Virus record (IMG/VR): IMGVR_UViG_3300011008_000010
Coordinates: 64,001-128,000 of that record
Origin: a virus
Lineage: Duplodnaviria > Caudoviricetes
Reading direction: 5' to 3' (one strand)
DNA: 64,000 bases
The translations under genes were made by a program, and so were the position numbers. This document shows positions 1 to 64,000 of the stretch, one piece after another. The notes under the pieces were generated by a model. That model was not told where the DNA came from. It worked only from the letters and a program-made list of their open reading frames with translations, and searched no databases. Within the stretch, counting starts at the first letter, position 1; the number at the start of each line of letters is the position of its first letter.

Positions 1-34
1 AGTAGGATTTGAGTGCGTAGGGTGTTAGGCATTA

Positions 35-289
35 TTGCTCGACACCCTATTTTTTCCGGAAAGAAAGGACATTATGGTTTCAACAATTACTGGGAAATAT
101 TATAACGAAGATCAGGCCGTGCCATTTTCAAATATGAAACAGGCATATGCCTATATGGAAAGAGGGGTTATACCTCTCGATGTATTTGCAGGAAAAGATA
201 AGATTGTATTTGTGTTCTCAAGAGAAGACCATGATAAATGGAAAATGCATTGGAGGAAACCTTTTGACCGCGAAAATATTGAGGCTTAG
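35..289 (+). CDS. small hypothetical phage protein (likely start ATG 74)
   Basis: ORF with AAGGA RBS before MVSTITGK; overlaps next gene in operon fashion. Confidence 0.6.
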   Translation: MLDTLFFPERKDIMVSTITGKYYNEDQAVPFSNMKQAYAYMERGVIPLDVFAGKDKIVFVFSREDHDKWKMHWRKPFDRENIEA

Positions 290-719
290 TATTACTCAAA
301 AAGACGTAGACGCCTACAATGCAAAGTATTTTGAAGAACATCCAAAAAGAAAGAAGGCTCCTATAGACAGACCGATACATCCAAGCATGAACAAATGGAT
401 GACGATCAACAATCGTATGACAATGAATAATCTGAAGCAGAATTGGAAAGACTTTGCCGTGTTTTGGTGTGAACGGCATAAGGTTGCTGGGATGATGTTA
501 GATGATTATGCGATTGAATATACGGTCTATATGCCTTCTAAGCGCAGAGCGGATCCGGATAATTATACTTGCAAATTTTTGTTAGATGGATTCGTAGAAG
601 CCGGATTTCTTGTGGATGATGATGGCCAACATATGAGAGCACTTATACTAAGAACAGGTTACAGTAAAGACGATCCAAGAACGGACATAAGTGTTAAGAT
701 TTTTGAAAAGGAGAAATAA
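264..719 (+). CDS. RusA-like Holliday junction resolvase
   Basis: RRADPDNY-x-KFLLDG-x4-GFLVDDD RusA acidic motifs; GGAGG at 252-256 before TTG 264. Confidence 0.75.
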   Translation: MTAKILRLSITQKDVDAYNAKYFEEHPKRKKAPIDRPIHPSMNKWMTINNRMTMNNLKQNWKDFAVFWCERHKVAGMMLDDYAIEYTVYMPSKRRADPDNYTCKFLLDGFVEAGFLVDDDGQHMRALILRTGYSKDDPRTDISVKIFEKEK

Positions 720-720
720 A

Positions 721-1200
721 ATGAGACTTAGCGAGTTATATGAAAAATGGAGTGAGGCACTCCAGGATGCAAAAACAAAAGAGGACGAATTAAATAAGAA
801 GTATGCATTGTTTGATGAACATATTAAAATTGTGCATTTATCTGCAAGTGACAAACTTGCATTGATCAGGACGACGCTTAGTGAATGTATCAAAAATGAT
901 AATGGCTATGATTATGTTGATCATGGCCTGTTTAAAATTGTAAGTTTGCTGATGATTGTATCACGTATGACAAATATTGAATTCGAACGCAACATCGAGA
1001 AGAAGGACGACGAAGAAGAATCTCCTAAATCGGTTTCAAATTACGATATGTTGACAAGCATGGGCGTTGACGATTATTTGTGGGATAGAGACATGAAAGA
1101 ACGCGAAGAGTATCAGGACTTTATCATCGCAGAAATGGATACTATTAAAGAAAAGAATAGTGTTGCTGCCGTGCTTGCAAAGAAGTTTAAGACGGAATAA
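721..1200 (+). CDS. hypothetical, possible tail assembly chaperone (paralog 1)
   Basis: AGGAG RBS; position upstream of TMP; N-term MRLSELYEK and YDMLxxMGxDxY shared with next gene. Confidence 0.5.
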   Translation: MRLSELYEKWSEALQDAKTKEDELNKKYALFDEHIKIVHLSASDKLALIRTTLSECIKNDNGYDYVDHGLFKIVSLLMIVSRMTNIEFERNIEKKDDEEESPKSVSNYDMLTSMGVDDYLWDRDMKEREEYQDFIIAEMDTIKEKNSVAAVLAKKFKTE

Positions 1201-1221
1201 AAGGAATGAAGGAGATATATA

Positions 1222-1791
1222 ATGAAGGTGTCTGAATTATATGAAAAATATACGGCGTTAGAGGATAAGTCTTCTGCCGATGCTCTCTTTTCTGAAAGCT
1301 TTGGTTTTATCAGAAGAAGCACAGATGAAGTTCTCTATTATTTAGAAAGCATGTTGTCTGCATGTATAGATGAAGCAGATGGGTTGAGATATCTTAACGA
1401 ATTGTCTTGGGAGATCGGAACGTTTGTATTGAAGTTCTCTTTGTTTACAGATCTAGTTATGAATGATTCTAAAGGCAACGAAGAATCTGATTATGACATG
1501 TTGTTTGACATGGGCATAGACAAGTATTTCGTTAAACATTTTAGTGAATGCGCAAACAGATACGATAAGTTAAAAAGTCTTATGAAGAAGAACTTTGTAT
1601 ATACGACTTCTGTAGATTTTGTTTTAAAGAGTAGCATTCAAAAGATAACTGAAGGCGTTGTGACTGCTGCCGGTAAATTTGCAGATGCTGTTGAGAATTT
1701 TGATCCGTCTCAGATCGATAAAATTCAGGAACTGCTCGTTCATATGAATGATAGTGTAAATGCAGTTCAAAATATTCGTGGTATCAACTAA
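1222..1791 (+). CDS. hypothetical, possible tail assembly chaperone (paralog 2)
   Basis: GGAG RBS; MKVSELYEK and YDMLFDMGIDKY motifs as in the previous gene. Confidence 0.5.
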   Translation: MKVSELYEKYTALEDKSSADALFSESFGFIRRSTDEVLYYLESMLSACIDEADGLRYLNELSWEIGTFVLKFSLFTDLVMNDSKGNEESDYDMLFDMGIDKYFVKHFSECANRYDKLKSLMKKNFVYTTSVDFVLKSSIQKITEGVVTAAGKFADAVENFDPSQIDKIQELLVHMNDSVNAVQNIRGIN

Positions 1792-1843
1792 TACAAATAA
1801 TTCTTTATTTTAATAGATTTTTTGTGGAAAGGAGGTAATCATT

Positions 1844-2497
1844 ATGCCGCAACAAGATCTAGATCGTGATGTGCTGTTGATATTCAGAGACGCTACGAGA
1901 GTTGCTTCAAAAGAAGTAAAAGAGCTTATGGAACGAAGCGCGAAAATAGCGATGACTAAATTTTATAATGATTATACTCCTAAGTATTACAAGAGAACTG
2001 ATAATCTCAGAAATGCTTATAAAGGTTACATCGACTCAGAGTATGGTCATGCAACAAAGAACGAAATTAAAAGACGTAACAGAAACCAATCAATTGAGCA
2101 TTCGGCATATTTGAAGGTATCTACAGCATATATGCCACATAGTCATCATAAGGCTGCTAATGGCGGCGGTATTTATAATAAACCGGCTGTGATGACATAT
2201 AGCTATTTCTTAGGTTTCCACGGTGCTCCTTTTATTACAATGAGGCAAAATCGTAAGGAAGGTGTTTTGGAAAGGCAAATCAAATGGTTTGGTTCAGTGC
2301 CGAGATTATTAACAAGCGGAGAGTCCCAAATAGCCGTAAGAACATCTCCCACTCCGGACGAAATTATCGAAAGGCGTGTTGACGCTATTGCTAAAAATCC
2401 AGACAGACTGAATGCGATTATGAACGAAGCTTTCGAGCAAGCGTTTGTAAAGGTTTCGAACAACTTAGATGAAATTATATCTAAGGCGAGGTTGTAA
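1844..2497 (+). CDS. putative tail/neck component
   Basis: GGAGG RBS; FYNDYTPKYYKRTxNL motif seen in genes preceding tape measures of large Firmicutes phages. Confidence 0.45.
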   Translation: MPQQDLDRDVLLIFRDATRVASKEVKELMERSAKIAMTKFYNDYTPKYYKRTDNLRNAYKGYIDSEYGHATKNEIKRRNRNQSIEHSAYLKVSTAYMPHSHHKAANGGGIYNKPAVMTYSYFLGFHGAPFITMRQNRKEGVLERQIKWFGSVPRLLTSGESQIAVRTSPTPDEIIERRVDAIAKNPDRLNAIMNEAFEQAFVKVSNNLDEIISKARL

Positions 2498-2499
2498 GT

Positions 2500-5400
2500 A
2501 TGGCCAGTAATCAAGTAGAAAAAGTATTTAAATTCAGGGTTGATGTAGAGAATCCCTCGCAACAGTTTAAAAAGCTGTCACAAGAGGTTAAAAAACAAGT
2601 CGAACTATCAGCCACAGAAATAAAGATTCGCCCTGATGAAAATACAATTCCTGCTATCGCAAAAATACTTAGAGAAATTGAAGATAAGACAGGAATTACA
2701 ATTGACGTTGAAGCAAATTTGCAAAACGTTGAAAATCAGATTGCGAATTTAAAGAAACAGCTCAAAGATTTGAAATCTCCTTCTGAAATTGTTCCTAATA
2801 TGCGCAATATAGACAAGACGAATTATCTTAACGATCTTGCCAAAGACGCAAAGACGGCGAAGAAGGATGTTGAAGAACTTGGCAAAAAAGCGGAAGAAGC
2901 ATTTGCATCATTTGAGAGAAATAAAAATCGTAGAACTTATAGCGAATCATACAAAGAAGATTTGAAGAAGTTTCAGGAAGAATTTGTTCTTGAAACGAAA
3001 CTGTCTGATGTAAGAGATAAAGCTTTAGAGCAATTACAGGCTATTTCCAGTACGCCTGGTTGGGCTAACGAAGCTACAGAAGTGGCCAAGGTCATTGAAC
3101 TATTAAAGCAAGTTCAGTTGATTAACGAGAGAATCGTTGAACAACGGAAGAAAATGACTGAAGATCAGAAGCAGTTTTATAATGATAACGGTGTCACTAC
3201 AAATACAAAGATGCCTTCTGGTATAGATGCCAGTGCCGTATCTAAAAAGGTCGAACAAATTGCCAAAAGTTCCGATGGTCTTGTCGCATCTATTCAGGAG
3301 AATTTAAAGTCTCTACAAGCTGAAAAGAGAATGTTGGATGATCTTACAAAGTCCATGCAGGAATTTACAGCAGCGACAGATCAATCTGTTCAGACCGGTG
3401 GCAAAGGTGGTAGTGATACCGGGCTTGAGATATCTCCTACCGGATCAATTGATATCAGAGCGAATGCAAAGATTGAAATAACAGGACATGATGTAACGGT
3501 TATTCCGGAAAGTCCTGTTACTATTACCGGATCTAATGTCAGCATCGATATTGAAGCCGGTGCGTTCAATGGATTGAAAACTAAATCTTTGCAGAACGCA
3601 ATCGATATGATCAAGCAGATTGACGCTGCTATTAAGAACCATCAGACAATGACTCCTGAGATTAAAGAGGGGTCGTTAAAAATCGAGAGCGTAATACCTA
3701 AGAAGGTCAGCACGCTTACTATACCGGTTAAATTAGGTAAGTTGTCAGCAGAGAAGGTTAATAATTTTGTTGCAACTGCAAGTACAGAAGTTGCCGGTAT
3801 GGGAGCTGCCGTATTGATGAATACGGGGCTTAGAGATATAGCAAAAAAGGAAATTAATCGAGTAATTTCCGATACTAATAAAAAGGCAAAAACCGCTACA
3901 ACCAAGGTTAAGTTGGAAGCAGAACTTGTACTTGGCAAAGGAACGAGTGAAAAGGTTTCTGGAATTGAAGAAAAGGTCGGCTCTCTAACCGAGTCATTTG
4001 CTAATCTTCCAAGTACAATAACCGGTTCTGCCACAGAGAGTGTTCGTGCACTTGAAGAACTTAGAAAAATTATCGCCGATATTGACGAGAAGGTAAAAGA
4101 TATATCTAATGTCAAAATTACGCTTAGACATACCTCTCAGAAAGATGGCGGTAGTAGTAGTAGAAGTTCTTCTGGTAGTGGCACATCTTCTATTTCTGGC
4201 GGTCAGATGTCGAAGTTGTCTTCTTATGTAAAAGGAGTTTCAATTCCTAATACATCGGAACTTGATATAAAAGAATTAAGGCTTATATATCTTGAGCTCA
4301 TGAAGATATACGGACTTGCTGAAAAGATTCCGAAGGCAATGTTCGGCGAAGGCGAGAACTATATTAATTTTTCGAAAGAGCGTCTTGTTGCAGAAATAGA
4401 GGCTCTTCAACAGAGAGATGCTGTTCTAAAGGAAGAACAGAAAGTCGAAAAGGCGGTAAATGATTATCTCAAAAAGCAGATTTCGCTTCGTAACGAATTA
4501 GGAAAGAAGCAACAGGATCTTCGAGAGAAAATGGCCGAGATGTATAACGGCCTTTTCTATGGAGATGAGAATGCTAGAGACAGTCTAAACAATCTGCTTG
4601 AATCAATTGATCTCGATAAAATGATGTCGGATGGGAATCTTGACGTTGCCAAGAAAGTTCTTGGCGATGTTGCTTCTATTGTAAAGGAGATCCAGGATTC
4701 TAACAAAAAAGGTGCCACGGAAGCCAATAAAGCCCTCGAAGAAGCCGTCGAGAAAAGCAAACAGCAGCTTGAACTTGCCAAGCAGAGACGCGAACTCGAA
4801 GAAAAGATAACAAACATGAAGTCTGCGGTAGGATCTAATGACGATGAGTTCTATTCGAAGACCATAAACGAAATAGAGTCCGCGTTTAAGAAAATTGACG
4901 ATCACGGTCTTGCCGATAACATTGGCATCGAAAAGAGTAAACTTGATGAGATTAGTGAAGGATATAAGAATGTCACTAATATGATTAATTCTGCTTATGA
5001 CGCAGAGTTAAAAAGAGAAAAGGCGGCAGATGAGTCCTTTAAATTCCAACAGCAAATAATCAATCAACAAAATAATCTTCTAAAAGAAAAAGCAGAGCTT
5101 GAGCAGAAAATCCAGAAGATGTATGAGGATGGAATTGTTCGGGCAGAGAAGCTAAGAGACGTTGAAGAAGAACTTGCTAAGATTGATATTTCAAGCCCTT
5201 ATGATACTAATGGCAAAGCAAATCCTCTTGGCGGGGATGTTTTAAATAATTATGGGCAATCGCTTGACAACATAAGAAAGAATCTCGTAAATCTTGAAGC
5301 GCAAGAAAAGAAGGAGCTTGATGGCAGAAAGAAATTAGCCGGTTTCCTGCTAAACGAAAAAGAACTTCGTGAAAAGATTGCAGAGTTAAGAACTTATGGC

Positions 5401-6543
5401 AGTACGGATAAAGAACAGCTTGATAAGTTAGAGCAAGAGCTGAATACTTTTAATCTTGATAAGCTTGCAGAAAAAGCAGAGGCTCCTGCCAGAAAAGCAA
5501 TTGACGAGATTACTGTCGGACTTGGCAAGGTTAGAAAAGAACTTTTTGAAATTGAAAAAGCTACTATCAAACCGGCCAGTGCCTTAAAAGATCTTGGTAA
5601 GAAACTAAGAAGTTTTACCGGAACGCAAGAATGGCGCGACACATCTGATGCAAATATTGGCCTTAATTATATTGGATCAGAAGAGCAGCTTGCCAAAATA
5701 AGAGCTGCACGTCAGGAAATTGCACAGCTTGTTGAAACTGTCGGCAATATCAGCAAAGAATTCACCAAAGAAGAAGCCGAGAAGTTTACAAAGCAATATG
5801 AGAATGCAATCAGTAAGTTTGAAAATGCCGTAAGAAATGTTCAGAGAAAGACGGCTAAGAGCGGGAATGTTACTGTTCTTGGTACGGACACGTTGCATCA
5901 AGTTCAGGAAGTTGAAGATGCTATTAAACGCATTAATGAAATAGGTGCAAATGCTAATATTCAATGGACCACAAAAACAACCGGCGACATTACAAGGCTT
6001 ACCGGTGTTCTTACTGAAAATGATGGTACGGTAAAGACTCTTGTATATGATTACAATAATCTTACTACAGAGTTGTCTGAAGTAAGCGTCACAGAAAAGC
6101 AAACTGAAACATTTATGCAGCGCATAACAAAGTTGCTTCGCCAGAGAAGCGATGCTTTGATTGCGTACATTGGTACGTTCGCAAGTTTCTATCAAGTTAT
6201 GGGGAAACTTCGTGAAGGTGCTACTATTATCAAACAATTAGATACAAACATGACGGAGCTTCGTCGTGTTAGCGGTGCGACCAGAGGAGAATTGGAAGCT
6301 TTTAAGAGCACCGTTTTTGATATCGGTAGAGAAATTGGTTCTGCCGGAGATACAATTATAAAGCTTGCAGCAGATTATGCAAGACTTGGTTATTCATTAA
6401 GTGAAGCAAGCGAACTCGCTAAAGCATCTGCAATGTATATGAATGTAGGTTTTATTGATGATGCGACTTTTGCTATGGAAAGTTTAACATCGACGATGAA
6501 AGCTTACGGGATGCAAGCGAGTGAAGTTGCAGATATTGTTGAT
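2500..6543 (+). CDS. tape measure protein, exon 1 (1348 aa)
   Basis: Long helical ORF ending in the TP901-type TMP core (LDTNMTELRRV...ADYARLGYS...EVADIVD); core continues in later exons. Confidence 0.9.
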
Positions 6544-7053
6544 TAGAGTCGTTATCATATTGAAATAGATAACGATATATAGTTAGTCTATAGAGAAATC
6601 CGTAGATAGCGCGTTAAACGCCAACAAAGAAACTGAATTGCTGGGATACCGTAAAACTAATAGAACTACAACATAGGGATGAAACAAACTCAAGTGTGAA
6701 TGTGGCGAAAGCAGAAAAAATCTATTAGATGGCACATGGTTAAATCCTAAATGCTTCTACAAGAAATTGGTAATCAGCAGCCAAGCTCCGAACAGGAGAA
6801 GGTTCAACGACTATCCCTCGTGAGGGGAGTACACGCAAGCGCGTGGAAGTGGTTTCGCCTAAACGTATCGTAAGGTACGCATGGATAAGATATAGTCTGT
6901 GCCTTACTGAAAGGTAAGGAAGTTCATAAGAGAACTGCATGAGAAGTAGCGAGCTTATGTGAACGACGCCTCTAAAACGGCTAAAGTTGTGTGGTAATTA
7001 ACAAGTGGTTGTTACCGCTATGCATATGTAAAATTTTTAATATGTTTTTTTGC

Positions 7054-7083
7054 TTGACTTATTAGGGATAAATGCAGCATAAT
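7054..7083 (+). promoter_or_regulatory. sigma70-type promoter for tnpB inside intron 1
   Basis: TTGACT-N18-CATAAT, ending 46 nt upstream of the tnpB ATG. Confidence 0.5.
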
Positions 7084-7129
7084 ATTTATCGTGTAGTGGA
7101 TATATAATTTATTTATAGGTTTTGCGCAT

Positions 7130-8227
7130 ATGATTAAATCATATAGATTTAGACTTTATCCCAATAAAAGTCAAAGAGAACTTATGGCTCAAACATTTGG
7201 TAATTGCAGATTTGTCTATAATTATTATTTGGATAAAAGAATAAAATACTATGAAGAAACCAAAGAAACGTTTGGGTTTTATCAATGTTGCAAAGATTTA
7301 ACAGAATTAAAGAAGAAGTATGAATGGCTTCAAATATCCGATAAATGGGCTTTGCAAAACACATTGAAAGATTTGGACTTTGCGTTTAAAAATTTCTTTA
7401 GAAATAATGGTTATGGATATCCTCGGTTTAAATCAAAGAAAACACATAGATATTCTTATAAAACTACTTTTACAAATAATAATATAAAATGGTCGAAATC
7501 TGCAATTAGACTCCCAAAATTAGGTTGGGTTAAAGTAAGAGACAAACAAATACCACAAGGCAGAATTCTTAATGCTACGGTAAAACATGAACCATCTGGA
7601 AAATATTATTGTTGTATTTGTTGTACGGATGTTGAAATATCTCAACTTCCAAAAACGGGTTTAAACATTGGAATGGATTTAGGCCTTAAAGAATTTGCAG
7701 TTACCAATGACGGAACGAAGATAAATAATCCTAAGCACCTAGATAAGTCACTAAAGAAGCTTGTTAAATTGCAGCGAGAACTAGACCGAAAGACAAGGAA
7801 TAGCAATCGTTGGAATAAGCAAAGAATTAAAGTGGCTAGAATGTACGAGCGGATTACGAATCAAAGAAAAGATTTCTTGCAAAAATTATCCACGCAGATA
7901 ATATCAGACTATGACATTGTATGTCTTGAAAAATTAGACATACAAGAAATGATTGAACGTGCTGATTTTTCAAGAAGTATATTTGACGTATCATGGAACA
8001 TGTTTGTTCGAATGCTCGGATATAAAGCCGAATGGTACGGTAAAAAGGTGGTTAGGGTTGATAGATGGTACGCCAGTTCGCAAATTTGTTCGTGTTGTGG
8101 GCATGTTTACAAAAAGACAAAAAGTTTGTTAGTTCGGGAATGGACGTGTCTTAAATGTAAAACTCATCACGACAGAGATGTGAACGCTGCAAAAAACATA
8201 TTAAAAGAAGGGCTTCGAATAGCCTAA
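7130..8227 (+). CDS. tnpB: RNA-guided endonuclease TnpB (IS200/IS605 family)
   Basis: N-term YRFRLYP..FGNCRFVYN; RuvC GMDLG, CLEKL, DRDVNAA; CxxC..CxxC zinc ribbon; catalytic D/E/D intact. Confidence 0.95.
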   Translation: MIKSYRFRLYPNKSQRELMAQTFGNCRFVYNYYLDKRIKYYEETKETFGFYQCCKDLTELKKKYEWLQISDKWALQNTLKDLDFAFKNFFRNNGYGYPRFKSKKTHRYSYKTTFTNNNIKWSKSAIRLPKLGWVKVRDKQIPQGRILNATVKHEPSGKYYCCICCTDVEISQLPKTGLNIGMDLGLKEFAVTNDGTKINNPKHLDKSLKKLVKLQRELDRKTRNSNRWNKQRIKVARMYERITNQRKDFLQKLSTQIISDYDIVCLEKLDIQEMIERADFSRSIFDVSWNMFVRMLGYKAEWYGKKVVRVDRWYASSQICSCCGHVYKKTKSLLVREWTCLKCKTHHDRDVNAAKNILKEGLRIA

Positions 8228-8347
8228 TGTATGTATAGCGGTAGGAACTACCGTGTTAGCTCGTGGAGAAAGTAGGTAACGAAATCTGTGAAACGAGAAT
8301 CCGCAACTTTAGTTGTGTGAGGTTCAGAAGTTTAATGAAGTGGGTAA
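8228..8347 (+). ncRNA. TnpB omegaRNA 3' scaffold plus guide (guide about 8328-8347)
   Basis: GCGGTAGGAACTACCGT hairpin, CTCGT/ACGAG pairing, GAATCCGCAACTTTAGTTGTG end hairpin, then flanking guide; the 5' end probably overlaps tnpB. Confidence 0.75.
8328..8345 (+). CDS. tape measure protein, micro-exon 2 (KFNEVG)
   Basis: AAG TTT AAT GAA GTG GGT restores the conserved TMP motif DKFNEVGNNFAISS. Confidence 0.9.
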
Positions 8348-8656
8348 ATTGTTGCCCTTGAATGGCTATATCGGTCAAAGGGTGGGGACACCAGAGACCG
8401 AGCAAAGACTTAATATATTGCCGAAATGTGCTTAAAGAAAATGCGTTGAGGATAAACAATATGTTATGGATGCGTAACGACTGCGATATGGTATGTGGCA
8501 ACACATATTGTTAAGCCTATCCATGCGTAATAAGCTATCGCATGTAATATACAGTCTGAACTACCGCTATAATCCAAATAATTATGAAACGGTAGAGTAA
8601 GGCCGAAAGACCTTGCCGCCACAGAAATGTGGTCATAAAAGCAACAGTTAAATTTG
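8346..8656 (+). ncRNA. group I intron 2 (ORF-less, 311 nt)
   Basis: P1 GGGU/GCCC with U.G wobble; P10 AAATTGTT pairs with exon 3 AACAATTT; P7 GACTG 8479 / CAGTC 8552; terminal G. Confidence 0.85.
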
Positions 8657-8839
8657 AACAATTTTGCAATTAGCTCTGAAGGCATCGGTGAAGCCTTACA
8701 GAGATCTGCTGCTGCGCTTGCACAAGCAAACAATGATTTAGACAAGAGCATCGCTCTTGTTGTGGCTGCTAATGACGTTGTGCAGAATCCTGAAACAGTT
8801 GGTACTGCACTGCGCACGGTGGCTCTTCGCATAAGGGGT
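8657..8839 (+). CDS. tape measure protein, exon 3 (61 aa)
   Basis: NNFAISSEGIGEALQRSAAAL...QNPETVGTALRTVALRIRG, conserved TMP core; 183 nt in frame. Confidence 0.9.
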
Positions 8840-9165
8840 AACACATGTTATTTTATTTTGTGCCCATCCAGAGAGAAATCCTGGTCTGCGTTGCGAATAA
8901 TAAATTACGCAGCATGATCGCTATATCGGTCAAAGGGATAACGGTATCCAGAGACCGACGTAACCCATAGTGGGGTACGCTACAGACTGCCAGATCTATA
9001 TGGCAACATATAGGTTTAAGCGATCTCGCTCTCCTATTCTGGAAACGATGATATACAGTCGGAACTCACGCTATAACCGTAATTAATGAAACGTGAGAGA
9101 TAGCCAGAAATGACTATCCGCCCGCAAGGGTCAGTAGCTTTAATCCAGGCGAAAGTAACAGAGTG
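8840..9165 (+). ncRNA. group I intron 3 (ORF-less, 326 nt)
   Basis: Exon ends GGT, GCCC internal guide; shares GCTATATCGGTCAAAGGG, CCAGAGACCGA and GACTG/ATATACAGTC with intron 2; terminal G; splicing gives RIRG|AKADLEELGED. Confidence 0.85.
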
Positions 9166-12100
9166 GCAAAAGCGGATTTAGAAGAGTTAGGTGAAGACAC
9201 GGATGGATTAGCTAGCTCTGTATCGTCTTTAAGAGCAGAGGTTCTGGCACTTTCTGGTGTTGACATCATGATTGATGACAACACATTTAAAGATACTTAC
9301 AACATTCTAAAAGAACTTGCCTACGTATGGCATGATTTGACGGATGTTTCCCAAGCAGCTCTCTTAGAAAAGCTTGGTGGCAAACGTGGTGCTAACGTAA
9401 TCGCATCTATCCTTAGTAATGTAAACGATCTTGAGGCGGCTTATGCAGCCGCTGCTAATGCTGCCGGTTCTGCATCGGCAGAAAATTTAAAGTATCTAGA
9501 AAGTATCGAAGGTAAATTATCTCAACTCTCTGCTTCCTGGCAGGAGTTTTGGGATTCTTCATTTTTAAACAGCGTATTTAAAACCGGAATAAATTTATTA
9601 AATGGATTTGTTCAGATCTTAAATGATGCTGGCGGCATAGATTTTGCCATCACGCTCGCTGGCGTTGTTGGTTTGACACAGGCTATTAAACGGCTTGGTG
9701 GTTTTACCGGCAAGATAACAGAATTATATAACTCCTTTAAAGATTTCAGGGCGCTCATGAAAGATAATAATCTGAATTGGGCCGGTCTTTTTAAAGGGAG
9801 TTTCGTCAACGAGAAAGATATTAAAAAGAATGTAGAAAAAGTTGTTGGCAGTGCTTTCTCAACATACAATCAGGTATTTAATGCCGGTGGTGGTACTCAG
9901 GAAGCTGCTGCAAAAGCAAGTAGTGCGGCTTTAGCAGATCTCGTAAAAAATCAGGATCTATTGGCAAAATCATCCAGCGATTTAACTAAGTCTATGATTG
10001 AACGGGCTGCTCAAGAAGGTACGAACATAACGCTTGAACAGCAAGAAGCGAAGACAGTAGAAGTTCTGAACAATGAACTTGAGACTGGCGGAAAGAACAG
10101 TGCTCAATTTGCTAAAGGTCAAGCGGCAATGAAGAGTGCTATTGCTGCTATTGCTGTTATTGGCGTTTCTCTTGCCATTAATGCTATCAGCGCCTACATT
10201 CGAAAACAGGACGAATTAAGAGAGAAAATTATTGAGAACGGTAAAACGCAAGTAAAGCAAGCACGTAGTTTGCGTGATGCCGTTAATAGTTTTGATAAGA
10301 TCAATGCCGACTATAAGACCGGTGCGGCGACATCAGACGAATTAAGAAATGCTATTGAAGGCGTAAACGAAGCTCTCGGAGATCAAAAAGAATTATTAGC
10401 CGGTGTTTCGTCTGGCAGTGATACTTGGAGAAAGCGTCTCGATGAATTAATCGAGAAACAGAATGAGGTTGCTAAGAACGCGGCTCGTTCTGCGTTGTAC
10501 AATGCATCTAAGAAAAGTGCGACAGATACGGTCAAAGGTATTGGCTGGAGCATTGCCAAATACTGGACTTCTTCTTGGGGAGGTATGTTGCCGATTGGCA
10601 ACCTCCTTAAAGACGTAAATCCGATCTCTAAATTTTTTGGAAATAAGAAGGATCTTACCAATCGATCTTCTCAAATTAAGGCATTAAAGGAATGGCAGGA
10701 TGAGTTAAAAGAACTCGAAGAAGAATATAAAGAACTTGAAAAAGCCCAAGAAGAGGCTATGTCGGAAAATAATGGTGCTGCACTAAAGACCAATCCGATA
10801 AAGGTTCTTCTTGGTTGGCAAACGGATTATGCGAAAGAACTTGATAAGAATCAGAAGAAACAAGACGAGTTAATCAAGAATATTGCTCAATATAATGATT
10901 CTGTTCAAGAGACGGCTCAGGCAGCAGCATATCTTGTTTGGGAAGACAGTATTAAAGATATAGATAATGCGGCTGACAAATACAAAAAATTAGATAAAGC
11001 CGTAGAGGATGTAATTAGGACATTTGGACTTGCCGATGACGAAGAAGGCATCAAAGCCGCCAAAGAAATGATTCTGAGTTTCATGGAAATGGATTCGGAA
11101 TCTGCTGGGTTTATGGCTCTTAAAAAGGGAGCCGAGGATGCATCTAAAGCAATTGGTGCTGCAAGCGTTTCCGTAGAAGGACTGTTAGAAGCGTTTGATA
11201 AAGGAGATCTGACCGAACAAGACATTTTTGATCTTAGCGATGAAAGATTTAAGAATTATGTAGAGCAGAACCAACTTTATATTAAGAGTGTAGAGCAAGC
11301 TATCGAAACGCTTCATGCTTGGAAAGATGAAGTCAGAGCCGAGGCGAAAGAAACCAATACGCTTGTTGGTGTTATTAGGGACTCTAAAGATGCCATAGAT
11401 GATTTCCAGTCTGCTATATCGAAACTTGGTGCTATAATGAAAGCCGATTATTCGAATAACGCTTCTGGTATGATCGATGATCTGCAAGATCTAATCGACG
11501 TTATCAGTGGGATGGATACCAAAGTATCCGAGCAATTATTCGATAAGTTAAATAGTGCGTATAGCGTAGAAGCTCTTTCGTCTGCAATGAAGAAGGCCTC
11601 CGAAGAGGCAATGAAATTTAAATTAGATGGCTTAATTGATTCGTTAAATCTTGCAAATCCTGCATTGGAAAAGATGCTTCGTCTTCTTGTTGAACAGGAA
11701 AAACAAGTAGAAGCAATTACATCTGATTTAGATTCGTTTAAATCTGCTTATCAGAACCTTATTGGGGTGGTAAAAGAATACAATGAAAACGGATTTTTAA
11801 CGGCGGATAATATTAACACCATTCTGTCGATGAGTCCGGAGTATTTGGCTGCTCTTGATTATGAAGGTAATAAGCTAAAGTTAAATGAAGAAGCGTTAAA
11901 GAAAATTGTCCTTGTTCGATTGGAAGAAGCAAAGAGGCAAATTGAGTCTAATAGACATACTCAATTGTCTGCAATATATGCAGAACAAGAAGCGAGGGCA
12001 AAGCAAAAGTCTGCCGAATTAACATATGAACATGCGACAGCATTGTTACAAGAAGCAATTGCAGCAGGAAAATCTGAAACAGAAATACTGAAACTTGAGA

Positions 12101-15100
12101 AGCAAGTTTATAAACTGTATGAAGCACAACAAAAATTACAGGGTGTAGAGTTTTCGGGTACGCTAGATTCAGATTTGCAAGAGCAAGCAGATGCAGTAAA
12201 TGAAACTGCCGATGCTGCGATTGATAGTATTGATCATGTCATAGACGAGTTTGAAAACGGATCTATGGATGCGCTCAATACATTTCTCGGTGTTACAGAT
12301 GACATTGAAAAAGATGCCGAGGATGCCGCAGAAGAACTTAAATCTCAGATAGACTCCGTTCTTTCTAAGTGGAAATCTGCGCTGGATTCCGGTGCGATTA
12401 ACTATAAGCAATATCTGGACAAAATGAAGTCCATGCGCAATCAGTATGCAGATCAGTTAAATACCGAAGATTTGCTGCAAATGGATGTAGATATTGCCCA
12501 GGAAGAACAGAATATGTGGAAGGAGGCTATGGACGCTGCCGGTAGATATATTGACCGGGAGATGAAGAAGCCTATTGAAGATCGTATCACCGCATTAAAT
12601 TCTGAGAAAGATGCATTAGAAAGAAATAAGGATGCCATCAGTGATTACTATGATGGTATCATTGATGGTTTTGAGAAACAAAAGGAAGCTGTTGAAAATC
12701 AGATTGACGCTGTTGAGAAAGCGTATGAAGCTCAGATTAAGCCTCTTGAGAATCAGCAGAAGGCAATCAATAAGCAAATTAAGGCTATTGAAAAGCAGAA
12801 GCAAGTTATTGAGGATGAGATAAAGGTTCTTGAAAGATCTAAACGGCCTTATGAAAAACAACAAAAGGCTATTGATAAAGAAATTAAAGCGATTGAGCGT
12901 GAAATTTCTGTTATTGAAAAATCCAAGAAACCTTATGAGCAGAAACAAAAGGCATTAGAAAAGGAAATCAAGGCAATTGAAAAGCAGATTGATATCCTTG
13001 AACGCTCCAAGCGTCCTTATGAAGATCAACAGAAGGCGATAAACAAGGAAATCAAGGCGATTGAAAAAGAGATCAACGCTCTTGAAAAGACTAAAAAGCC
13101 TTATGAGAAGCAACAGAAGGCTATTGCAAAGCAAGTTAAGGCAATACAACGGCAGATCGATGCGCTTGAAGATACAAAACGTCCTTACGAAGATCAGCAA
13201 AAGGCAATTGACAAGCAAGTCAAGGCAATTAATAAACAGATTAAGGCTTTAGAGAAATCCAAAAAGCCTTATGAAGATCAGCAAAAGGCTATTGACAAGC
13301 AATCAAAGGCAATTCAGAAGCAGATAAATGCTTTGGAAAAGTCTAAAAAGCCCTACGAAGATCAACAGAAGGCGATAAGCAAAGAAATCAAGTCTATCGA
13401 AAAGCAGATTAAGGCGATACAGGATACTGAAAAGCCCTATAAAGAAGAACAAGAATCAATCGAGAAGTCTATTCGTGCGATTGAGCAGAAAATTAAAGCG
13501 TTTGAAAAACTGCAACAGCCATATAAAGAACAGCTTGATCTTGTTAATAAGGAAGTTGCCGCTCTTGAGAGAGAAATTGAACTTATGGAGCGGTCAAAAC
13601 GATCTTATGAACAACGACGTGATGCAGTTCAAAATGAAATTGATGCTCTGGAATATCAGATGTCTGTTATTGGCAGACAGGAAACTGCGTATAAGCGCGA
13701 ACAAGACGCTCTGAATAAAGACATTGAACTTCTTGAGCGCCAGGTTTCTATCCTTGAATATAGGAAGAAGCCTTATGAAATTGCACAAAGACAAATTGAA
13801 AGACAGATTGGTCTTTTGCAGCAAGAGCAGAAAGAACTTGAGAAATTAAAAGAGCCTTACGAAGAAGAGATTAAAGCCTTAGAGAAAGAGCTTGAGGCTA
13901 TGCAGGAAGCCAATGAAGAACGGCAAGCTGCACTTGATCTTCAACAGGCAGAATATAATCTCAGGAGAGCACAGCAGCAAAGAACCAATTATGTTTATCA
14001 GGATGGACAGTTCCAGTATATTGCAGATCAGACAGCTATTAAAGATGCTCAAAAGACGATAGATGATCTCAAATACGAGGAATCTGTAAAACGCGTTGAA
14101 AAGGCAATTGATAGGTTACAGGATAAGATTGACGAGATTACCGCTCAGAGCGATGCTATCCAAAAAGATATCGATGAACTGACAGATAAAAACGATCAAC
14201 TTGCCGAAAGCATTCAGCGCATACAGGATGAAATAGATCCTATTCAGGACGATATAGATGAGCTGACGTTTAAAGCAGAAGAATTACAGTGGTCTATAAA
14301 TGACATTGAGTATTCGATGACAAGTATCCAGTATGCCATCGAAGACTTAGAGGCTGCAAACGAAGATTTGGAAGAATCAATCCGACAGATTGACGAAGCT
14401 ATTCAGCCTTTACAGTATAGGCTTGATTCATTAAAAGATACTGCTTCTGACTTGCAATGGGAAATCGACAAGATACAGCAATACATCGATCCGTTAAATA
14501 CAGAGATCGAAGGGTTGAATGATACGATTTCTGAACTTCAGCTTATTATTGATGAAATCGAAGAATCAATTGATCCGCTTAATGAAAAGATCGACGAGCT
14601 GAATGAGCACAATGATTTATTACAGGAATCTATCGATGCTATAACAGACGCGATTGAACCGTTAAACGAACAAATTGACGAGTTAGCGGAACAGTCAGAT
14701 TTAATACAGGAAAAGATTGACGAAATTAATGATGCGATTGATCCTCTTAATGATCAGATTGATGATCTGAATGAACAAGGGGATGAATTGCAAGAAATGA
14801 TCGATTCTATCGGCGAATCTATTGATGAGCTAAGTCGTCAAATAGATGATCTGAATAGGCAGAGCGATTTTATACAGGATATTATCGATGAAATCGATGA
14901 GGCTATTGAGCCTCTCGAAGAACATTTAGACGAACTGAATGAAAAGAGCGAAGAGCTTCAAGAGCAAATAGATGCAATTGATGAAGCAATCGAACCTTTG
15001 CAGAGAACAATCGACGAGTTAAACGATCAGATTAGTGATTTGCAGGATGTTATCGATGCTATCGATGAATCTATGGAGCCGCTTCAGGAAAGAATCGAAG

Positions 15101-17460
15101 CACTTAATGAAGAGAGCGAAGAACTTCAGCAGACTATCGATGAAATCGATGAGGCCATTGAAGAACTGAACTATCAGCTCGAACCGTTAAACGACGAGAT
15201 TGATCTTCTTAACAGGCAGAACGATGAACTTAGCGAATCAATAGAAGAACTCAGAGAACAACAGGAGTTGGAAGTTGAAGCGTTACAGGCTCAGAGCGAC
15301 GCTATAAGCGAACAGATTGATTATTATCAGCAGTTAAAAGAACAGGCAGAAGAATCGATCCAGGCTCAGATAGATAAAATCGATGAACATATCGATGCGT
15401 TGGATAAGGAAATCGAAGGTATCGAAGCATATAAAGATCAGCTCACGAGCATCTTTGATGAAATTGATGCAAGAAAAGACGAAGATCTTCTTACTACGTT
15501 ATTCGGTGAAGGATGGCAAGAGAAACTACAATCATTAGATCCTCAGATTATAGCTGATTTTGCTGCTGGATATGAAGATTCTACGGAAAGATTAAAGGAA
15601 GCGAATCAGGTAGTCATTGATTCGTTAGAAGGACCAGATGGTCTTGGACAGGCAGCGGAAGAAACCGAACAAGACGTGTCTGAATTAAAAGATACGATGG
15701 CCAATGCCGATGAAGCAATAGGCGAAGGATCGATTAAGGATGCTATGGATCAGACTGCTGTATCTGCTGAAGATATGGCAGAAAGTTTTGTTAAAGTTAG
15801 AGACAACATTGACGAAGTAATTGATGCTATTGGAAGGCTTTGGGAACAGCGTGGGACTTTTAATGAAATTGGAGGCATGATAGATGTCTACCTGATTCAA
15901 AAGTTCCATGAAACCAAAGAAGCTATTGATCCTACTTTAATTGATACAATTGGTTTGCTGTGGGATGCCGTTCGTGTCAACAGCGTGATGATTGGCGATG
16001 CCATCGAGAATAACATATTAGGTGCTCTAAAGGATATTGAGGAATTCTTGAATAAGAATATTCCCGAAGCATCTGATTATGCAAAACAAGAGGTGATCAA
16101 AGATATTGAAGAGATCGTCTCTTTTATGACTGATCGTGCGCAGCCTGGTTTATTAACTGCAATCGATACGATCAAAGAAGAGGCAATCAACGCTTCCGAT
16201 GAAATTGTTCGTGAAGTTGAAGACGATATAGATCAGATCGTTAGTTATGCGGAAGATCCTGGTAAAGCACAGCTTGTTGCTACGGCAGAGCAGACAAGGA
16301 TTGATATTTCTGAGATTTCAGATGATCTTGTGGATGATATCGAAGATGATGTTAGAGAAATCTGTGAGGTTATTGTTCCTAATGGTCTTAGAGAATGCGA
16401 AAAAGAGATACAAGATTCCGTTGATAATGTAATTATTCCTAAATTAAGGGATATAAAAGACGAGATCGACGAAATTGTTAGTGCTGCTTTAGAAGCAATG
16501 CAAACTGTTTCTGAAATGGGTATGACAATTGCCAATGCAATTAATGAGGTTGCACAAAATATTAGCAATGTTATTAGTGGTATTGAGGAATCAATTAATA
16601 ATACCTATGAAAATCTCACAAAAGAAGGCGGTCTAATACAAAAGCTACATGAGGCGGCAGAAGCTGCTGCTCAGATCCCTGGATATGGTGTTGCTCAACC
16701 AGATCAAACTCAGGATGATGGCGGTGGCGGTGATCAGAATAACAATTATGATAATAACAACGGTGGTGGTGACAATAATTATGATGTTCAGTCTGCCGAA
16801 GTTCAAACAGATCAGTTTGTTGTTCAGAATGCCAATATTGAAATGACAACATCTGAAGGTAAGCGAGATGGATATCAAACTTACCGGATGGGCGAAAAGA
16901 GCATTTCTTATCAAAGATATAAGACCGAGGCTGGAAAAGAAGAAATTGAAAAATGGAGAGCGCAAGGTTACGACATCAGAGTAACATCTGGAGTTGGTGG
17001 TCGAACACTCTTCACTGTTGATCGCTATGGCAAAGGTGGGTATGTTGCAACTGAAAAGTTAAAGACGCCACTTACCAATTTGGCCAATGCTGTTGGCGAA
17101 GATAAGATGGTCGCCGTACAAGAAGGCGAACGCATCCTTACTCCTACTCAAAATAGGGATTTTGAAGAATTTGTCAGATTAACACCTGAGTTAATTAGTG
17201 CAACTGAAAGTCTTGCAAAATATGCAAAATTATTCGAAGACATTTCCACTATGGATTCGATGGCGTCAGAAGCAGGCATGATGCGTGGTGTCAATGGTGT
17301 TGTGGACAGAGCAAATGCTGCTCCTGTTACGAATAATACTATGTCGCTTAATATCGGTGATATCCATGTGCATGAAGCTAAGAATGCTGACGACCTTGCA
17401 AGACAGATTAAGAACAATTTGCCTAACTCTTTGATTCAGGCGTTAGGTAGAGCAAGTTAA
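9166..17460 (+). CDS. tape measure protein, exon 4 (2764 aa)
   Basis: Continues the TMP core (KDTYNILKELA..LLEKLGGKRGANV), hydrophobic segments, coiled-coil repeats, C-terminal VQEGERILTP motif. Confidence 0.9.
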   Translation, partial: AKADLEELGEDTDGLASSVSSLRAEVLALSGVDIMIDDNTFKDTYNILKELAYVWHDLTDVSQAALLEKLGGKRGANVIASILSNVNDLEAAYAAAANAAGSASAENLKYLESIEGKLSQLSASWQEFWDSSFLNSVFKTGINLLNGFVQILNDAGGIDFAITLAGVVGLTQAIKRLGGFTGKITELYNSFKDFRALMKDNNLNWAGLFKGSFVNEKDIKKNVEKVVGSAFSTYNQVFNAGGGTQEAAAKASSAALADLVKNQDLLAKSSSDLTKSMIERAAQEGTNITLEQQEAKTVEVLNNELETGGKNSAQFAKGQAAMKSAIAAIAVIGVSLAINAISAYIRKQDELREKIIENGKTQVKQARSLRDAVNSFDKINADYKTGAATSDELRNAIEGVNEALGDQKELLAGVSSGSDTWRKRLDELIEKQNEVAKNAARSALYNASKKSATDTVKGIGWSIAKYWTSSWGGMLPIGNLLKDVNPISKFFGNKKDLTNRSSQIKALKEWQDELKELEEEYKELEKAQEEAMSENNGAALKTNPIKVLLGWQTDYAKELDKNQKKQDELIKNIAQYNDSVQETAQAAAYLVWEDSIKDIDNAADKYKKLDKAVEDVIRTFGLADDEEGIKAAKEMILSFMEMDSESAGFMALKKGAEDASKAIGAASVSVEGLLEAFDKGDLTEQDIFDLSDERFKNYVEQNQLYIKSVEQAIETLHAWKDEVRAEAKETNTLVGVIRDSKDAIDDFQSAISKLGAIMKADYSNNASGMIDDLQDLIDVISGMDTKVSEQLFDKLNSAYSVEALSSAMKKASEEAMKFKLDGLIDSLNLANPALEKMLRLLVEQEKQVEAITSDLDSFKSAYQNLIGVVKEYNENGFLTADNINTILSMSPEYLAALDYEGNKLKLNEEALKKIVLVRLEEAKRQIESNRHTQLSAIYAEQEARAKQKSAELTYEHATALLQEAIAAGKSETEILKLEKQVYKLYEAQQKLQGVEFSGTLDSDLQEQADAVNETADAAIDSIDHVIDEFENGSMDALNTFLGVTDDIEKDAEDAAEELKSQIDSVLSKWKSALDSGAINYKQYLDKMKSMRNQYADQLNTEDLLQMDVDIAQEEQNMWKEAMDAAGRYIDREMKKPIEDRITALNSEKDALERNKDAISDYYDGIIDGFEKQKEAVENQIDAVEKAYEAQIKPLENQQKAINKQIKAIEKQKQVIEDEIKVLERSKRPYEKQQKAIDKEIKAIEREISVIEKSKKPYEQKQKALEKEIKAIEKQIDILERSKRPYEDQQKAINKEIKAIEKEINALEKTKKPYEKQQKAIAKQVKAIQRQIDALEDTKRPYEDQQKAIDKQVKAINKQIKALEKSKKPYEDQQKAIDKQSKAIQKQINALEKSKKPYEDQQKAISKEIKSIEKQIKAIQDTEKPYKEEQESIEKSIRAIEQKIKAFEKLQQPYKEQLDLVNKEVAALEREIELMERSKRSYEQRRDAVQNEIDALEYQMSVIGRQETAYKREQDALNKDIELLERQVSILEYRKKPYEIAQRQIERQIGLLQQEQKELEKLKEPYEEEIKALEKELEAMQEANEERQAALDLQQAEYNLRRAQQQRTNYVYQDGQFQYIADQTAIKDAQKTIDDLKYEESVKRVEKAIDRLQDKIDEITAQSDAIQKDIDELTDKNDQLAESIQRIQDEIDPIQDDIDELTFKAEELQWSINDIEYSMTSIQYAIEDLEAANEDLEESIRQIDEAIQPLQYRLDSLKDTASDLQWEIDKIQQYIDPLNTEIEGLNDTISELQLIIDEIEESIDPLNEKIDELNEHNDLLQESIDAITDAIEPLNEQIDELAEQSDLIQEKIDEINDAIDPLNDQIDDLNEQGDELQEMIDSIGESIDELSRQIDDLNRQSDFIQDIIDEIDEAIEPLEEHLDELNEKSEELQEQIDAIDEAIEPLQRTIDELNDQISDLQDVIDAIDESMEPLQERIEALNEESEELQQTIDEIDEAIEELNYQLEPLNDEIDLLNRQNDELSESIEELREQQELEVEALQAQSDAISEQIDYYQQLKEQAEESIQAQIDKIDEHIDALDKEIEGIEAYKDQLTSIFDEIDARKDEDLLTTLFGEGWQEKLQSLDPQIIADFAAGYEDSTERLKEANQVVIDSLEGPDGLGQAAEETEQDVSELKDTMANADEAIGEGSIKDAMDQTAVSAEDMAESFVKVRDNIDEVIDAIGRLWEQRGTFNEIGGMIDVYLIQKFHETKEAIDPTLIDTIGLLWDAVRVNSVMIGDAIENNILGALKDIEEFLNKNIPEASDYAKQEVIKDIEEIVSFMTDRAQPGLLTAIDTIKEEAINASDEIVREVEDDIDQIVSYAEDPGKAQLVATAEQTRIDISEISDDLVDDIEDDVREICEVIVPNGLRECEKEIQDSVDNVIIPKLRDIKDEIDEIVSAALEAMQTVSEMGMTIANAINEVAQNISNVISGIEESINNTYENLTKEGGLIQKLHEAAEAAAQIPGYGVAQPDQTQDDGGGGDQNNNYDNNNGGGDNNYDVQSAEVQTDQFVVQNANIEMTTSEGKRDGYQTYRMGEKSISYQRYKTEAGKEEIEKWRAQGYDIRVTSGVGGRTLFTVDRYGKGGYVATEKLKTPLTNLANAVGEDKMVAVQEGERILTPTQNRDFEEFVRLTPELISATESLAKYAKLFEDISTMDSMASEAGMMRGVNGVVDRANAAPVTNNTMSLNIGDIHVHEAKNADDLARQIKNNLPNSLIQALGRAS
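12739..13900 (+). repeat. basic 28-aa (84-nt) coiled-coil repeats, about 14 units
   Basis: K(K/R)PYExQQKAIxKxIKAIEKxIxxLEKS periodicity. Confidence 0.85.
14150..15240 (+). repeat. acidic 28-aa coiled-coil repeats, about 13 units
   Basis: (D/E)PLNxxIDELNxxxxxLQExIDxIDEAI periodicity. Confidence 0.85.
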
Positions 17461-17475
17461 AGGAAAGGGCAGGTA

Positions 17476-17751
17476 ATGAAGAAAGAACAGAAAGAGGCAA
17501 TAGATGTTATCGCTGATTCGATCATCGATACTTGCCGAAGGATTATTAATGGGGCAGCATATGATAAAACATATGCTGCCACCATTTTAAAAGCAAATGA
17601 TATGAAGAATGATTTTTATGAAGTTATTGTTGAAGGAGAGCCGCGTAACGTAAAAAACGCAACTCCTATGACATTTGACCCAAGTTGTCCCGTATGGTGT
17701 ACTGCGCCTATGGGAGACTTAACGAAGATGTTTATATCTGGAAGACGATAG
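17476..17751 (+). CDS. hypothetical tail-associated protein
   Basis: ORF directly after TMP; AAYDKTY-type N-terminus. Confidence 0.55.
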   Translation: MKKEQKEAIDVIADSIIDTCRRIINGAAYDKTYAATILKANDMKNDFYEVIVEGEPRNVKNATPMTFDPSCPVWCTAPMGDLTKMFISGRR

Positions 17752-17777
17752 GATTATTTGGATAAGAGGATAAAAAA

Positions 17778-18125
17778 ATGACCATTACATTATTTGTAAC
17801 ATTGTTTACGGTTGGAGCTACTATTGCAGGATTATTTACGGAAGCAATTAAAAAAGCATACCAAAACGCAGGGAAGCAATATTCAGCAAATATCATTGCT
17901 TTGATTGATTCTGTAGTCGTCGGTGGTCTTGGTACCGCAGCGGCTTATATGCTAATGGGAATTCCGTGGACTGTAAACAACGTGATATGTTTACTGCTTA
18001 TGATGGTTGTTGTTTGGTTGGCTTCGATGTTAGGTTACGATAAGATCGCACAGATGTTAGAACAAATCAAAAACGTGTCCAGCACCTCTGTTTCTGAATC
18101 TTCTCAAAACAACCCTTCTAAATAA
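17778..18125 (+). CDS. holin-like membrane protein
   Basis: Three hydrophobic segments, GLFTEAIKK motif, GAGG RBS. Confidence 0.55.
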   Translation: MTITLFVTLFTVGATIAGLFTEAIKKAYQNAGKQYSANIIALIDSVVVGGLGTAAAYMLMGIPWTVNNVICLLLMMVVVWLASMLGYDKIAQMLEQIKNVSSTSVSESSQNNPSK

Positions 18126-18175
18126 AGTACAACTCAAGCAAAGCACATAATAATACACACAACAGTCGGGCACTT

Positions 18176-18207
18176 TAGGAGAGTGGGAGTCACAGCCCAC
18201 TCTCCTA
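18176..18207 (+). terminator. 12-bp perfect hairpin (terminator or processing stem)
   Basis: TAGGAGAGTGGG-8nt-CCCACTCTCCTA; no U-tract. Confidence 0.45.
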
Positions 18208-18272
18208 CCACTCTATCCTATTACAACAAATGTAGATTTGTTTTACTAAAACATATGTAAAATTGATGAAAG

Positions 18273-19526
18273 GTGAAGACTATGGCAAAACCTGTAATTA
18301 ACAATATAAACGCTATGGAGAGTTCGCGTGGCGCGGTTATTACGTTCTCTTTGATGGGCGAACAATCTTATGGTAATAAAATTTGGGTTTACGATACTCT
18401 TGACCTGTCATTAGTTTATGAGTATCCGAAGCAATTTAAATATTCAAAAGATTCTGTCGAACTTAGCTGTGCAATACCGGCAAATGTTCTAAACAACGGT
18501 TCGAAATATTATTGCCAGATACAATGTCTAAACAAAGACGGTAATCCTGGAAGCATATCTGAAAAAAGCGTGTTCTATTGTTTGGCGTCTCCGGAACTCC
18601 GTTTTGCAGATGTTGTCGATGGACAAAAAGTAGAAACATCTTATTTGAATGTTAGACTAACATATTATCAGGCGAACGGGGAAAAATTACAAAGTTATAG
18701 ATTCGGAATTTATGATAAGAATAAGTTATTGATGAATGAAAGCGAATTGTTCTTTTATGCTTCAAATGATTCTATGACTTATCGTTTCAAGGGTTTGGCA
18801 ACAGGGCATACATATTATATTCGTGCTACCGGATATACGGCAAAGGGTTTGCAATGTGATACTGGTCTTATCGAAATTAAACCTGAATATACTTTGAAAA
18901 AAGATTTTTCACAACTTAATCTTGAGAACAAATATTATCAAGGTATTATCCTTGTAAGGACGAGTATCGTGCTTATTGGATATGAATTAAATAACAAAGA
19001 TTATTTGTTCGTCCGCAACGAAGCCGTCGATCTTACAGGCCGTAATTTAGATTATCTCGATGTACTTGAATATAAAAGTGGTTTTGTAATTGACGGGGAT
19101 TGGACCATGTGGCTCAAATTATATGGTTCGAATATAAACACCGAGCTCTTGAGATTTTCTAACGAATTAGGACAGATGATTAGAATCACTGTGCACAGAT
19201 ATGATAATATGATGCGTTATAAGTTAGAAGTGAGCGATGGTATCACTAAATATATTAGATATACGAATGCTATTGCTTATTCTAAGACAAAGTATCATAC
19301 GTTGTTTGTTCGTCGGGAGGAACATCTTTTTGATTTCAGAGTATTCGATGGAACTCAAACAGAACAGGGAGATTATACATTATATCAGACATCAAATGGA
19401 GAATTGTTTGTTTCATATACAGGTCCAATGCCTGCGTTTAGGTATGTATCTCCTAGTTTATACTATGCAGGCGATGATGAGTTGCGATATGACGCCAACA
19501 CCGGTAGTTTATACCGCAGAGTTTGA
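18273..19526 (+). CDS. tail/baseplate protein with FN3-like domains
   Basis: LNNGSKYYCQIQ and FKGLATGHTYYIRA FN3-like strands. Confidence 0.55.
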   Translation: MKTMAKPVINNINAMESSRGAVITFSLMGEQSYGNKIWVYDTLDLSLVYEYPKQFKYSKDSVELSCAIPANVLNNGSKYYCQIQCLNKDGNPGSISEKSVFYCLASPELRFADVVDGQKVETSYLNVRLTYYQANGEKLQSYRFGIYDKNKLLMNESELFFYASNDSMTYRFKGLATGHTYYIRATGYTAKGLQCDTGLIEIKPEYTLKKDFSQLNLENKYYQGIILVRTSIVLIGYELNNKDYLFVRNEAVDLTGRNLDYLDVLEYKSGFVIDGDWTMWLKLYGSNINTELLRFSNELGQMIRITVHRYDNMMRYKLEVSDGITKYIRYTNAIAYSKTKYHTLFVRREEHLFDFRVFDGTQTEQGDYTLYQTSNGELFVSYTGPMPAFRYVSPSLYYAGDDELRYDANTGSLYRRV

Positions 19527-19546
19527 TTTTAGGAGGGGCATGTGCA

Positions 19547-20839
19547 ATGGCCGAGAGAAAGATAGCAGAAAACATAAAAGGCGCTGATGCAGAACCAACA
19601 AGTTGGTCGTTTGTTACCCCAGATACTTTGACTCCAGGCGCACAGGCAACAGTACAGAATTTGGGGACACCAACTCGACCAATCATAAAGTTTGGAATTC
19701 CATCTGGTTTGCAAGGCGCTCCAGGCTCGGCAGGTCGAAATGGGATCGACGGTCAAGATGGTGAATCTATTGTTGGCCCAAGGGGTAGAGCCGCAACATT
19801 GAAAATTAATTCTGTTGAGATGTTAGATTCAGATGCAGAACCAGAGGTTGAGAACATCGGTAATGAAACCGATGCAGAATATATTATAAGACTACCTCGT
19901 GCAGTTGGATCTATCCCAGATGAAGAACTTATAGAGAACAGTGATAATACGGTTCAATCAAAAGTAATACAAGAAGCTCTCAACCTTAAAGCAGATTCCT
20001 CTTCTATCCCTACAAAGTTATCGGATTTGGAAAATGATAGAAATTTTCTTTCAGAATCTTCTGTAGAAATTATGATAGAAGATGCGGTACAAGAAGCAAC
20101 AATGGCTGTAAATCCTGTAGACACAGAGATGTCGAATATTTCTCAAAACGCAGTACAAAATAAAGTTATCAACGCTGCTATTCAAGAAAAAGTCGGTATG
20201 ACAATTGAACCTGCTTTGGACGATAATGATGTAATGTATGGCGAAAGAGTTACATTTAATAACAGCGAAAGAGCAATATCTATGGTGCTTACCGGAGAAG
20301 ATATTGAGTCGGTTATTATTTATCAAAATCTTGCAGAACGCATTCCTACAATTGTGTCTGAATTGCCGACAGAAGGGAACACAGAGAAGTTGTATCTGGT
20401 TCCATCTGGAGACAACAATTATTCTATGCATATTTGGATGGAAGTTGACGAGGTTGAGAAATGGGTAAATATTAATAGCGGCGGAAGCGCAAAACCAACG
20501 TTTTTAAGAAAAAGAAAAGAGTTTAACTTGCCCGCTGCTTCCAGTACAATGATCGGGTCGATGTGTTCATATAGCTGGGATATTGAAGATACCAGTCTTA
20601 TACAGGAATTTTACGAAGACGGATTCAGTATAGTCGATGTATTGCCCGGTTTTGTAACCGTTACAAGATCTGAGAACGGAGTCGATTCTTACGATGGTCT
20701 TATTGTTTATACAGACTTTAAGAATGCCGAAGACGATGGCGTGTCTTCTATAAGTGTTTTTAATTGTAGTCAAAAAGACATTTATGTTGATTCCGACAGT
20801 AGTGTTTATTTGAACATTCTTTATATAAAAAATGATTAG
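19547..20839 (+). CDS. fibre-like protein with collagen stretch
   Basis: GxY repeats (GLQGAPGSAGRNGIDGQDG), NxVQNKVI repeats, IVSELPTEG..LYLV module. Confidence 0.6.
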   Translation: MAERKIAENIKGADAEPTSWSFVTPDTLTPGAQATVQNLGTPTRPIIKFGIPSGLQGAPGSAGRNGIDGQDGESIVGPRGRAATLKINSVEMLDSDAEPEVENIGNETDAEYIIRLPRAVGSIPDEELIENSDNTVQSKVIQEALNLKADSSSIPTKLSDLENDRNFLSESSVEIMIEDAVQEATMAVNPVDTEMSNISQNAVQNKVINAAIQEKVGMTIEPALDDNDVMYGERVTFNNSERAISMVLTGEDIESVIIYQNLAERIPTIVSELPTEGNTEKLYLVPSGDNNYSMHIWMEVDEVEKWVNINSGGSAKPTFLRKRKEFNLPAASSTMIGSMCSYSWDIEDTSLIQEFYEDGFSIVDVLPGFVTVTRSENGVDSYDGLIVYTDFKNAEDDGVSSISVFNCSQKDIYVDSDSSVYLNILYIKND

Positions 20840-21784
20840 GTGCTTAATATGTTTTTCCTAAACTCTCAATTCATCGGAGATGTTCATTCGATATGTCATA
20901 CTCCGATCGAATCAGACAATTTTAAAAATATTAAATTGCAGAATGCCATCTTCGACGCTTTCTCAATGACACATGATATATTTTCTACTCCGTCTTCGAA
21001 CTATAATAAGATTTGGGATATAGATACGATTCTTTATGCAGAATTTCAGAATTCTGTATCTGCCGGTTCTGTTGATTGGCAGAAATCTGATACCCCAATG
21101 TATCTGATCAAACGTAGGGAATCTGGCGGAGACGAAAATTCATGGATCACAATTGCAAAATACGATATTATAGATGGCGATTCTGTAAACGAAGCAGGCG
21201 TTGATTTCCTGAATGCTTCTAAAATTACATATGATTATGCCTTTGTCCCGATCAGGAACGGTTCAGAGGGCGAGTATATTATGAATACTGTATACTCAGA
21301 ATTTGATGGAATCGCAATCATGGAACAAGGAGAATACTGGTGGTCTCCTATTACCGATGCATTCGTGAATACAACAAGGAATGTCGAGAAAAACTTTAAT
21401 ACTATGCTTAACAACAGATATCCTATTTCTGTGACAAGAGCAATTACCAATTATGATTCTGGAGATGGTCATGGTATGTTCTTGCCGTTCAACGAAGAGG
21501 ATTGCAAGTTTGTTTCCGAAGATAGTGCAAGAGTTAAACACCAGAGAAAATTTATGGATTTTCTTACAAACTATCAGCCGAAAATTCTCAAGACATTGGA
21601 TGGCAGAATTTGGTTGGTCGATGTTGCACCAAGCCCTTCAGACCAAGCCAATGGGTATTATGATGAACGTTACGTCGATTTCACATGGCATGAAATTGGA
21701 AGATATGATTCAGAAAAGGATCTGTACCGCTCAAACTTGTTGAATGTAGAAGAAGAATTCTGGTCGCAGAACTATGCGGACTGA
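20840..21784 (+). CDS. baseplate/distal tail protein
   Basis: YLIKRRE..WITI and FLTNYQPKILK..DGRIWLV motifs; position before the hub. Confidence 0.55.
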   Translation: MLNMFFLNSQFIGDVHSICHTPIESDNFKNIKLQNAIFDAFSMTHDIFSTPSSNYNKIWDIDTILYAEFQNSVSAGSVDWQKSDTPMYLIKRRESGGDENSWITIAKYDIIDGDSVNEAGVDFLNASKITYDYAFVPIRNGSEGEYIMNTVYSEFDGIAIMEQGEYWWSPITDAFVNTTRNVEKNFNTMLNNRYPISVTRAITNYDSGDGHGMFLPFNEEDCKFVSEDSARVKHQRKFMDFLTNYQPKILKTLDGRIWLVDVAPSPSDQANGYYDERYVDFTWHEIGRYDSEKDLYRSNLLNVEEEFWSQNYAD

Positions 21785-21946
21785 AGATGCGGAGTTCACA
21801 GCTTTAATTGTGAAAATGAGAGGTTGGCAATACCGTAGGGCATACGGAAATTTACGCTTGTGGACTCTGTGTAAGACTAAAGGTGTGAGCCAATGCAGTA
21901 GAGGTTGAAGCAAGAATCCAGCTATTTTAATTGTGGGGAGTGTCAT
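21785..21946 (+). mobile_element. non-autonomous IS605-family remnant with omegaRNA-like scaffold
   Basis: Left hairpin TTCACAGCTTTAATTGTGAA, ACCGTAGGGCATACGG stem, GCTTG/CAAG pairing, GAATCC...GGGGAGTGTCA right end; no ORF. Confidence 0.7.
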
Positions 21947-23939
21947 GGCTACTTATTTTATTACTGACAAAGACATCGAACTTATTACGATGCAGAATCC
22001 AATTAAATATGTTGCACGTTTTGAAGTCTATGATTCAAACGAACAGATCATAGACGAAGTGGACGGCATTATCGAGGCTGGTGATTACTCTATCAGTTCC
22101 GATTCGGATGTGCGGAGAACGGTGTCTTTGACGATTGCACCCAGCCAGTTACATCCACATAATATGATCTTTGAAGAAGGCGGCAATATTTGGCTTGATA
22201 AAACCGTCCATTTAAAGATTGGCATTATTGATATCAAAACTGGAGATATAACATATTATTCTTCTGGATATTATGAGTATACGGATGTTAGTGGACACTA
22301 TGATGTGGCTACCAATAATTTAACAGTATCTTTGAATGATTTCATGGTTCTTTTAGACGGTACAAAGAACGGACAGATAGGTGCTTTATCTACTATTATT
22401 CCTGCTTACCAAGAAGATCCTACGACCGGAGAAGTAATCGAGTATAACTATATTAGAGATGCTATGGTTGCTGCGGTTAGTCAATTGGGAAAAGTCAAGG
22501 AATGCTATGTAGAGGATATTGGAGAAGCCTTTGGTACTGAGAGATTTAATCAGAATTTTGAGGAGTACAGACGCATTCATCCTTTGTGGGCAAGCGTACC
22601 GTATGATCTTGAGTTTGGAACAGGAACATCTGTTCTTGAAATTGTAACGAGTCTAAGAGATTTGTACCCAAATTATGAGGCGTTTTTCGATCCGATTTAT
22701 TATAACTCTTTTGTTTGCCAGCAGATACCAAGTTGTTTGGATGATAAACCTACATTTACAGATGATTTTATGCAATATGTTGTTATTTCTGAGGATACAA
22801 GCGTAGATTTAACGACAGTCAAGAACGTGTGCGAAGTGTGGGGGCAAATTATCGAAACAGATTTCTACACAGAAGACTGCGATATGTTTAATGACGTTGA
22901 AATCAGATGTAATGTGGCTGCTTACGATGAAGACTATAAGAACAATGATAAAATTGCCGTTATGATGCCGGAAGACAGCGAATCAGAGTTATATATCAAC
23001 GTCAATGAACTTGGCAGAGTTCCTATTTATGACAGAAATACCGATAAATTTTATGAAGCAGGAACGTTTTCTAAGAATTACGTATATGTATTTCAGATTG
23101 ATCGGTCTCGCATTGAGGGTGTAACTATTACCAAAGCATATTATATTGGCTCCTGGCAGGTTCATGCTATTGATGCGTTAGTAGATGGGTCTCATAATTC
23201 AGGAACACATACTTGTTCTGACGGCAGAATTGTACAGAAGTATAGCGAAGAATATTTTCAGGATGTTTACAATTGTAAAACGGTTCATTTAACGATCTAT
23301 CCTGATTCTCCGTATACGGTGCAAAAACTCGGAGAGTTATTGGATGTCAAAAGTGGTGATGAATATGACAATATTACGAGCGACTATCTTGCAGAGCAAA
23401 GAGCGATCTTTGAAAATTGGAGAAATTGCAGGCTTACAGATCATATTACTATTACCACTCTTTTGGTCCCATATTACGATGTAAATGTTAAGGTGAACTA
23501 CAGGCCGATAAGAGATGAAGAAGCGCATGACTATATCATTTCTCAAATTAGTCACAACTTTGATTCTCTCACTTCTACGGTCCAGATGTATCGTTTTTAT
23601 CCTTTGTACAACGAAGAAGAAAAGACTACATATGGTTATAAGGGATTGGATGAAAACTTCGTTTGTCTTGGATATCAATATGCTGTTGGCAGTATCTTTG
23701 TGCATGATGGTGAATTTGAAATGTGTGAAGAAGGCTTCCATTTCTGCTTGGATATGAACGATGCGTTTAAGTATTATCCTCCTGAACTTGGGAGTAGGTA
23801 TGCATATGTAAAAGCGTATGGACCGGTTGATGTATCTTTAGATGATACAAAAACGGTATGTAGAAAAATCGAAGTTATTAGAGAGATCCCTTTAGCGGAA
23901 GCAAAATATATTGCAAGACAGACAAAGGGGTTGGCTTAG
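21945..23939 (+). CDS. baseplate hub-like protein with fused C-terminal Cys-rich domain
   Basis: SISSDSDVRRTVSL N-term and VNVKVNY..YIISQISH C-term; the last ~105 aa (YKGLDENFVC..QY..CEEGFHFC) resemble a common stand-alone phage protein. Confidence 0.6.
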   Translation: MATYFITDKDIELITMQNPIKYVARFEVYDSNEQIIDEVDGIIEAGDYSISSDSDVRRTVSLTIAPSQLHPHNMIFEEGGNIWLDKTVHLKIGIIDIKTGDITYYSSGYYEYTDVSGHYDVATNNLTVSLNDFMVLLDGTKNGQIGALSTIIPAYQEDPTTGEVIEYNYIRDAMVAAVSQLGKVKECYVEDIGEAFGTERFNQNFEEYRRIHPLWASVPYDLEFGTGTSVLEIVTSLRDLYPNYEAFFDPIYYNSFVCQQIPSCLDDKPTFTDDFMQYVVISEDTSVDLTTVKNVCEVWGQIIETDFYTEDCDMFNDVEIRCNVAAYDEDYKNNDKIAVMMPEDSESELYINVNELGRVPIYDRNTDKFYEAGTFSKNYVYVFQIDRSRIEGVTITKAYYIGSWQVHAIDALVDGSHNSGTHTCSDGRIVQKYSEEYFQDVYNCKTVHLTIYPDSPYTVQKLGELLDVKSGDEYDNITSDYLAEQRAIFENWRNCRLTDHITITTLLVPYYDVNVKVNYRPIRDEEAHDYIISQISHNFDSLTSTVQMYRFYPLYNEEEKTTYGYKGLDENFVCLGYQYAVGSIFVHDGEFEMCEEGFHFCLDMNDAFKYYPPELGSRYAYVKAYGPVDVSLDDTKTVCRKIEVIREIPLAEAKYIARQTKGLA

Positions 23940-23948
23940 GAGGACGAT

Positions 23949-24278
23949 ATGAGTTATACCCACGAGTTGTCTAATTTTCCCAATACGCCTATTAATCTGC
24001 CAGAATTTAAAGATGTAGATAATACGGTCCGAACATTAGTGGAACAAGTTAGACAATACAGGATGGCAGGAAATTATACTGCTGCGGCAAATTTAATTCA
24101 ACAAAACAATGACACTCTTAGACAGTATAATTTTACTGCTGAAGATGTAAACAGGATTGTTGAAGACATCAGAAACACGCAGTTATATGTGCAATCGAAG
24201 AAACAGCAACTGTATTATACTGCAAGCGAAAACAATTTTGTCGGGTCAGACCAAGATATTTGGATTGGCCCGAATTAA
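23949..24278 (+). CDS. small baseplate-associated protein
   Basis: AGGAGG RBS; SNFP..FKDVD..GNYTAA pattern similar to the next gene's N-term. Confidence 0.5.
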   Translation: MSYTHELSNFPNTPINLPEFKDVDNTVRTLVEQVRQYRMAGNYTAAANLIQQNNDTLRQYNFTAEDVNRIVEDIRNTQLYVQSKKQQLYYTASENNFVGSDQDIWIGPN

Positions 24279-24292
24279 TGGAGGAGGCGGAT

Positions 24293-25207
24293 ATGCCGAG
24301 TTACAATAAAAATAGCGTATTCGCGGTGAGCAGCGCAGGAACCATTCCTAATAAGGTTGATGATCTTATCTTCTTTGAAGACATCAATAAAAATGAGATT
24401 GCTATTTGGAATGAGTTTGAGCGAATTATGTCTACGGGGGATTATGAAGCTGCTCACACTTATATAAAAGGATATGCGGAAGTACATGGATACTTTGGGG
24501 ATTTATATAATTTGATGGTGAACAGAATCAAGGCCGTTCAAAACTTTTTAGTTTTGAATGAAACAAATATAAATAATGCTACCGGAGTATTTGATTCTTT
24601 TAAAAAGCCTGAGATTTTTGTTTATCAACAAGAACCTGACACGCCAAAGGATATTATTAAAGACCAGGTATGGATTGGACCAAAAGGATATTTCGATGAA
24701 GACGAAGCAAAAGAAAGCATTAATAAATTAAAAATGACGTTGGGCAATTATCCTCCGACAACATTATCTATGACCTCGATATGGGGTACAGATATGAGTG
24801 TAGTAATTGATGAAGATGGATATGTTACAATAAATGGCGGCTCTGATTCGTTGACAAGTGCTCTTAATCTTAGGATTGGTCTTGTTCCAAAAGGAGTTCT
24901 TTCTAACGGAGAAATATGGTCATATTGGAATTATTATGTTTCTGGTAGTGTAGAGAATTATAAAAGCGGGAGTTTTGAATTTGATTGGTTTACGCCAGAC
25001 AACAAATCGAAGTCTATCACGCTGCCGACATCAAGAACTGCAAATATGCATGCCAATTTAATTTCTGTTGATGGCGACGACATGGTTGAATTATTCTTTC
25101 GTAAAAAACCGACCGAAATATATCATAATTTAAAAGTTGGTTTTATGATATGTAAGACTTCGGATACGTCGCCGAATCAAAAGTATGTAAAGTATGAAGG
25201 TGCATAG
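24293..25207 (+). CDS. baseplate-associated protein
   Basis: GGAGG RBS; FFEDI..GDYEAA N-domain, beta-rich C-domain. Confidence 0.5.
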   Translation: MPSYNKNSVFAVSSAGTIPNKVDDLIFFEDINKNEIAIWNEFERIMSTGDYEAAHTYIKGYAEVHGYFGDLYNLMVNRIKAVQNFLVLNETNINNATGVFDSFKKPEIFVYQQEPDTPKDIIKDQVWIGPKGYFDEDEAKESINKLKMTLGNYPPTTLSMTSIWGTDMSVVIDEDGYVTINGGSDSLTSALNLRIGLVPKGVLSNGEIWSYWNYYVSGSVENYKSGSFEFDWFTPDNKSKSITLPTSRTANMHANLISVDGDDMVELFFRKKPTEIYHNLKVGFMICKTSDTSPNQKYVKYEGA

Positions 25208-25216
25208 GGAGGCAAC

Positions 25217-26320
25217 ATGGAACAAAAAACAATAACAGGACAGGCATTCCGTGTGCTTACCGATGCAGCCAACGGAGTGTTTCATAAAATTTCTTTGTGG
25301 ACGCATGCCAATGATGTCGAAATGGAAAATGGCGATACGCTTACCGTTGCTATGGAAGACAAATATAATCTTTCTAAAAATGCATTGGTAATAACATCTT
25401 TAAATGATCTCGAAGATGATACATTTGGACAGTTTGAAGTAGATCAGGATATGGGAAGTATTGTTGTAGGCGATGTTACTCTTACGTATAATTCAACACC
25501 ATACGGATATTTTTCTTACTCGTTTGGCAAAAGCGGAGTTGACAAGACAATATTCGTATTTGATTTAAGAAGGACAACTGCTTCATATATAACGCTTGGT
25601 ACGCCATTCTATGTGTTTACGAGGACTGCTGCAAGTGGTGGTTGGATGGGTCATTTGATGACATCTAAAAGAGAATTGAATGAACTTCAATATTATCTTG
25701 AACAGCAGATTGCAAGACTTGAAAGAATTAAACTTGGCTACTCCAGTAAAAGGATTGGCATTGCATCTCTTGATGACATTCCGATGAATGAAGTTGGTAA
25801 GGCGCTTATTACTCAAAGTAAAACAATTGGTTATTATGAGAAAGTATCCAATATTACGACTTACATTCTTGCTGGTGAGTATATGTATATGTCTCACGAG
25901 GACGAGAGACAGCATAAAACAATTGTAATGTTTTCCAATTCAAAAGGCGAAAGTGATCTTTTGATTGGTGGCGGCTATATTTGCACCAATACTGGCATGA
26001 CAGGTGCGCCCTGGATCATAACAAGGATTATCAGTCCTACCGACTTTTCTACAGACGAAACCGGTTTAAGAGAACAAATTGTTGCTTCTCTTACTGGACA
26101 GCTTTGGCCGGTAGGTGCTATTTATATCAATCTTACAAGAGAAAATCCTGGAAATTTCCTCGGAGGTACATGGAATCTTATTACGGAAGGCATTCTTACG
26201 GCAATTAAAGGAAGTCCGGAGCAAACAGGATATCATCAAAGAGACTTATACAAAGCCGTTCAAGATGAAGACCGGGGCGAACATTTGTATGGCGTATTTG
26301 CATGGCAACGCATTGCATGA
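25217..26320 (+). CDS. tail fibre/baseplate protein (gp10-like C-terminus)
   Basis: WPVGAIYI..NPGNFLGGTW...AWQRIA C-terminal signature. Confidence 0.6.
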   Translation: MEQKTITGQAFRVLTDAANGVFHKISLWTHANDVEMENGDTLTVAMEDKYNLSKNALVITSLNDLEDDTFGQFEVDQDMGSIVVGDVTLTYNSTPYGYFSYSFGKSGVDKTIFVFDLRRTTASYITLGTPFYVFTRTAASGGWMGHLMTSKRELNELQYYLEQQIARLERIKLGYSSKRIGIASLDDIPMNEVGKALITQSKTIGYYEKVSNITTYILAGEYMYMSHEDERQHKTIVMFSNSKGESDLLIGGGYICTNTGMTGAPWIITRIISPTDFSTDETGLREQIVASLTGQLWPVGAIYINLTRENPGNFLGGTWNLITEGILTAIKGSPEQTGYHQRDLYKAVQDEDRGEHLYGVFAWQRIA

Positions 26321-26365
26321 GTAAACTACTCGGCTGTAAATAGTCGAGAATTCCCGCCCGATTAA
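26321..26365 (-). mobile_element. collapsed IS605-like mini-element (45 bp)
   Basis: Minus strand TTTAA|TTAATCGGGCGGGAATT-CTCGACT..AGCCGAG hairpin-TAGTTTAC. Confidence 0.5.
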
Positions 26366-26383
26366 TTAAAGGAGACATATAAA

Positions 26384-27739
26384 ATGGCGACAGAAAGAAT
26401 AGTTATCGGTCAGGCACAAAGAATTCTGGTCGATGCTACAAATAAAATTTGGCATAAAATATCTACTTGGACTCATGCAAGCGACGTTGAAATGCCAAAT
26501 GGGGATCCGTTGAATGTGTTTTTGACGGATATGAATGACGATTTAAATGATAAACTGGACGGAAAATATAATAGTTACAACATTGGAACAACTGGGATCG
26601 CCAGTTTAGATGCTATTCCGGAAATCGGTTACAGCAGAATTCAAACGCTTAATGCAATTACGGCTGGGGAATACACATTGCCAGCAAATCATTACTGCTA
26701 TTGCTATTCGGGCAAAGATTCAAACAGTATTGAAAAAATGGCAGTAATGATTGATACGACTGATCTCACTTCCATTGTAATGTATATTGCTCATTATAGC
26801 ATTGAGGCAAGGTGGACTCTTACAAAAATCGCAACTCAGAAACAAATCGATAACTTACAAATGCAGATCGACAATCTGAATCAAGAGTTTAATGAATTAA
26901 ACCTGTTTGTCCAAACTTCTATGGGGACCATGAACGCATGGATTCAGGTGTTGCAAAATCAGATGGATTGGCTTGAAGCAGAGCTTGCAGAATTGCAGGA
27001 GCAGTTGAATGATTTGTTAAATGAGTTGAGAGATTTTAAAAATACAGTTAATGCAAAATTTGGGGAAATAGATAAGATTTTCAAGGGGCTTTATGGTGAA
27101 GTTGGTTCTATTTATCTTACAACAACCCCAACGATAAATGGGCAAATGGTATATGAGTTTTTAGAAGAACATTTTGGTGGAAAATGGGTTTTGGTACAAG
27201 ACGCTTATCTTTATGCTGGTCATTTTACCGGTCACGACGATGTGCCGGATGATTATATCGGAAATTCAGCAATGATAACTAAACCCGCAGAAGACAATTA
27301 TACAAAAATGCGAAATTGGAAAAATGTATTTTCGCCAGAATCGTCTGCTTCTTTTAAAGCAACAATGACAGATCGTATGGCAAGAAATTATTCCCAGATA
27401 TATCAGGGCGTTGATGAATTTAAAATTAATTTTTCAAATCTACCGCAACATACGCACAATTTTGACACGGATGATTTGAGGACTAGAATAAGTTCTTTTA
27501 GAGTAAAAGATGTAAATGATTTTAGCAGCTATTTTATTAATGAGCGATATATAAAGAAGGATGCGATCGGTGGAAAAGACGATGGGTATAGATTTGGTAC
27601 TTATGAAGAAGAAAAATTAATTGTGCCTGGTCAGTGGCTTACTACTACGGGATATATGTATAAAGGAAAAGACAATCCGGATTCGATTAAATTGAATCCA
27701 ACAAGATTCAAAGTTTATGTTTGGTGTAAGATTTCATAA
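26384..27739 (+). CDS. tail fibre/baseplate protein, paralog of 25217
   Basis: Shared N-term HKISxWTHAxDVEM; VGSIY..FGGKW..NLPQHTH..VYVWCKIS gp10-like C-term; internal coiled coil. Confidence 0.6.
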   Translation: MATERIVIGQAQRILVDATNKIWHKISTWTHASDVEMPNGDPLNVFLTDMNDDLNDKLDGKYNSYNIGTTGIASLDAIPEIGYSRIQTLNAITAGEYTLPANHYCYCYSGKDSNSIEKMAVMIDTTDLTSIVMYIAHYSIEARWTLTKIATQKQIDNLQMQIDNLNQEFNELNLFVQTSMGTMNAWIQVLQNQMDWLEAELAELQEQLNDLLNELRDFKNTVNAKFGEIDKIFKGLYGEVGSIYLTTTPTINGQMVYEFLEEHFGGKWVLVQDAYLYAGHFTGHDDVPDDYIGNSAMITKPAEDNYTKMRNWKNVFSPESSASFKATMTDRMARNYSQIYQGVDEFKINFSNLPQHTHNFDTDDLRTRISSFRVKDVNDFSSYFINERYIKKDAIGGKDDGYRFGTYEEEKLIVPGQWLTTTGYMYKGKDNPDSIKLNPTRFKVYVWCKIS

Positions 27740-27766
27740 TAACATTATATTTTAGGAGCAGACCTC

Positions 27767-30700
27767 ATGGCAAAAGTAGGAAAAGTACAACAGAAAAGAT
27801 GGCATTTAGATGGCGGCATTGAGGTCACTTCTATTCAAGAAGACGGAGATCAGAAGCCGTCGATTTATTTAGGTAATTATAACGTAGACAACTCGCCCAG
27901 CCTCGCACTCGTTGCTTATACGGGAAGTTATTATGATCTTGTTGATTATCCGGATCTTAGCAATTTTGTTGTAGATGGGAATTATGTCCATACAGATAAT
28001 AATTTTACAGATGAAGATAAGGCAAAGCTTGGCAATATGTTTAATTATACGTTGCCAATTGCGACAGAGAAATTATTGGGTGGTGTAAAAGTTGGCGATC
28101 ATCTTGAGATGAGAAAAGATCCGAAAGATGATTCTAATAACCCGATAAAAGATAGGTTATCTGTAATAGAATCTGATTTTATTCAAGTTTTGAATCCTAA
28201 AAGCATCGTCACAAAGTTTAGCGACATCCCGTTAGATGCTGCTGGACAATTGGGCATTTCTCCAATATATGCGCCTATCGAAACAGACAAAGATGTTAAT
28301 GGATATTATATTCGTTATAACAACATGGCGTTTTTTTCTCAAGATCCGCAAACAGATACAAAGACTCTCAATGGTAAAACCATTAAAATTGAGCAGGAAT
28401 ATCTTTTGAAAGGTGGTCTTTGGTGGACAACAAAGAATGCCGGACAATGGATAAAAGTTCTTGACCAGTTCAACATCATATCTTTTAACGACCGCGTTGG
28501 AAAAGTTTATCCTGTTGGTATGGATGATTATCTCAATGAATCAGAAGACTATGATGCAAATATGGTCGGCGCTATGGCAAGAAGTGGCCATCCTGGTGTC
28601 TGGACGGTAATAAAAGATGAAGGACGTATTGTTCGTCAGTTTTGGAACGGTCAAACAATAGATTCTCTTAGAACCACTGATTCTGGCTGGGCAAGAATAG
28701 GTTGTCTAAAATGGGATTCGGAAAATAAAAGATTTAAGCCGGATCCCGTTAATTCTCCCACCGGAGGCATTATAAATGGTACATTTTGGAAGTTAGATGG
28801 ACTACCTACGCTACCAACATATTGTGCAAATCCATATTATCCTGATACATATCGCGGCAATGGAAAGGGTTCTTTTTTCTTTATGCCAGATGATCAGGAT
28901 CGTATCTGGGTAAAAAGAGGGAAAAATTGGGAGGATAACGGCTGGTTCTATCTTGAACAACTTCCAATTGCTACCAGAACAAGACTCGGCGGTATTATGG
29001 TCGGCGCAGGTCTTGATATAACAGAGACGGGCGTATTGTCTGTTTCCGGTATTGTTACATCGTGGACTGGCAAGCAAGGTGCAAGACGAGTCAATGAAGT
29101 AGTTGCCATGAATGGCGATTATGATGCAACAATGATTACATTCGGGAGCGAATGGTCAAATACTGCAAATGTAGATTACGAGTTAAAAAGGCTGTTATCT
29201 CTTATTAATACAAAGGCTCCGATTAATTCTCCGGCTTTTTCAGGCAGACCTACGACACCTACGCCGGGTCCCAATGATAATGGTACGCAAATAGTAAATA
29301 TTGCTTGGGTACGAAATCATGTTGCAACAGAGTTGCAAAATGTAGTTGGGTATACGCTGCCTGTTGCTACGACATCCACTCTTGGCGGTATTATCGTAGG
29401 AAACGGATTGTCAATAAATGCGAGTGGAGTGCTCAGTGTTAATTTACCAAGCGGAAGTGGTAATGTTGTTGTAGATACATCTCCTAACACATCCAGTCAG
29501 AATCCTATAGCAAATAGTGCTATTACGCAATATGTCAACAATGTTGATAATAAATTCGATGATTATGTATTAAAATTAAACGGAACCGCTCAAAATCTTA
29601 CTCTTACCGGAAATGCAAAATATGTAACTCTTGCAAAAGGTACGTCAAATGACTATTTAGCTACAACCAAGTTTGTAATGGAGGCCATTGACGAAAAAAT
29701 TTCTATTATAAATGATGGTAGTGGAGGTAGTAGTGTCGTCATTAACCAATATACTCTCCCTCCAGCAAGTGCAAGTACAAGAGGTGGTGTTAGGGTTAAT
29801 GGCGATGGAATTATTCTAAAGAATACGGATCAAATTACTGTTGATGTAGATTATTTAAACAATGGCAAGTTAAAATACATTCGTTCTGAAGAAAATTTAA
29901 ATATTGGTACGCTTAATAGCATTCCAATGAATTCCTCCGGCGTTACAAAATTATCTGCGGCATATGGTCCTACGTCTAAAGATATGACCGGGTATTATTT
30001 AAAATATAATGCTGGTAACAATGTTAGTTCCTATATTTTATGGTTTTGCGATTTTGAAACAAATGATAGTTATTATTTCGTGCATAAATCAGATAATGAA
30101 TATGCATGGAACAAAACGTTTTCTGTCGAGGGAAGTAGTAATTTTGAAGATTTTGATATAACAAAATATGCAAAATTGGACTCTCCTTCCTTTACAGGAA
30201 CTCCTACTATTATATCTGATTATTTAAATGATCCCGGATATAACGGATCTGGCATAGCAACTGCCACATTTGTTCAAACGGCTATCAGTTACAGACTTGG
30301 GCAACAAGATAAAGCATCGGAGTCCAAATACGGCATCGTAAGAATTAAACCAAATGGAGGGATTAAAGTTGATAATGGCGTCATAGAAATGGATGGCGTT
30401 GTATCTTTTAATGGTAGAAATGGCGATGTCGTCCCTGGATCTGATGATTATAATTCTACTCAAATTAAATATAGCGGTAACGTTTCCGGTTCTACTGTAA
30501 AAGCAGCGATTGATAATTTATGGTCAACAAAAGCTGCATCTAATAATACTAAACTGACCGGAGTTGCTACTTTAAATAATATACCAATTGCGACCCAAAG
30601 TTGGGTACAGGCATGGCAACCTATTGCAAGTACATCCAGTCTTGGCATGATTAAAATTGGAAATGGCTTAGAAATAGAATCTGATGGAACTTTGAAAACA

Positions 30701-32644
30701 TCTGGAGCTGTTACTGGATGGACTGGCAATCAAGGCACAAGACAATCTGGAGAAGCAATTGCCGCAGATGGTGATTATAATTCTAATATGATCTGGTATG
30801 ATCCGCAGGATAGCAGTAAAACTGTGAGATCTGAGTTGGATTTTAAGGCGTATGATGATCAGGTTTGGCATAGAGCCGATCCTTCTTTAACATGGAAAAA
30901 TGCGCCGAACTATTCTGCTGGGAACATTACAAATACGACCGATACCGAAATAGATAATCCAGCGTATATGGGCGTTATCAAACTTGGGAACATTGCTCTG
31001 ATTGCGAATTCATATTCGGCTGGTTTGTCTACTCCAACTAATTTATTCCCGTATAAAACAAAAATATATACTTCGAGATACAGATCTTATGAACAAGGTG
31101 CTCAATGGACATGGAAATGGACGACACCAATAAGACTGTTGGACACAGAGGATTTTGAATCACCGGCTTTTACCGGAGCACCAACCATTAATGGAAGTCG
31201 GATTGCAGTGGAATCTGTTGCAGGAGATAATTTAGGCCTTGTTAAAAATGGTGGCAACATTCTTATTGATTCAGAAGGAAAAATGAATTATTCATTGCCA
31301 ATTGCTACCTCTTCTATTTTGGGTGGAATAAAGGTTGGAAACGGTTTATCTATTTCTTCCGACGGAACATTATCAATATCTGGTGCTGTAACAAGTTTTA
31401 ATGGAAGAACCGGAAATATCGTTTCTGTTGACGGTGATTATAGTGCTACGCAAGTAACATATAATACGACAAAAAGCGTCAAGGATAAGTTTGATGAGAT
31501 AGATTCTGGTTTAGAATCGTTTTCAGATGGATCTGGCTTGCCAATGGCATCTGAAACACAAATAGGTGTGGTTAAGATTGGTGAAGGTATAAATATCGAT
31601 TCTGACGGGAAAATATCAATATCGGGATCAGTGACGACGTTCAATACTCGCACAGGGGACATCGTTCCTCAATACGGCGATTATGATGCATCATTGATAG
31701 AATATGGAACCAATAGTAACGTTAAAGATGAGTTAGATGGTATTTTAGATGGAACAAGGCTCCCAATAGCAGGACTTTCCAAGCTTGGAGCCGTCAAGTT
31801 AAATTCAGAAAGCTCTGTGACGATTGATGCAAATGGTAATATAGATGCCTTTGGTAAAAGAGCAAATTTATCTGTTTCTTCTTTGGATGACATACCTATA
31901 AACTCTGCTGGATTTGTTACTTATACTGGTTCTTCTCCAAGTTCTAAAACTGGTGCCTATATATGTTTGGCCATAAAAGGAACAAACCTAAATAGAGCTG
32001 TATATATTATAGAAGAAAATGAAAGAGGTATGTTGTTTTGGGGAAATACTACTCGCAAAACCCAAAGGATTTATGTATCATATGGACAAGAACACACATC
32101 ATCGATTAGTTGGTGCGATTGGATTGCTGTCGATAATTATGTACTTGATATATCTTCAGCAAAAACATATAGTCTCAATTCAACGATAAGTTCTTATTAT
32201 AAAACCACATATAATAGTTCCACATTTGAATGGACTGATTGGAATGGTGTGTCTTTAGACAACACGAATGGTGTAATCAGAACTTCTTTAGATGGAGAAG
32301 ATGTAGTCGCATCATATTTCAATGTCTCATATGGCAGAGATATGATCGGGGTAGCAAACAATTATAAAACAGCATATTCAAGATTTCCACTTACAATTGC
32401 TGCGTTTGGCAAAATCGGAACAGGGTCTCATGCGACAGATTTTAGATATGATGAAATATTAGATGGGTTGTATTATAACAGAGGGACGACGAACCATCGA
32501 ACAGAGAGATGGATCAAACTCCTCGATTCCGAGAATTACACAGACTATATTGGTGATACTTCAAACCTTTACAACACAGAAAATTACACAACAACAGAAA
32601 TAGACGACGCAATCCAGGCAACATTAAATGAGTTGGCCGCGTAA
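27767..32644 (+). CDS. long modular tail fibre (1625 aa)
   Basis: About 10 LPIAxxxxLGGIKVGxGLxI-type repeats, VxSFNGRxG..GDY repeats, SPAFTGxPT motifs. Confidence 0.75.
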   Translation: MAKVGKVQQKRWHLDGGIEVTSIQEDGDQKPSIYLGNYNVDNSPSLALVAYTGSYYDLVDYPDLSNFVVDGNYVHTDNNFTDEDKAKLGNMFNYTLPIATEKLLGGVKVGDHLEMRKDPKDDSNNPIKDRLSVIESDFIQVLNPKSIVTKFSDIPLDAAGQLGISPIYAPIETDKDVNGYYIRYNNMAFFSQDPQTDTKTLNGKTIKIEQEYLLKGGLWWTTKNAGQWIKVLDQFNIISFNDRVGKVYPVGMDDYLNESEDYDANMVGAMARSGHPGVWTVIKDEGRIVRQFWNGQTIDSLRTTDSGWARIGCLKWDSENKRFKPDPVNSPTGGIINGTFWKLDGLPTLPTYCANPYYPDTYRGNGKGSFFFMPDDQDRIWVKRGKNWEDNGWFYLEQLPIATRTRLGGIMVGAGLDITETGVLSVSGIVTSWTGKQGARRVNEVVAMNGDYDATMITFGSEWSNTANVDYELKRLLSLINTKAPINSPAFSGRPTTPTPGPNDNGTQIVNIAWVRNHVATELQNVVGYTLPVATTSTLGGIIVGNGLSINASGVLSVNLPSGSGNVVVDTSPNTSSQNPIANSAITQYVNNVDNKFDDYVLKLNGTAQNLTLTGNAKYVTLAKGTSNDYLATTKFVMEAIDEKISIINDGSGGSSVVINQYTLPPASASTRGGVRVNGDGIILKNTDQITVDVDYLNNGKLKYIRSEENLNIGTLNSIPMNSSGVTKLSAAYGPTSKDMTGYYLKYNAGNNVSSYILWFCDFETNDSYYFVHKSDNEYAWNKTFSVEGSSNFEDFDITKYAKLDSPSFTGTPTIISDYLNDPGYNGSGIATATFVQTAISYRLGQQDKASESKYGIVRIKPNGGIKVDNGVIEMDGVVSFNGRNGDVVPGSDDYNSTQIKYSGNVSGSTVKAAIDNLWSTKAASNNTKLTGVATLNNIPIATQSWVQAWQPIASTSSLGMIKIGNGLEIESDGTLKTSGAVTGWTGNQGTRQSGEAIAADGDYNSNMIWYDPQDSSKTVRSELDFKAYDDQVWHRADPSLTWKNAPNYSAGNITNTTDTEIDNPAYMGVIKLGNIALIANSYSAGLSTPTNLFPYKTKIYTSRYRSYEQGAQWTWKWTTPIRLLDTEDFESPAFTGAPTINGSRIAVESVAGDNLGLVKNGGNILIDSEGKMNYSLPIATSSILGGIKVGNGLSISSDGTLSISGAVTSFNGRTGNIVSVDGDYSATQVTYNTTKSVKDKFDEIDSGLESFSDGSGLPMASETQIGVVKIGEGINIDSDGKISISGSVTTFNTRTGDIVPQYGDYDASLIEYGTNSNVKDELDGILDGTRLPIAGLSKLGAVKLNSESSVTIDANGNIDAFGKRANLSVSSLDDIPINSAGFVTYTGSSPSSKTGAYICLAIKGTNLNRAVYIIEENERGMLFWGNTTRKTQRIYVSYGQEHTSSISWCDWIAVDNYVLDISSAKTYSLNSTISSYYKTTYNSSTFEWTDWNGVSLDNTNGVIRTSLDGEDVVASYFNVSYGRDMIGVANNYKTAYSRFPLTIAAFGKIGTGSHATDFRYDEILDGLYYNRGTTNHRTERWIKLLDSENYTDYIGDTSNLYNTENYTTTEIDDAIQATLNELAA

Positions 32645-32664
32645 CGGAAAGGATTTAATAATTT

Positions 32665-34392
32665 ATGGCAGATAATAATAAGGCTACAAGCCTGGATAAT
32701 GTAAAACAATATGTTAAAGGTGTTCTTCAAGGGTGGATTCCAAACAAGTCCACCCTTGATGCGTTGTCTACTGGAACAAATGGGGATTTGTTATATAATG
32801 GTCAGCCCATTGGTTCCGGAGATCCTATAACTGTGGATGCTGTCCTTAGTTCTGTTTCTGAAAATCCTGTTCAGAACAAAGTAATCTATGATGCTTTGCA
32901 AAATATAAGCGGCAGCGGAACTATTATAAGCGTCGATACTGTTTTAAGCGATACAAGCGAAAATCCGGTGCAAAATAAAGTAATTAAGTCTGCATTGGAT
33001 AATAAGGCAAATGCAAGTGACATACCTGATGTAAGCGGATTTGTAACTCAGTCGGCATTGACAGCGAAACAAGATGTATTAACATTTGACTCCTTTCCTA
33101 CCGCGAATAGTATAAATCCAGTAACAAGCGGAGGTGTGTATACCGCAATACAAAATATTCCAATTGCTACGCCGATTACTGTTGATACAACGCTTAATGC
33201 AACATCGGAAAATCCGGTGCAAAATAAAGCAATATATTCGGCCTTGCAAAATATTAGCGGCGGGACGCCTGCCATAGTAGACGCCGTGTTAGATTTAACG
33301 TCTGAAAATCCTGTCCAAAATAAAGTGATCAAAGAGGCGTTAGATAAGAAGGCGGATATATCTTCTATCCCAGATGTAAGTGGATTTGCTTTAACAAGCG
33401 ACATACCCGATATTTCCGGGAAACAAGATAAATTGACGTTTGATTTGACTCCTACCAAGAATAGTTCTAACCCAGTAACAAGTGACGGGATATATAATGC
33501 CTTGCAAAATGCGGGAACCGGAATCGGATGTGATGATACTCCTATGTCACAAATCAATCAAATGTTAATAGATATTTTTGGTGATGATAACCAGTCCGGG
33601 GTTAAAATTGTTTCGTTTGCAAGTGGGACAGATCAGGAACTTGCGGATATGCTCGCAGCTCATTATGCAGGCGACATTGACATTCATGATTATTGGTCTG
33701 TTGGTGATACAAGAACGGTTTCGTTGTCGGCTATGGACGCTACTTATGTAGGAGAGAGCCATGCTTCTCAAAGTGTAGAGATCGTGCTTGTTAATTCGGG
33801 CGGATATATGACGAGCGATAATAAGGAGTGTGCGTTTGTTTGGCAACAAAAAGATGGACTCGCGGAACCCGGATATATGAATCCTACTGCTACAAATAGT
33901 GGTAGTTGGACCGGTTCCGCAAGAAAAGCATGGTGTTCTTCTGTTTACAAAGAAGCTTTGCCGACAGGATTCAAAGATCTGTTAAAAGAATGTACAGTAA
34001 AAACCGCAGAGCCAAACCAAACAGGCGTTCTATATGATGAAACGCAAGAAGATATTTTCCTTGCGTCAATGACAGAAATAAATGGAACGATTATTGATTC
34101 TACGACCAATAACAATCTAACATGGCCAGATGGATACGAAGGAAACCAATGGGACTATTATAAGACAGAGACAAACAGGCATAATAAAAAGATGGGGACG
34201 ATTGCCAGCGATACCAGTACGAGACTTTTCTATTGGTTGAGGTCTCCAGACAGGGCAAGTGGCACTTCGTTTATGAGAAACCCGTCATGGACAAATCCAA
34301 CAAGACCAAAGGGAAGCCAAGCGGATTCTGCTTCTGTTACTACTACTGCTTATACATACTACTATATGATAGTCCCATGCGGATTTATTTAA
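32665..34392 (+). CDS. fibre/receptor-binding protein with DUF6273-like C-terminal domain
   Basis: SENPVQNK repeats; C-term GSWTGS.RKAW..IFLASMTEI..YEGNQWDYY..YWLRSP. Confidence 0.65.
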   Translation: MADNNKATSLDNVKQYVKGVLQGWIPNKSTLDALSTGTNGDLLYNGQPIGSGDPITVDAVLSSVSENPVQNKVIYDALQNISGSGTIISVDTVLSDTSENPVQNKVIKSALDNKANASDIPDVSGFVTQSALTAKQDVLTFDSFPTANSINPVTSGGVYTAIQNIPIATPITVDTTLNATSENPVQNKAIYSALQNISGGTPAIVDAVLDLTSENPVQNKVIKEALDKKADISSIPDVSGFALTSDIPDISGKQDKLTFDLTPTKNSSNPVTSDGIYNALQNAGTGIGCDDTPMSQINQMLIDIFGDDNQSGVKIVSFASGTDQELADMLAAHYAGDIDIHDYWSVGDTRTVSLSAMDATYVGESHASQSVEIVLVNSGGYMTSDNKECAFVWQQKDGLAEPGYMNPTATNSGSWTGSARKAWCSSVYKEALPTGFKDLLKECTVKTAEPNQTGVLYDETQEDIFLASMTEINGTIIDSTTNNNLTWPDGYEGNQWDYYKTETNRHNKKMGTIASDTSTRLFYWLRSPDRASGTSFMRNPSWTNPTRPKGSQADSASVTTTAYTYYYMIVPCGFI

Positions 34393-34404
34393 GAGGAATA
34401 AATT

Positions 34405-34584
34405 ATGAGCCATATAACTCCCGAAGAACTCGACAAGAGTTTGAGACGAGTAAAGCGGTATATAGATGAAAATGGAACCTATATATCTTCGGAACCAGAT
34501 GAAGATATCACGGCTATGATTAATGAGGTGTTTGGGTTTTCGAGCAGCTCAAATGGTTCGGGTGGTTCTAATGGGCAAGAATAA
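34405..34584 (+). CDS. small adaptor-like protein (59 aa, below ORF track cutoff)
   Basis: GAGG RBS; MSHITPEELDKSLRRVKRYID...EDITAMINEVFG; N-term resembles that of the 44933 gene. Confidence 0.6.
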   Translation: MSHITPEELDKSLRRVKRYIDENGTYISSEPDEDITAMINEVFGFSSSSNGSGGSNGQE

Positions 34585-34604
34585 CGATATAGAGGTGATT
34601 AATA

Positions 34605-35774
34605 ATGTCTATAATATACTTAGACAACGCAGCTACAACTCAAACATCACGGTATGTTTTTGAGCAAATGATGCCGTATTTAAAAGATCAATATGGAAAT
34701 CCAAGTTCTAATTATTCGTTAGGATTAAAAGCGCGAAAAGCAAAAGAAGCAGCCCGTGAAAAGGTTGCTTCCTTAATTAATGCAGAGCCGGAAGAAATAT
34801 TTTTTACTTCCGGAGCAACAGAGGCAAATAATTGGATGCTCCATTCTGTATTAGATGAATTTCGTGACATTGGGAGCATAATGATTTCCAATATTGAACA
34901 CGCTTCCATTTGGAGATCTCTCGAATATGCGACAAAAGACAGGTATCAAATTGTTCGTTGTTCTGGAACTGGAGAGATACATCCTTTTGCACTGGAAAGA
35001 AGATTCAGATCAAATAAAAAAAGGATTACTTTATTGTCAATTATGATGGTAAATAATGAAACCGGAGTAATCAATGATATTAAAAGTCTTGCAAAAGAAA
35101 GCCACTATATGTATGTACCTTTTCATACGGATGCTACACAGGCGCTTGGTCATATAAAAATAGATGTAAAGGATTTATGTGTGGATGCATTGTCCGGAAG
35201 CGCACATAAAATATATGGGCCTAAAGGAGTAGGGTTTTTGTATATAAGAAAAAGATCTACCTTATATGACATTGCTCATAGACACCCTTATATTATTGGT
35301 GGACATCAAGAGTCTGGATTGAGAGGCGGAACAGAAAACCTTGCAGGAATCGTTGGACTTGGAGCAGCATGCGAAGAAACAAAGATTTATCTCGGAGACA
35401 AGGATAAGGAATTCGGGCTTAAAAAAATGTCAAACAATATGTTGGATGTTTTAAAAAAGGAAGTTATTGCGCAGCTTAATAATGATGAAATTGTACGATC
35501 TGTGCCTACTTTGAGCGTGAGAATACCTGGCGTCAAGAACCATGAGTTAATTCAGCTTCTCGATGAGGAAAACGTGTGTGTTTCAGCGGGATCTGCATGT
35601 AATGAAAATCAAACAAAACCGTCACATGTATTGAGTTCTATGGGGATAAAAGAGAATGAAATAAACGAAACAATCAGGATTTCTATAGGGAGAAACAATA
35701 CGGAATCAGAGATTAAAACGGCTAGTGAAATAATCATAGATAAAGTTAAGACGTTGAAAACATTCAACGATTGA
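34605..35774 (+). CDS. iscS: cysteine desulfurase (IscS/NifS family, PLP-dependent)
   Basis: YLDNAATT, YGNPSS, FTSGATEANN, SAHKIYGPKG (PLP Lys), RGGTEN, SAGSAC (catalytic Cys). Confidence 0.92.
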   Translation: MSIIYLDNAATTQTSRYVFEQMMPYLKDQYGNPSSNYSLGLKARKAKEAAREKVASLINAEPEEIFFTSGATEANNWMLHSVLDEFRDIGSIMISNIEHASIWRSLEYATKDRYQIVRCSGTGEIHPFALERRFRSNKKRITLLSIMMVNNETGVINDIKSLAKESHYMYVPFHTDATQALGHIKIDVKDLCVDALSGSAHKIYGPKGVGFLYIRKRSTLYDIAHRHPYIIGGHQESGLRGGTENLAGIVGLGAACEETKIYLGDKDKEFGLKKMSNNMLDVLKKEVIAQLNNDEIVRSVPTLSVRIPGVKNHELIQLLDEENVCVSAGSACNENQTKPSHVLSSMGIKENEINETIRISIGRNNTESEIKTASEIIIDKVKTLKTFND

Positions 35775-35783
35775 GGTATCGGC

Positions 35784-36902
35784 ATGAATAGAATACCTAT
35801 TATTATACAAGGTGGGGGCGTTATAAATCAAAGCAGCGATGATTCAACTGTTTTATATAGTCTGAAGTATGACGCGTCCACCAACGAGCTTATTTTGGAG
35901 AAAGATGGAGTAGAGGATAATAGAATTAATATTACTCCCGATAACGGAAATCTTAAATTAATTCTTGTTACCGCCCTTCCGACGGAAAATATTCGGGAAG
36001 ATGCTATTTATCTTATTGAAGATAATTCTGAAGAAGACAATATTTATTCCGAATATATTTATGTTAATGGTAACTGGGAACGTTTTGGCAGTGCAAATAT
36101 TGATGTGTCCGGGATCTCTTCTGAATTAGAAGATGATTTAAATGTTTCAAAAGATGTTGGAGGCGTTATTTCTGGTACGAATTATCCAAAGGGGACGACA
36201 CTTGAAGAAATTTTAAGAGACGTGTTAAATCCGCTTGAAAATCCCAGACTCACTGCGCCAAGTGCCACTCTTAGCATCCAAGACGGAACGTTGTTTGAAA
36301 AAGGAACTACTGCAAATATCACGATAAACATTTCGTTTAACAGAGGATCTATTTCTCCTTCATATGGAACAAGTGGGTATAGATCCGGAGAGGCTGTTTC
36401 GTATGCTTTGAATAATGGAGCGGAACAAACTAATTCGACATTCTCGACAAATGTATCTGAAACCAATAATACATTTGTTGGTACAGTAAAATATAATGAA
36501 GGTGAACAGCCTAAGAATAGTGCCGGAGAAAATTATGATAACGCCTTGCAGGCAGGGCAAATTTCAACAAATACTGTAACATGTGAATTTGTTGATCCAA
36601 TTTGGTCAAATGCAGCAGATATTACTGCCATTACGAAAGAAACATTAGTAAGCAAGTCTGCAAAGTCAAAAATATTTGAGTTCCCCGCACAGACATTGAG
36701 TGACGTGGAAACATTTGATATTTCTGTTGATTGGGAGGTGACAGACATTCAAGTACTTAACCAGTTAAGTAACAAATACGAAGATTGTGCCTCAGAATTT
36801 ACAGTATCGGATGTAACGCATGGTTCTACTCAGTATAAGAGATATTCTGATAATCGTGGATATGAGGCTGGTCCACGAACAATAAAGGTTTTATGGAAGT
36901 AA
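35784..36902 (+). CDS. structural protein (head/tail fibre-like)
   Basis: LPTENI..IYL..YSEYIYVNGNWE module; GTTLEEILR and Ig-like strands. Confidence 0.5.
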   Translation: MNRIPIIIQGGGVINQSSDDSTVLYSLKYDASTNELILEKDGVEDNRINITPDNGNLKLILVTALPTENIREDAIYLIEDNSEEDNIYSEYIYVNGNWERFGSANIDVSGISSELEDDLNVSKDVGGVISGTNYPKGTTLEEILRDVLNPLENPRLTAPSATLSIQDGTLFEKGTTANITINISFNRGSISPSYGTSGYRSGEAVSYALNNGAEQTNSTFSTNVSETNNTFVGTVKYNEGEQPKNSAGENYDNALQAGQISTNTVTCEFVDPIWSNAADITAITKETLVSKSAKSKIFEFPAQTLSDVETFDISVDWEVTDIQVLNQLSNKYEDCASEFTVSDVTHGSTQYKRYSDNRGYEAGPRTIKVLWK

Positions 36903-36915
36903 GGAGGGGCTTGTA

Positions 36916-37797
36916 ATGGGCAGAAGAACAGGGACGTTGAATTTAACGTCCAATATAGAAGCCGTGGTTTCAGCACCTCTTGACGCAAGACTGGTTGTTG
37001 AAAACAAAGAGGAATTATTAGATGCGTCATCTTATCCATATAAATATATTGGAATGATTGTATCTGTTAAAGATGAAGGGGCAGCGTACATTCTAATAAA
37101 TGCAGATACGACAGATGCGGAATCTTGGAAAAAGATTACAACTGGAACAGATGGCGTATATGACTATTTGTTCTCTTGGGATCTTACTACGAAAGAATTG
37201 ATTTTAAATGAAGGAGAGCCGGACGAGCAGAGATTACGACTTTCAGGATTATCTTCTGCTCAAGACCTTATTTCTGGGTTAGATGAAAAAGTAGATAAAG
37301 TTGATGGAAAAGGACTTAGCCCCGAAGAATATACAACTGAGGAGAAAACGCTTCTTGCATCGTTGGCGGTAATCAAGAGTATTGGAAACGGATTGTTACT
37401 TGATTCCAACGGAAATTTAATGGCAATAAATAATATTGATTTATCTGATTATTACACAAGATCGGAAACAGATAGTATTATTTCAAACATCAACAGCCTT
37501 GATTTGGTAACGGTTGCCGCTCTTCCAACATCCGACATCAGAACAGATTGTATTTATCTTTTGAATGATTCGACAGATGAAGGCAATTTATATTCCGAAT
37601 ATGTCTATGTCAATGGTGATTGGGAGAAATTTGGCACAGCATCGGTGGATTTATCAGATTATTATACAAAAAGTGAAGTGGATACTGCGATTGCGTCTTC
37701 TTCGTCTTCTGTTGATGCTGCGTCTGATGATGATGTGCAAGATATTATCGATGATATATTTGGTGGCGGATCGGGCGTGGATCCGGAGGAACCTTGA
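36916..37797 (+). CDS. fibre-like structural protein
   Basis: APLDARLVV..YIGMIVSV, KVDKVDGKGLS, DLSDYYTKSE modules. Confidence 0.55.
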   Translation: MGRRTGTLNLTSNIEAVVSAPLDARLVVENKEELLDASSYPYKYIGMIVSVKDEGAAYILINADTTDAESWKKITTGTDGVYDYLFSWDLTTKELILNEGEPDEQRLRLSGLSSAQDLISGLDEKVDKVDGKGLSPEEYTTEEKTLLASLAVIKSIGNGLLLDSNGNLMAINNIDLSDYYTRSETDSIISNINSLDLVTVAALPTSDIRTDCIYLLNDSTDEGNLYSEYVYVNGDWEKFGTASVDLSDYYTKSEVDTAIASSSSSVDAASDDDVQDIIDDIFGGGSGVDPEEP

Positions 37798-37842
37798 CGC
37801 TTCTCACGGTTAAAACCGTTGGTTTTCTCGCCCGCATGATTC
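37794..37842 (-). mobile_element. collapsed IS605-like mini-element (49 bp)
   Basis: Minus strand TTTAT|GAATCATGCGGGCGAGAAAACCA-ACGGTTTTAACCGT hairpin-GAGAAGCGTCAA, ending in TCAA. Confidence 0.65.
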
Positions 37843-37903
37843 ATAAATAAATAAAGAAAGTAAGAATTGGCCGTAAGGTCTTTTTCAATGAGGTAAAACT
37901 AAT

Positions 37904-39106
37904 ATGGCCAACAAATTAGAATGGTACGGCGGTAACGGTGTCGTATCTATAGAGAAAATAAGGGAAGAAATAGAGAGACAAATTGCATATATAGCATTTG
38001 ACCTTTCTGAATATGCAAAAAAAGAAGATGTTCCACAGAATATCAGTGATCTAAATAATGATTCCGGGTATCAAACTGCCGCCGAAGTTGATTCTGCCAT
38101 TGATGCAAAACTTTCTGGATATCAGCCTGTTGTTACAATTGATGATACATTGTCTGATACGTCAGAAAATCCCGTACAAAATAAGGCTATTAAAGCCGCG
38201 TTGGATAGTATTTCGTTAAGTGGAGTCATTGTAGATTCTGTTATATCTGCCGATAGCGAAAACCCGGTACAAAACAAGATTATTGCAGGAGCTCTCGATG
38301 ATAAACAGGACAAATTGACGGCTGGAGATAGCATCAGCATTGAAAAGAATGCTGGGGGAGATACTGTAATTTCTTATACTGGAGAAATAGGTGGAATTAC
38401 GGAAGATCAAGCGAGGCAAATTGCAGCAGAACAAGCTGCTGAAAAAATTGCAGAAGGTAATTTTGCTAAAGTAGATGATATTCCGACAAACATTAGTGAC
38501 TTAAATGATGACGTAGGCTATGCCAAAACATCTGATATTCCGGACGAATATGATGATACTCAGATTAAAGCGGACATTGGAAAGGTTCAAGAGGATCTTG
38601 CGAACTATTATCTGAAGAATGAAACGTATTCAAAGGACGAGATAGACAACATTGTCGCGAATATTAACAGTTTGGATATTGTTGCCGTTACTACTCTTCC
38701 TACGCAGAATATTCGTAGCGACTGTATTTATCTCGTAAAGGATTCGCTTGTAGAAAACAATCTGTATAGTGAGTGGATTTATATTGATGATAAATGGGAA
38801 AAGTTTGGATCTGCTTTTATTGATACAAGCAATCTTGTAACAAAAGAAGACATTGAAACGGCGCTCGAAGATTATCCCACAAAAGACGAAATGGACATAT
38901 CCATTAGTGAGGCTGTTGGTGAAAAGGTTGGTTATACATGGACATGGAGCGCTTCCGAAAGACAGATGGAAGTTAAAGACGACATTCTTGGTGAAGTTCA
39001 GACTATCCCTATGAAGGAAATCGCTTTGCTTTCAGACCTTGAAGGTCTATCAGATAACGAGGCGGTTGAAACAACAGCGGCAGAAGTGGCCGCTTTGTTT
39101 GCGTAA
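37904..39106 (+). CDS. fibre-like structural protein
   Basis: ISDLNNDSGY, SENPVQNK x2, YDDTQIK, YSEWIYIDDKWE modules. Confidence 0.55.
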   Translation: MANKLEWYGGNGVVSIEKIREEIERQIAYIAFDLSEYAKKEDVPQNISDLNNDSGYQTAAEVDSAIDAKLSGYQPVVTIDDTLSDTSENPVQNKAIKAALDSISLSGVIVDSVISADSENPVQNKIIAGALDDKQDKLTAGDSISIEKNAGGDTVISYTGEIGGITEDQARQIAAEQAAEKIAEGNFAKVDDIPTNISDLNDDVGYAKTSDIPDEYDDTQIKADIGKVQEDLANYYLKNETYSKDEIDNIVANINSLDIVAVTTLPTQNIRSDCIYLVKDSLVENNLYSEWIYIDDKWEKFGSAFIDTSNLVTKEDIETALEDYPTKDEMDISISEAVGEKVGYTWTWSASERQMEVKDDILGEVQTIPMKEIALLSDLEGLSDNEAVETTAAEVAALFA

Positions 39107-39118
39107 TGGAGGTGAAAC

Positions 39119-39850
39119 ATGGCTGAAGGCGCAACAATTAAAGGTCGTGCTGATTACTCTAATTACGCGACAAAGACAGAACAGAAGGTAATTGCAGATC
39201 AAGTAAGCGCAGTTGTAAATGAAGTGAAGAATCTGCTTCCTAAGAGCAAGGAACATCCGGTAGCATCGGCACAGTATTATTCTGTGACGACTTCAAATGA
39301 CGGATGGATGTATGAAAGCGGAGCAGCCAATCGGAACGGAATAGATACGGCAAACTGTGTGGTTAATCTTAAAGCCGGTAAGTATATTTTATCTTATTGG
39401 GCAGAGAATGAACCGGCTGATCCATATTTTGTATGCAGCATGAGTTATCTGGATAATGGTGAAGGGAAATTCTTCTTCAGAGAAACAAGCCCATTATCTG
39501 AAGACCCTGATATATATATGGTATCTTTCTATGAATGGGAAGTAGATGTCCCGGAAGACAGAACGGTATATGTGTATTATCAGTTGGGCGGTGGATTTAG
39601 GTACAGAGCAATGTTGCGTCACGAATCTTTTACGGATAATACGTGGGCACCATATCAAATGGCAACAGAATCGAATGTAACTGAAGAAGTTGCGGAATAT
39701 ACACCACAGACGGATACAAGCGATGCTGTTTCCGGAACTCTTCCTGCGCCGTCTTCTAAAGTATTATCTTTCTTTGGGTCTGATGGTAAATGGTATACGG
39801 TTGAGGAACTTTGTACTTTAATCACCGGATCAGATCCTGACGAACCATAA
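39119..39850 (+). CDS. hypothetical structural protein (carbohydrate-binding-like)
   Basis: KNLLP...LKAGKYILS...WAPYQ pattern of phage fibre beta-sandwich domains. Confidence 0.45.
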   Translation: MAEGATIKGRADYSNYATKTEQKVIADQVSAVVNEVKNLLPKSKEHPVASAQYYSVTTSNDGWMYESGAANRNGIDTANCVVNLKAGKYILSYWAENEPADPYFVCSMSYLDNGEGKFFFRETSPLSEDPDIYMVSFYEWEVDVPEDRTVYVYYQLGGGFRYRAMLRHESFTDNTWAPYQMATESNVTEEVAEYTPQTDTSDAVSGTLPAPSSKVLSFFGSDGKWYTVEELCTLITGSDPDEP

Positions 39851-39863
39851 GGAGGATTAAAGC

Positions 39864-40034
39864 ATGAAAATTGTAGAGGGCTTTGATCCGAGAGAGAAGT
39901 TGCAGGATGGCAAGATAGTTATTGTTCATAACAGGAAGATTCGGTTTACAGGTGGCGATTTATATCCTTCTGATGATCTGTATCCTGCCGAAGATTTGTA
40001 TCCTAGCGATACGAAAAATCCTAACAATAATTAA
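39864..40034 (+). CDS. small protein with DLYP repeats (56 aa, below track cutoff)
   Basis: GGAGG RBS; GDLYPSDDLYPAEDLYPS. Confidence 0.6.
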   Translation: MKIVEGFDPREKLQDGKIVIVHNRKIRFTGGDLYPSDDLYPAEDLYPSDTKNPNNN

Positions 40035-40045
40035 AGGAATATATT

Positions 40046-40930
40046 ATGGAAAAATTATATGAACGGATTAATTGGGAAGGAAAACCGAGTAAAAACACGC
40101 CAATCAATAGTACAAATCTGAATATTATCGATAAAGCAATTGACGATCTGGATGACAGAATTATAGAAATAAGCCAAAGTTCTGCGGGGGGGGGGCTTAA
40201 TATTGTCCCTTCGTATATAGTCGGAAACGTAGCGTATGCCTCTAATTGGCTTTCTGATGAAGAAGACGGAGCTGTTATCTCTCCTTCAGATGGGTTTTTA
40301 TATGTCATTCAAACAAGAGGAGAATATTTCGGTTGTGTTGTTTATTGGGATGGAGATCAATCTGCTTATCGAACTTTTGGCAGAAAAAATGTTTTAACTA
40401 CAGATACAAATAAGCAATTGATTAAGTTTGGAGGAGAAAAAACATATTGGTTGCCTTCTGGAACACAGTATCAATTGTATAATAGAACCGTTATATCAAT
40501 ACCATTAGAAGAGGGGAGCATTATACGAGCCAACATCCATGCTGCGATGAATCAATGTAATGCAAGAGTTGGTATCGAAGGAACCTCTGATTACAAAACT
40601 TATAGTGCTGGTATTGGACAAGTAGCATTCGACTATGTAATGGATATTGTTGTTACAGAAGAAATGTGTCTTGCTGGAAATCCATTTACCCTATGGTTTA
40701 ATTGCAAAGCAGTTAGTGGCCAAGGATACTCCATTTCCGAAGGAAGTTATGTCATTGTCGATAATGGAACTACCGGATATGAAACAATGTTATATGTTCC
40801 TCCGACAAAATTAAAACCAGGATATTCCGGACTAGTTCCTCCCGCAGAAATAAATGAAATGAATTCTGTTTTAATGTCAGACGGTAAATGGCATACGCTC
40901 CAAGAATTAAAGGAACTTCTTAACGGTTAA
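40046..40930 (+). CDS. tail fibre-like protein containing G10 tract
   Basis: RINW..PS..TPIN..NLN N-terminal anchor; GLVPPA..LMSDGKW motif. Confidence 0.6.
   Translation: MEKLYERINWEGKPSKNTPINSTNLNIIDKAIDDLDDRIIEISQSSAGGGLNIVPSYIVGNVAYASNWLSDEEDGAVISPSDGFLYVIQTRGEYFGCVVYWDGDQSAYRTFGRKNVLTTDTNKQLIKFGGEKTYWLPSGTQYQLYNRTVISIPLEEGSIIRANIHAAMNQCNARVGIEGTSDYKTYSAGIGQVAFDYVMDIVVTEEMCLAGNPFTLWFNCKAVSGQGYSISEGSYVIVDNGTTGYETMLYVPPTKLKPGYSGLVPPAEINEMNSVLMSDGKWHTLQELKELLNG
40186..40195 (+). repeat. G10 homopolymer
   Basis: TCTGC-GGGGGGGGGG-CTT, currently in frame (A-G-G-G). Confidence 0.9.
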
Positions 40931-40963
40931 TTCCAGTTAATGCGGCTCCTATAAGGAGCGTTC

Positions 40964-41167
40964 ATGGAAAAAGTTTACAAGCGTATTAACTAGAAAAAAC
41001 AAACCATCAAAGGAAACGAAGATAAATAGCGAGAACTTAAACTTAATGGATTCTGCTATTGATGAAATTGATGATAGGGTTGTTGAACTGTTTGCCAAGA
41101 ATGATAGCGAGTCAAATATTAAACTTAAAGACGTTATTAAACAACTAATTGACACTCCTCATAGCTA
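40964..41167 (+). pseudogene. pseudogene paralog of the 40046 N-terminus
   Basis: MEKVYKRIN* (Trp to TAG), +1 shift in an A-run, then KPSKETKINSENLNLMDSAIDEIDDRVVEL; runs into a mini-IS. Confidence 0.75.
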
Positions 41168-41193
41168 AAACAAAGGGTTTACGGCGACATTTG
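41149..41193 (-). mobile_element. collapsed IS608-like mini-element (45 bp)
   Basis: Minus strand TTAC|CAAATGTCGCCGTAAACCCTTTGTTTTAGCTATGAGGAGTGTCAA; TTAC target and TCAA end as in IS608. Confidence 0.7.
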
Positions 41194-41309
41194 GTAAAAC
41201 TACAACATTAGTCACTATCTAGCTAATTACGCATTGAAACACATCTTTTGTAAGACGATTAAAATAAATGAGAATTTGTTTGAATAAACCCGGCAATATG
41301 GAGGACGAT

Positions 41310-41396
41310 ATGATAGCGGGGGTTCTTCTGTTTTTGTTTGTGGCTTCAATCGGATGGATCGGAGTTTTGATTGATGATGATGAGAGTCTCATGTGA
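41310..41396 (+). CDS. 28-aa single-TM peptide
   Basis: GGAGG RBS; MIAGVLLFLFVASIGWIGVLIDDDESLM; followed by a hairpin terminator. Confidence 0.5.
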   Translation: MIAGVLLFLFVASIGWIGVLIDDDESLM

Positions 41397-41421
41397 GGTA
41401 AAAAGATACAAATGGATTGTT

Positions 41422-41450
41422 GGCCTCGCTTGTCGAGGCTTTGTTTATTT
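41422..41450 (+). terminator. intrinsic terminator
   Basis: GCCTCG-CTTGT-CGAGGC then TTTGTTTATTT. Confidence 0.6.
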
Positions 41451-41476
41451 CTAAAAAAGAAAAGAGGTAACTTATT

Positions 41477-42199
41477 ATGGCAATTAAATACGCAAGTTTG
41501 CAAACTTTAAAATCCCTTCAGCAGGAGATCGATTCTCGTTATTTAAAAACCGCCGATTTGCCGATTTATGGCCTTGAAAAGCTTACGACTGCTACAGAAG
41601 GATATCTTGCAAGTTATCAGTTTACAAAAGATGGTGTTGCAGTAGGCGATAAGATCAATCTTCCGAAGGATCTCGTAGTTAAAAGTGCCACTCTTGAAAC
41701 CGTTACGGAAGCAGACTCTCCAGAAACTGGATACATAGTGGGCGACCGTTATATTGATATGGTAATAAATACCGTTGAAGGCGACGGTCAAGCTACTCAT
41801 GTTTATGTAAATGTCAAAGATTTGGTTGATGAATATACAGCTGGTGATGGCATCGATGTAACAAACAATGTTATTTCTTTAAAGATCAAGTCCGGCTCTC
41901 CTATTTCTGTTGATGCGGAAACTGGAGAACTTCAGATTTCAACGGTCTCCTCTTCTAGTGCTGGTGTTGTTACACCTGAGATGCTTACAAAATGGAACAA
42001 TGCGGCAGGCGCTCAAATTGCCGTAGCGAGTGAAGCGACTGGAAATGGCAATGTTATTACTGGTATTTCTGTAAATGCAGCAAATGAACTCGTTGCAAAT
42101 AAAGGTATTACTGCTCTTCAGGAATCAGATTTTGAAGAAATTGATGCTGCTACTGTTACTGCCTTATGGTCTGGAAGTGGTGAAAATACAGGAGACTAA
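41477..42199 (+). CDS. structural/decoration protein
   Basis: GDKINLPKDLVVKSA..YVNVKDLVDEYTAGDGIDV motif common in phage fibre proteins. Confidence 0.55.
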   Translation: MAIKYASLQTLKSLQQEIDSRYLKTADLPIYGLEKLTTATEGYLASYQFTKDGVAVGDKINLPKDLVVKSATLETVTEADSPETGYIVGDRYIDMVINTVEGDGQATHVYVNVKDLVDEYTAGDGIDVTNNVISLKIKSGSPISVDAETGELQISTVSSSSAGVVTPEMLTKWNNAAGAQIAVASEATGNGNVITGISVNAANELVANKGITALQESDFEEIDAATVTALWSGSGENTGD

Positions 42200-42247
42200 A
42201 TACCGATCTGAAGGAATCATGGTTCATATTGTTTGAGGTAAACTACA

Positions 42248-42634
42248 ATGCCAATTTATTTAACGACAGGAGGAGGAACAGTTACCTCCATCCCTATTGT
42301 AATTATTACACTTTGTATTTCTTTGGTTTCTTTGATTTTTGCGTTTTATCAATATGCGAAGAAAGGAAGCAAGGAAGAAGCTCGTGACACAAAAGCCCAA
42401 GTATCACAAGATGTCTCTCGCATTACAGAAGTAATGATTAAGCTTGATCATATCCAGATGGATATAACAGACATAAAGCATGAGTTAAAAGGCGTAAAAC
42501 AAGAAATGAATGTATTTCGTGACAGGTTGACAAGAGTGGAGATGAAGGCTGATTCTGCGCACCAAAGACTTGACGATTTTTTAGATAAAGTTGGAGAGCC
42601 ATTAAGGAAAATTAGAAAAGATGATGAAAAATAA
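42248..42634 (+). CDS. membrane protein with coiled coil (XhlA-like lysis accessory)
   Basis: N-terminal TM; KLDHI..RLTRVE..SAHQRLD. Confidence 0.6.
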   Translation: MPIYLTTGGGTVTSIPIVIITLCISLVSLIFAFYQYAKKGSKEEARDTKAQVSQDVSRITEVMIKLDHIQMDITDIKHELKGVKQEMNVFRDRLTRVEMKADSAHQRLDDFLDKVGEPLRKIRKDDEK

Positions 42635-42659
42635 GTGTTTCCCCTAGTGAGGTTTTATC

Positions 42660-42986
42660 ATGCGCATCATCGATAAAAAGCTTTGCAAGAAGAAAAGAAT
42701 GGAAACATCTAAAAAGATGACGCTTATAAACTATATTATCTTTGTAGGTGTTACCATTGCAACATTTGTTGCTCTTTTTAAAGGGATTGAGATTTCTTCT
42801 ATTGTTACATTTGATCTTGGTATTCTTGGATTGATAACAACATGGAACGCATTTTATTCTGTAAAAGCAAGACAAGAAAATATTGCCAAAATAACAAAGG
42901 CGTATGAGCTTGATGAGGAGGTCCTAAAGGACCTCCTTTTTAAAGCAATGAAGGAGAATCTTGGTTCTGATAGCAATAATTTTTGA
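42660..42986 (+). CDS. two-TM holin-like protein
   Basis: METSKK, two TM segments, FYSVKARQEN motif. Confidence 0.55.
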   Translation: MRIIDKKLCKKKRMETSKKMTLINYIIFVGVTIATFVALFKGIEISSIVTFDLGILGLITTWNAFYSVKARQENIAKITKAYELDEEVLKDLLFKAMKENLGSDSNNF

Positions 42987-43009
42987 GGATATGACCAAAG
43001 GAGATAAAA

Positions 43010-43339
43010 ATGAATACGATGACTTTTGAGATTATTAAAGCAATTTTAATGGCGGTTATTGCGGGTGTAACGCTTTATCTTATTCCTCTTATTAAAGAGC
43101 GAATTGGAACGGAACGTTTGAATCAAATGGAAACATGGGCTATGAATGCCGTTCTTTGGGCAGAACAGTTTATAAAAGCTGATGGGAATGATAAGAAAAA
43201 GGCTGTGGTTGACTTTCTCAAAAAGATTAGAAACGAGAAGAATATCAATATTACAGACGAACAAATCGAAATTCTTATTGAGGCTGCCGTAAAATCAATG
43301 AATGATTCTATGGTTCAAACAGACGAGAGAGAGGAATAA
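43010..43339 (+). CDS. phage holin (LL-H-like)
   Basis: N-terminal TM; [25 protein letters not shown]; directly before the endolysin. Confidence 0.75.
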
Positions 43340-43341
43340 TT

Positions 43342-44850
43342 ATGGCTACCACAGAACAGATCAGGAGTTTTATTGATACTGTTGGACCATTAGCAGCACA
43401 AGTTTGTGAAGAACGAGGATACGGAAACGCGCAAGCCTGGACATGTGTTGCCCAGGCTTGCTGCGAATCTGGGTTTGGAACATCTGGCATTATGATGGGT
43501 GCAAACGCCATTCTCGGAATTAAAGCAGATAAAGGGTGGGTGCAGGCGGCAAAATATGGTGGTCTGGTATATAGTGCTCGAACAAAGGAATGCTATGATG
43601 GTAAAACCTACGTTGATATTACAGATGCATTCAGAGCATATGGAAGTTTAATAGATTCGGTTAGAGATTATTTTGATTTGATTGAAAAAGATCGTTATAA
43701 AGCGAGTCTTAATGCGACCACGGTTTTAGAATGCATTACAATCATTAAAAATGGCGGGTATGCTACAAGCCCTACGTATATCAACACTGTACACAACAAT
43801 TTTTATTTACCCAACAAAGAACAGATAGAAAGTTATAAAGTCAACGTGAAACAAAATGTTTCAGAACCTTCATCTAACTCCGAGCAAACATCGTCAGAAA
43901 GTAAAATTGCGTCATTTCAGTTCCACGATCCAATTGAAAACAATATCCAATTTGCGGAGACGGCTGTTTTTATCGCGAAAAACACAAAAACGTTTTATGT
44001 GAATGGAGCATGGGGATGGCCAATGACTTTAGCAAATAAAAATCGTGCATTGAACGGAACGTCATATAACAAAATCAATGCCAATGCCATTGTATCCTTG
44101 CCAAATGGAGTGTACGGCTGGGATTGTATCTGTTTATTAAAAGGAATATTGTGGGGTTGGTGTAATCAGTGGGACCGTCAATATGGTGGAGCAGGATATG
44201 CTTGTAATGGAGTTCAAGATCTTTCCGAAAATGTAATGATTCAAAGATGTTCTGGCGTTACATCAGATTTTAGCCTCATTCATATCGGAGAAATGTTATG
44301 GATGGACGGTCATGCAGGAATTTATATCGGGAATGGCCTTGCTGTAGAATGTACACCGAGTTGGGACAACGGGGTTCAAATTACTGCCGTTTTAAATATT
44401 GATCAAAAACAGGGATACAATGGACGGAAATGGACCAAACACGGAATGCTTCCATATTTCCGATATGTTGATGGAGATATTGCTATCCCTGAAACTGATA
44501 AGGCCCCATCTTCTGATTCATCGTCCAATGCAAACACGTCTATTATAACAAATAACGATTTGTCGCAATATACAGACGAGCAGTTGGCACAGATGGTCTT
44601 AGACAATAAATTTGGCAACAATCCTAAAAGACAGCAATTGCTCGGTTCAAGATACCGCGCCGTGCAAGATATTGTAAATCGTATTGTCGCAGGAGCGTCC
44701 GCAAGCGAAGTGTACGTTGTAAAATCCGGTGATACATTGTCTGCTATTGCGTCTAAATACGGCACAACTTATCAAAAAATTGCAGCAGACAATGGAATTG
44801 CCAATGTGAATCTAATTATTGTGGGGCAAAAATTAATTATAAAAAAATGA
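43342..44850 (+). CDS. endolysin: GH73 glucosaminidase + NlpC/P60-like peptidase + Cpl-7-like + LysM
   Basis: [22 protein letters not shown]; [17 protein letters not shown]; LAQMVL..FGN..R..LLGSRY; [13 protein letters not shown]. Confidence 0.85.
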
Positions 44851-44858
44851 AAATGTTG

Positions 44859-44895
44859 TCAAGGGCGGTTACTGATTGTAGCCGCTCTTCATTTT
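44859..44895 (+). terminator. terminator-like hairpin after endolysin
   Basis: AAGGGCGGTTAC-TGATT-GTAGCCGCTCTT then CATTTT. Confidence 0.55.
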
Positions 44896-44932
44896 GTGTG
44901 GTGTTAAACCATGCCTTATTTGGAGGTGCAAA

Positions 44933-47314
44933 ATGAGTTATATTACTCCTGCTCAATTTAGAGAAGGATTGCAAGGTGCAAAGGATTACGTTGACAGCAA
45001 AGTCGTTGGTGGCTCTGTGGATTTGTCCGTGCTCGATATGAAAGCAGATCTCGAAATTGTAGATGAGAGTTATGAAATTACGGTAAATGCTATATCTTCA
45101 ACACAAGGCATAGAATTTCGAGAAGGAAAAGAAATAGAAGTAATTGCATCAGATGATGCTGTTGCAACAGGAACATGGGAGAATGATGCAGTCGGCTTTT
45201 CTTTTGGCGGCACGGAACCTGATGTTATAATTGAGTTTGAAAACGGAGAATATTCTGTAACAACAGATAATTATGCGAATGGACCGTATAAATTAACCGG
45301 AAACATAGGAGTTAAAAAACTTGTCAGAGAACAATTACCGGATTTGTCAGAAGGACTCCCTATGTCTGTCGAATGGGCGGATGTAAAAAATAAACCAACT
45401 CTTTCTACTGTTGCAATATCTGGCAACTATTCTGATCTGACCGATGCTCCAACGATTATGAATGGCGCAACTTCTTACAATGATGGTAAGGAAGGGCTTG
45501 TTACAAAACCGACTACTTCAGATGTTAATAAGGCTTTGTTTGGAGATGGAAAATGGCATACTATTTATAACGAAGGACATGGAGCTACAATACTTGTAAC
45601 AACAACGGAAAGTGTGTTACACGGGAAAACTGTTACTTTAACAGATGGATTGTCCACACTTACGGCAGAAATGGGTAATAATGGAGAAGCGGTATTTCAA
45701 AATGTTTCTTTATTCGGGACTGTAATCGCCTCTGCGGAAGATGACGATAATAATGTTGCAAAAGCGTCTGTAAATATTACCTATTTCGGAACCTATGTTG
45801 TAAATCTATCCTTGAATTACTCGACGATTGTTTTGTCTTCGACGAGCCCGGATGTGGCAGGATTGGTAGGAACAATTTTAAAAGGCACAACAGAGATCGG
45901 GACAGTAACAATGCGCCTCGAAGACGCTTCTTTGGCTTTATCAAAGGCTGAATTTTATGTTGAAGAAGTTGGGACATATAGCATAAAATTTGATACACAG
46001 ACAAATGGTTTGTTCCGTGGATCAGTAACTGTATCCGAAATGAAAGAAAAATGCAATGTAAACGTACTGTTGTATCATGTTTATGCCTATTGTATTGACG
46101 ATAATAACTCCGACCCCATGACAAATATAGAGTATTGGGATTCTCCTTGGGGATGTGAAAATCTTGAATATAATTGTGCCCACATGGATTTTGACAATGA
46201 TATTTTTGACATGGGTTCATGGACGGGAAACGAGTTCTTTTTCCCGAAAAAGTGCATGCTGAAATCAAATGGCATAGTAGATTATTATTTTGATTCTAAT
46301 AACGATATTCTTAAGGCCGATGGTAATGTATCGTCCGATTACAACAATTCAAGTTATAACGGGAACGTTATGGTTGAATTTCCAACTGCTTATTTTAATA
46401 GGTGGCAAGTTGGAGATAAGTCGTATTGTGTGATTTCAGACAAAAAATTAAGCGATGATTTTCATGCTTACGCCCATCACGATATCAACGGGAATGTGCT
46501 GCCATATATCTATATAAGTGCTTATAATGGTTCTTACATAAACGGACAATTACGTTCAATTTCTAATATACCGGCAAATACAAATACTTCTACTACGAGT
46601 GGACGTATTTGTAATTATACAACAAGACAACAGGAAATCAACTATGCACAGACCAATAATAGTGGTGGGCAAGGAGAACAATGGTTTACGTGGCATAAAG
46701 CAGATTGGGATATGCTGTTAGATTATATGTTTTTAATTGGTAAAAGCACGGATCTGCAAGGAACATTTGGACGTGGATGTTCTACGGGTTATGTATCTAC
46801 GTCTAACACTGGTATGGTAACGACAGGATCTATGGATGGAAAAGGAATGTTTTGGGGTGAAAACGCAGGATCGGCAGGAGTTAAAGTCTTTTTTGTCGAA
46901 AATCCTTACGCAAATAGATGGAATGCTCTTGCTGGATGGGTAAATGATAAGGGTACGCAAAAGGTTAAAATGACCTATGGGCAAGAAGACGGTTCTACTG
47001 TAAACGGTTTTAATTTGACCGGGAGTGGATATGTTTCGATATCAGGAGCCACCCCAAGCGGGACATCTGGCGGATATATAAATAAATGGCAAAAGACAGA
47101 CAAGGGATTTATCCCATATCAATCTTCAGGAAGCCGGACTACATATGTTCCAGATGGACTTTGGTTTGATAATTCGCAAAATAATTATGTGTTTGTTGGT
47201 GCGGGTTCGCACAACGGGTTGTTATGCGGCGCGGCGGTTGCTCTGAACGGCGCCCCGGCGGTTACGGACTGGTACTTTGGCGCTTCGCTCTCTTATAAAG
47301 GAATGGTATCTTGA
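44933..47314 (+). CDS. DGR target: tail fibre/receptor-binding protein with C-terminal CLec-like domain
   Basis: GGAGG RBS; NVMVEFP, YISAY, ENPYANRW motifs; variable repeat at the 3' end. Confidence 0.85.
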   Translation: MSYITPAQFREGLQGAKDYVDSKVVGGSVDLSVLDMKADLEIVDESYEITVNAISSTQGIEFREGKEIEVIASDDAVATGTWENDAVGFSFGGTEPDVIIEFENGEYSVTTDNYANGPYKLTGNIGVKKLVREQLPDLSEGLPMSVEWADVKNKPTLSTVAISGNYSDLTDAPTIMNGATSYNDGKEGLVTKPTTSDVNKALFGDGKWHTIYNEGHGATILVTTTESVLHGKTVTLTDGLSTLTAEMGNNGEAVFQNVSLFGTVIASAEDDDNNVAKASVNITYFGTYVVNLSLNYSTIVLSSTSPDVAGLVGTILKGTTEIGTVTMRLEDASLALSKAEFYVEEVGTYSIKFDTQTNGLFRGSVTVSEMKEKCNVNVLLYHVYAYCIDDNNSDPMTNIEYWDSPWGCENLEYNCAHMDFDNDIFDMGSWTGNEFFFPKKCMLKSNGIVDYYFDSNNDILKADGNVSSDYNNSSYNGNVMVEFPTAYFNRWQVGDKSYCVISDKKLSDDFHAYAHHDINGNVLPYIYISAYNGSYINGQLRSISNIPANTNTSTTSGRICNYTTRQQEINYAQTNNSGGQGEQWFTWHKADWDMLLDYMFLIGKSTDLQGTFGRGCSTGYVSTSNTGMVTTGSMDGKGMFWGENAGSAGVKVFFVENPYANRWNALAGWVNDKGTQKVKMTYGQEDGSTVNGFNLTGSGYVSISGATPSGTSGGYINKWQKTDKGFIPYQSSGSRTTYVPDGLWFDNSQNNYVFVGAGSHNGLLCGAAVALNGAPAVTDWYFGASLSYKGMVS
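47188..47296 (+). repeat. DGR variable repeat (VR)
   Basis: 109-nt ungapped match to TR with 22 mismatches, all opposite TR adenines. Confidence 0.97.
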
Positions 47315-47352
47315 TCGTTTAATATTTGTAAAACAGGGCTTTGTTGAGCGAC

Positions 47353-47461
47353 TGTGATTGTTGGTGCGAATTCGAACAACAGGTTGTTATACGGCACGAC
47401 GGTTAATCTGAACAACGCCCCGACGAATACGAACTGGAACAATGACGCTTCGCTAACTTAT
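47353..47461 (+). repeat. DGR template repeat (TR)
   Basis: AAY-codon-rich non-coding copy of VR between target and RT. Confidence 0.97.
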
Positions 47462-47581
47462 TCCATAATGGGACGATAACTAAATGTTCAGCATAGTCCT
47501 TACCTCTCGGTAAAAATTACCCTAATAAACGTCTGTGAGTAGCATGGTATGTAGTTGAAAATGGACATGGGAATAAGAGAA

Positions 47582-48727
47582 ATGAAATCTTATAATCATT
47601 TGTTTGAAAAATTTATAAGCGACGAAAACATTGAATTGGCTATAAAAAAGGCATCTATTGGCAAAAGAAGTCGCATACAAGTTCAAAAATATTTAAACGA
47701 TCCTGAATTTGCACTTGAAATATGGATGTATGCGATAACGTTCAAAAACGCAAAGCATCGTCCAATTGAAATATATGATGGGATACAAAGAAAGAAAAGA
47801 ACTATTATAGTTCCAACGTTTAAAGAACAAATAATACATCATATGCTTGTAAATGTTTTACAACCAATATTCATGCGTGGGATGTACGAACATTCATATG
47901 GTTCAATTCCCCAAAGAGGAGGACACAAAGGAAAGAAAACGATAGAAAAATGGATCAATAGAGATATTGGAAACTGCAAATATGTTGTTAAAATGGACAT
48001 AAAAAAATATTTTGATTCGATCCCTCATGACATTTACTTAAACAAGTTCAAACAAATTATCCATGATAGAGAATTTATGCGCGTTGTAAACGAGATAACA
48101 AGTGTAATATCTTCTGACAAAGGAATTCCTCTTGGCTTTTATACTTCTCAGTGGACGGCAAATTGGTATTTACAGGATTTGGATCATTATATAAAAGAAA
48201 ATTTAAAGGCAAAATATTATATTCGATACATGGACGATATGGTGATTTTTGGAAAAGATAAAACAGATCTCCATAAAATGCGAAAGGCCATAGAAAAATA
48301 TTTAAACGAAAAGCTTAAGTTAAAAATGAAGGAGAATTGGCAGGTTTTTAGATTTGATTATATTGATGAGGCCGGAAATCATAAGGGTAGGTTTTTGGAT
48401 TTTATGGGTTTTAGATTCTATTGTGATAAAACAATCCTAAGAAAATCTATTATGATAAAGGCAACCAGAAAAGCGATCAGGGCTGCAAAACATGACAAAC
48501 CAACTTTACATGAAATAAAAGGTGTCTTATCGTATATGGGCTGGATTGATTGTACGAATACCTATGGTATGTATGAAAATCGCATTAAACCATATGTCAA
48601 TATAAGATCGTGTAAAAAGAGAATTTCTAAGCACGACAAAAGAGAGACGGCAAAGAGAAAGAATAGAAAATATGAAGAAAAAAGACAAAAAGAAAGGAGG
48701 GAAAGAAGTGGTATTAAACTGGATTAA
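47582..48727 (+). CDS. DGR reverse transcriptase
   Basis: KMDIKKYFDSI, GIPLGFYTSQ (DGR-type GxxxSQ), YIRYMDD, LDFMGF. Confidence 0.95.
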   Translation: MKSYNHLFEKFISDENIELAIKKASIGKRSRIQVQKYLNDPEFALEIWMYAITFKNAKHRPIEIYDGIQRKKRTIIVPTFKEQIIHHMLVNVLQPIFMRGMYEHSYGSIPQRGGHKGKKTIEKWINRDIGNCKYVVKMDIKKYFDSIPHDIYLNKFKQIIHDREFMRVVNEITSVISSDKGIPLGFYTSQWTANWYLQDLDHYIKENLKAKYYIRYMDDMVIFGKDKTDLHKMRKAIEKYLNEKLKLKMKENWQVFRFDYIDEAGNHKGRFLDFMGFRFYCDKTILRKSIMIKATRKAIRAAKHDKPTLHEIKGVLSYMGWIDCTNTYGMYENRIKPYVNIRSCKKRISKHDKRETAKRKNRKYEEKRQKERRERSGIKLD

Positions 48728-48971
48728 ATCAAGAAGTAGTGTTTTTCCAAAAGAAACTGATTACGAATCTTCTCCTACTACAGTTTATGTTCGTCGGAAT
48801 ATCAAAGAAATGCAAGAAAAAAACGATGATGGCAGCACTGTTATATTTTATGAATACGAAGAAGCAAAGCTGACTCATGAAGAATATTCAATTTATGCGG
48901 CAGAAAAAACAATGGAGGATAATGCTTCTATCAAACAGGTTCTTGCGGATATGCTTGAAAGGTTGAAGTGA
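48708..48971 (+). CDS. fibre-associated small protein (chaperone-like)
   Basis: GGAGG RBS and GTG start; SPTTVYVRRNI..YEYEEA motif that commonly follows fibre genes. Confidence 0.55.
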   Translation: MVLNWIKSRSSVFPKETDYESSPTTVYVRRNIKEMQEKNDDGSTVIFYEYEEAKLTHEEYSIYAAEKTMEDNASIKQVLADMLERLK

Positions 48972-49009
48972 GTTTCTAAAAATTTAATAATCACATCATA
49001 TAATATATC

Positions 49010-49038
49010 TTGAAAAATATCGTAACATATGATAGTAT
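49010..49038 (+). promoter_or_regulatory. sigma70-type promoter with extended -10
   Basis: TTGAAA-N17-TAGTAT with TGn. Confidence 0.45.
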
Positions 49039-49240
49039 ATGTTGTGAGGAGATATATAAATTACCCCGTATCATAATTCGATTATACGGTTGCTGTTAAA
49101 AGCAGATAATATAAGGCGTTCTTCCATGTTGCTTTCCCTTGTGACATACTTTAGCCTTAAATTTGCAAATGCATTAAATAGAACAAAGATCCAGCCGTAT
49201 AACCACCTCTTTGAAGTAATCTGAGCAAAAGGAGAATCAA

Positions 49241-49585
49241 ATGGAGAAAACCGATAAAACAACCGTAGTTAAACCAGACGATGATTTAGACGAAAAAGAA
49301 GGAGTTACAAAAGTCACCTTACTGTTGCGCGACGTATATAACTCTTCTCTTGACAAAGCAGAAGCAAACGCAAAAAGATGGTTTAAGTTTTCTGTCGCAT
49401 TGCTACTTGCGTTAGTTTTCACAAATATTGCCTGGTTGGTTTATGAGCTTCAATATGACAACATTGTTATTACACAAGATGCCAACACAGATAGCGGTGG
49501 CAATGCATCTGTAACTGGAGCAGTTGGAGATGTGATATATGGCACGAGCACGTCAGATAATTCGAACGAAAACAAGAAAGACTAA
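49241..49585 (+). CDS. single-TM phage protein
   Basis: KRWF-TM-TNIAWLVYELQYD. Confidence 0.6.
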   Translation: MEKTDKTTVVKPDDDLDEKEGVTKVTLLLRDVYNSSLDKAEANAKRWFKFSVALLLALVFTNIAWLVYELQYDNIVITQDANTDSGGNASVTGAVGDVIYGTSTSDNSNENKKD

Positions 49586-49661
49586 CTCATCTAGACCTAA
49601 AAAATCCAGACCGGTAAAAGTAAGGGTTAATAAGGCGAGATCAAAAGCCAAAAGAAGATGA
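49539..49661 (+). CDS. 40-aa highly basic peptide
   Basis: GGAG RBS; MARARQIIRTKTRKTNSSRPKKSRPVKVRVNKARSKAKRR, 18 K/R, no acidic residues. Confidence 0.55.
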   Translation: MARARQIIRTKTRKTNSSRPKKSRPVKVRVNKARSKAKRR

Positions 49662-49663
49662 CT

Positions 49664-49698
49664 GAGAGATCCTTTCATAAGGGTCTCTCTTTTATTTT
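49664..49698 (+). terminator. intrinsic terminator
   Basis: GAGAGATCCTT-TCAT-AAGGGTCTCTC then TTTTATTTT. Confidence 0.7.
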
Positions 49699-49708
49699 AG
49701 GAGATGTT

Positions 49709-49918
49709 ATGAAAGTGAAAGTGGCTGGGATAAACACGGTAGAGGCAATTCTGTCGAATATAAAAGGCGATATGTCGAATGTTTTAAATGTTGTCGTCCC
49801 TACTTTTGAAGATGTATACGAAGCATTAGGAAGTCTCAATGACGAAAAAGAAAATGCCCCATCGGAACAAGAAATCAATGGATATGAAAATGCAATCAAT
49901 TCCATTTTCGCGGCTTAA
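49709..49918 (+). CDS. small adaptor-like protein
   Basis: AGGAG RBS; C-term AINSIFAA helix. Confidence 0.5.
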   Translation: MKVKVAGINTVEAILSNIKGDMSNVLNVVVPTFEDVYEALGSLNDEKENAPSEQEINGYENAINSIFAA

Positions 49919-49953
49919 TAAATGCACATAAATACAGAAAGGAAATATAAATT

Positions 49954-50628
49954 ATGGCTATCACAAATTGGGTACAAGGGGATTTATACACTGCACAAGC
50001 AGCCAAAGATTATGTCGATGGAAAGGTTCTGACAAATGTACCTGCGAACGCGTTATTTACCGACACTCTTTATGATGATACGGCCCTTGCTGGACGCGTA
50101 ACAACCGTAGAAAGTGCAATTACAACTCTTAATGGATCAGGAGAAGGTTCTGTTTCAAAAGCTGTAGATGATGCCATTGATGATTTTGCAACAAAAATTA
50201 CAAACAATGATGTTATAGATACGTTCAAAGAACTTGTTGATTATGCAGCCGAAAACGGAAGCGATTTGGCTGCCATCACAGGAAGAGTCGGGACATTGGA
50301 AACTGCCGTTGGATCAGCAGCGGTCGAAGGGGATCCTGGGACGCCTGCAACTGGACTGTATAGATATGCGGACGATGCAATTACTGCTGCAATCTCCGCT
50401 CTTACAATTCCAACCGTCCCAACAAATGTTAGTGCATTTACTAATGACACCGGATATCAGACGGCTTCAGATGTCTCTACTGCAATCTCTGGGAAAGCAA
50501 ACAGTTCAGATCTTGCCACAGTTGCAACGACCGGTAGTTTTGCTGATTTAACAAATATTCCGGCTTATCTTTCACCAGATCTTTCAACATATGAATCAGA
50601 TATTGATGCAATTTTTGCAACCGTATAA
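49954..50628 (+). CDS. head/tail fibre protein
   Basis: LNGSGEGSVSKAV..IDTFKELVDY, VPTNVSAFTNDTGY, LATVATTGS modules. Confidence 0.6.
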   Translation: MAITNWVQGDLYTAQAAKDYVDGKVLTNVPANALFTDTLYDDTALAGRVTTVESAITTLNGSGEGSVSKAVDDAIDDFATKITNNDVIDTFKELVDYAAENGSDLAAITGRVGTLETAVGSAAVEGDPGTPATGLYRYADDAITAAISALTIPTVPTNVSAFTNDTGYQTASDVSTAISGKANSSDLATVATTGSFADLTNIPAYLSPDLSTYESDIDAIFATV

Positions 50629-50629
50629 G

Positions 50630-50682
50630 ATGTAGTGGCAGGTAGCAAGAATCCCTCTGCCTTTAGGCATGGGGAGTGTCAA
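50630..50682 (+). mobile_element. collapsed IS605-like mini-element (about 53 bp)
   Basis: AGCAAGAATCCCTCTGCCTTTAGGCATGGGGAGTGTCAA, a typical IS605 right end with TCAA. Confidence 0.75.
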
Positions 50683-50746
50683 TATTGATAGCAAAAAGCA
50701 AGGGCGAGGTTTTTGCTCTTGTCTTGTTTTATAAAGGGGGGTTAAA

Positions 50747-52411
50747 ATGCCTTCAATACAAAGCTGGGTCGATGGAGATCAATACACGGCTCAAAAAGCA
50801 AAAGAATATGTAGATGATATAAATGGATCGGTCGCCTCTGCTTTGTCTGCGATTCAAAGTTGGATGAACAACGCGGAAACAAGAATTGAAAGCGCATCTT
50901 ATCCAGAAGGTGGTATGACAGGTCAGGTTTTAACCAAAAGATCTGATGCAGACAATGATGTAAGATGGACGACGCTTGCAGGCGGTTCTGTGATCGTGGA
51001 TGATGCGCTTGACAGTGAAAGCACAAATCCTGTACGGAATGATGTTTTAACCGAGGAACTTCGTAAAAAAGCGACGGGGTATTTAACCGTTACCAATACG
51101 CGTACCACGGATGTTATTTCACAATCGGCGGTTTCAAACTATGCGACGTACTACACGGAGAATTATGAGAATCTGACAATCAATCATCCGAGTGTGGATT
51201 ATGAAGAGATGATTGTAACCGATCCTGCAACCGAGGAAGAGTACAAACATATTTTCACGCCGACCGAACTTGATGATATGTGGGATTTTATCAGCGGTTC
51301 GGCAACCTCGGATGCCGCCCGGTCGTACACGTTAAAAGGAACTACTGGCAACAAGTATCTGTATCTTCGTCGGGTTTCGATCAACGATGCTTGGCAGTAT
51401 TATTACACAGTAGCCAGATTGTCGAATACTGCCGAGGTTGTTGAAGCGGTTATCAATGAATATACAGTAACGACAATTGACGAACGGCTTATACCCGATA
51501 CGATCTCAAGGACAGAGGATGTTGACTCGCAAATCGCTAATCTTGTCCAAAAATCCGGTGATACTATGTCAGGTAATTTGACAGTATCAAAAGATTCTGG
51601 CAATACGTTCTTTGTTGCTGAGCGTACAGACGTAACGATCAGCAATAGAAGTTTAGATTCAAACCATAATTGGTATAACAAAAAGGCTAAGATTGGTATT
51701 GGATATGGTGTAAACGGAACAAATTGCGGTCTGTATCATTTTGGTATGGGGGCATGGATGCTCCGTTATAACCAACAGGGGGAGTTGACGCTTGGCGGCG
51801 GAGATATTCCTGTCACTTCGCTTGAAACGCTGAAAACGGCGTTAGGGCTGTCTGCATCTGGTGGCGATGGTGGTATGGTTGCTACTATGTACACCTACAG
51901 TGACTTTACCTATGCAACCGGATTTGCAGCGTATGCCACAGGATCAACGTCAAGCAGCACACCACGTATTATGAAGTGGGGTAGATTTGTTAATATCTCT
52001 GGCGCATTTAAGGCGACCGCTACACAAACGACAGCGGACGCTGTGGACATCGGATACGTTCCGTCGGATTGCAAGCCGGTCTACAATCAAGCAGTAAAAC
52101 AGCAGGCAAGCGGATTAGGCAGTTTTCTGTTGCGAATCTATGCAAGTGACGGACGCATGACGGCAGAACGGTATGACGGTGGTTTGGTCGGTGCATGGGA
52201 TGAAGTCGCGGATTATAGTTCGTTACCAGCGGCATCGAGTCATTGGCTGACTAACCATATTTACCGGACGTCGGATGATGATAAGTTATACAGAGCAATC
52301 GGAACGACGTCAACCAATGCCGTATGGACAGAAGTGACGGATTTGAATTTGAAATCTATCCCGATTCCGAATGGGGCATGGTTGAACATTAACATGAGTT
52401 ACATTTCGTAG
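50747..52411 (+). CDS. tail fibre/receptor-binding protein
   Basis: PEGGMTGQVLTK, STNPVRN, VQKSGDTMSGNL modules; C-term KWGRFVNISG..IGYVPSDCKP domain. Confidence 0.7.
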   Translation: MPSIQSWVDGDQYTAQKAKEYVDDINGSVASALSAIQSWMNNAETRIESASYPEGGMTGQVLTKRSDADNDVRWTTLAGGSVIVDDALDSESTNPVRNDVLTEELRKKATGYLTVTNTRTTDVISQSAVSNYATYYTENYENLTINHPSVDYEEMIVTDPATEEEYKHIFTPTELDDMWDFISGSATSDAARSYTLKGTTGNKYLYLRRVSINDAWQYYYTVARLSNTAEVVEAVINEYTVTTIDERLIPDTISRTEDVDSQIANLVQKSGDTMSGNLTVSKDSGNTFFVAERTDVTISNRSLDSNHNWYNKKAKIGIGYGVNGTNCGLYHFGMGAWMLRYNQQGELTLGGGDIPVTSLETLKTALGLSASGGDGGMVATMYTYSDFTYATGFAAYATGSTSSSTPRIMKWGRFVNISGAFKATATQTTADAVDIGYVPSDCKPVYNQAVKQQASGLGSFLLRIYASDGRMTAERYDGGLVGAWDEVADYSSLPAASSHWLTNHIYRTSDDDKLYRAIGTTSTNAVWTEVTDLNLKSIPIPNGAWLNINMSYIS

Positions 52412-52448
52412 TACATAGGATTAAAAGGTTATAAGAGAGATATAAAAC

Positions 52449-52721
52449 ATGAGTGACAAAACAAAACTTGACATAGATGAACTATCTTCTTCTGATATAA
52501 TTCATCTTGCAGAAGAATATATTCATCATGATCGAAACAGAAGGATATTTATAAAAAGATATACAAGGGGAATGACAATTCAAAAAATTGTTGATTCGGA
52601 ATTTGAGGAAGAAAAAGAAATAATTTCCATAGATCAAACAAAAAGAGTTCTAAAAAAGAGCCTTGAAGCAGTTATGAAACATGTTATGTTTGAAAATGGG
52701 AAACTTAGGGTGACGATATGA
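52449..52721 (+). CDS. sigma region-4-like HTH protein
   Basis: EYIHHDRNRRIFIKRYTRGMTIQKI...ISIDQTKRVL. Confidence 0.55.
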   Translation: MSDKTKLDIDELSSSDIIHLAEEYIHHDRNRRIFIKRYTRGMTIQKIVDSEFEEEKEIISIDQTKRVLKKSLEAVMKHVMFENGKLRVTI

Positions 52722-52740
52722 TTCGTCGCCCTATTTTTTT
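52707..52740 (+). terminator. intrinsic terminator
   Basis: AGGGTGACGA-TATGAT-TCGTCGCCCT then ATTTTTTT. Confidence 0.7.
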
Positions 52741-52839
52741 CGCTCAAAAATGACCCATAAATTCTACTGTAATTATATTTTTATGCACTCGCAGATAAGT
52801 CTATTTTTATTTATTATCTAATTTAAAGAGGTTAAATAA

Positions 52840-53206
52840 ATGGCTTTTGTTTATTTTTCAAATAATCCGAAAAGTAAAAATGTGGGCGACTGTGTAGTGA
52901 GAGCATTATCTGTTGCACTGGATACTGATTGGGAGTCTGTTTATATTAACCTGTGTTCTATTGGCTTGCTTGATGCGGATATGCCTAATTCAAATGCTGT
53001 TTGGGGCAAATATTTAAAGGAAGCGGGATTTAGAAAACATATAATTCCCGATTCTTGTCCGGATTGTTATACTATTAGAGATTTTTGCAAAGATCATTTT
53101 GTACTGTTCCATATTTATGCAGATGTTCTACGGTATCTGTTCGTAATACGAGTACGCAGGCAATAAATACAAGTAACTTCAATATTTTGTTCAATAGAAT
53201 ACGCTG
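52840..53206 (+). pseudogene. deletion chimera of two genes
   Basis: NNPKSKNVGDCVVRAL..CPDCYTIRDFCKDH stops short; a different frame from ~53098 reads FCTVPYLCRCSTVSVRNTSTQAINTSNFNILFNRIR*. Confidence 0.55.
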
Positions 53207-53224
53207 AAAGGAGGATAGATAATC

Positions 53225-53644
53225 ATGGATGACAGAATGCACAAACTTCATGAAATGATTGATCGTGGTATTGACGAGATTCTGACCAAGCCTTCTTTGG
53301 ACAAAGAGACCGTCTGTATTGCAGGCGAGCTTGTAGATATCAAAAAAGATCTTACAACGATTGAGGCTATGGAAGAGTACGGATATTCTGAAGGTGTATA
53401 TCCGATGCACTATAACAATAATGGACAAAGTTATGGCAATATGTATGCTCGCAATGCCAGAGGAAATGGACGTAGTGGCAGGGGCTCTTATGGATATAAC
53501 TCCTATGGTAATCAAATGTACAATGACGGATATAGCCGTGGTATGGATGAAAATATGATGTCTCATTTTGAACAGGCTATGGTCAATGCTTCTAACGAGC
53601 ATGAAAGGGAAACAATTCGGAGATTAATGAATCAAATGAGATAA
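53225..53644 (+). CDS. conserved gut-phage hypothetical protein
   Basis: GGAGG RBS; helical N-term, G/Y/R/S-rich middle, NEHERETIRR C-term. Confidence 0.65.
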   Translation: MDDRMHKLHEMIDRGIDEILTKPSLDKETVCIAGELVDIKKDLTTIEAMEEYGYSEGVYPMHYNNNGQSYGNMYARNARGNGRSGRGSYGYNSYGNQMYNDGYSRGMDENMMSHFEQAMVNASNEHERETIRRLMNQMR

Positions 53645-53670
53645 CTATTGTAAATGCAACAATTACAGTT

Positions 53671-53710
53671 ACAGGCCGACGATTTCTTTTTGTAAACGTC
53701 GGCCTGTTTC
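53671..53710. terminator. hairpin between convergent arms
   Basis: ACAGGCCGACG...CGTCGGCCTGT. Confidence 0.6.
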
Positions 53711-53793
53711 TATGTTTTGGATCTATTTCGATCAAGGAAACAATTTTCAGATGAGTACGATTGCCCCTCCTTTCAATGTGTAATGTGCGTGTA

Positions 53794-53805
53794 GAACAAA
53801 CGTTC
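53794..53805. promoter_or_regulatory. Firmicutes SOS (LexA) box
   Basis: GAAC-AAAC-GTTC just downstream of a leftward TTGTGC-N16-CATAAT. Confidence 0.55.
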
Positions 53806-53974
53806 TGACTACGATTATGACTACAGTAACATTGTGCACAACCTATTGCCCAGTAAAATCAAGGGTTTCAAGGTCATTTTGAAGCTGCTGACGGGAATCG
53901 GACTTTCCCTGAAAGCTCACAACCCTTGATTTTACTGGGTTTCTCTTTAAAAATCAGTGCTACTATGGCTACGA
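53806..53974. other. attP: tRNA 3'-end core, 19-bp inverted repeats, arm-type repeats
   Basis: Core (minus) CGATTCCCGTCAGCAGCT at 53883-53900; IR CCCAGTAAAATCAAGGGTT 53849-67 / 53921-39; TGACTAC/TGGCTAC repeats on both sides; abuts integrase stop. Confidence 0.75.
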
Positions 53975-53975
53975 T

Positions 53976-55229
53976 TCAGGCTTGTTTTTGATGCAGTAGG
54001 GGTTTATTTTTGCCCAATGCGCTCTTAACCTGGGCAATTGCCTCTGCATTTGTCCGATTATTAAATAGATAATGCTTGCGTGTAGTAGCAATGTCTGTGT
54101 GCCCCATTTGATTCATAATGATAGTCTCATCCACATTGCCATTGAATAATCTGGTTGCGTATGTTTTTCTGGCTTTGTGCATAGATCTCTTTTTGATCCC
54201 AATCTTATCGCAGATCCTTATAAGCTTTTGAGAAAAATAAGTACCGTGGATTCTTTCGCCGGTATTGGGACTTGTGAAGAGATATTCTCCAAATGGATTT
54301 AATCTGCGACATTGCTTAATAATTTTTATTGCCTCTTCTGTCAAGATGATTAATCTGGAGCCGTCTCTGCCCTTGGTGAAATCTTCAATATAAAAGATTG
54401 TATGACCCTCGTTATTTTTGCATCTCGTTTCTTTTCTGCAAATAAAAGCTACACTTGCATCAAGATCGAAATCAGACAACTTTAATCCGGAAATCTCTCC
54501 TACTCTAAGCCCTGTTTCAAAACCTAAAAGAATTCCATAATTCAACAAAGACGGTTCTTCTGAATAGATATATTTCTCAATCATATCTATTTCTTCGGAT
54601 GTAAACACTGACTCTTCCGGGTGAAAGGTTCTTTTTTTAAACATATTCTTTGACAACATAAGATCTCCCATAAACCAGGAAATGCTTAGTGTTGTATAGC
54701 CCTTTTCTTTCCCATACTTAAATATACCGTTGATAAGAGTTCTTGCGTTTGCCCATCCTTTTGCTGTTAACTGGTTATTCCGAATGAGAGATCTAATGAA
54801 ATGCTTCAAGATATCTTCTGTAATATGCCTAAAAAATAACAGCTCGATATCTTTTCCTTTGAAGTATCTATTATAATCGCCAACATATTTATCATATGTC
54901 TGCTTTTTTATTTCTCCATAATAGATCTTCTGGTCAACCCACTCTTTAAAGACGGTACTTATTGTCGGTTCGTCTACCCACTCTCTGTACCAGTTTGAAA
55001 TATCATCTTCAAGAGACTCAAGTTTTCTTCTTTTGATCATCCTCCTTCCTTTTTCCTTGCGTGGATCCGGAAGATAGGTGAACCACTCTCCGGAAGGTCC
55101 TTGCCAAATTTTAAATTTGTGCAAACTAAGATAATGTTCTCTTTCATACATCTCAATTTGCAATCGCAACTCATCTTCGTCGATGATACCATTTGCGATT
55201 GCAAAATGTAAAGAATTATTATCTATCAT
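53976..55229 (-). CDS. int: tyrosine integrase
   Basis: ETGLRVGEI (R), SMHKARKTY (HxxR), MGHTDI..HY (H, Y). Confidence 0.92.
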   Translation of the reverse strand: MIDNNSLHFAIANGIIDEDELRLQIEMYEREHYLSLHKFKIWQGPSGEWFTYLPDPRKEKGRRMIKRRKLESLEDDISNWYREWVDEPTISTVFKEWVDQKIYYGEIKKQTYDKYVGDYNRYFKGKDIELLFFRHITEDILKHFIRSLIRNNQLTAKGWANARTLINGIFKYGKEKGYTTLSISWFMGDLMLSKNMFKKRTFHPEESVFTSEEIDMIEKYIYSEEPSLLNYGILLGFETGLRVGEISGLKLSDFDLDASVAFICRKETRCKNNEGHTIFYIEDFTKGRDGSRLIILTEEAIKIIKQCRRLNPFGEYLFTSPNTGERIHGTYFSQKLIRICDKIGIKKRSMHKARKTYATRLFNGNVDETIIMNQMGHTDIATTRKHYLFNNRTNAEAIAQVKSALGKNKPLLHQKQA

Positions 55230-55550
55230 TTATTTTCCTTCCGCAGTTTATTTATCTCTTTTTGAAGATGAACGATACACTCCCAAAGAATTTTACATTC
55301 TTTCTGAAGATCTTTTATGTTGCCTATGTCCGCACAATTGCTTATAGTAGAAGATATGTGAAAAGATGCCGAATCTAAATTTTTATCCACGTAAATCATA
55401 TATTGTCACCTATCTTTTCTTCTCCAGTATTCACAATCATCACCATCCTTGTATCCGGTTTCTAATCCATAGGATTCAGATTCTGTATGCAAGCAAACCC
55501 ATTCTCTGTCTACCTTTATATGATATTTACATGTCCCACAGATTTTTTCT

Positions 55551-55967
55551 TCAAACATTTTCCTCAGTTTTAACCGATTCTTCATCGGATTTCTGCTGTT
55601 TTAACACTTGAGCCTTTTGTAAGTCTTCCTCTACTTTCGTCTTGTCTTCTTCTGAAAGTTCTTCAAATACATCAACATTTCTGGATTCATCATTGGCAAC
55701 ATCCATAATTTCCTGGATCGTTTTCATTTCATCTGAAAATTCAGAAAGAGTTAATTTAGTTGTTTTTTCACAAAGAGTCTTAATGTTTTCAAAGCATTCC
55801 TTATAAGTATCAACAGAATTAACATCTATTCTGTCCAGATAACCCATAATAGCAGCAGCCACTGTTTTGGATCCGATGGCAATTCCTTGTGCTCTTGCTT
55901 GTTTTAAATGTTTCATAAATTCATTTTTAGCATCGTCCATTGTCATTTCTTTTTTTGTGTCTTCCAT
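55551..55967 (-). CDS. hypothetical protein
   Basis: GGAGG RBS on the minus strand, 138 aa. Confidence 0.6.
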   Translation of the reverse strand: MEDTKKEMTMDDAKNEFMKHLKQARAQGIAIGSKTVAAAIMGYLDRIDVNSVDTYKECFENIKTLCEKTTKLTLSEFSDEMKTIQEIMDVANDESRNVDVFEELSEEDKTKVEEDLQKAQVLKQQKSDEESVKTEENV

Positions 55968-56003
55968 TTTATTTATCCTCCTGTTGTTTTGATGATTTGA
56001 TAG

Positions 56004-56297
56004 TTAGTTTTTAATTCGTGTATTCCACGCTTTGATGATGTTCTGCTTCGCCTTCTCCCAAACGTCTGGCGTTTGCCGACCTGTTACTACACCCTCCTCA
56101 AAGTTTGCTCCGCAATCTGGACACAAAATTTCCCAATAGCACCAATAACTCATGTCAGGTTTTCCGTTGTGACTCGGATGAATCAAAGAAAACTCAATAT
56201 CTTCGCCACCGCAAAACGGACACGGAAGTAACTTGTCTTCGATCTCCTTGCGCTCTTGGTAGAAATTCGCTAAGTCTACACCGATTTCATGTTTCAT
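56004..56297 (-). CDS. Lar-family (restriction alleviation) zinc-finger protein
   Basis: LLPCPFCGG...CPDCGA...AWNTR. Confidence 0.75.
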   Translation of the reverse strand: MKHEIGVDLANFYQERKEIEDKLLPCPFCGGEDIEFSLIHPSHNGKPDMSYWCYWEILCPDCGANFEEGVVTGRQTPDVWEKAKQNIIKAWNTRIKN

Positions 56298-56601
56298 CCG
56301 TTTTGCCCTTTTGATATCCTCTGTTATCTACTTCGTTCTTATATTTTTCGTTTGCCTCTTGCTCATTTGGCATAACGAAAAGATTGTTTTGACACGTACA
56401 CAGGCCAATTTGTTTTATTATTTCTTTAGCCGCATAAAACCTGTATTCCCCAAGTAAGTGTTTCCATTCATATGTACCATTTGAAATTGTACCATTTGAA
56501 AGTATTTGAGCCACTCCATTATTGTTGCCTGTAGTTTCTATATTAATGCTTAGTGCATGATCTAAATTAACAAGATCTCCTCTTTGTGTTTGAACCCACA
56601 T
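56287..56601 (-). CDS. hypothetical protein
   Basis: MWVQTQ..LVNL..LLGEY pattern of small phage proteins. Confidence 0.55.
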   Translation of the reverse strand: MWVQTQRGDLVNLDHALSINIETTGNNNGVAQILSNGTISNGTYEWKHLLGEYRFYAAKEIIKQIGLCTCQNNLFVMPNEQEANEKYKNEVDNRGYQKGKTDET

Positions 56602-56907
56602 TTTTTTTGCTCCTTATTCCCAAGTATCTACAACTTCTATCTTCGTGTCAGAATAATGAATTGATTCGATTGCTTTCTCAAATGCCTCCAACTCATCAAC
56701 GGCATCGATTGTTATTTCGTGAGCCGGAACATATACTATATATCTAATCATAAACTTATTCTTCCTCCCATTCCGCATAATTGCCATCAACAATTTTCAC
56801 ATACTTCTTTGTATTATCTACCCCATATATACCAGTTGCGGCTTCTTTTTCGGTTAATGAGACAAAGATATTTGTATTCGGAACTTCATAAAAAAATTTT
56901 TCAAAAC

Positions 56908-57093
56908 TCATATGGAACCTCCATTAGAAAGATTCGTTACAGTTATCTCTTTGTCTGCGCTTCCAACTCCATTTACTTTAAAAATAGACTTACAATCATT
57001 ACATTTATATAGTTCCGGATTCGACATTTGTTTAATCATGCCGCTACAAATAGGGCAAACAGAGTCTTTGTACAACAAGTACAATGTTTTCAT
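56908..57093 (-). CDS. small zinc-ribbon protein
   Basis: CPIC..CNDC. Confidence 0.5.
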   Translation of the reverse strand: MKTLYLLYKDSVCPICSGMIKQMSNPELYKCNDCKSIFKVNGVGSADKEITVTNLSNGGSI

Positions 57094-57096
57094 TTT

Positions 57097-57351
57097 TTAT
57101 CCTCTTGGAATATTGATTATGATATCTTTTATATATTTTTTTCGCTTTTCTTTATCTTTACATATTTCATACGGTACATATATTTCTCTCGTATTAAATC
57201 TTTTTCCGCATTTAACACACTCTTTTCTTCTTTTTGGATATGTCTGAATAGCATCTTGTAATCGCTCGTCATTAAATTCATAATATTTTGCTTTTCCCGT
57301 TAACTTGGGACGCATGGTTTCTCCGCAATGAGGGCACTTAAGTTGTATCAT
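57097..57351 (-). CDS. NrdR N-terminal-like zinc ribbon protein
   Basis: KCPHCG...RRKECVKCGKRFNTRE; no ATP-cone. Confidence 0.65.
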   Translation of the reverse strand: MIQLKCPHCGETMRPKLTGKAKYYEFNDERLQDAIQTYPKRRKECVKCGKRFNTREIYVPYEICKDKEKRKKYIKDIIINIPRG

Positions 57352-57604
57352 ATTTCGCCTCTTTTATAATATGAATCCCGTTGCTTGCTTTATATCCAAT
57401 AGAATCAAAGATTTCTTTTATTTCCAATTCTTTCTGTTTGTAATATTCGCCGTCTTTTCCAGACAAAAACTTTGTTATGATGACGCCGGATTCGTTTGTA
57501 GAATTAAATCCTTTGGCTTTAAGGATTTCTGCCACATCATCTTTACTGTAAAAAATTTTCCCAGTTTCTTGAACTTGTTTTTCTTGTTTTTTCTTTGTCT
57601 TCAT
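57338..57604 (-). CDS. hypothetical protein
   Basis: ORF in a tightly packed minus-strand operon. Confidence 0.45.
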   Translation of the reverse strand: MKTKKKQEKQVQETGKIFYSKDDVAEILKAKGFNSTNESGVIITKFLSGKDGEYYKQKELEIKEIFDSIGYKASNGIHIIKEAKYDTT

Positions 57605-57833
57605 AAGGATAATGCTGCTCCTTGGCTTTCATCGGAGCATGAATTCTTTCATATACTCCGTCTAATTCGTTACAACATTTATTGCATACGTCTCCATATG
57701 GAGTCATCTTTCTCCATGTTTCGGGAAGAATATCGGAAAGATCTTCTTTTTTTTCTGTCGGAATATCAATTTCGTCAAAAGAAAGTCTGGCTCCACACAC
57801 ATCACAAACAAAAGTAACTTGCCTTACAACCAT
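57543..57833 (-). CDS. zinc-binding hypothetical protein
   Basis: CDVCG..DVCNKC. Confidence 0.5.
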   Translation of the reverse strand: MVVRQVTFVCDVCGARLSFDEIDIPTEKKEDLSDILPETWRKMTPYGDVCNKCCNELDGVYERIHAPMKAKEQHYPYEDKEKTRKTSSRNWENFLQ

Positions 57834-58076
57834 TGCCCCACCCCTCTAATTACATAACATCTCCCCAAAGTTCTTTGTAACAATTTACGCATATTTGTGC
57901 TTTTGTTGAATGTGCGGGATTTTCAACGTACCATTGCTGAGAATAGTCATGTTCTTCAAGTTGAAGCCAATACTGTTTTGAAACATCCTTAATTTCCTCT
58001 TTACATCTGTCGCATTTTTGAATCGTCATTTCTTTTTTGTTGCTCCTTTCTTTCCTTTATACCCCTTATATTTTTT

Positions 58077-58673
58077 TTACCAGAAATAATTTTGGCGACC
58101 ATCACCATTAAAATACACAGAAGACATATTTAAAATATCTTCCGAGACTTCTTCTTTTAAAACCGATTCGATTGCACTGTATTCTTGATCTGTAGCAGAA
58201 AAACTTATATCGGTAGATGCTTTTTTGTATGTAGTAAATTGACCTGGTGCAGATAGGACAGATGTAATACATGGTAAATTACCACCAAAGAATTTGCCGT
58301 TTAAATATCTGTTGAAAATAACAACAGCAACTTTTTGACATCCTTCAATACCGGTATTGTGTGCTTCAAGATACAAAACTTTGGCCAATAGATCTTTTTC
58401 TTCTTGGGTAATCTCTGTTATGCTCCATCTGTTCGTATAAACAGGCGAATCTTCCTGGATAATTGTTTCAACTTCAATTGGATCTGCTTCTACGCCCGTA
58501 GATTCAGGTTTATATTCATAAAGATTAGAAACATGATAATTTTCTTTTTTTTCAATTTCTTCGATATCGCTCGTGTTAACAATACTGATTTTTGTCCCGA
58601 CAATAAGACAGAAGACGCATATAATTATTGTTGATATTATCTGTGAAATTGGTTTATATATCCCCTTTAGCAT
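58077..58673 (-). CDS. SleB/Hydrolase_2-like cell wall hydrolase with N-terminal TM
   Basis: LLAKVLYLEA..VAVVIFNR..VLSAPGQF. Confidence 0.75.
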   Translation of the reverse strand: MLKGIYKPISQIISTIIICVFCLIVGTKISIVNTSDIEEIEKKENYHVSNLYEYKPESTGVEADPIEVETIIQEDSPVYTNRWSITEITQEEKDLLAKVLYLEAHNTGIEGCQKVAVVIFNRYLNGKFFGGNLPCITSVLSAPGQFTTYKKASTDISFSATDQEYSAIESVLKEEVSEDILNMSSVYFNGDGRQNYFW

Positions 58674-59250
58674 TATTATCTTCCTTTTCTTCCTGCTCTT
58701 TTAATTTCTTGGGCGGTCTACCCGGTCTCTTATTTTTACTTTGCTTTCTTTCTTTTTTGGGAGTTACGATTCCTAATGCTTCGGCATACTCGCGTTCTTT
58801 CTTCTTTTGTTTTCTTATCTTTTGATCCTGTTCGATTTTTATCTGATAGCACCTGATAAAAACCTTTTCGTCTTGGACAACATTTTCAAGAAAGAACTGC
58901 TCATTGATGTGTTTTTTAGGAACCTTCCTGATTTTTATCTTCTCTACTTTGGCTCCGCTATAATATTCATTTCTTGCGGCCATCATTGTCTTGGCTATTG
59001 CTATAGCATAAGGTTCTCCGTATATTTGAGCTGCGAATGTTTTGCATAAAGACCATTCAACCCAAGGATCAATATAATAAAGCCTTCCTTTGTTTGTGAT
59101 CAATTGAATATAATAGCGGTTAAGAGTCCTGTCTACTCTCGCTACAGCCCTCTTCAACTTCTCCTTTTTCTTCTTTTGAAGACGCTCCTTCTTCACCTCC
59201 GGATCGAGCGGAGGTCTCCCCTGTTTCCTGATCGGTTCCGTCTGATCCAT
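58654..59250 (-). CDS. basic hypothetical protein (AT-hook-like GRP motifs)
   Basis: KQGRPP and KRPGRPPKK. Confidence 0.5.
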   Translation of the reverse strand: MDQTEPIRKQGRPPLDPEVKKERLQKKKKEKLKRAVARVDRTLNRYYIQLITNKGRLYYIDPWVEWSLCKTFAAQIYGEPYAIAIAKTMMAARNEYYSGAKVEKIKIRKVPKKHINEQFFLENVVQDEKVFIRCYQIKIEQDQKIRKQKKKEREYAEALGIVTPKKERKQSKNKRPGRPPKKLKEQEEKEDNNAKGDI

Positions 59251-59563
59251 TTTTCACCTTGTCCATCAACTGAATGTACTTCATACGAGACATTAAAATT
59301 TGTTCAAAATTAAATTGACCGGATTGTTCTTCTGTTTCTCCGTTTTCTTTGACAAGCAAAACAGAAATTTTCATCATTGCTGTGTTTGGCGGAATTCCAA
59401 TAATAATTTCTTTCATGCCGTTCTGATCTTGATCGGGCACATTGGTTTCATCAAAAATGGATTCCGCTTCATTTACGGTATTTTCATTCATGGATTTTCC
59501 CCCTTTAGAAATAAATAAATGATCTTGGACTATATTATATATCCCTTTAAGATGCCGCGTCAA
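59120..59563 (-). CDS. hypothetical protein (true start likely MNENTV)
   Basis: ORF between the helicase and downstream genes. Confidence 0.45.
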   Translation of the reverse strand: MTRHLKGIYNIVQDHLFISKGGKSMNENTVNEAESIFDETNVPDQDQNGMKEIIIGIPPNTAMMKISVLLVKENGETEEQSGQFNFEQILMSRMKYIQLMDKVKNGSDGTDQETGETSARSGGEEGASSKEEKGEVEEGCSESRQDS

Positions 59564-61817
59564 CCATTACATTATTATCTTTCCGTAAAAAATCATATAA
59601 GAAAGTGTTCCTATGAATTTCTTCTTTCTTTTTAATGGCTTTCCGCACCATATCCGGATTGCCCAGATGAATACAACGCTTTTTAGAACGCGTACAGCCG
59701 ACATAAAGAAGATTACTGGTCATCATATACATGTGGCTTCTTGGCGTAGCAAAAATCACTGTATCGCTTTGAGAGCCCTGAGAAGAGTGGACAGAGATAG
59801 CGTACCCAAGTTTAAGATCCGAAAAAAAGGATCTTTGATAATAAAAATATTTATCGTCAAACTTGATGATAGCATAAGTATTACTATCTCCGATCTCTAA
59901 AATTTTGCCCACATCCCCATTGCAAACAAGGTCTTCTTCGTCGGTTTGTCTTTTTGTTTCCATGTCGTATCTGGGAGTATTATAATTGTTCTTTTTTTGT
60001 ATCACCAAATCTCCTTCATAAAAAGAAATTTCTCCAAATTTGATACATCTTCTGCTTCCTACGTTTTTATTTATCTCTTTTTGTATGGACTGATTGATTG
60101 CTTGCGATCCTGTTTTGCCTACATTATAAGCCGTAATGACTTGGATATCGTTCATAGCTTTCCCTGAATCAAGCAATCTCTTATACAATGTCGTAACTTC
60201 GTCAACAATCATATCATCCGATGATACCACGAAGGAATAATCCTTGTCAGTTCCATAATTCAGTGTTTTATGAAACTCTGCGTCTTTAGGAAGATAATTT
60301 TTGCACGTTCTAATATCTGTAGCAACTCTTGTAAGTCCGCCGTCTTGGTATCTAAATATTTTTGTAAGAGTTGTGGTTGGAATTACTTGACTATCTATCA
60401 TATTATGTAAGACATTTCCCGCATCAACAGATGCAAGCTGCGCAGAATCTCCTACAAGCAAAAGTTTTGTTCTGGTGAGATCCAAGCCTTTAAGTACATG
60501 ATACATAAGGTTTACACCGATCATAGAACTTTCATCTATAATCAATACATCGTCTTTCAATTTATTGGCAGCATTAATTTCCCATCCTCTCGACGGCGTA
60601 TAACCATATCCTCTATGGATTGTAGAAGCAGAACGGTGAGTATATTCTTTTAAAACTTGACTTGCTCTGGCTGTAGGGCTCATCAAAGAATAAGTTTTTC
60701 CGTTATCTTCGAGCATTTTAATAATAGCCAAACATGTGTTTGTTTTTCCAGAACCGGCAACTCCATTCAAAATACTCACATTATTTTTGCAAAGATTGTC
60801 TAATGCATTTAACTGCTCTTTCGTAAGATTAAAATCTCCCACTGATGCATATTTGTCTACGTCAATATCCCACTTTACAGAATTATTTATGCCTTGTAAT
60901 AAAGATTCCGCACAAAACTCTTCCATCTCTTTAATATATTTTGTAGAAACCAAAAGAGATTCCGCGTTATACCAAATATCCTCGCTTTTTAAGCATTCTA
61001 CAAAATGTTCCGCACACGAAGGGACTGCTTTTGCAACATCCTCTTTTAGTCTAATCAGGTCGTATCTTGTTGATCCTTCTTCGTCCGCAATGTCAGACAA
61101 TCTAAATTTAATGTAAGCTAGACATCTCTGTGGACTTGTTTTAAGGTCATAGTCAAAAATGTTCTGTTCTTTTTGCATACCCAAAAGAATTTTGTCCGCT
61201 TTTGTAAAGGCTACTCCGGATAAATCGGTAAAAAATTTATACGGATCTTTCTTAAATAATTTCTTTACAGATTCGATTGAAGGATATTGTTCTCTGATCT
61301 TGGCAATGGTTTTCAAAGAAACGGCTCCACCAAAAAAAGATAGAAGATCTATATTGTCATGGTTTTCAATGATTTTCTTTTTAACGATCTCGAATGTATA
61401 TTCTTTTATACCTTTTACTTTATCAAGATCGACTTCGTTGTCTCTGCCTTGAATAATCATCTCAACGATGTCTGGATAAGCCTTAAGCAATTCAAATGCC
61501 TGATTTTCAGTTAGAATAGACGTAAGAAACAAAATATTATTGGCTTTCTTGTCGTCCGTAGATCCAACACATTTTTTAACATCGTAAGAATAGCCATGTT
61601 TTGTCTGTTTTTCTACTGCCGTAAAATTATAAAGAACTCCTTCTTGCAAACCGGATATATTTCCGCACACAGAGACATTACCGAACTTAGATCTTTTCAG
61701 CTTTTTCCCAAGTACCACATCTTCCGGAACATTCAGGGCATATACTGCAAATTTATCAGAATTATACACGGTTCTAATAATGTCGCCGGTAAACGTTACA
61801 ACTTTTTCAGCAACCAT
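59547..61817 (-). CDS. RecD2-like SF1B helicase
   Basis: GVAGSGKT Walker A, IIDESSM, LVGDSAQL, LTKIFR, YAISVHSSQGS, LYVGCTRSK. Confidence 0.9.
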   Translation of the reverse strand: MVAEKVVTFTGDIIRTVYNSDKFAVYALNVPEDVVLGKKLKRSKFGNVSVCGNISGLQEGVLYNFTAVEKQTKHGYSYDVKKCVGSTDDKKANNILFLTSILTENQAFELLKAYPDIVEMIIQGRDNEVDLDKVKGIKEYTFEIVKKKIIENHDNIDLLSFFGGAVSLKTIAKIREQYPSIESVKKLFKKDPYKFFTDLSGVAFTKADKILLGMQKEQNIFDYDLKTSPQRCLAYIKFRLSDIADEEGSTRYDLIRLKEDVAKAVPSCAEHFVECLKSEDIWYNAESLLVSTKYIKEMEEFCAESLLQGINNSVKWDIDVDKYASVGDFNLTKEQLNALDNLCKNNVSILNGVAGSGKTNTCLAIIKMLEDNGKTYSLMSPTARASQVLKEYTHRSASTIHRGYGYTPSRGWEINAANKLKDDVLIIDESSMIGVNLMYHVLKGLDLTRTKLLLVGDSAQLASVDAGNVLHNMIDSQVIPTTTLTKIFRYQDGGLTRVATDIRTCKNYLPKDAEFHKTLNYGTDKDYSFVVSSDDMIVDEVTTLYKRLLDSGKAMNDIQVITAYNVGKTGSQAINQSIQKEINKNVGSRRCIKFGEISFYEGDLVIQKKNNYNTPRYDMETKRQTDEEDLVCNGDVGKILEIGDSNTYAIIKFDDKYFYYQRSFFSDLKLGYAISVHSSQGSQSDTVIFATPRSHMYMMTSNLLYVGCTRSKKRCIHLGNPDMVRKAIKKKEEIHRNTFLYDFLRKDNNVMVDAAS

Positions 61818-61830
61818 ATAACCCTTCTTT

Positions 61831-62121
61831 CTAAATAATCTTGTTATTTGACAAAAATCTTTTTGCAGCTTTCGTATGGTAAATAGAATATAGCAATTCG
61901 TCTCTTTCTCTTATTGCATAGTCTCTTTGTTCAAGAAGAGTATTGCTATAGCCTTTGAGTTCTTTATTATTCGTTTCCAAATGATTAATGTGATCTGCGA
62001 CTGGGCCTCTGATACGATAAACATACGAATCGCCTATCTTCATAGGTGTTACGTAATCCCTGTCATCATCAATTACGTCTATATAGTATCCTTTTTCGTC
62101 GTGCTTAGTAAAAATAGCCAT
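61831..62121 (-). CDS. hypothetical protein
   Basis: ORF in operon. Confidence 0.45.
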   Translation of the reverse strand: MAIFTKHDEKGYYIDVIDDDRDYVTPMKIGDSYVYRIRGPVADHINHLETNNKELKGYSNTLLEQRDYAIRERDELLYSIYHTKAAKRFLSNNKII

Positions 62122-62524
62122 TTTTTATGTTCCTTTTGGTATCGTATATATTTCCAATAATTTCTACGGACTCACATACGTCAATTCCGTCTTCCCATCT
62201 AACATATGGCGTACCCTCCCAACAATTGACTGCAAACGGCGAGAAACCCCCTCTGTCATATTTAACTATCTCTTCTACATCGTAACCAGATCCGAATGTA
62301 TTTTTTATAATATCTCCTTCAAAAATCATAGCCATACGTTTGTCTCTTATCCCTGTATATTGTCCTACAGTATCTTTGACAACTACGATATAATCTTTAA
62401 CTATATTTTTATCATTGTCTATAAAACTGCCATACAACCTGTGTTCTTCGTTAATGCAAACATAATTACCGTATACCCAATTATTATCCAGAACAGATTT
62501 TCCACGAAAAAAAATACGTCTCAT
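62105..62524 (-). CDS. YopX family protein
   Basis: FRGK..WVYG..TVGQYTGIRDK..IFEGDI..EIIGNIYD. Confidence 0.85.
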   Translation of the reverse strand: MRRIFFRGKSVLDNNWVYGNYVCINEEHRLYGSFIDNDKNIVKDYIVVVKDTVGQYTGIRDKRMAMIFEGDIIKNTFGSGYDVEEIVKYDRGGFSPFAVNCWEGTPYVRWEDGIDVCESVEIIGNIYDTKRNIKNGYFY

Positions 62525-62535
62525 ATTATTATCTC

Positions 62536-62808
62536 CTAATCAAGCAAGGCCCTTTTGATTCTGTCGTACTTAATAGATTTCTCTAAAATAGAATTAAATT
62601 CTTCTATTTCAACGATTGTATATTCTTCCCAATCAAACTTTTTTGCGACATCTTCCCACTCTCCAGACAAATCGGGCTTGTTATCATTTGATATGGATTC
62701 AAGGAGACACATTTCTTTTTCGATTTTGTCTTTAAAAATTGGATCAATTTCATTATTCACATAAAGTTTTTTTATTTGTGTTTTTGCGAATTCACATATT
62801 GCCCACAT
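62536..62808 (-). CDS. hypothetical protein
   Basis: GAGGG RBS, ORF in operon. Confidence 0.5.
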   Translation of the reverse strand: MWAICEFAKTQIKKLYVNNEIDPIFKDKIEKEMCLLESISNDNKPDLSGEWEDVAKKFDWEEYTIVEIEEFNSILEKSIKYDRIKRALLD

Positions 62809-62842
62809 TTCATTTCCCTCAATTATATATTATATATCCCCT

Positions 62843-63241
62843 TTATGTCAACGTACGACTCATAATAGAGCCGTCTACGGCAATTCTTTGATATCCGTCT
62901 TCTAATTCTTTTTGCAGTTTTCTCTCTGCCTTGTCGAGAAGTTTAACTACCTGAGCTATTTGTTTTTTTGCTATGATGATTGCGGCTTCCTTCTCAGCAA
63001 ACCTGATCTGGACACCAAGTTTATTTGCTTCTTTTTCCATCTGGCTTAAACCTCTTCCATACTCAATCCTATCGTATATGATCTCATTTAATTTCTCAGA
63101 AACAATTTGGGAGAAGTTATTGACTTCTTTCTTTGCTTGTTGTATCTCTCTTATACTGCTAATGAGATATTCTTGCGGCCTGTACTTTGGTTGGTATCCC
63201 ATTTCACTACCTCGCAATCGTCTCATATGCAGAGATAACAA
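62843..63241 (-). CDS. hypothetical coiled-coil protein
   Basis: GAGG RBS before MGYQPK. Confidence 0.5.
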   Translation of the reverse strand: MLSLHMRRLRGSEMGYQPKYRPQEYLISSIREIQQAKKEVNNFSQIVSEKLNEIIYDRIEYGRGLSQMEKEANKLGVQIRFAEKEAAIIIAKKQIAQVVKLLDKAERKLQKELEDGYQRIAVDGSIMSRTLT

Positions 63242-64000
63242 GTTCCTTCTCTCCAGTTTCTACCCATTGATCACCTTGCTTACGCATCTTAGGTTTCTCC
63301 GTAAAGGCATCGATACGAAGAGTCGACCAGAGCCCGAATGGACTATTTTGGAAAATCTTGCTTGAAGCGATCTTTGTTTTTATGTCTTCCCCGGTATTAA
63401 GACAACGCACAACAACATACGGTCTGGAAGAATTTTTATACGTCTTAAATTCTGTACACATATAATATTTAGGATCGATATTTGGATTGACGTAGTTAGC
63501 CATACCAAGGTTTTCAATCTCATACATGATCTGTGTTTTGATAGGTACGGCTTTGTCTTCTATTGTTTCCGCAATCTCTTCAAGCAAACCTACGTTGTCT
63601 ATTTGCGAGTATGTTTTCTCAGTTATCTTACCGGAGTATTTCTCTACCATCTTTTCCTGCAAACCAAGAGAAGGGAGATCGGACTTCTTAATTGATTTGC
63701 GGTTGCCAAGTTTGGCGTAAAGGTCTTTGAGTTTTAAGAGTTTGCCGTTTTTGCCGAATTCGGAAAAGAAGCCAACGATTGTGAGGATAGAAATTTGACG
63801 AGCATCAACCGATGTTTTTTCGGATATATCTTTAAGCAAACGAATAAAAGAAGAGTACTCGTTCTTCGATAGATCCCAAAATTCTTCTGCTATTTGTTCG
63901 TTGCAATACTTAATACTACTAATACCTTGATAGATACTATTTGTTTTTTTGTCCATAAAATATTCGGATTTTGACTTTCCAAATTTTACATTGTTAATAG
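63207..64000 (-). CDS. DNA polymerase III alpha-like C-terminus (5' end outside window)
   Basis: KFGKS..NSIYQGISSIKY..LTIVGFFSEFG HhH-region motifs of phage DnaE; ORF runs off the window edge. Confidence 0.6.
   Translation of the reverse strand, partial: INNVKFGKSKSEYFMDKKTNSIYQGISSIKYCNEQIAEEFWDLSKNEYSSFIRLLKDISEKTSVDARQISILTIVGFFSEFGKNGKLLKLKDLYAKLGNRKSIKKSDLPSLGLQEKMVEKYSGKITEKTYSQIDNVGLLEEIAETIEDKAVPIKTQIMYEIENLGMANYVNPNIDPKYYMCTEFKTYKNSSRPYVVVRCLNTGEDIKTKIASSKIFQNSPFGLWSTLRIDAFTEKPKMRKQGDQWVETGEKELVISAYETIAR

Follow-up and report, generated by a model that had tools for sequence, protein, structure and literature searches.

The locus described here raises the question of how a phage could make one giant tail protein from a gene that is broken into several pieces by intervening sequences. 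The window, i.e., the entire stretch of 64,000 nt that was analysed, corresponds to positions 64001-128000 of a 137.8-kb IMG/VR virus record, which is a metagenome assembly of approximately 4-5x depth and 77% completeness according to CheckV. The host is probably a gut Firmicute. ORFs at 2500-6546, 8654-8917 and 9163-17460 are listed separately on the plus strand, and an earlier note on this DNA had interpreted these three broken ORFs as the remains of a single tape measure gene split by three group I introns.

A tape measure gene in four exons

The coding segments of the gene are the following:

2500-6543, plus strand: tape measure exon 1, 1,348 aa, ending in GTTGAT (V-D)
8328-8345, plus strand: micro-exon of 18 nt (KFNEVG), placed by the joined frame, homologs and vacant sites
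8657-8839, plus strand: exon 3, 61 aa, matching positions 87-145 of the PF10145 profile
9166-17460, plus strand: exon 4, 2,764 aa and the stop codon, mostly coiled coil

Joining was recomputed, and the four exons proposed earlier do form one frame of 12,540 nt, a multiple of three, which encodes 4,179 aa and is open up to a single stop at its end. Translation of the joined exons reproduces the predicted junction peptides, DIVD/KFNEVG/NNFAISS and RIRG/AKADLEELGED. The U said to precede each intron is found as T at 6543, 8345 and 8839, and the G said to end each intron is found at 8327, 8656 and 9165. All three insertion sites are confined, as had been noted, to 201 coding nt (18 + 183) of the tape measure core. 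The length of each intron is 2 modulo 3, and each contains in-frame stops; therefore, read-through cannot yield the protein.

The PhageMin_Tail profile PF10145 matches the C-terminus of exon 1 at positions 7-80 and exon 3 at positions 87-145, and the gap between the two matches corresponds exactly to the 6 residues of the micro-exon. Neither exon piece reaches the Pfam cut-off of 33.2 bits by itself (22.7 and 24.3 bits); the domain is present in full-length homologs. When spliced, the junction region can be aligned gaplessly with uninterrupted proteins 1,900-2,200 aa long (E ~1e-85 to 1e-94). Uninterrupted homologs aligning over all three junctions are P0018, P0014, P0009, P0013 and P0022; the junction-spanning residues are IVDKFNEIGNNFAISS, and in P0022 MRLRGAKAELDKIGEDTEG. 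The comparison with intron-less homologs that had been suggested as a check is thus gapless over all three junctions, to the residue. Exons 3 and 4 are continuous in intron-less homologs, and exon 1 and the micro-exon are uninterrupted both in these and in the relatives P0002-P0007. The end of exon 1, used as a query, retrieved 26 relatives, and approximately 60 of the 80 IMG/VR loci with a relative of exon 3 are continuous across the whole region.

Over exon 3, identity to the tape measure protein annotated in Brevibacillus phage Sundance (2,528 aa) is 62%, and SPbeta-type tail genes (a YomU-like tube gene and YomW) are located directly upstream in relatives. Because of the PF10145 gap, the gapless homologs, the Sundance match and the upstream tail genes, the interrupted gene is a tape measure gene, with exon boundaries exact to the residue. 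The protein, at 4,179 aa, far exceeds that of Sundance and the homologs of 1,900-2,200 aa; proteins of similar size are found in its closest relatives. If the usual 0.15 nm per residue applied to all 4,179 aa, the tail would measure about 0.6 micrometres. A domain search revealed no enzymatic domains in this giant protein, only coiled-coil noise. Inteins, programmed frameshifting and separate polypeptides were also considered as sources of the interruptions and were ruled out by the in-frame stops, the 2 modulo 3 lengths, covariation at the RNA level (see below) and the contiguous homologs.

Intron 1 is an IStron

All three introns are of the group I type and have the boundaries given in the earlier note, but intron 1 is an IStron rather than a plain intron. 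Its features are as follows:

6544-8327, plus strand: intron 1, non-autonomous IS605-type (group A) IStron of 1,784 nt, recognised by its ends, ribozyme and tnpB
6550-6574, plus strand: left-end subterminal hairpin CGTTATC / GATAACG, from reading of the sequence
6569-6919, plus strand: group I ribozyme core, from Rfam RF00028 and intron-like sequence
6581-6587, plus strand: candidate internal guide sequence AGTTAGT, present in three IStrons
6961-6966, plus strand: GAACGA motif, from the sequence
6981-6989 with 8304-8312, plus strand: 9-bp inverted repeat around the ORF region, from the sequence
7130-8227, plus strand: tnpB, encoding a 365-aa RNA-guided nuclease of the IS200/IS605 family, from Pfam and the ISDra2 match
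8233-8327, plus strand: right end, three consecutive stem-loops resembling an omegaRNA scaffold, from the consensus fold; the last G is the terminal G of the intron

The IStron sits directly 3' of TTGAT and terminates in GGTTCAG, so that splice sites and transposon ends are the same; its first codon in the exon frame is a stop (TAG). The related loci L004, L005 and L053 feature an identical vacant site, in which TTGAT is followed without interruption by the same 18 nt (AAGTTTAATGAAGTGGGT), and insertion was therefore base-exact and without target duplication. RF00028 matches intron 1 over the entire model (1-253 of 253) with 65.9 bits (gathering score 50; E 1.7e-14), and introns from Twort-like Staphylococcus phages and from phages of Bacillus, Listeria and Clostridium share 70-79% identity with the ribozyme core. 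The sequence AGTTAGT may form P1 by pairing with UUGAU in the exon and with the first two bases of the intron (+1 and +2). In the homologous IStron of L087, the guide reads GTCAG instead of GTTAG, and the pairing with UUGAU is retained.

Two homologs of the IStron are informative. The L087 copy, found in Clostridioides phage ES-S-0173-01, has the same ends and interrupts a different gene. The L089 copy is 76% identical over 1,769 nt and resides in a tape measure gene 77% identical to that of the window, where it follows another TTGAT, near residue 3,365; at this position, the window reads ATCGAC and is uninterrupted. Both copies share with intron 1 the ends, the P1 candidate, the inverted-repeat stem and the 3' stem-loops, and removal of either restores an open frame; the left-end hairpin is shared in position and differs in sequence. 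Because these homologs occupy other sites with the same ends, the IStron travels as a transposon: it moves by transposition to TTGAT sites, unlike classical homing. As judged from L089, the tape measure gene of this phage lineage has been struck at least twice by a TnpB-carrying IStron, at different TTGAT sites. The window's genome carries one IStron copy only, and this copy has no tnpA.

PF12323, PF01385 and PF07282 all score over their cut-offs in the tnpB product, which matches ISDra2 TnpB (8bf8/8ex9) along residues 3-362 (E 1.2e-94). The RuvC D-E-D residues (D183, E267, D350) and the zinc-finger cysteines are conserved, and TnpB is intact and apparently active. Within this very large family, the best non-self match in the searched protein collection is 72% identical, C. 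difficile TnpBs are approximately 57% identical, and no close relative was found across 185,579 representative genomes.

TnpB proteins take their guide from the sequence that follows the right end of the element. For this reason, the micro-exon, covering the 16-18 nt past the right end, is the predicted guide of the window TnpB. Such a guide would match the vacant alleles of relatives; the occupied allele would be spared because the TAM is 1.8 kb away there. The right ends of the window, L087 and L089 IStrons have a consensus fold of 28 pairs, 6 of which are compensatory, and the stem-loops may constitute the omegaRNA, the three-stem-loop layout of which has been described (bioRxiv 2023.11.20.567912).

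The element resembles other IStrons of group A (IS200/IS605), CdISt1 among them (Tourasse 2014, PMC4227781; Zedaveinyte et al., bioRxiv 2023.11.20.567912), in the TTGAT target, the TCAG end, the IA2-type ribozyme at the 5' end and the coincidence of splice sites with transposon ends. As in these elements, the IS part is located past P9.2 after GAACGA, within a short inverted-repeat stem; the motif and the ORF-enclosing inverted repeat are features of group A IStrons (PMC4227781). Lack of tnpA is shared with many published CdISt1 copies, and a tnpB-only, non-autonomous form is known (PMC4227781). In contrast to these elements, the window copy interrupts a gene for a phage virion protein, and 18 nt separate it from the next intron. 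The 2014 survey lists phage IStrons for the C. botulinum phages c-st and D-1873, both belonging to the IS607-type group B (PMC4227781). The likeness to ISDra2 consists of the whole-protein TnpB match, the TAM TTGAT and the retained catalytic residues; unlike the window TnpB, that of ISDra2 is not linked to an intron.

Fold and family of introns 2 and 3

The two remaining introns were modelled as follows, each row resting on alignment A1 described below and the intron assignments also on covariation:

8346-8656, plus strand: intron 2, ORF-less, group I by its modelled fold, 311 nt
8342-8345/8354-8357 and 8361-8367/8514-8520, plus strand: helices P1 and P3 of intron 2
8371-8376/8396-8401, 8479-8483/8552-8556 and 8561-8566/8590-8595, plus strand: helices P4, P7 and P9 of intron 2
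8840-9165, plus strand: intron 3, ORF-less, group I by its modelled fold, 326 nt, of the same family as intron 2
8836-8839/8862-8865 and 8916-8922/9019-9025, plus strand: helices P1 and P3 of intron 3
8985-8989/9056-9060 and 9065-9070/9092-9097, plus strand: helices P7 and P9 of intron 3

The Infernal check against group I models that the earlier note had called for recovered intron 1 (65.9 bits) but neither of these introns: in a search of Rfam over 6300-9400, RF00028 did not match intron 2 or 3 even at E<=10. The matches to snoZ178, mir-2996 and group II D1-D4 obtained in the same search were dismissed as chance-level. Family members in 16 related loci likewise remain below the RF00028 gathering score. 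RF00028 covers only part of the group I diversity, and what the miss weakens is automatic annotation, not the structural assignment. Because of this miss, the group I identity of introns 2 and 3 rests on a structural model and 11 related sequences.

Alignment A1 comprises 11 ORF-less family members, all mutually related, in 461 columns. Unaided, RNAalifold retrieved P4, P5, P7, P7.1, part of P8, P9, P9.1 and P9.2; P1 and P3 were added by inspection, and P7 was entered as a pseudoknot. Introns 2 and 3 feature the core helices with the P3/P7 pseudoknot, in the group I order P3-P4-P5-P6-P7-P3'-P8-P7'-P9. P6 and P8 are present in both, too variable for scoring in common columns. Intron 3 also has P2 and P2.1 hairpins. 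All 7 pairs of P3 form in seven sequences, which include six different sequences of the helix. In P1, the exon strand covaries with the internal guide (GGGU/GCCC, AGGU/GCCU, CGGU/GCCG), both window introns having GGGU/GCCC. In the full fold, 96.5% of cells pair, compared with 28-39% when the partner columns are slid (n=11 related sequences). Changes on both sides occur in 34 of 52 pairs, and no shuffle out of 500 reached any of the observed measures.

Introns 2 and 3 have conserved blocks in common with each other and with their counterparts in the related loci named below, and the family has a conserved 3' end (...AGUAACAGnnnG). The terminus AACAGnnnG is found in 10 of the 11 members; intron 2 of L003 ends in A. 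Assignment of introns 2 and 3 to group I is supported by the modelled fold.

A family profile run with nhmmer over the genome identified introns 2 and 3 as the sole copies. Homologs are located at the same two sites in L003-L006, L009, L053 and L067, and the proteins of the related phages with introns 2 and 3 at shared sites are 37-73% identical. Some of the relatives' copies carry ORFs of approximately 300-480 aa in the P6 region, two of which match DUF2726 at the Pfam cut-off; since such ORFs are missing from the window's copies, these are presumably immobile, ORF-less descendants of a mobile intron family. Among GenBank phages, the sole nucleotide match to introns 2 and 3 is a partial one (73%), of intron 3 to two Thomasclavelia phages.

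An intron hot spot with published precedent

Of 84 related tape measure loci sampled, approximately 22 have an interruption in this same core. Interruptions occur at at least six sites, after residues 176, ~226-230, 237, 301, 309 and 313 of the junction query. They extend over approximately 140 codons, with up to three introns per gene; L053, for instance, carries three introns in the core region. As these loci indicate, introns have a hot spot in the conserved core of the tape measure gene of SPbeta-like gut phages. At the gathering score, the Rfam group I model produced two matches only in 17 related loci (the L089 IStron and an intron in L076).

The rarity of such an arrangement implied by the earlier note was overstated, in view of these interrupted loci, of the introns in B. 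cereus prophage tape measure genes and of Twort orf142. Tourasse and Kolsto (2008) reported that Bacillus cereus-group prophages have group I introns at three sites of their tape measure genes (TMP-IVS1, -IVS2 and -IVS3; PMC2504315). Introns 2 and 3 can be likened to these by description: in both cases, IA-type group I introns interrupt the tape measure gene of Firmicutes siphophages at several sites per gene family, related introns with an adapted P1 are found at different sites, and many lack a complete homing endonuclease gene. The prophage genes differ from the present gene in having at most two reported introns each and no IStron.

According to work by Landthaler and Shub (1999) that later papers summarise (PMC10136302, PMC11878797), the tail tube gene orf142 of Staphylococcus phage Twort is split by three group I introns, and one of its internal exons measures 23 nt. 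The two genes are alike in having three self-splicing introns in a tail structural gene, two of them closely related, and a very short internal exon. In Twort, that exon lies between two similar introns, whereas here it lies between an IStron and an unrelated intron. Moreover, exon skipping has been demonstrated for orf142, whereas the window gene is known from DNA alone.

Proposed expression of the gene and alternative explanations

We consider it very probable that the pre-mRNA of this SPbeta-like phage carries three group I-type ribozymes, one of them within an IStron, which excise themselves and restore the 4,179-aa frame. A late transcript would carry the tape measure pre-mRNA, with the three ribozymes inserted within 201 nt of the PF10145 core. 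Each ribozyme would be removed by two transesterifications, in which exogenous guanosine attacks after the U of the P1 U.G pair and ligation follows the terminal G. The 4,179-aa protein would be made only after all three excisions. The IStron would have arrived by transposition 3' of TTGAT, subsequently losing tnpA and keeping TnpB, and introns 2 and 3 would descend from a mobile family that is found at the same two sites in related phages and some members of which have a nuclease-like ORF in P6. The 18-nt exon would serve at the same time as the 3' exon of the IStron, as the P1 strand (GGGT) of intron 2 and as the putative TnpB guide. We infer that splicing takes place in vivo, that TnpB is active and that it uses a guide. 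No terminator-like sites were found inside the introns.

Few copies of the tape measure protein are present in a virion, and this low demand may be the reason why several, possibly inefficient, splicing events are tolerated. Intron 1 may splice inefficiently, since the 3' splice site of IStrons has been reported to compete with their omegaRNA (bioRxiv 2023.11.20.567912).

The same competition could be taken further. The IStron might be a recent damaging insertion that splices little or not at all, owing to omegaRNA competition or to decay, in a defective or handicapped variant whose translation stops at the TAG with which the IStron opens in the exon frame. The absence of an IStron at this site in the closest relatives, the single copy in the genome, the missing tnpA and the published antagonism of omegaRNA and 3' splice site (bioRxiv 2023.11.20.567912) fit this explanation. 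However, the ribozyme covers the whole Rfam model at 65.9 bits, and the ends, P1 candidate, stem and 3' stem-loops are kept in two IStrons whose removal restores a frame. Even weak splicing could suffice for a protein that textbooks describe as present in few copies per virion, and we regard a damaging insertion as improbable. Slightly less credit still is given to the notion that autonomous group I ribozymes are absent from introns 2 and 3, these being either degenerate remnants dependent on a protein cofactor or on an intron in trans, or members of another RNA class. The lack of any Rfam match, the small P4-P6 domain, the missing ORFs and the L003 intron 2 that terminates in A rather than G are in its favour, but compensatory changes in 34 of 52 pairs point to helices under selection. 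Moreover, persistence of the introns at the same sites in phages with proteins 37-73% identical is hard to explain unless they are spliced out of the mRNA.

An assembly artefact or a metagenome chimera could be suspected from the low depth (~4-5x) and from loose ends at 6772 and 6816-6817, which lead to other group I introns of the sample sharing the conserved core. Separately assembled Logan contigs (run X1, possibly the same sample as the window assembly) are nevertheless identical at the 5' junction of intron 1. They also cover the segment that runs from its 3' junction through the micro-exon into the beginning of intron 2, as well as the whole of intron 3. Introns 2 and 3 recur at identical positions in relatives from other samples, and comparison with the vacant sites fixes the IStron ends to the base, which makes an artefact extremely unlikely. 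A search for RNA runs that contain 5800-10000 gave no match, and the joined, IStron-free form was not found in three DNA runs of one sample, in which a depth of 4-5x is uninformative on polymorphism.

A further role of TnpB can be envisaged, although we hold it to be rather doubtful. TnpB might act as an RNA-guided weapon between phages, with the micro-exon as the guide and the vacant site of relatives as the target. During co-infection, it would cut the essential tape measure gene of a rival, and the outcome would be either a copy of the IStron in the rival or exclusion of the rival allele, in a manner programmed by RNA. T4 homing endonucleases mediate comparable copying or allele exclusion between phages. 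Cleavage at the 5' splice site of intron 2, located 18 nt past the right end, could also trim the guide RNA. If so, one ribozyme would be coupled to the nuclease of another element.

Implications

All components of this gene have a published precedent, and its novelty is moderate: the members are new, as is their combination, and the kinds to which they belong are known. What is new is that a TnpB-bearing IStron of the IS605 type and two classical introns occur together in 201 coding nt, that ribozymes of unlike kind flank an 18-nt exon, that the standard model misses an intron family, and that the protein is of this size. Gut phage catalogues probably list too few intron-split tape measure genes, because gene callers split the gene and Rfam sees one of the three introns here and gives two matches in 17 related loci. 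Both internal exons (18 and 183 nt) are multiples of three, and the shorter lends itself as a compact model for how adjacent ribozymes interfere and how exons are skipped. The lineage struck by the IStron provides a natural setting for TnpB-driven retention or homing in a virus.

Introns in related tape measure genes

Tape measure genes of related gut phages (loci L053, 3132-4701, L009, L067, L077 and L003) carry two or three introns each, all placed in the core region that is interrupted in the window. In the related gut phages, at least six distinct insertion sites are spread across about 140 codons of the tape measure core, and most of the introns are missed by the Rfam group I intron model RF00028 at its gathering score.

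The P1 loop region of intron 3 (window 8842-8861) is longer by about 14 nt than in the L004 and L006 homologs. The intron 2 homolog of L003 (9418-9724) ends in ...AACAGCGCA before the exon, with A replacing the terminal G; it may be an inactive copy, have a shifted splice site or reflect a sequencing error. In L004 and L009, intron 2 homologs feature ORFs (L004:7321-8289 and L009:2415-3350), inserted in the P6 region, which match DUF2726 just over the Pfam cut-off. Further intron ORFs, found in the related loci L066, L085, L008 and L054, matched no Pfam family. These ORFs are candidates for poorly described types of homing endonuclease.

IStrons and other group I introns

An ortholog of the window's tape measure gene, with 77% amino acid identity, holds an additional IStron near residue 3,365:

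L089:2406-4210 (also in L090), tnpB-only IStron, 76% identical to the window IStron, located after a different TTGAT

At the matching spot (about 15013-15015), the window reads ATCGAC without interruption.

Within intron 1 of the window, a promoter-like site (7054-7083; TTGACT, 18 nt, CATAAT; 10/12 matches) lies about 50 nt 5' of tnpB; promoter-like sites in the whole region are not in excess over shuffles of that region. Some contigs of the DNA run X1, from the same gut sample, follow the ribozyme core only as far as window positions 6772 and 6816-6817, where their sequences part from it. Therefore, further group I introns sharing the conserved core occur in that community.

Possible exon skipping

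Exon skipping has been seen in Twort orf142 (Landthaler and Shub 1999, as cited in PMC10136302 and PMC11878797). As the lengths of both internal exons of the window (8328-8345, 18 nt; 8657-8839, 183 nt) are divisible by three, and as the upstream exon ends in GGGU and the guide reads GCCC for intron 2 and intron 3 alike, any such skipping in the window would preserve the frame. The resulting tape measure proteins would lack either 6 or 61 residues.

What the first reader, a model, noticed from the sequence alone, without database searches (positions are those of the whole stretch)
6539..8347. Phage IStron whose TnpB guide is the next micro-exon: RNA-guided intron homing
Seen: the intron begins right after TTGAT, holds an intact tnpB with its own promoter and omegaRNA, has no tnpA, and its splice-site G coincides with the IS right end (TTCAG). 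Known: TTGAT is the target/TAM of ISDra2 and the C. difficile IStron, and TnpB guides come from right-flank sequence. Inference: guide AAGTTTAATGAAGTGGGTAA plus the TAM reconstitutes the intron-less TMP allele. TnpB would then act as a homing endonuclease and as a weapon against co-infecting relatives. The first 20 guide nt match whether or not intron 2 is present, because both intron 2 and exon 3 start with AA.
Basis: partly seen in the sequence, partly recalled or inferred. Interest (0 to 1): 0.88.

Follow-up and report, generated by a model that had tools for sequence, protein, structure and literature searches.

The report
TnpB IStron in phage tape-measure gene
A known kind of selfish element, a self-splicing intron carrying an RNA-guided nuclease (an "IStron"), sits in the tail tape-measure gene of an uncultured large phage. 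This copy has lost the left-end hairpin its transposase would need, and its guide exactly matches the uninterrupted gene of another phage, so RNA-guided homing or competitor-cutting is plausible but untested.

Summary
Window 6544-8327 is a 1,784-nt group A (IS200/IS605, CdISt1-like) IStron. It has a group I ribozyme (Rfam 65.9 bits), an intact 365-aa TnpB (ISDra2-like, E 1e-94) and a three-stem right end/omegaRNA, but no tnpA.

It follows TTGAT and ends TTCAG. Removing it and two further group I-like introns restores a 4,179-aa tape-measure protein that aligns across all junctions with 11 intron-less homologues. The 18-nt micro-exon is real and is the predicted guide.

The proposed mechanism is the published IStron/TnpB model. 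A 2026 review already suggests that tnpA-less IStrons spread by intron homing, and this scan has noted similar phage IStrons many times. It is therefore a new member of a known kind.

Three results add to that:
- All 23 relatives whose left end I could read (about 35 phage contigs carry intron core plus tnpB) keep the left-end TnpA hairpin; this copy alone lacks it.
- One phage contig (L080/L099) has a perfect TTGAT plus 21-nt target without the IStron. Its flanks are too diverged for easy homing, which favours cutting a competitor.
- The target is the nucleotide-conserved 5' flank of a widespread intron site.

Cleavage, omegaRNA ends and splicing are untested. The "own promoter" is only a consensus match.

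The parts
2500..6543 (+). Tape-measure exon 1 (1,348 codons), ending ..ATT GTT GAT
   Evidence: ORF list; Pfam PhageMin_Tail at its C-terminus; tblastn against intron-less TMPs
6539..6543 (+). TTGAT: predicted TnpB TAM, IS605 target pentanucleotide and 5' strand of intron helix P1 (5' splice site after U6543)
   Evidence: Sequence; TTGAT abuts 21 of 24 family members; literature PMC4227781 and 10.1101/2023.11.20.567912
6544..8327 (+). IStron (intron 1), 1,784 nt, single copy in the record
6549..6575 (+). Left-end stem (6549-6556 pairs with 6568-6575) with an 11-nt unstructured loop. Relatives carry the TnpA-type subterminal hairpin (..CTCGTGACTTTAGTCGTGAG..) inside this stem; here it is missing
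   Evidence: 17-nt gap in alignment A1; 23 of 23 relatives keep the hairpin; DNA folds of window versus L017
6582..6586 (+). Internal guide sequence GUUAG, pairing with exon UUGAU (U.G at the splice site)
   Evidence: By eye. Relative L037 has TTTAT paired with GTAAG, a compensatory change
6569..6919 (+). Group I ribozyme core (P2-P9)
   Evidence: Rfam RF00028, 65.9 bits, E 1.7e-14
7054..7083 (+). Sigma-70-like match TTGACT-18-CATAAT upstream of tnpB (weak)
   Evidence: 10 of 12; count not above shuffles; not conserved in L017
7130..8227 (+). tnpB, 365 aa, RuvC D183/E267/HDRD 347-350 and zinc-finger cysteines intact
   Evidence: dN about 0.2 with saturated dS against relatives
8239..8327 (+). 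Right end / predicted omegaRNA scaffold: SL1 8239-8253, SL2 8260-8297, SL3 8301-8318, then GAGGTTCAG. G8327 is the 3' splice-site G and the IS right boundary
   Evidence: 42-sequence alignment and consensus fold: 25 pairs, 14 with compensatory changes; three consecutive stem-loops as described for omegaRNAs (10.1101/2023.11.20.567912)
8328..8345 (+). Micro-exon 2 (18 nt, KFNEVG): predicted TnpB guide, and its GGGU is also the 5' strand of intron 2's P1
   Evidence: unique in the record
8346..8656 (+). Intron 2, group I-like, no ORF. P1 GGGU/GCCC, P10 AACAA/UUGUU, P7 and J8/7 motifs
   Evidence: and sequence; no Rfam hit at E<=1; homologues at the same TMP site in 21 viral contigs
8657..8839 (+). 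Exon 3 (61 codons, NNFAISSEGIGEAL..RIRG)
8840..9165 (+). Intron 3, related to intron 2. P1 GGGU/GCCC, P10 GCAAAA/UUUUGU
   Evidence: and sequence; homologue at the same site in L080
9166..17460 (+). Exon 4 (2,764 codons plus stop); the spliced TMP is 4,179 aa with no stop

Best explanation
This is a non-autonomous group A (IS200/IS605-type, CdISt1-like) IStron fixed in the tape-measure gene of an uncultured large phage.

**Shown by sequence and comparison**
- A group I ribozyme occupies the 5' part, followed by an intact ISDra2-like tnpB.
- The right end has three conserved stem-loops and stops at TTCAG.
- The element sits directly after TTGAT.
- Its removal, together with two neighbouring group I-like introns, restores the tape-measure reading frame.
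- Unlike every relative examined, this copy has lost the left-end subterminal hairpin that the Y1 transposase TnpA binds, and the record holds no tnpA.

**Inferred mechanism**
1. The late tape-measure pre-mRNA mostly self-splices. P1 is formed by UUGAU and GUUAG, and the 3' splice site is G8327, so the essential protein is made.
2. A fraction of transcripts is bound by TnpB. The right end then serves as omegaRNA scaffold, and the 15-20 nt after it, the micro-exon, serve as guide.
3. The TnpB-omegaRNA complex cuts DNA that carries TTGAT followed by AAGTTTAATGAAGTGGG... That sequence is any IStron-free allele of this site, with or without intron 2.
4. The phage's own copy is spared because TTCAG replaces the TAM.
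5. In a co-infection, a close relative would repair the break from the IStron-bearing genome. That is homing, probably with co-conversion of introns 2 and 3.
6. A diverged phage such as L080/L099 would simply suffer a break in an essential gene.

Without a left-end hairpin, TnpA-mediated transposition is probably no longer open to this copy.
For: **Identity**
- Rfam group I hit.
- TnpB domains and ISDra2 homology with the catalytic residues intact.
- TTGAT and TCAG termini as defined for group A IStrons (PMC4227781).
- In-frame exon ligation validated against 11 intron-less TMPs.

**Family**
- The closest element, L017 (76% nt identity, TnpB 72%), is inserted after another TTGAT in a different coiled-coil gene.
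- 61 IMG/VR contigs share the right end. About 35 have both intron core and tnpB, and they sit in portal, terminase and TMP genes.
- Two relatives (L052, L045) still carry an intact 136-aa Y1 TnpA.

**omegaRNA**
- Three stem-loops with 14 covarying pairs and a sharp loss of conservation after TTCAG.
- The window's SL3 carries its own compensatory G-C to A-U change.

**Left-end loss**
- Alignment A1, 23 of 23 relatives and the DNA folds.

**Target in nature**
- L080/L099 has ATTGTTGAT+AAGTTTAATGAAGTGGGTAAA with no IStron.
- The guide occurs only once in the own record.
- No TAM-flanked match exists in 185,579 prokaryote genomes.

**Selection and precedent**
- TnpB shows dN about 0.2 with saturated dS.
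- The mechanism has precedent: TnpB homing and the conflict between omegaRNA and splicing in IStrons (10.1101/2023.11.20.567912), and homing of tnpA-less IStrons has been proposed (PMC13565253).
Against: - There are no RNA or activity data, so omegaRNA ends, TAM, cleavage and splicing are all inferred.
- No IStron-free version of this same phage, and no second phage with the IStron at this site, was found. These would be the signature of recent homing.
- The one perfect target lies in a phage whose flanks are only 42-55% identical. Homologous repair from this genome is therefore unlikely, and a shared host is unknown.
- Fifteen other alleles with TTGAT carry two guide mismatches, one at guide position 3, which probably blocks cleavage (seed sensitivity is from my own knowledge of ISDra2 TnpB).
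- Retention of the last right-end stem could reflect splicing needs rather than TnpB, since SL5 is essential for splicing in CboIStron (10.1101/2023.11.20.567912).
- Purifying selection on tnpB cannot be dated to after the left-end loss.
- The record is 77% complete, so a tnpA elsewhere is not excluded.
Confidence: 0.6

Rival explanations
1. Stranded relic. The IStron arrived by TnpA acting in trans and then lost its left-end hairpin. It now persists only because the ribozyme must splice to keep the essential tape-measure gene working. TnpB and the omegaRNA have no present role and have not yet decayed.
For: - Left-end hairpin lost and no tnpA in the record.
- No polymorphic or occupied sister alleles were found.
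- The promoter-like site is not conserved.
- The right-end stems may be kept for splicing (10.1101/2023.11.20.567912).
Against: - The tnpB ORF is full length with all catalytic and zinc residues.
- All three omegaRNA stems are intact, and SL3 carries a lineage-specific compensatory pair.
- The review notes that disruption of TnpB alone has not been observed in IStrons (PMC13565253), which suggests TnpB is generally retained.
Confidence: 0.25
2. Regulator of splicing. TnpB binding to the right end mainly tunes when and how much tape-measure mRNA is spliced. DNA cleavage is secondary.
For: In CboIStron, TnpB binding represses splicing whether or not the nuclease is active (10.1101/2023.11.20.567912). 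Here the 3' splice site lies inside the omegaRNA.
Against: - The RuvC triad is retained, whereas known regulator derivatives of TnpB lose it (my own knowledge).
- There is no evidence that the phage benefits from this.
- Relatives sit in many unrelated genes, as expected of a selfish element rather than a regulator.
Confidence: 0.08
3. Still an ordinary mobilisable IS. A TnpA supplied by the host or another phage recognises the remaining left-end stem (6549-6575), and the element transposes as usual. TnpB then only restores excised copies.
For: The family clearly transposes, with different TTGAT sites in different genes. Autonomous members with TnpA exist in phages.
Against: The remaining stem (TCGTTATC/GATAACGA with an 11-nt loop) bears no resemblance to the right-end hairpin (GCAAC-TTTA-GTTGT). 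IS200/IS605 TnpA binds similar hairpins at both ends (PMC4227781; PMC6006769). All 23 relatives conserve the hairpin that is missing here.
Confidence: 0.07

Closest known systems
Group A IStrons: CdISt1 / CdiIStrons of Clostridioides difficile (Braun 2000; Tourasse 2014, PMC4227781; Zedaveinyte et al., 10.1101/2023.11.20.567912)
   Same: - Group I intron at the 5' part with an IS605-type tnpB.
- Insertion after TTGAT and a 3' end of TCAG.
- Splice sites coincide with the IS ends.
- The omegaRNA has three stem-loops and overlaps the intron 3' end.
- tnpA is often missing.
- C. difficile TnpB proteins are 55-57% identical to this one.
   Different: - Sits in an essential structural gene of a large uncultured phage rather than a bacterial chromosome.
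- No tnpA remnant.
- The left-end TnpA hairpin is deleted.
- Lies 18 nt upstream of another group I-like intron, so the guide is a micro-exon.
Group B (IS607-type) IStrons, including CbISt3/CbISt4 of C. botulinum phages c-st and D-1873, and CboIStron
   Same: They are phage-borne IStrons. For CboIStron, TnpB-omegaRNA cleavage of the empty site and the antagonism between TnpB and splicing have been shown experimentally.
   Different: They use a serine TnpA, a TGGG-type TAM and a CGG 3' end, and they represent an independent fusion event. The window element fails these group B features (TTGAT and TCAG).
ISDra2 TnpB-omegaRNA (PDB 8exa, 8h1j)
   Same: Homologous over residues 3-362 (E 1.2e-94). 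The TTGAT TAM is the same, and the guide is taken from the right flank.
   Different: ISDra2 has no intron, carries tnpA and both end hairpins, and has a longer C-terminal tail (408 aa against 365).
Homing-endonuclease group I introns of phages (T4 td/I-TevI; PhiPA3 gp210 intron, PMC11620839)
   Same: A self-splicing intron in an essential phage gene carries a nuclease predicted to cut the intron-less allele of co-infecting phages. The outcome is either homing or interference competition.
   Different: Here target recognition would be by RNA guide plus a 5-nt TAM rather than by protein. Activity has not been tested.

Membership tests
Group A (IS200/IS605-type) IStron | Group I ribozyme in the 5' part of the element | tested here: met
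   RF00028, 65.9 bits (gathering score 50) at 6569-6919
Group A (IS200/IS605-type) IStron | IS605-family tnpB (ORF B) downstream of the ribozyme | tested here: met
   Pfam PF12323, PF01385 and PF07282; ISDra2 TnpB E 1.2e-94
Group A (IS200/IS605-type) IStron | Inserted 3' of TTGAT/ATTAT/TTTAT, with a 3' terminus of TCAG | tested here: met
   TTGAT at 6539-6543 and TTCAG at 8323-8327; same in relatives
Group A (IS200/IS605-type) IStron | Splice sites coincide with the IS ends, so exon ligation restores the host gene | tested here: met
   In silico only. The spliced product aligns without gaps with 11 intron-less TMPs. Splicing itself was not assayed
Group A (IS200/IS605-type) IStron | Subterminal hairpins at both ends for the Y1 transposase | tested here: not met
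   The right-end hairpin is present. The left-end hairpin is absent, although 23 of 23 relatives have it. This makes the copy a degenerate or derived member; it does not argue against common descent (76% nt identity to L017)
Group A (IS200/IS605-type) IStron | tnpA (ORF A) or its remnant | tested here: not met
   No PF01797 match in the 137.8-kb record. Only 200 nt lie between the ribozyme and tnpB. Described family members also often lack intact tnpA (PMC4227781; 10.1101/2023.11.20.567912)
TnpB-omegaRNA (OMEGA) nuclease | RuvC D-E-D triad and zinc-finger cysteines | tested here: met
   D183, E267, HDRD 347-350, CSCC 320-323 and CLKC 340-343
TnpB-omegaRNA (OMEGA) nuclease | Structured scaffold RNA at the tnpB 3' end and right end, followed by a variable guide | tested here: met
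   Three stem-loops, 14 covarying pairs, and conservation ending at TTCAG. Part of the invariant sequence was fixed by my search pattern
TnpB-omegaRNA (OMEGA) nuclease | RNA-guided, TAM-dependent DNA cleavage | not testable with these tools
   Needs a plasmid-interference or in vitro assay
Group B (IS607-type) IStron | GG-ending target (TGGG), CGG 3' end, serine TnpA | tested here: not met
   The termini are TTGAT and TCAG

The most novel reading that the evidence does not exclude
This copy may be a natural example of an IStron that has given up transposition altogether: no tnpA and no left-end hairpin. It would then survive as a purely RNA-guided homing intron and anti-competitor nuclease of a phage. 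Its guide is aimed at the nucleotide-conserved 5' flank of a widespread tape-measure intron site. The predicted cut site next to two ORF-less introns would let all three introns spread together by co-conversion.
Probability: 0.3. Interest if true: 0.7.

Novelty: new member of a known kind. Interest (0 to 1): 0.45.

Why it matters
IStrons and TnpB homing are established. The idea that tnpA-less IStrons spread by intron homing between co-infecting phages or plasmids is already in print as a hypothesis (PMC13565253).

This locus offers a concrete test case:
- an intact TnpB and omegaRNA whose transposase route appears closed, because the left-end hairpin is deleted;
- a defined 18-nt guide;
- a natural, perfectly matching IStron-free target in another phage.

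The comparison also shows that IS605-type IStrons are common in packaging and tail genes of large uncultured phages (about 35 IMG/VR contigs with intron core plus tnpB). The literature I could search mentions only the IS607-type copies of C. botulinum phages.

If cleavage is shown, it would extend RNA-guided nucleases to phage-versus-phage competition, in parallel with protein homing endonucleases.

Tried and rejected
- **Close relatives of this phage, to find its own empty allele.** Single-protein scans of IMG/VR with exon 1 and with TnpB found nothing. Exon 4 found only relatives at 38-45% identity. An exact empty-site scan of 241 million metagenome records found one contig, from a different phage.
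- **The same IStron at the same site in other phages.** None found.
- **A bacterial or prophage target of the guide.** There were 4 exact 20-mers in 596 Gb, none with TTGAT and all in unrelated contexts, so they are chance matches. The idea that the guide targets a host chromosome is rejected.
- **An Rfam family for the omegaRNA or for introns 2 and 3.** No hit at E<=1.
- **Introns 2 and 3 in the phage collection.** No blastn match.
- **A conserved tnpB promoter.** Not supported.
- **dN/dS to date selection after the left-end loss.** dS is saturated, so the test is uninformative for that question.
- **P10 for the IStron.** I found no convincing pairing with the micro-exon, as expected for an element that lands in arbitrary sites.
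- **An IStron in L080.** L080 has no tnpB. It has only another group I core further downstream.
Full report
**1. What is there**

The window is bases 64001-128000 of a 137,795-base IMG/VR virus record that is estimated 77% complete. A long ORF (2500-6546) ends in a stop immediately after ..ATT GTT GAT. A second long ORF resumes at 9163.

Between them lie:
- an Rfam group I intron hit at 6569-6919 (65.9 bits against a gathering score of 50);
- a 365-aa ORF at 7130-8227 with the three Pfam domains of IS605 OrfB/TnpB.

That protein aligns over residues 3-362 with the solved ISDra2 TnpB (8exa, 8h1j; E 1.2e-94). It keeps D183, E267, the HDRD motif at 347-350 and both CxxC pairs.

**2. Exon structure**

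I used the intron-less tape-measure protein of Brevibacillus phage Sundance as a ruler. This splits the gene into four exons:
- exon 1: 2500-6543;
- exon 2: 8328-8345;
- exon 3: 8657-8839;
- exon 4: 9166-17460.

The junction reads ..IVD|KFNEVG|NNFAISSEGIGEAL.., against ..IVDMFNEVGNNFAVSSEGIGEAL.. in Sundance. The spliced 4,179-aa product has no stop. Its central domain aligns without gaps across all three junctions with 11 intron-less homologues at 37-51% identity.

Introns 2 (8346-8656) and 3 (8840-9165) are related to each other. They give no Rfam hit at E<=1, but they have the hallmarks of group I introns:
- P1 is GGGU/GCCC, with U.G at the splice site;
- P10 is AACAA/UUGUU in intron 2 and GCAAAA/UUUUGU in intron 3;
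- a P7 helix and a J8/7-like AUAUACAGUC are present, and each intron ends in G (and the sequence).

It is also true that intron 2 and exon 3 both begin with AA.

Two short contigs from other samples reproduce 6920-8714 at 100% identity. The arrangement is not an assembly artefact.

**3. It is a group A IStron**

Tourasse et al. define group A IStrons by insertion after TTGAT, ATTAT or TTTAT and a 3' end of TCAG (PMC4227781). This element follows TTGAT and ends TTCAG.

The closest relative is L017/L018, with 76% DNA identity over 6579-8327 and a TnpB 72% identical. It sits after a different TTGAT in a different coiled-coil gene and ends with the same GAGGTTCAG. Clostridioides phage ES-S-0173-01 carries another copy.

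A scan of IMG/VR with a right-end pattern returned 61 contigs, many of 90-230 kb. About 35 of them have both a homologous intron core and tnpB. All those examined are flanked by open frames on both sides. The interrupted genes include:
- portal (L033);
- large terminase (L051);
- tape measure (L052, and probably L017).

Two relatives (L052, L045) still have an intact 136-aa Y1 TnpA just upstream of tnpB. The window's record has none.

**4. Right end and omegaRNA**

In an alignment of 42 distinct right ends, the consensus fold has three consecutive stem-loops. Fourteen of the 25 pairs show compensatory changes. Conservation ends exactly at TTCAG, and the following 20 nt share nothing.

This matches the published description of omegaRNA scaffolds, which have three stem-loops upstream of the guide and overlap the intron 3' end (10.1101/2023.11.20.567912).

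One caveat applies. GTAGGAACTA and CTTTAGTnnTGnGAGGTTCAG were fixed in my search pattern, so their invariance is by construction. The covariation lies elsewhere.

**5. Left end: the unusual part**

P1 appears to pair exon UUGAU with GUUAG at 6582-6586. The relative with TTTAT (L037) has GUAAG there, which is a compensatory change.

Between the splice site and this guide sequence, all 23 relatives carry an outer variable stem. That stem encloses a conserved hairpin (..CACTCGTGACTTTAGTCGTGAGT..), which resembles the right-end hairpin. This is the expected binding site of the IS200/IS605 transposase.

The window has the outer stem only (6549-6556 pairs with 6568-6575), closed by an 11-nt loop (alignment A1). 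The right-end hairpin is kept and even carries a lineage-specific compensatory pair (GCAAC/GUUGU against GCGAC/GUCGU).

I infer that this copy can no longer be mobilised by TnpA. That step is inference from the known requirement for both hairpins.

**6. The target**

TAM plus guide reconstitutes the IStron-free allele by construction. The guide occurs once in the phage record.

An exact search of the metagenome collection for GAT plus the 20-nt guide found one contig. This is L080, and the same 52,086-b contig appears as IMG/VR L099. It reads ATTGTTGAT|AAGTTTAATGAAGTGGGT|AAAGTG.., with no IStron and with homologues of introns 2 and 3 at the same positions.

That gives a perfect TTGAT plus 21-nt match. 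The identical block is 30 nt long, while the surrounding exon 1 is 42% identical, the intron 55% and exon 3 52%.

The other alleles found are:
- 15 viral contigs with TTGAT and two guide mismatches (positions 3 and 12, or 3 and 9);
- 5 contigs with TAGAT and four mismatches, all of these with an intron-2 homologue;
- 6 intron-less contigs with three or more mismatches.

None has the IStron at this site. Four exact 20-mers in prokaryote genomes lack the TAM and are chance matches.

The IStron's guide is therefore aimed at the nucleotide-conserved 5' flank of a widespread intron insertion site. Because L080's flanks are so diverged, cleavage there would more likely damage the competitor than convert it.

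**7. Mechanism and what is known**

Splice sites equal to the IS ends, the TAM as the P1 strand, the omegaRNA overlapping the 3' splice site, and TnpB cutting the empty site are the published model for IStrons (10.1101/2023.11.20.567912).

[quoted passage not shown] It also lists co-infecting phages as targets of non-restorative homing.

Phage-borne IStrons were known for C. botulinum phages c-st and D-1873, which are group B (PMC4227781). This scan has already logged many tnpA-less phage IStrons on other DNA.

The finding is therefore a new member of a known kind. Its particular value is as a test case: the left-end hairpin is lost, the guide is a micro-exon, and a natural perfect target exists.

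If the omegaRNA extends only about 15 nt past the intron (PMC13565253, Fig. 5 legend), the guide lies wholly in the micro-exon, and the AA coincidence is of little consequence.

**8. Limits**

- Nothing here shows RNA species, cleavage or splicing.
- The tnpB promoter is only a consensus match and is not conserved.
- TnpB is under purifying selection across the family (dN about 0.2, dS saturated), but this cannot be assigned to the time since the left-end loss.
- The host and the co-occurrence of the two phages are unknown.

Noticed in passing
window 8346-8656 and 8840-9165: Two related ORF-less group I-like introns with clear P1 (GGGU/GCCC), P10 and P7 get no Rfam RF00028 hit at E<=1 and no blastn match in the phage collection. 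They may belong to an intron lineage that the Rfam model covers poorly.
   Followed up: partly
L081-L101 (21 IMG/VR contigs) and L080: Homologues of intron 2 occupy exactly the same tape-measure site (after ..KFNEVG) in many uncultured phages. The 27 nt of exon upstream of the site are conserved at synonymous positions while the rest of the gene diverges, as at an intron homing site or co-conversion tract.
   Followed up: partly
L080:7087-7116 versus window 6535-6543+8328-8348: There is a 30-nt block of perfect identity (ATTGTTGAT+micro-exon+AAA) between two phages whose flanking sequences are only 42-55% identical. Its origin (conversion, selection, or a former IStron excision joint) is unexplained.
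   Followed up: partly
L019-L079 (IMG/VR): A large family of IS605-type IStrons occurs in big uncultured phages, interrupting portal (L033), terminase (L051) and tape-measure (L052) genes. Several identical guides recur on multiple contigs. L052 and L045 carry an intact Y1 tnpA, so they are autonomous phage-borne IStrons.
   Followed up: partly
L037 left end: This element is inserted after TTTAT instead of TTGAT and has GTAAG instead of GTCAG/GTTAG at the presumed internal guide sequence. That is a compensatory change supporting the pairing of TAM and P1.
   Followed up: no
L080:7100-9300: The tape-measure domain of this other phage also holds several introns (at least at the intron 2 and intron 3 sites, plus a further group I core at 9109-9227) but no tnpB.
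   Followed up: partly
window 2500-17460: The spliced tape-measure protein is 4,179 aa, which is unusually long. Exon 4 is dominated by coiled-coil matches.
   Followed up: no

Follow-up and report, generated by a model that had tools for sequence, protein, structure and literature searches.

Can part of a phage tape measure protein (TMP), the textbook linear molecular ruler that accounts for about 1.5 Å of tail per residue, fold back on itself? This question is raised by a stretch of 64,000 nucleotides, referred to here as the window, from an uncultured phage (IMG/VR record), where the last and largest TMP reading frame carries two long repeat arms on either side of a short turn. If such a fold-back took place, the prediction of tail length from TMP length would have to change, as would the reading of six-fold versus three-fold densities in tail lumina, and the finding would bear on the mechanical work of TMPs in genome delivery into Gram-positive gut bacteria.

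The tape measure gene and its repeat arms

The TMP gene of the window is interrupted by an intron, and the following features were assigned:

2500..6546, + strand: first TMP exon, an ORF of 1348 aa whose C-terminal end carries the beginning of the PF10145 TMP core
6569..6919, + strand: group I intron ribozyme interrupting the TMP gene (Rfam RF00028, 65.9 bits, full length)
7130..8227, + strand: TnpB-like ORF after the ribozyme, in an IStron-like arrangement (phrog_506 transposase, E = 4.9e-128)
8654..8917, + strand: small TMP exon region (PF10145 profile positions 87-145)
9163..17460, + strand: last and largest TMP exon (P0001, 2765 aa), a stop-free translation with PHROG TMP and BLASTP matches

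Residues are numbered throughout from the start of ORF 9163..17460. This ORF matched several TMP families of the PHROGs collection, including phrog_167 and, at aa 30-452, phrog_4211 (E = 3.6e-20). ORF 2500..6546 covered positions 575-715 of the latter profile (E = 1.8e-18), the two large ORFs matching it in consecutive ranges. The PF10145 (PhageMin_Tail) core was present in intron-split form, with profile positions 7-80 matching the C-terminal part of ORF 2500..6546 (22.7 bits) and ORF 8654..8917 supplying positions 87-145 (24.2 bits); either exon piece by itself falls below the cut-off of 33.2 bits. BLASTP revealed the same gene order as in the Enterocloster siphophage PMBT24, namely TMP, hub protein 1, hypothetical protein and hub protein 2. 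These matches identify ORF 9163..17460 as part of a TMP gene that lies upstream of the hub genes in the tail module. Pointers to the host came from one Lachnospiraceae MAG name and from the Enterocloster phages; megablast or tblastn searches with the window DNA and with its centre domain against the phage collection gave no match. The group I intron and the TnpB-like ORF belong to the genomic context and lie outside the repeat module.

The repeat region itself (12739-15240) corresponds to aa 1193-2026. Together with its conserved surroundings it forms a module in the order N-anchor helix, arm 1, centre domain, arm 2 and C-anchor motif:

12502..12609, + strand: N anchor, aa 1114-1149, a conserved helix with the core MWKEAMDAAGRYIDR at the outer end of arm 1 (HMM, 11 homologs)
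12742..13908, + strand: arm 1 (N arm), aa 1194-1582, one 35-aa unit and then about 13 units of 28 aa with the consensus IKAIEKQIKALEKSKKPYEDQQKAIEKE, predicted to be helical by AlphaFold2 (AF2)
13909..14073, + strand: conserved centre domain, aa 1583-1637, comprising a helix end, a beta-hairpin and a helix start (homolog conservation)
13987..14022, + strand: beta-hairpin tip NYVYQ-DG-QFQYI, aa 1609-1620, the putative apex of the fold-back (AF2 strands; a/d mirror centre S = 3229)
14074..15270, + strand: arm 2 (C arm), aa 1638-2036, about 13 units of 28 aa with the consensus EAIDPLQEQIDELNDQIDELQESIDEID and an extra heptad at aa 2001-2008, likewise predicted to be helical by AF2
15466..15576, + strand: C anchor, aa 2102-2138, a conserved motif (LFGxxW) with the core DLLTTLFGEGWQEKLQSLDP at the outer end of arm 2 (iterated HMM)

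An initial annotation of the locus had described two arms of 28-aa repeats flanking a short turn, and both residue identity and proline spacing showed that these are real. At a lag of 28 residues the identity reached 0.48 in arm 1 and 0.45 in arm 2, compared with at most 0.12 at every lag in the flanking TMP segments, and Tandem Repeats Finder reported periods of 84 and 168 bp at 12914-13409. The prolines of arm 1 run from P1194 over 35 aa to P1229 and from there in 12 steps of 28 aa to P1565, with two prolines lost, while those of arm 2 run from P1693 in 10 steps of 28 aa to P1973 and over a further 35 aa to P2008. Across the centre, P1565 and P1693 are 128 aa apart, and the turn RTNYVYQDGQFQYIAD corresponds exactly to aa 1607-1622 (nt 13981-14028). 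The same spacing confirmed that each arm has a lone 35-aa unit as its outermost one, opening arm 1 and closing arm 2. In both arms, units further away from the turn were more regular (r = 0.86), and DNA divergence among units was similar in arm 1 and arm 2. Pfam matches on the arms (tropomyosin, EzrA, AAA_13) were discarded as generic coiled-coil noise.

The arms had also been called charge-mirrored, which proved to be overstated. Arm 2 is indeed strongly acidic (K+R 24, D+E 134, net about -110), but arm 1, although rich in Lys, has a net charge of +6 (K+R 90, D+E 84, over 407 aa). Within the heptads of arm 1, Lys occupies positions b and f, Glu position e and Ala/Pro position c; in arm 2, Asp/Glu are found at b, c and f. 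In a two-helix coiled coil, charges at b, c and f would point outward from the interface. At e and g, arm 1 has E/Q/S and arm 2 has Q/N/T/A, with no complementarity between the two sets. An electrostatic zipper between the arms, as proposed in the annotation, finds no support in these data; it is the hydrophobic a/d seam that matches instead, with position d being 100% hydrophobic in both arms. When the two arms were mirrored about the turn at D1614-G1615 (i + j = 3229), 68 of the 94 a/d core residues stood opposite a core residue. Maxima of the core-matching score recur every 7 residues, and this mirror is among them. It also places arm-1 prolines within 1 residue of arm-2 prolines (1257 vs 1972/1973) and sets the extra heptads level in both arms (N arm 1194-1229, mirrored to 2000-2035; C arm 2001-2008).

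Matched arm lengths across homologs

The centre domain has the family consensus ANEERxRAxDLQKAxYxLxRAxNQRTxxVYxxGxFxYxxDxxAIRDAQ. It was detected in 562 protein clusters (E <= 1e-3, among 1.84 billion representatives) and was present as a single copy in 93 of 98 homolog hits. Iterated HMM searches recovered the C anchor in 35 and then in 122 homologs. With its centre and two anchors, the module is easily recognised; it occurs in at least 562 clusters, and no model in Pfam or PHROGs covers any of the three. The ESM Atlas yielded only hypothetical clusters and weak tape-measure leads, and a full-text literature search found no account of a TMP that forms a hairpin or contains a fold-back module with arms of equal length. 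Run against 50,697 phage records, tblastn gave no match with the window's own centre domain; with the short homolog P0118 it retrieved six Enterocloster phages only. A genome-contig search for loci related to a second short homolog, P0109, found none. The module is conserved and previously unannotated, and the segment in the window is an extreme expansion, the longest example found.

Arm lengths were defined by the positions of the N and C anchors. Over an arm range of 49-484 aa, the distances from N anchor to centre and from centre to C anchor agreed within 1-4 residues. Nineteen arm-length classes were matched to 3 residues or fewer (49, 56, 67, 74, 76, 81, 83, 88, 95, 99, 101, 102, 109, 183, 190, 225, 260, 293 and 484 aa), and many steps between classes were divisible by 7 or by 11. 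Relatives most often had arms of 67 aa (~10 nm), as against ~484 aa per arm in the window (a rod of ~72 nm). For 7 lineages in which all three landmarks were detected by HMM (arms of 91-487 aa), the value of (centre - N anchor) minus (C anchor - centre) was constant at 13; in the window clade it was 14 residues. The proteins P0009, P0010 and P0011 shared the constant offset in an HMM search that accepted the best hit anywhere.

The mirror rule also predicted where an N anchor would be found. A position-specific scoring matrix (PSSM) of 24 aa, built from 10 proteins, was tested on 100 proteins that have a single C anchor. Its top-scoring site along the full chain coincided with the mirror-predicted residue (dN = dC - 1) in 74 of the 100 and lay within 4 residues of it in 83, for which about 1 of 100 would be expected by chance. 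Restricted to the 87 proteins outside the PSSM building set, 64 predictions were exact and 70 were within 4 residues. The ~17% of single-C-anchor proteins whose best hit lay more than 4 residues off the prediction mostly had low-scoring anchors. As N anchor we took the best hit upstream of the centre; the alternative choice, the hit nearest to the centre above a score threshold, was dropped because spurious hits in the coiled-coil arms made it too noisy.

Duplicated anchors followed the same rule. They were nested (N2-N1-centre-C1-C2), either 2+2 or 3+3, in 12 proteins in which every C-anchor unit was detected: two C-anchor units (74 aa apart) went along with a best N anchor one 39-aa unit further outward, and three C units with one two units outward. 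Outside these 12, the HMM missed a diverged first C unit in five proteins (seen by eye in one, P0058), and P0192, with 4 C units, was left out. Between arm length and total protein length the correlation was loose (r = 0.46), thus general size scaling cannot account for the residue-level equality. Correlated arm lengths across homologs had been named beforehand as the test of concerted arm expansion, and the outcome was strongly positive. Antiparallel fold-back with concerted arm expansion is strongly supported, and the best reading of the segment is an antiparallel rod of ~480 residues per side whose two arms grow together.

Predicted fold and proposed mechanism

For the short homolog P0109, with a module of about 236 aa, AF2 returned a model (pLDDT 85, pTM 0.66) consisting of a helix (36-122), a beta-hairpin and a second helix (140-214). 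Its structural neighbours, the Smc coiled coil, a chemoreceptor, p85 iSH2 and prefoldin, were all antiparallel hairpins, in agreement with the hairpin that the initial annotation had suggested. The window model likewise contained only helix and a beta-hairpin, with strands at model residues 510-514 and 517-521. Its pLDDT profile was mirror-symmetric about the hairpin (r = 0.88); globally the model was of low confidence (pTM 0.30), and each arm contained additional elbows. The best neighbour was the folded elbow of cohesin (7ogt_B, Z 14.4); the noise bar for helical models is ~Z 13, and the structural matches lie below or near that bar. Foldseek against the PDB gave no match at E <= 0.001, and a three-copy complex prediction of P0109 scored 0.12, with the mark at 0.42, and was given no weight in either direction. 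AlphaFold2 tends to fold back any long helical chain.

From the covariation of the arms and the AF2 models, we consider it likely, with a probability of about three in four, that the module pairs intramolecularly as an antiparallel fold-back hairpin, which is expanded in the window. The arms of one chain would pair as an antiparallel coiled coil via their a/d hydrophobic seams. The beta-hairpin would form the apex, and the N and C anchors would meet at the base, much as SMC/Rad50 arms fold back at their hinge. Whatever one arm gained, be it a heptad, a hendecad or a 28-aa unit, would then have to be matched in the other. Residue-equal halves would imply a ruler that doubles back over part of its length, be it within the tail or once ejected. 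Provided that a hairpin forms at all, we lean slightly towards the view that the TMP is extended as a ruler in the tail tube and that the hairpin snaps shut only on expulsion at infection. Such closure would shorten the TMP and draw the stretches on either side of the module towards each other.

A broader proposal, which we regard as speculative and rather doubtful, is that many siphophage TMPs possess a built-in spring: extended in the tube, arm 2 would zip onto arm 1 at expulsion to give a trimer of hairpins, or, in a variant, the hairpin would already be folded in the virion. The conserved beta-hairpins might cap the trimer, as in class I viral fusion proteins, and the TMP would become shorter by the arm length (~72 nm here). 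The folding energy could draw the tail tip and membrane-inserting parts of the TMP together. The virion variant of such a spring might account for a six-fold lumen density above only three C-termini.

Alternative arrangements and known systems

The main contender to folding on ejection is a hairpin that is pre-folded in the assembled tail, so that three folded chains form a six-helix segment in the distal tube lumen. Only some half of the module's residues would then count towards tail length, and a pair of 28-aa units (~41 Å at ~1.48 Å per residue) would cover approximately the height of one tube ring. An intramolecular coiled coil would be expected to form spontaneously, before tube assembly; arm equality is equally well fitted by this arrangement, and the siphophage lumen has room for six strands. 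In Ur-lambda, six-fold chains occupy the distal 29 nm of the tube and only three C-terminal pieces are present at the tip; comparable observations have been reported for A-1(L) and HFTV1, and the Ur-lambda authors read the density as six copies (PMC12617516). For a family of this kind, a six-fold lumen density could alternatively be read as three folded chains. PMBT24 is the only cultured relative with electron microscopy, and this one cultured phage opens the module to experiment. Its TMP of 1508 aa and its tail of 238 +/- 6.5 nm give 1.58 Å per residue (PMC11035940), which fits a fully extended ruler, and the 238 nm would also be compatible with pre-folding if ~0.175 nm per residue is assumed; because the arms of PMBT24, whose module spans about aa 1159-1345, are only ~60 aa long, its ratio is compatible with extended and folded models alike. 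For the phage of the window, with a TMP of 4179 aa in total, 1.5 Å per residue would predict a tail of about 627 nm if the module is extended and of about 555 nm if it is folded. Pre-folding meets a steric difficulty, as one hairpin lying in line would require each chain to run a third strand alongside it, giving nine strands per trimer over ~72 nm. No clear sign of such a strand emerged from the length of the post-module region (Spearman 0.06 against rod length) or from the distance to the Gly-rich linker, which had no consistent trend with arm length. In addition, a net charge of ~-104 per hairpin would be concentrated inside a negatively charged lumen, as described for one tail, that of phage 812 (PMC12886913). 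On balance, we judge a hairpin pre-folded in the tail to be possible but unlikely.

Could the equality arise although the arms never pair? A linear parallel trimer, with both segments set by a shared external partner such as an assembly chaperone or a fixed number of tube rings, would conform to the classical ruler model (~1.5 Å per residue) and to the PMBT24 ratio, and hairpins of long helices from AlphaFold2 can be artefacts. We consider this improbable: no known mechanism keeps two in-line ruler segments residue-equal over 19 classes from 49 to 484 aa, the nesting of duplicated anchors would be left unexplained, as would the mirroring of a/d phases, prolines and extra heptads about the turn, and a parallel homotrimer of arm 2 would stack ~-30 charges in each 28-aa layer. 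A needle or channel through a thick envelope, formed by zipping a basic onto an acidic arm by charge, appears more improbable still. The very acidic arm 2 and Lys-rich arm 1 would be in line with it, and the weak fold neighbours include membrane-penetrating hairpins (TcdA1 pore, XaxB, IpaB, T7 tail/ejection proteins). These fold matches are at noise level for helical models, though, and net charges of +6 and -110 are far from neutral, and the charged residues are found at b, c and f instead of at e and g. The rod sequence contains no hydrophobic or membrane segment, and most arms of the family measure only 67 aa (~10 nm).

The preferred reading, an intramolecular antiparallel hairpin, would set the module apart from canonical TMPs (lambda gpH, TP901-1 TMP, T5 pb2; PF10145 core), which are described as linear rulers. 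Its closest likeness is to SMC, Rad50 and MukB proteins. There, a single chain supplies a pair of long helical arms that fold back from an apex domain between them, both arms have the same length and change it together from homolog to homolog, and breaks in the arms occur at corresponding heights; in line with this, the neighbours of the window AF2 model comprised Smc coiled-coil fragments in addition to the cohesin elbow. The module differs from these proteins in that it shares no sequence homology with them, is a virion component rather than a DNA-handling machine, and has no ATPase head halves at its base: the AAA_13 match covers the coiled-coil part (positions 281-470 of 713), and the anchors had no match in Pfam, so that no ABC-type ATPase head was found. 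The apex is a 12-residue beta-hairpin in a 55-aa Cys-free domain, not a hinge or zinc hook.

According to the AF2 models, the topology may resemble that of beta-type prefoldin, where two antiparallel coiled-coil helices are joined by a beta-hairpin. The hairpins of several prefoldin subunits build an oligomerisation barrel. VIA-align superimposed the model on prefoldin 1fxk_C with Z 10.0 and 3.9 Å over 103 aa, under the bar of ~13 for helical models, and the Pfam Prefoldin profile (PF02996) matched aa 1643-1688 only, with 18.7 bits against a cut-off of 23.2. The two also differ in arm length (49-484 aa vs ~40 in prefoldin) and in function. Class I fusion proteins are trimeric and carry two heptad-repeat regions around a turn, which form a trimer of hairpins after a trigger. 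Their cores (HIV gp41, coronavirus S2, influenza HA2) may offer a functional analogy, but the TMP has no fusion peptide and no homology to them, and its predicted hairpin is a monomer topology. The gp41 and S2 cores were among the weak structural neighbours.

Repeat arms and their internal mirror

The last piece of the split tape measure protein (TMP) gene encodes P0001, by which residues are numbered here. It contains a module of two repeat arms flanked by anchors:

9163..17460 (+): P0001, last piece of the split TMP gene, 2765 aa
aa 1114-1149: N anchor, module landmark
aa 1194-1582: arm 1
aa 1583-1637: centre, single copy in 93 of 98 homologs
aa 1638-2036: arm 2
aa 2102-2138: C anchor, module landmark

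As the initial annotation had proposed, both arms consist of 28-aa repeats with a single 35-aa outer unit, the prolines being spaced by 35 aa, 12 x 28, 128 (the centre), 10 x 28 and 35 aa. Residue identity at lag 28 amounted to 0.48 in arm 1 and 0.45 in arm 2, and flanking TMP sequence gave 0.12 or less at every lag. The turn RTNYVYQDGQFQYIAD was likewise found at nt 13981-14028, where it had been placed. The arms had also been described as mirrored in charge. Arm 2 is indeed acidic (K+R 24, D+E 134, net -110), whereas the supposedly basic arm 1 has a net charge of only +6 (K+R 90, D+E 84). In either arm every heptad position d (100%) is hydrophobic, position a is so in 48% (arm 1) and 80% (arm 2) of cases, and Pro occupies position c. 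In arm 1, Lys takes positions b and f and Glu takes e; in arm 2, Asp/Glu take b, c and f. This heptad analysis points to hydrophobic pairing of the arms, not to the electrostatic pairing that had been assumed.

When residues were paired by i + j = 3229 (a turn at D1614-G1615), 68 of 94 arm 1 core residues lay opposite an arm 2 core residue, which is one among maxima repeating every 7 residues. Under the same mirror, arm 2 prolines fell within one residue of the mirrored arm 1 prolines, and the additional heptad that arm 1 has between P1194 and P1229 mapped to aa 2000-2035, the segment in which arm 2 has its own (aa 2001-2008). Units of both arms are degenerate close to the turn and regular far away from it (r = 0.86). 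DNA identity was 0.66 versus 0.61 between arms among distal units and 0.48 versus 0.47 among proximal units, and a two-unit super-period was hinted at in the DNA of both arms. Given these similar identities, the arm expansions look old and of like age.

Co-variation of arm lengths among homologs

A search with aa 1150-2100 of P0001 matched 98 long proteins, many with PF10145. Two homologs were about 77% identical to P0001 and had exactly equal repeat counts, and distant ones (e.g., P0010 and P0012) showed the same succession of Lys-rich arm, conserved centre, acidic arm and LFGxxW motif. The centre, in whose consensus the N, R, L, Y, L, Q, Y, Y and D positions around a beta-hairpin hardly vary, was found in 562 clusters when 1.84 billion representative proteins were searched. 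Pfam and PHROGs contained no model for the centre or either anchor. At tblastn sensitivity, the cultured phages with the centre were six Enterocloster phages only; one named metagenomic family member came from a Lachnospiraceae MAG.

Concerted expansion of the arms had been predicted, and arm lengths compared across homologs co-varied to the residue. With HMM landmarks, the distance from N anchor to centre minus that from centre to C anchor was 13 residues (14 in the window clade) in seven lineages with arms of 91 to 487 aa, and a best-hit-anywhere HMM search gave the same offset in three further proteins. We then scanned whole proteins with a 24-aa N-anchor PSSM, made from ten proteins with a similarity-detected N anchor. 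The best match upstream of the centre was exactly the mirror-predicted residue in 74 of 100 single-C-anchor proteins and within 4 residues of it in 83, where about 1 is expected by chance; among the 87 proteins outside the matrix build, 64 were exact and 70 within 4 residues. The 19 matched arm lengths were 49, 56, 67 (mode), 74, 76, 81, 83, 88, 95, 99, 101, 102, 109, 183, 190, 225, 260, 293 and 484 aa. From one length to the next the increment is in many cases a multiple of 7 or 11, in line with coiled-coil periodicity. Total protein length was only a loose correlate of arm length (r about 0.46).

Some homologs possess two or three C-anchor units spaced by 74 aa. In 12 proteins with every C unit detected, the best N-anchor match lay one or two 39-aa units farther outward, so that the duplicated anchors are nested (N2-N1-centre-C1-C2). 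A diverged first C unit escaped the HMM in five further proteins and was seen by eye in P0058; these counts leave out one protein with four C units. Judged by this nesting, the apparent exceptions with multiple anchors add support for arm co-variation. In some homologs (P0104, P0112 and P0058) the rod is extended by tandem anchors rather than heptad repeats, with 2-3 N-anchor helices and an equal number of C units, the unit sizes being unequal (N 39 aa versus C 74 aa).

Predicted fold and possible timing of hairpin formation

The AlphaFold2 model of the window module (aa 1100-2200, alignment A1; mean pLDDT 68.6, pTM 0.30) was helical throughout except for the strands NYVYQ and QFQYI, and its pLDDT profile was mirror-symmetric around the hairpin (r = 0.88). 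Among its structural neighbours were fragments of Smc coiled coils and, with Z 14.4 and rmsd 40 A, the cohesin folded elbow 7ogt_B. The model also bends at elbows within each arm, and its geometry is not trustworthy. The short homolog P0109 (236 aa, alignment A2) was modelled with pLDDT 85 and pTM 0.66 as helix 36-122, a beta-hairpin and helix 140-214. Foldseek returned no significant match, and every one of its weak matches was a long antiparallel hairpin. VIA-align gave Z ~10 for a T7 tail protein, prefoldin, Smc, IpaB and fusion cores, below the noise bar for helical models.

Arm co-variation, the internal mirror and the predicted hairpin models make the antiparallel fold-back put forward in the initial annotation the best reading. 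We consider it probable (roughly 0.75) that the module is an intramolecular antiparallel coiled coil closed by docking of the two anchors, so that arm lengths could change only together. In its hairpin module the window TMP is SMC-like, and the window phage is the extreme case. A literature search found no description of a fold-back module in a TMP.

We lean slightly towards a TMP that would be extended inside the tube and fold back upon ejection. An in-line hairpin inside the tail tube would need a third strand per chain beside it, and covariation marking such a strand was looked for and none was found. A lumen has room for six strands. The distal chains of Ur-lambda are six-fold, and just three C-terminal pieces go with them (PMC12617516). 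The ratio in PMBT24 (238 nm for 1508 aa) is consistent with an extended ruler, yet the PMBT24 arms are too short for it to discriminate between the hairpin states.

Assuming a rise of ~1.48 A per residue, one 28-aa coiled-coil unit of the arms (at 12742-15270) spans ~41 A. Siphophage tail-tube rings have an axial rise of about 40 A, and the repeats may thus be in register with the rings. Other lineages have 35-aa or mixed repeat periods.

Gene and genome setting

The source IMG/VR record comprises 137,795 bases (77% complete by CheckV estimate), and the window covers its positions 64001-128000. Upstream of P0001, the TMP gene is interrupted:

2500..6546: first large TMP ORF, with PF10145 profile positions 7-80 at its end
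6569-6919: complete group I intron (Rfam RF00028, 65.9 bits)
7130-8227: TnpB-like ORF, 3' of the intron and between the TMP pieces
8654..8917: small TMP ORF, PF10145 profile positions 87-145

The two large ORFs (2500..6546 and 9163..17460) matched consecutive profile ranges of phrog_4211 (TMP), and the arrangement of intron followed by TnpB-like ORF is IStron-like. At least one further gap, at about 8840-9165, separates the TMP core pieces. In the related phage CB457P1, an unrelated 157-aa ORF is reported to divide the TMP into two ORFs (PMC11035940); the PMBT24/CB457P1 group may often have TMP genes that are split.

The order of the tail module (TMP, hub 1, hypothetical protein, hub 2) is shared with the Enterocloster siphophage PMBT24, at distant similarity, and the virus record yielded no sheath domain. 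Before its PF10145 core, ORF 2500-6546 has ~1140 more N-terminal residues than the PMBT24 TMP, in which the core begins near aa 47; this added stretch is distinct from the expanded arms. About 330 aa past the C anchor lies a Gly/Asn/Asp-rich low-complexity linker (about 16570-16660, aa ~2470-2500). Similar Gly- or Asp-rich linkers follow soon after the module in PMBT24 and many homologs, and that of P0001 recalls the Gly-rich region of lambda gpH, site of cleavage to gpH* (PMC12617516). Downstream, one ORF showed several short PHROG tail fibre matches (phrog_9625, phrog_2631 and others) and probably encodes the receptor-binding fibre:

27767-32644: tail fibre ORF candidate, 1625 aa
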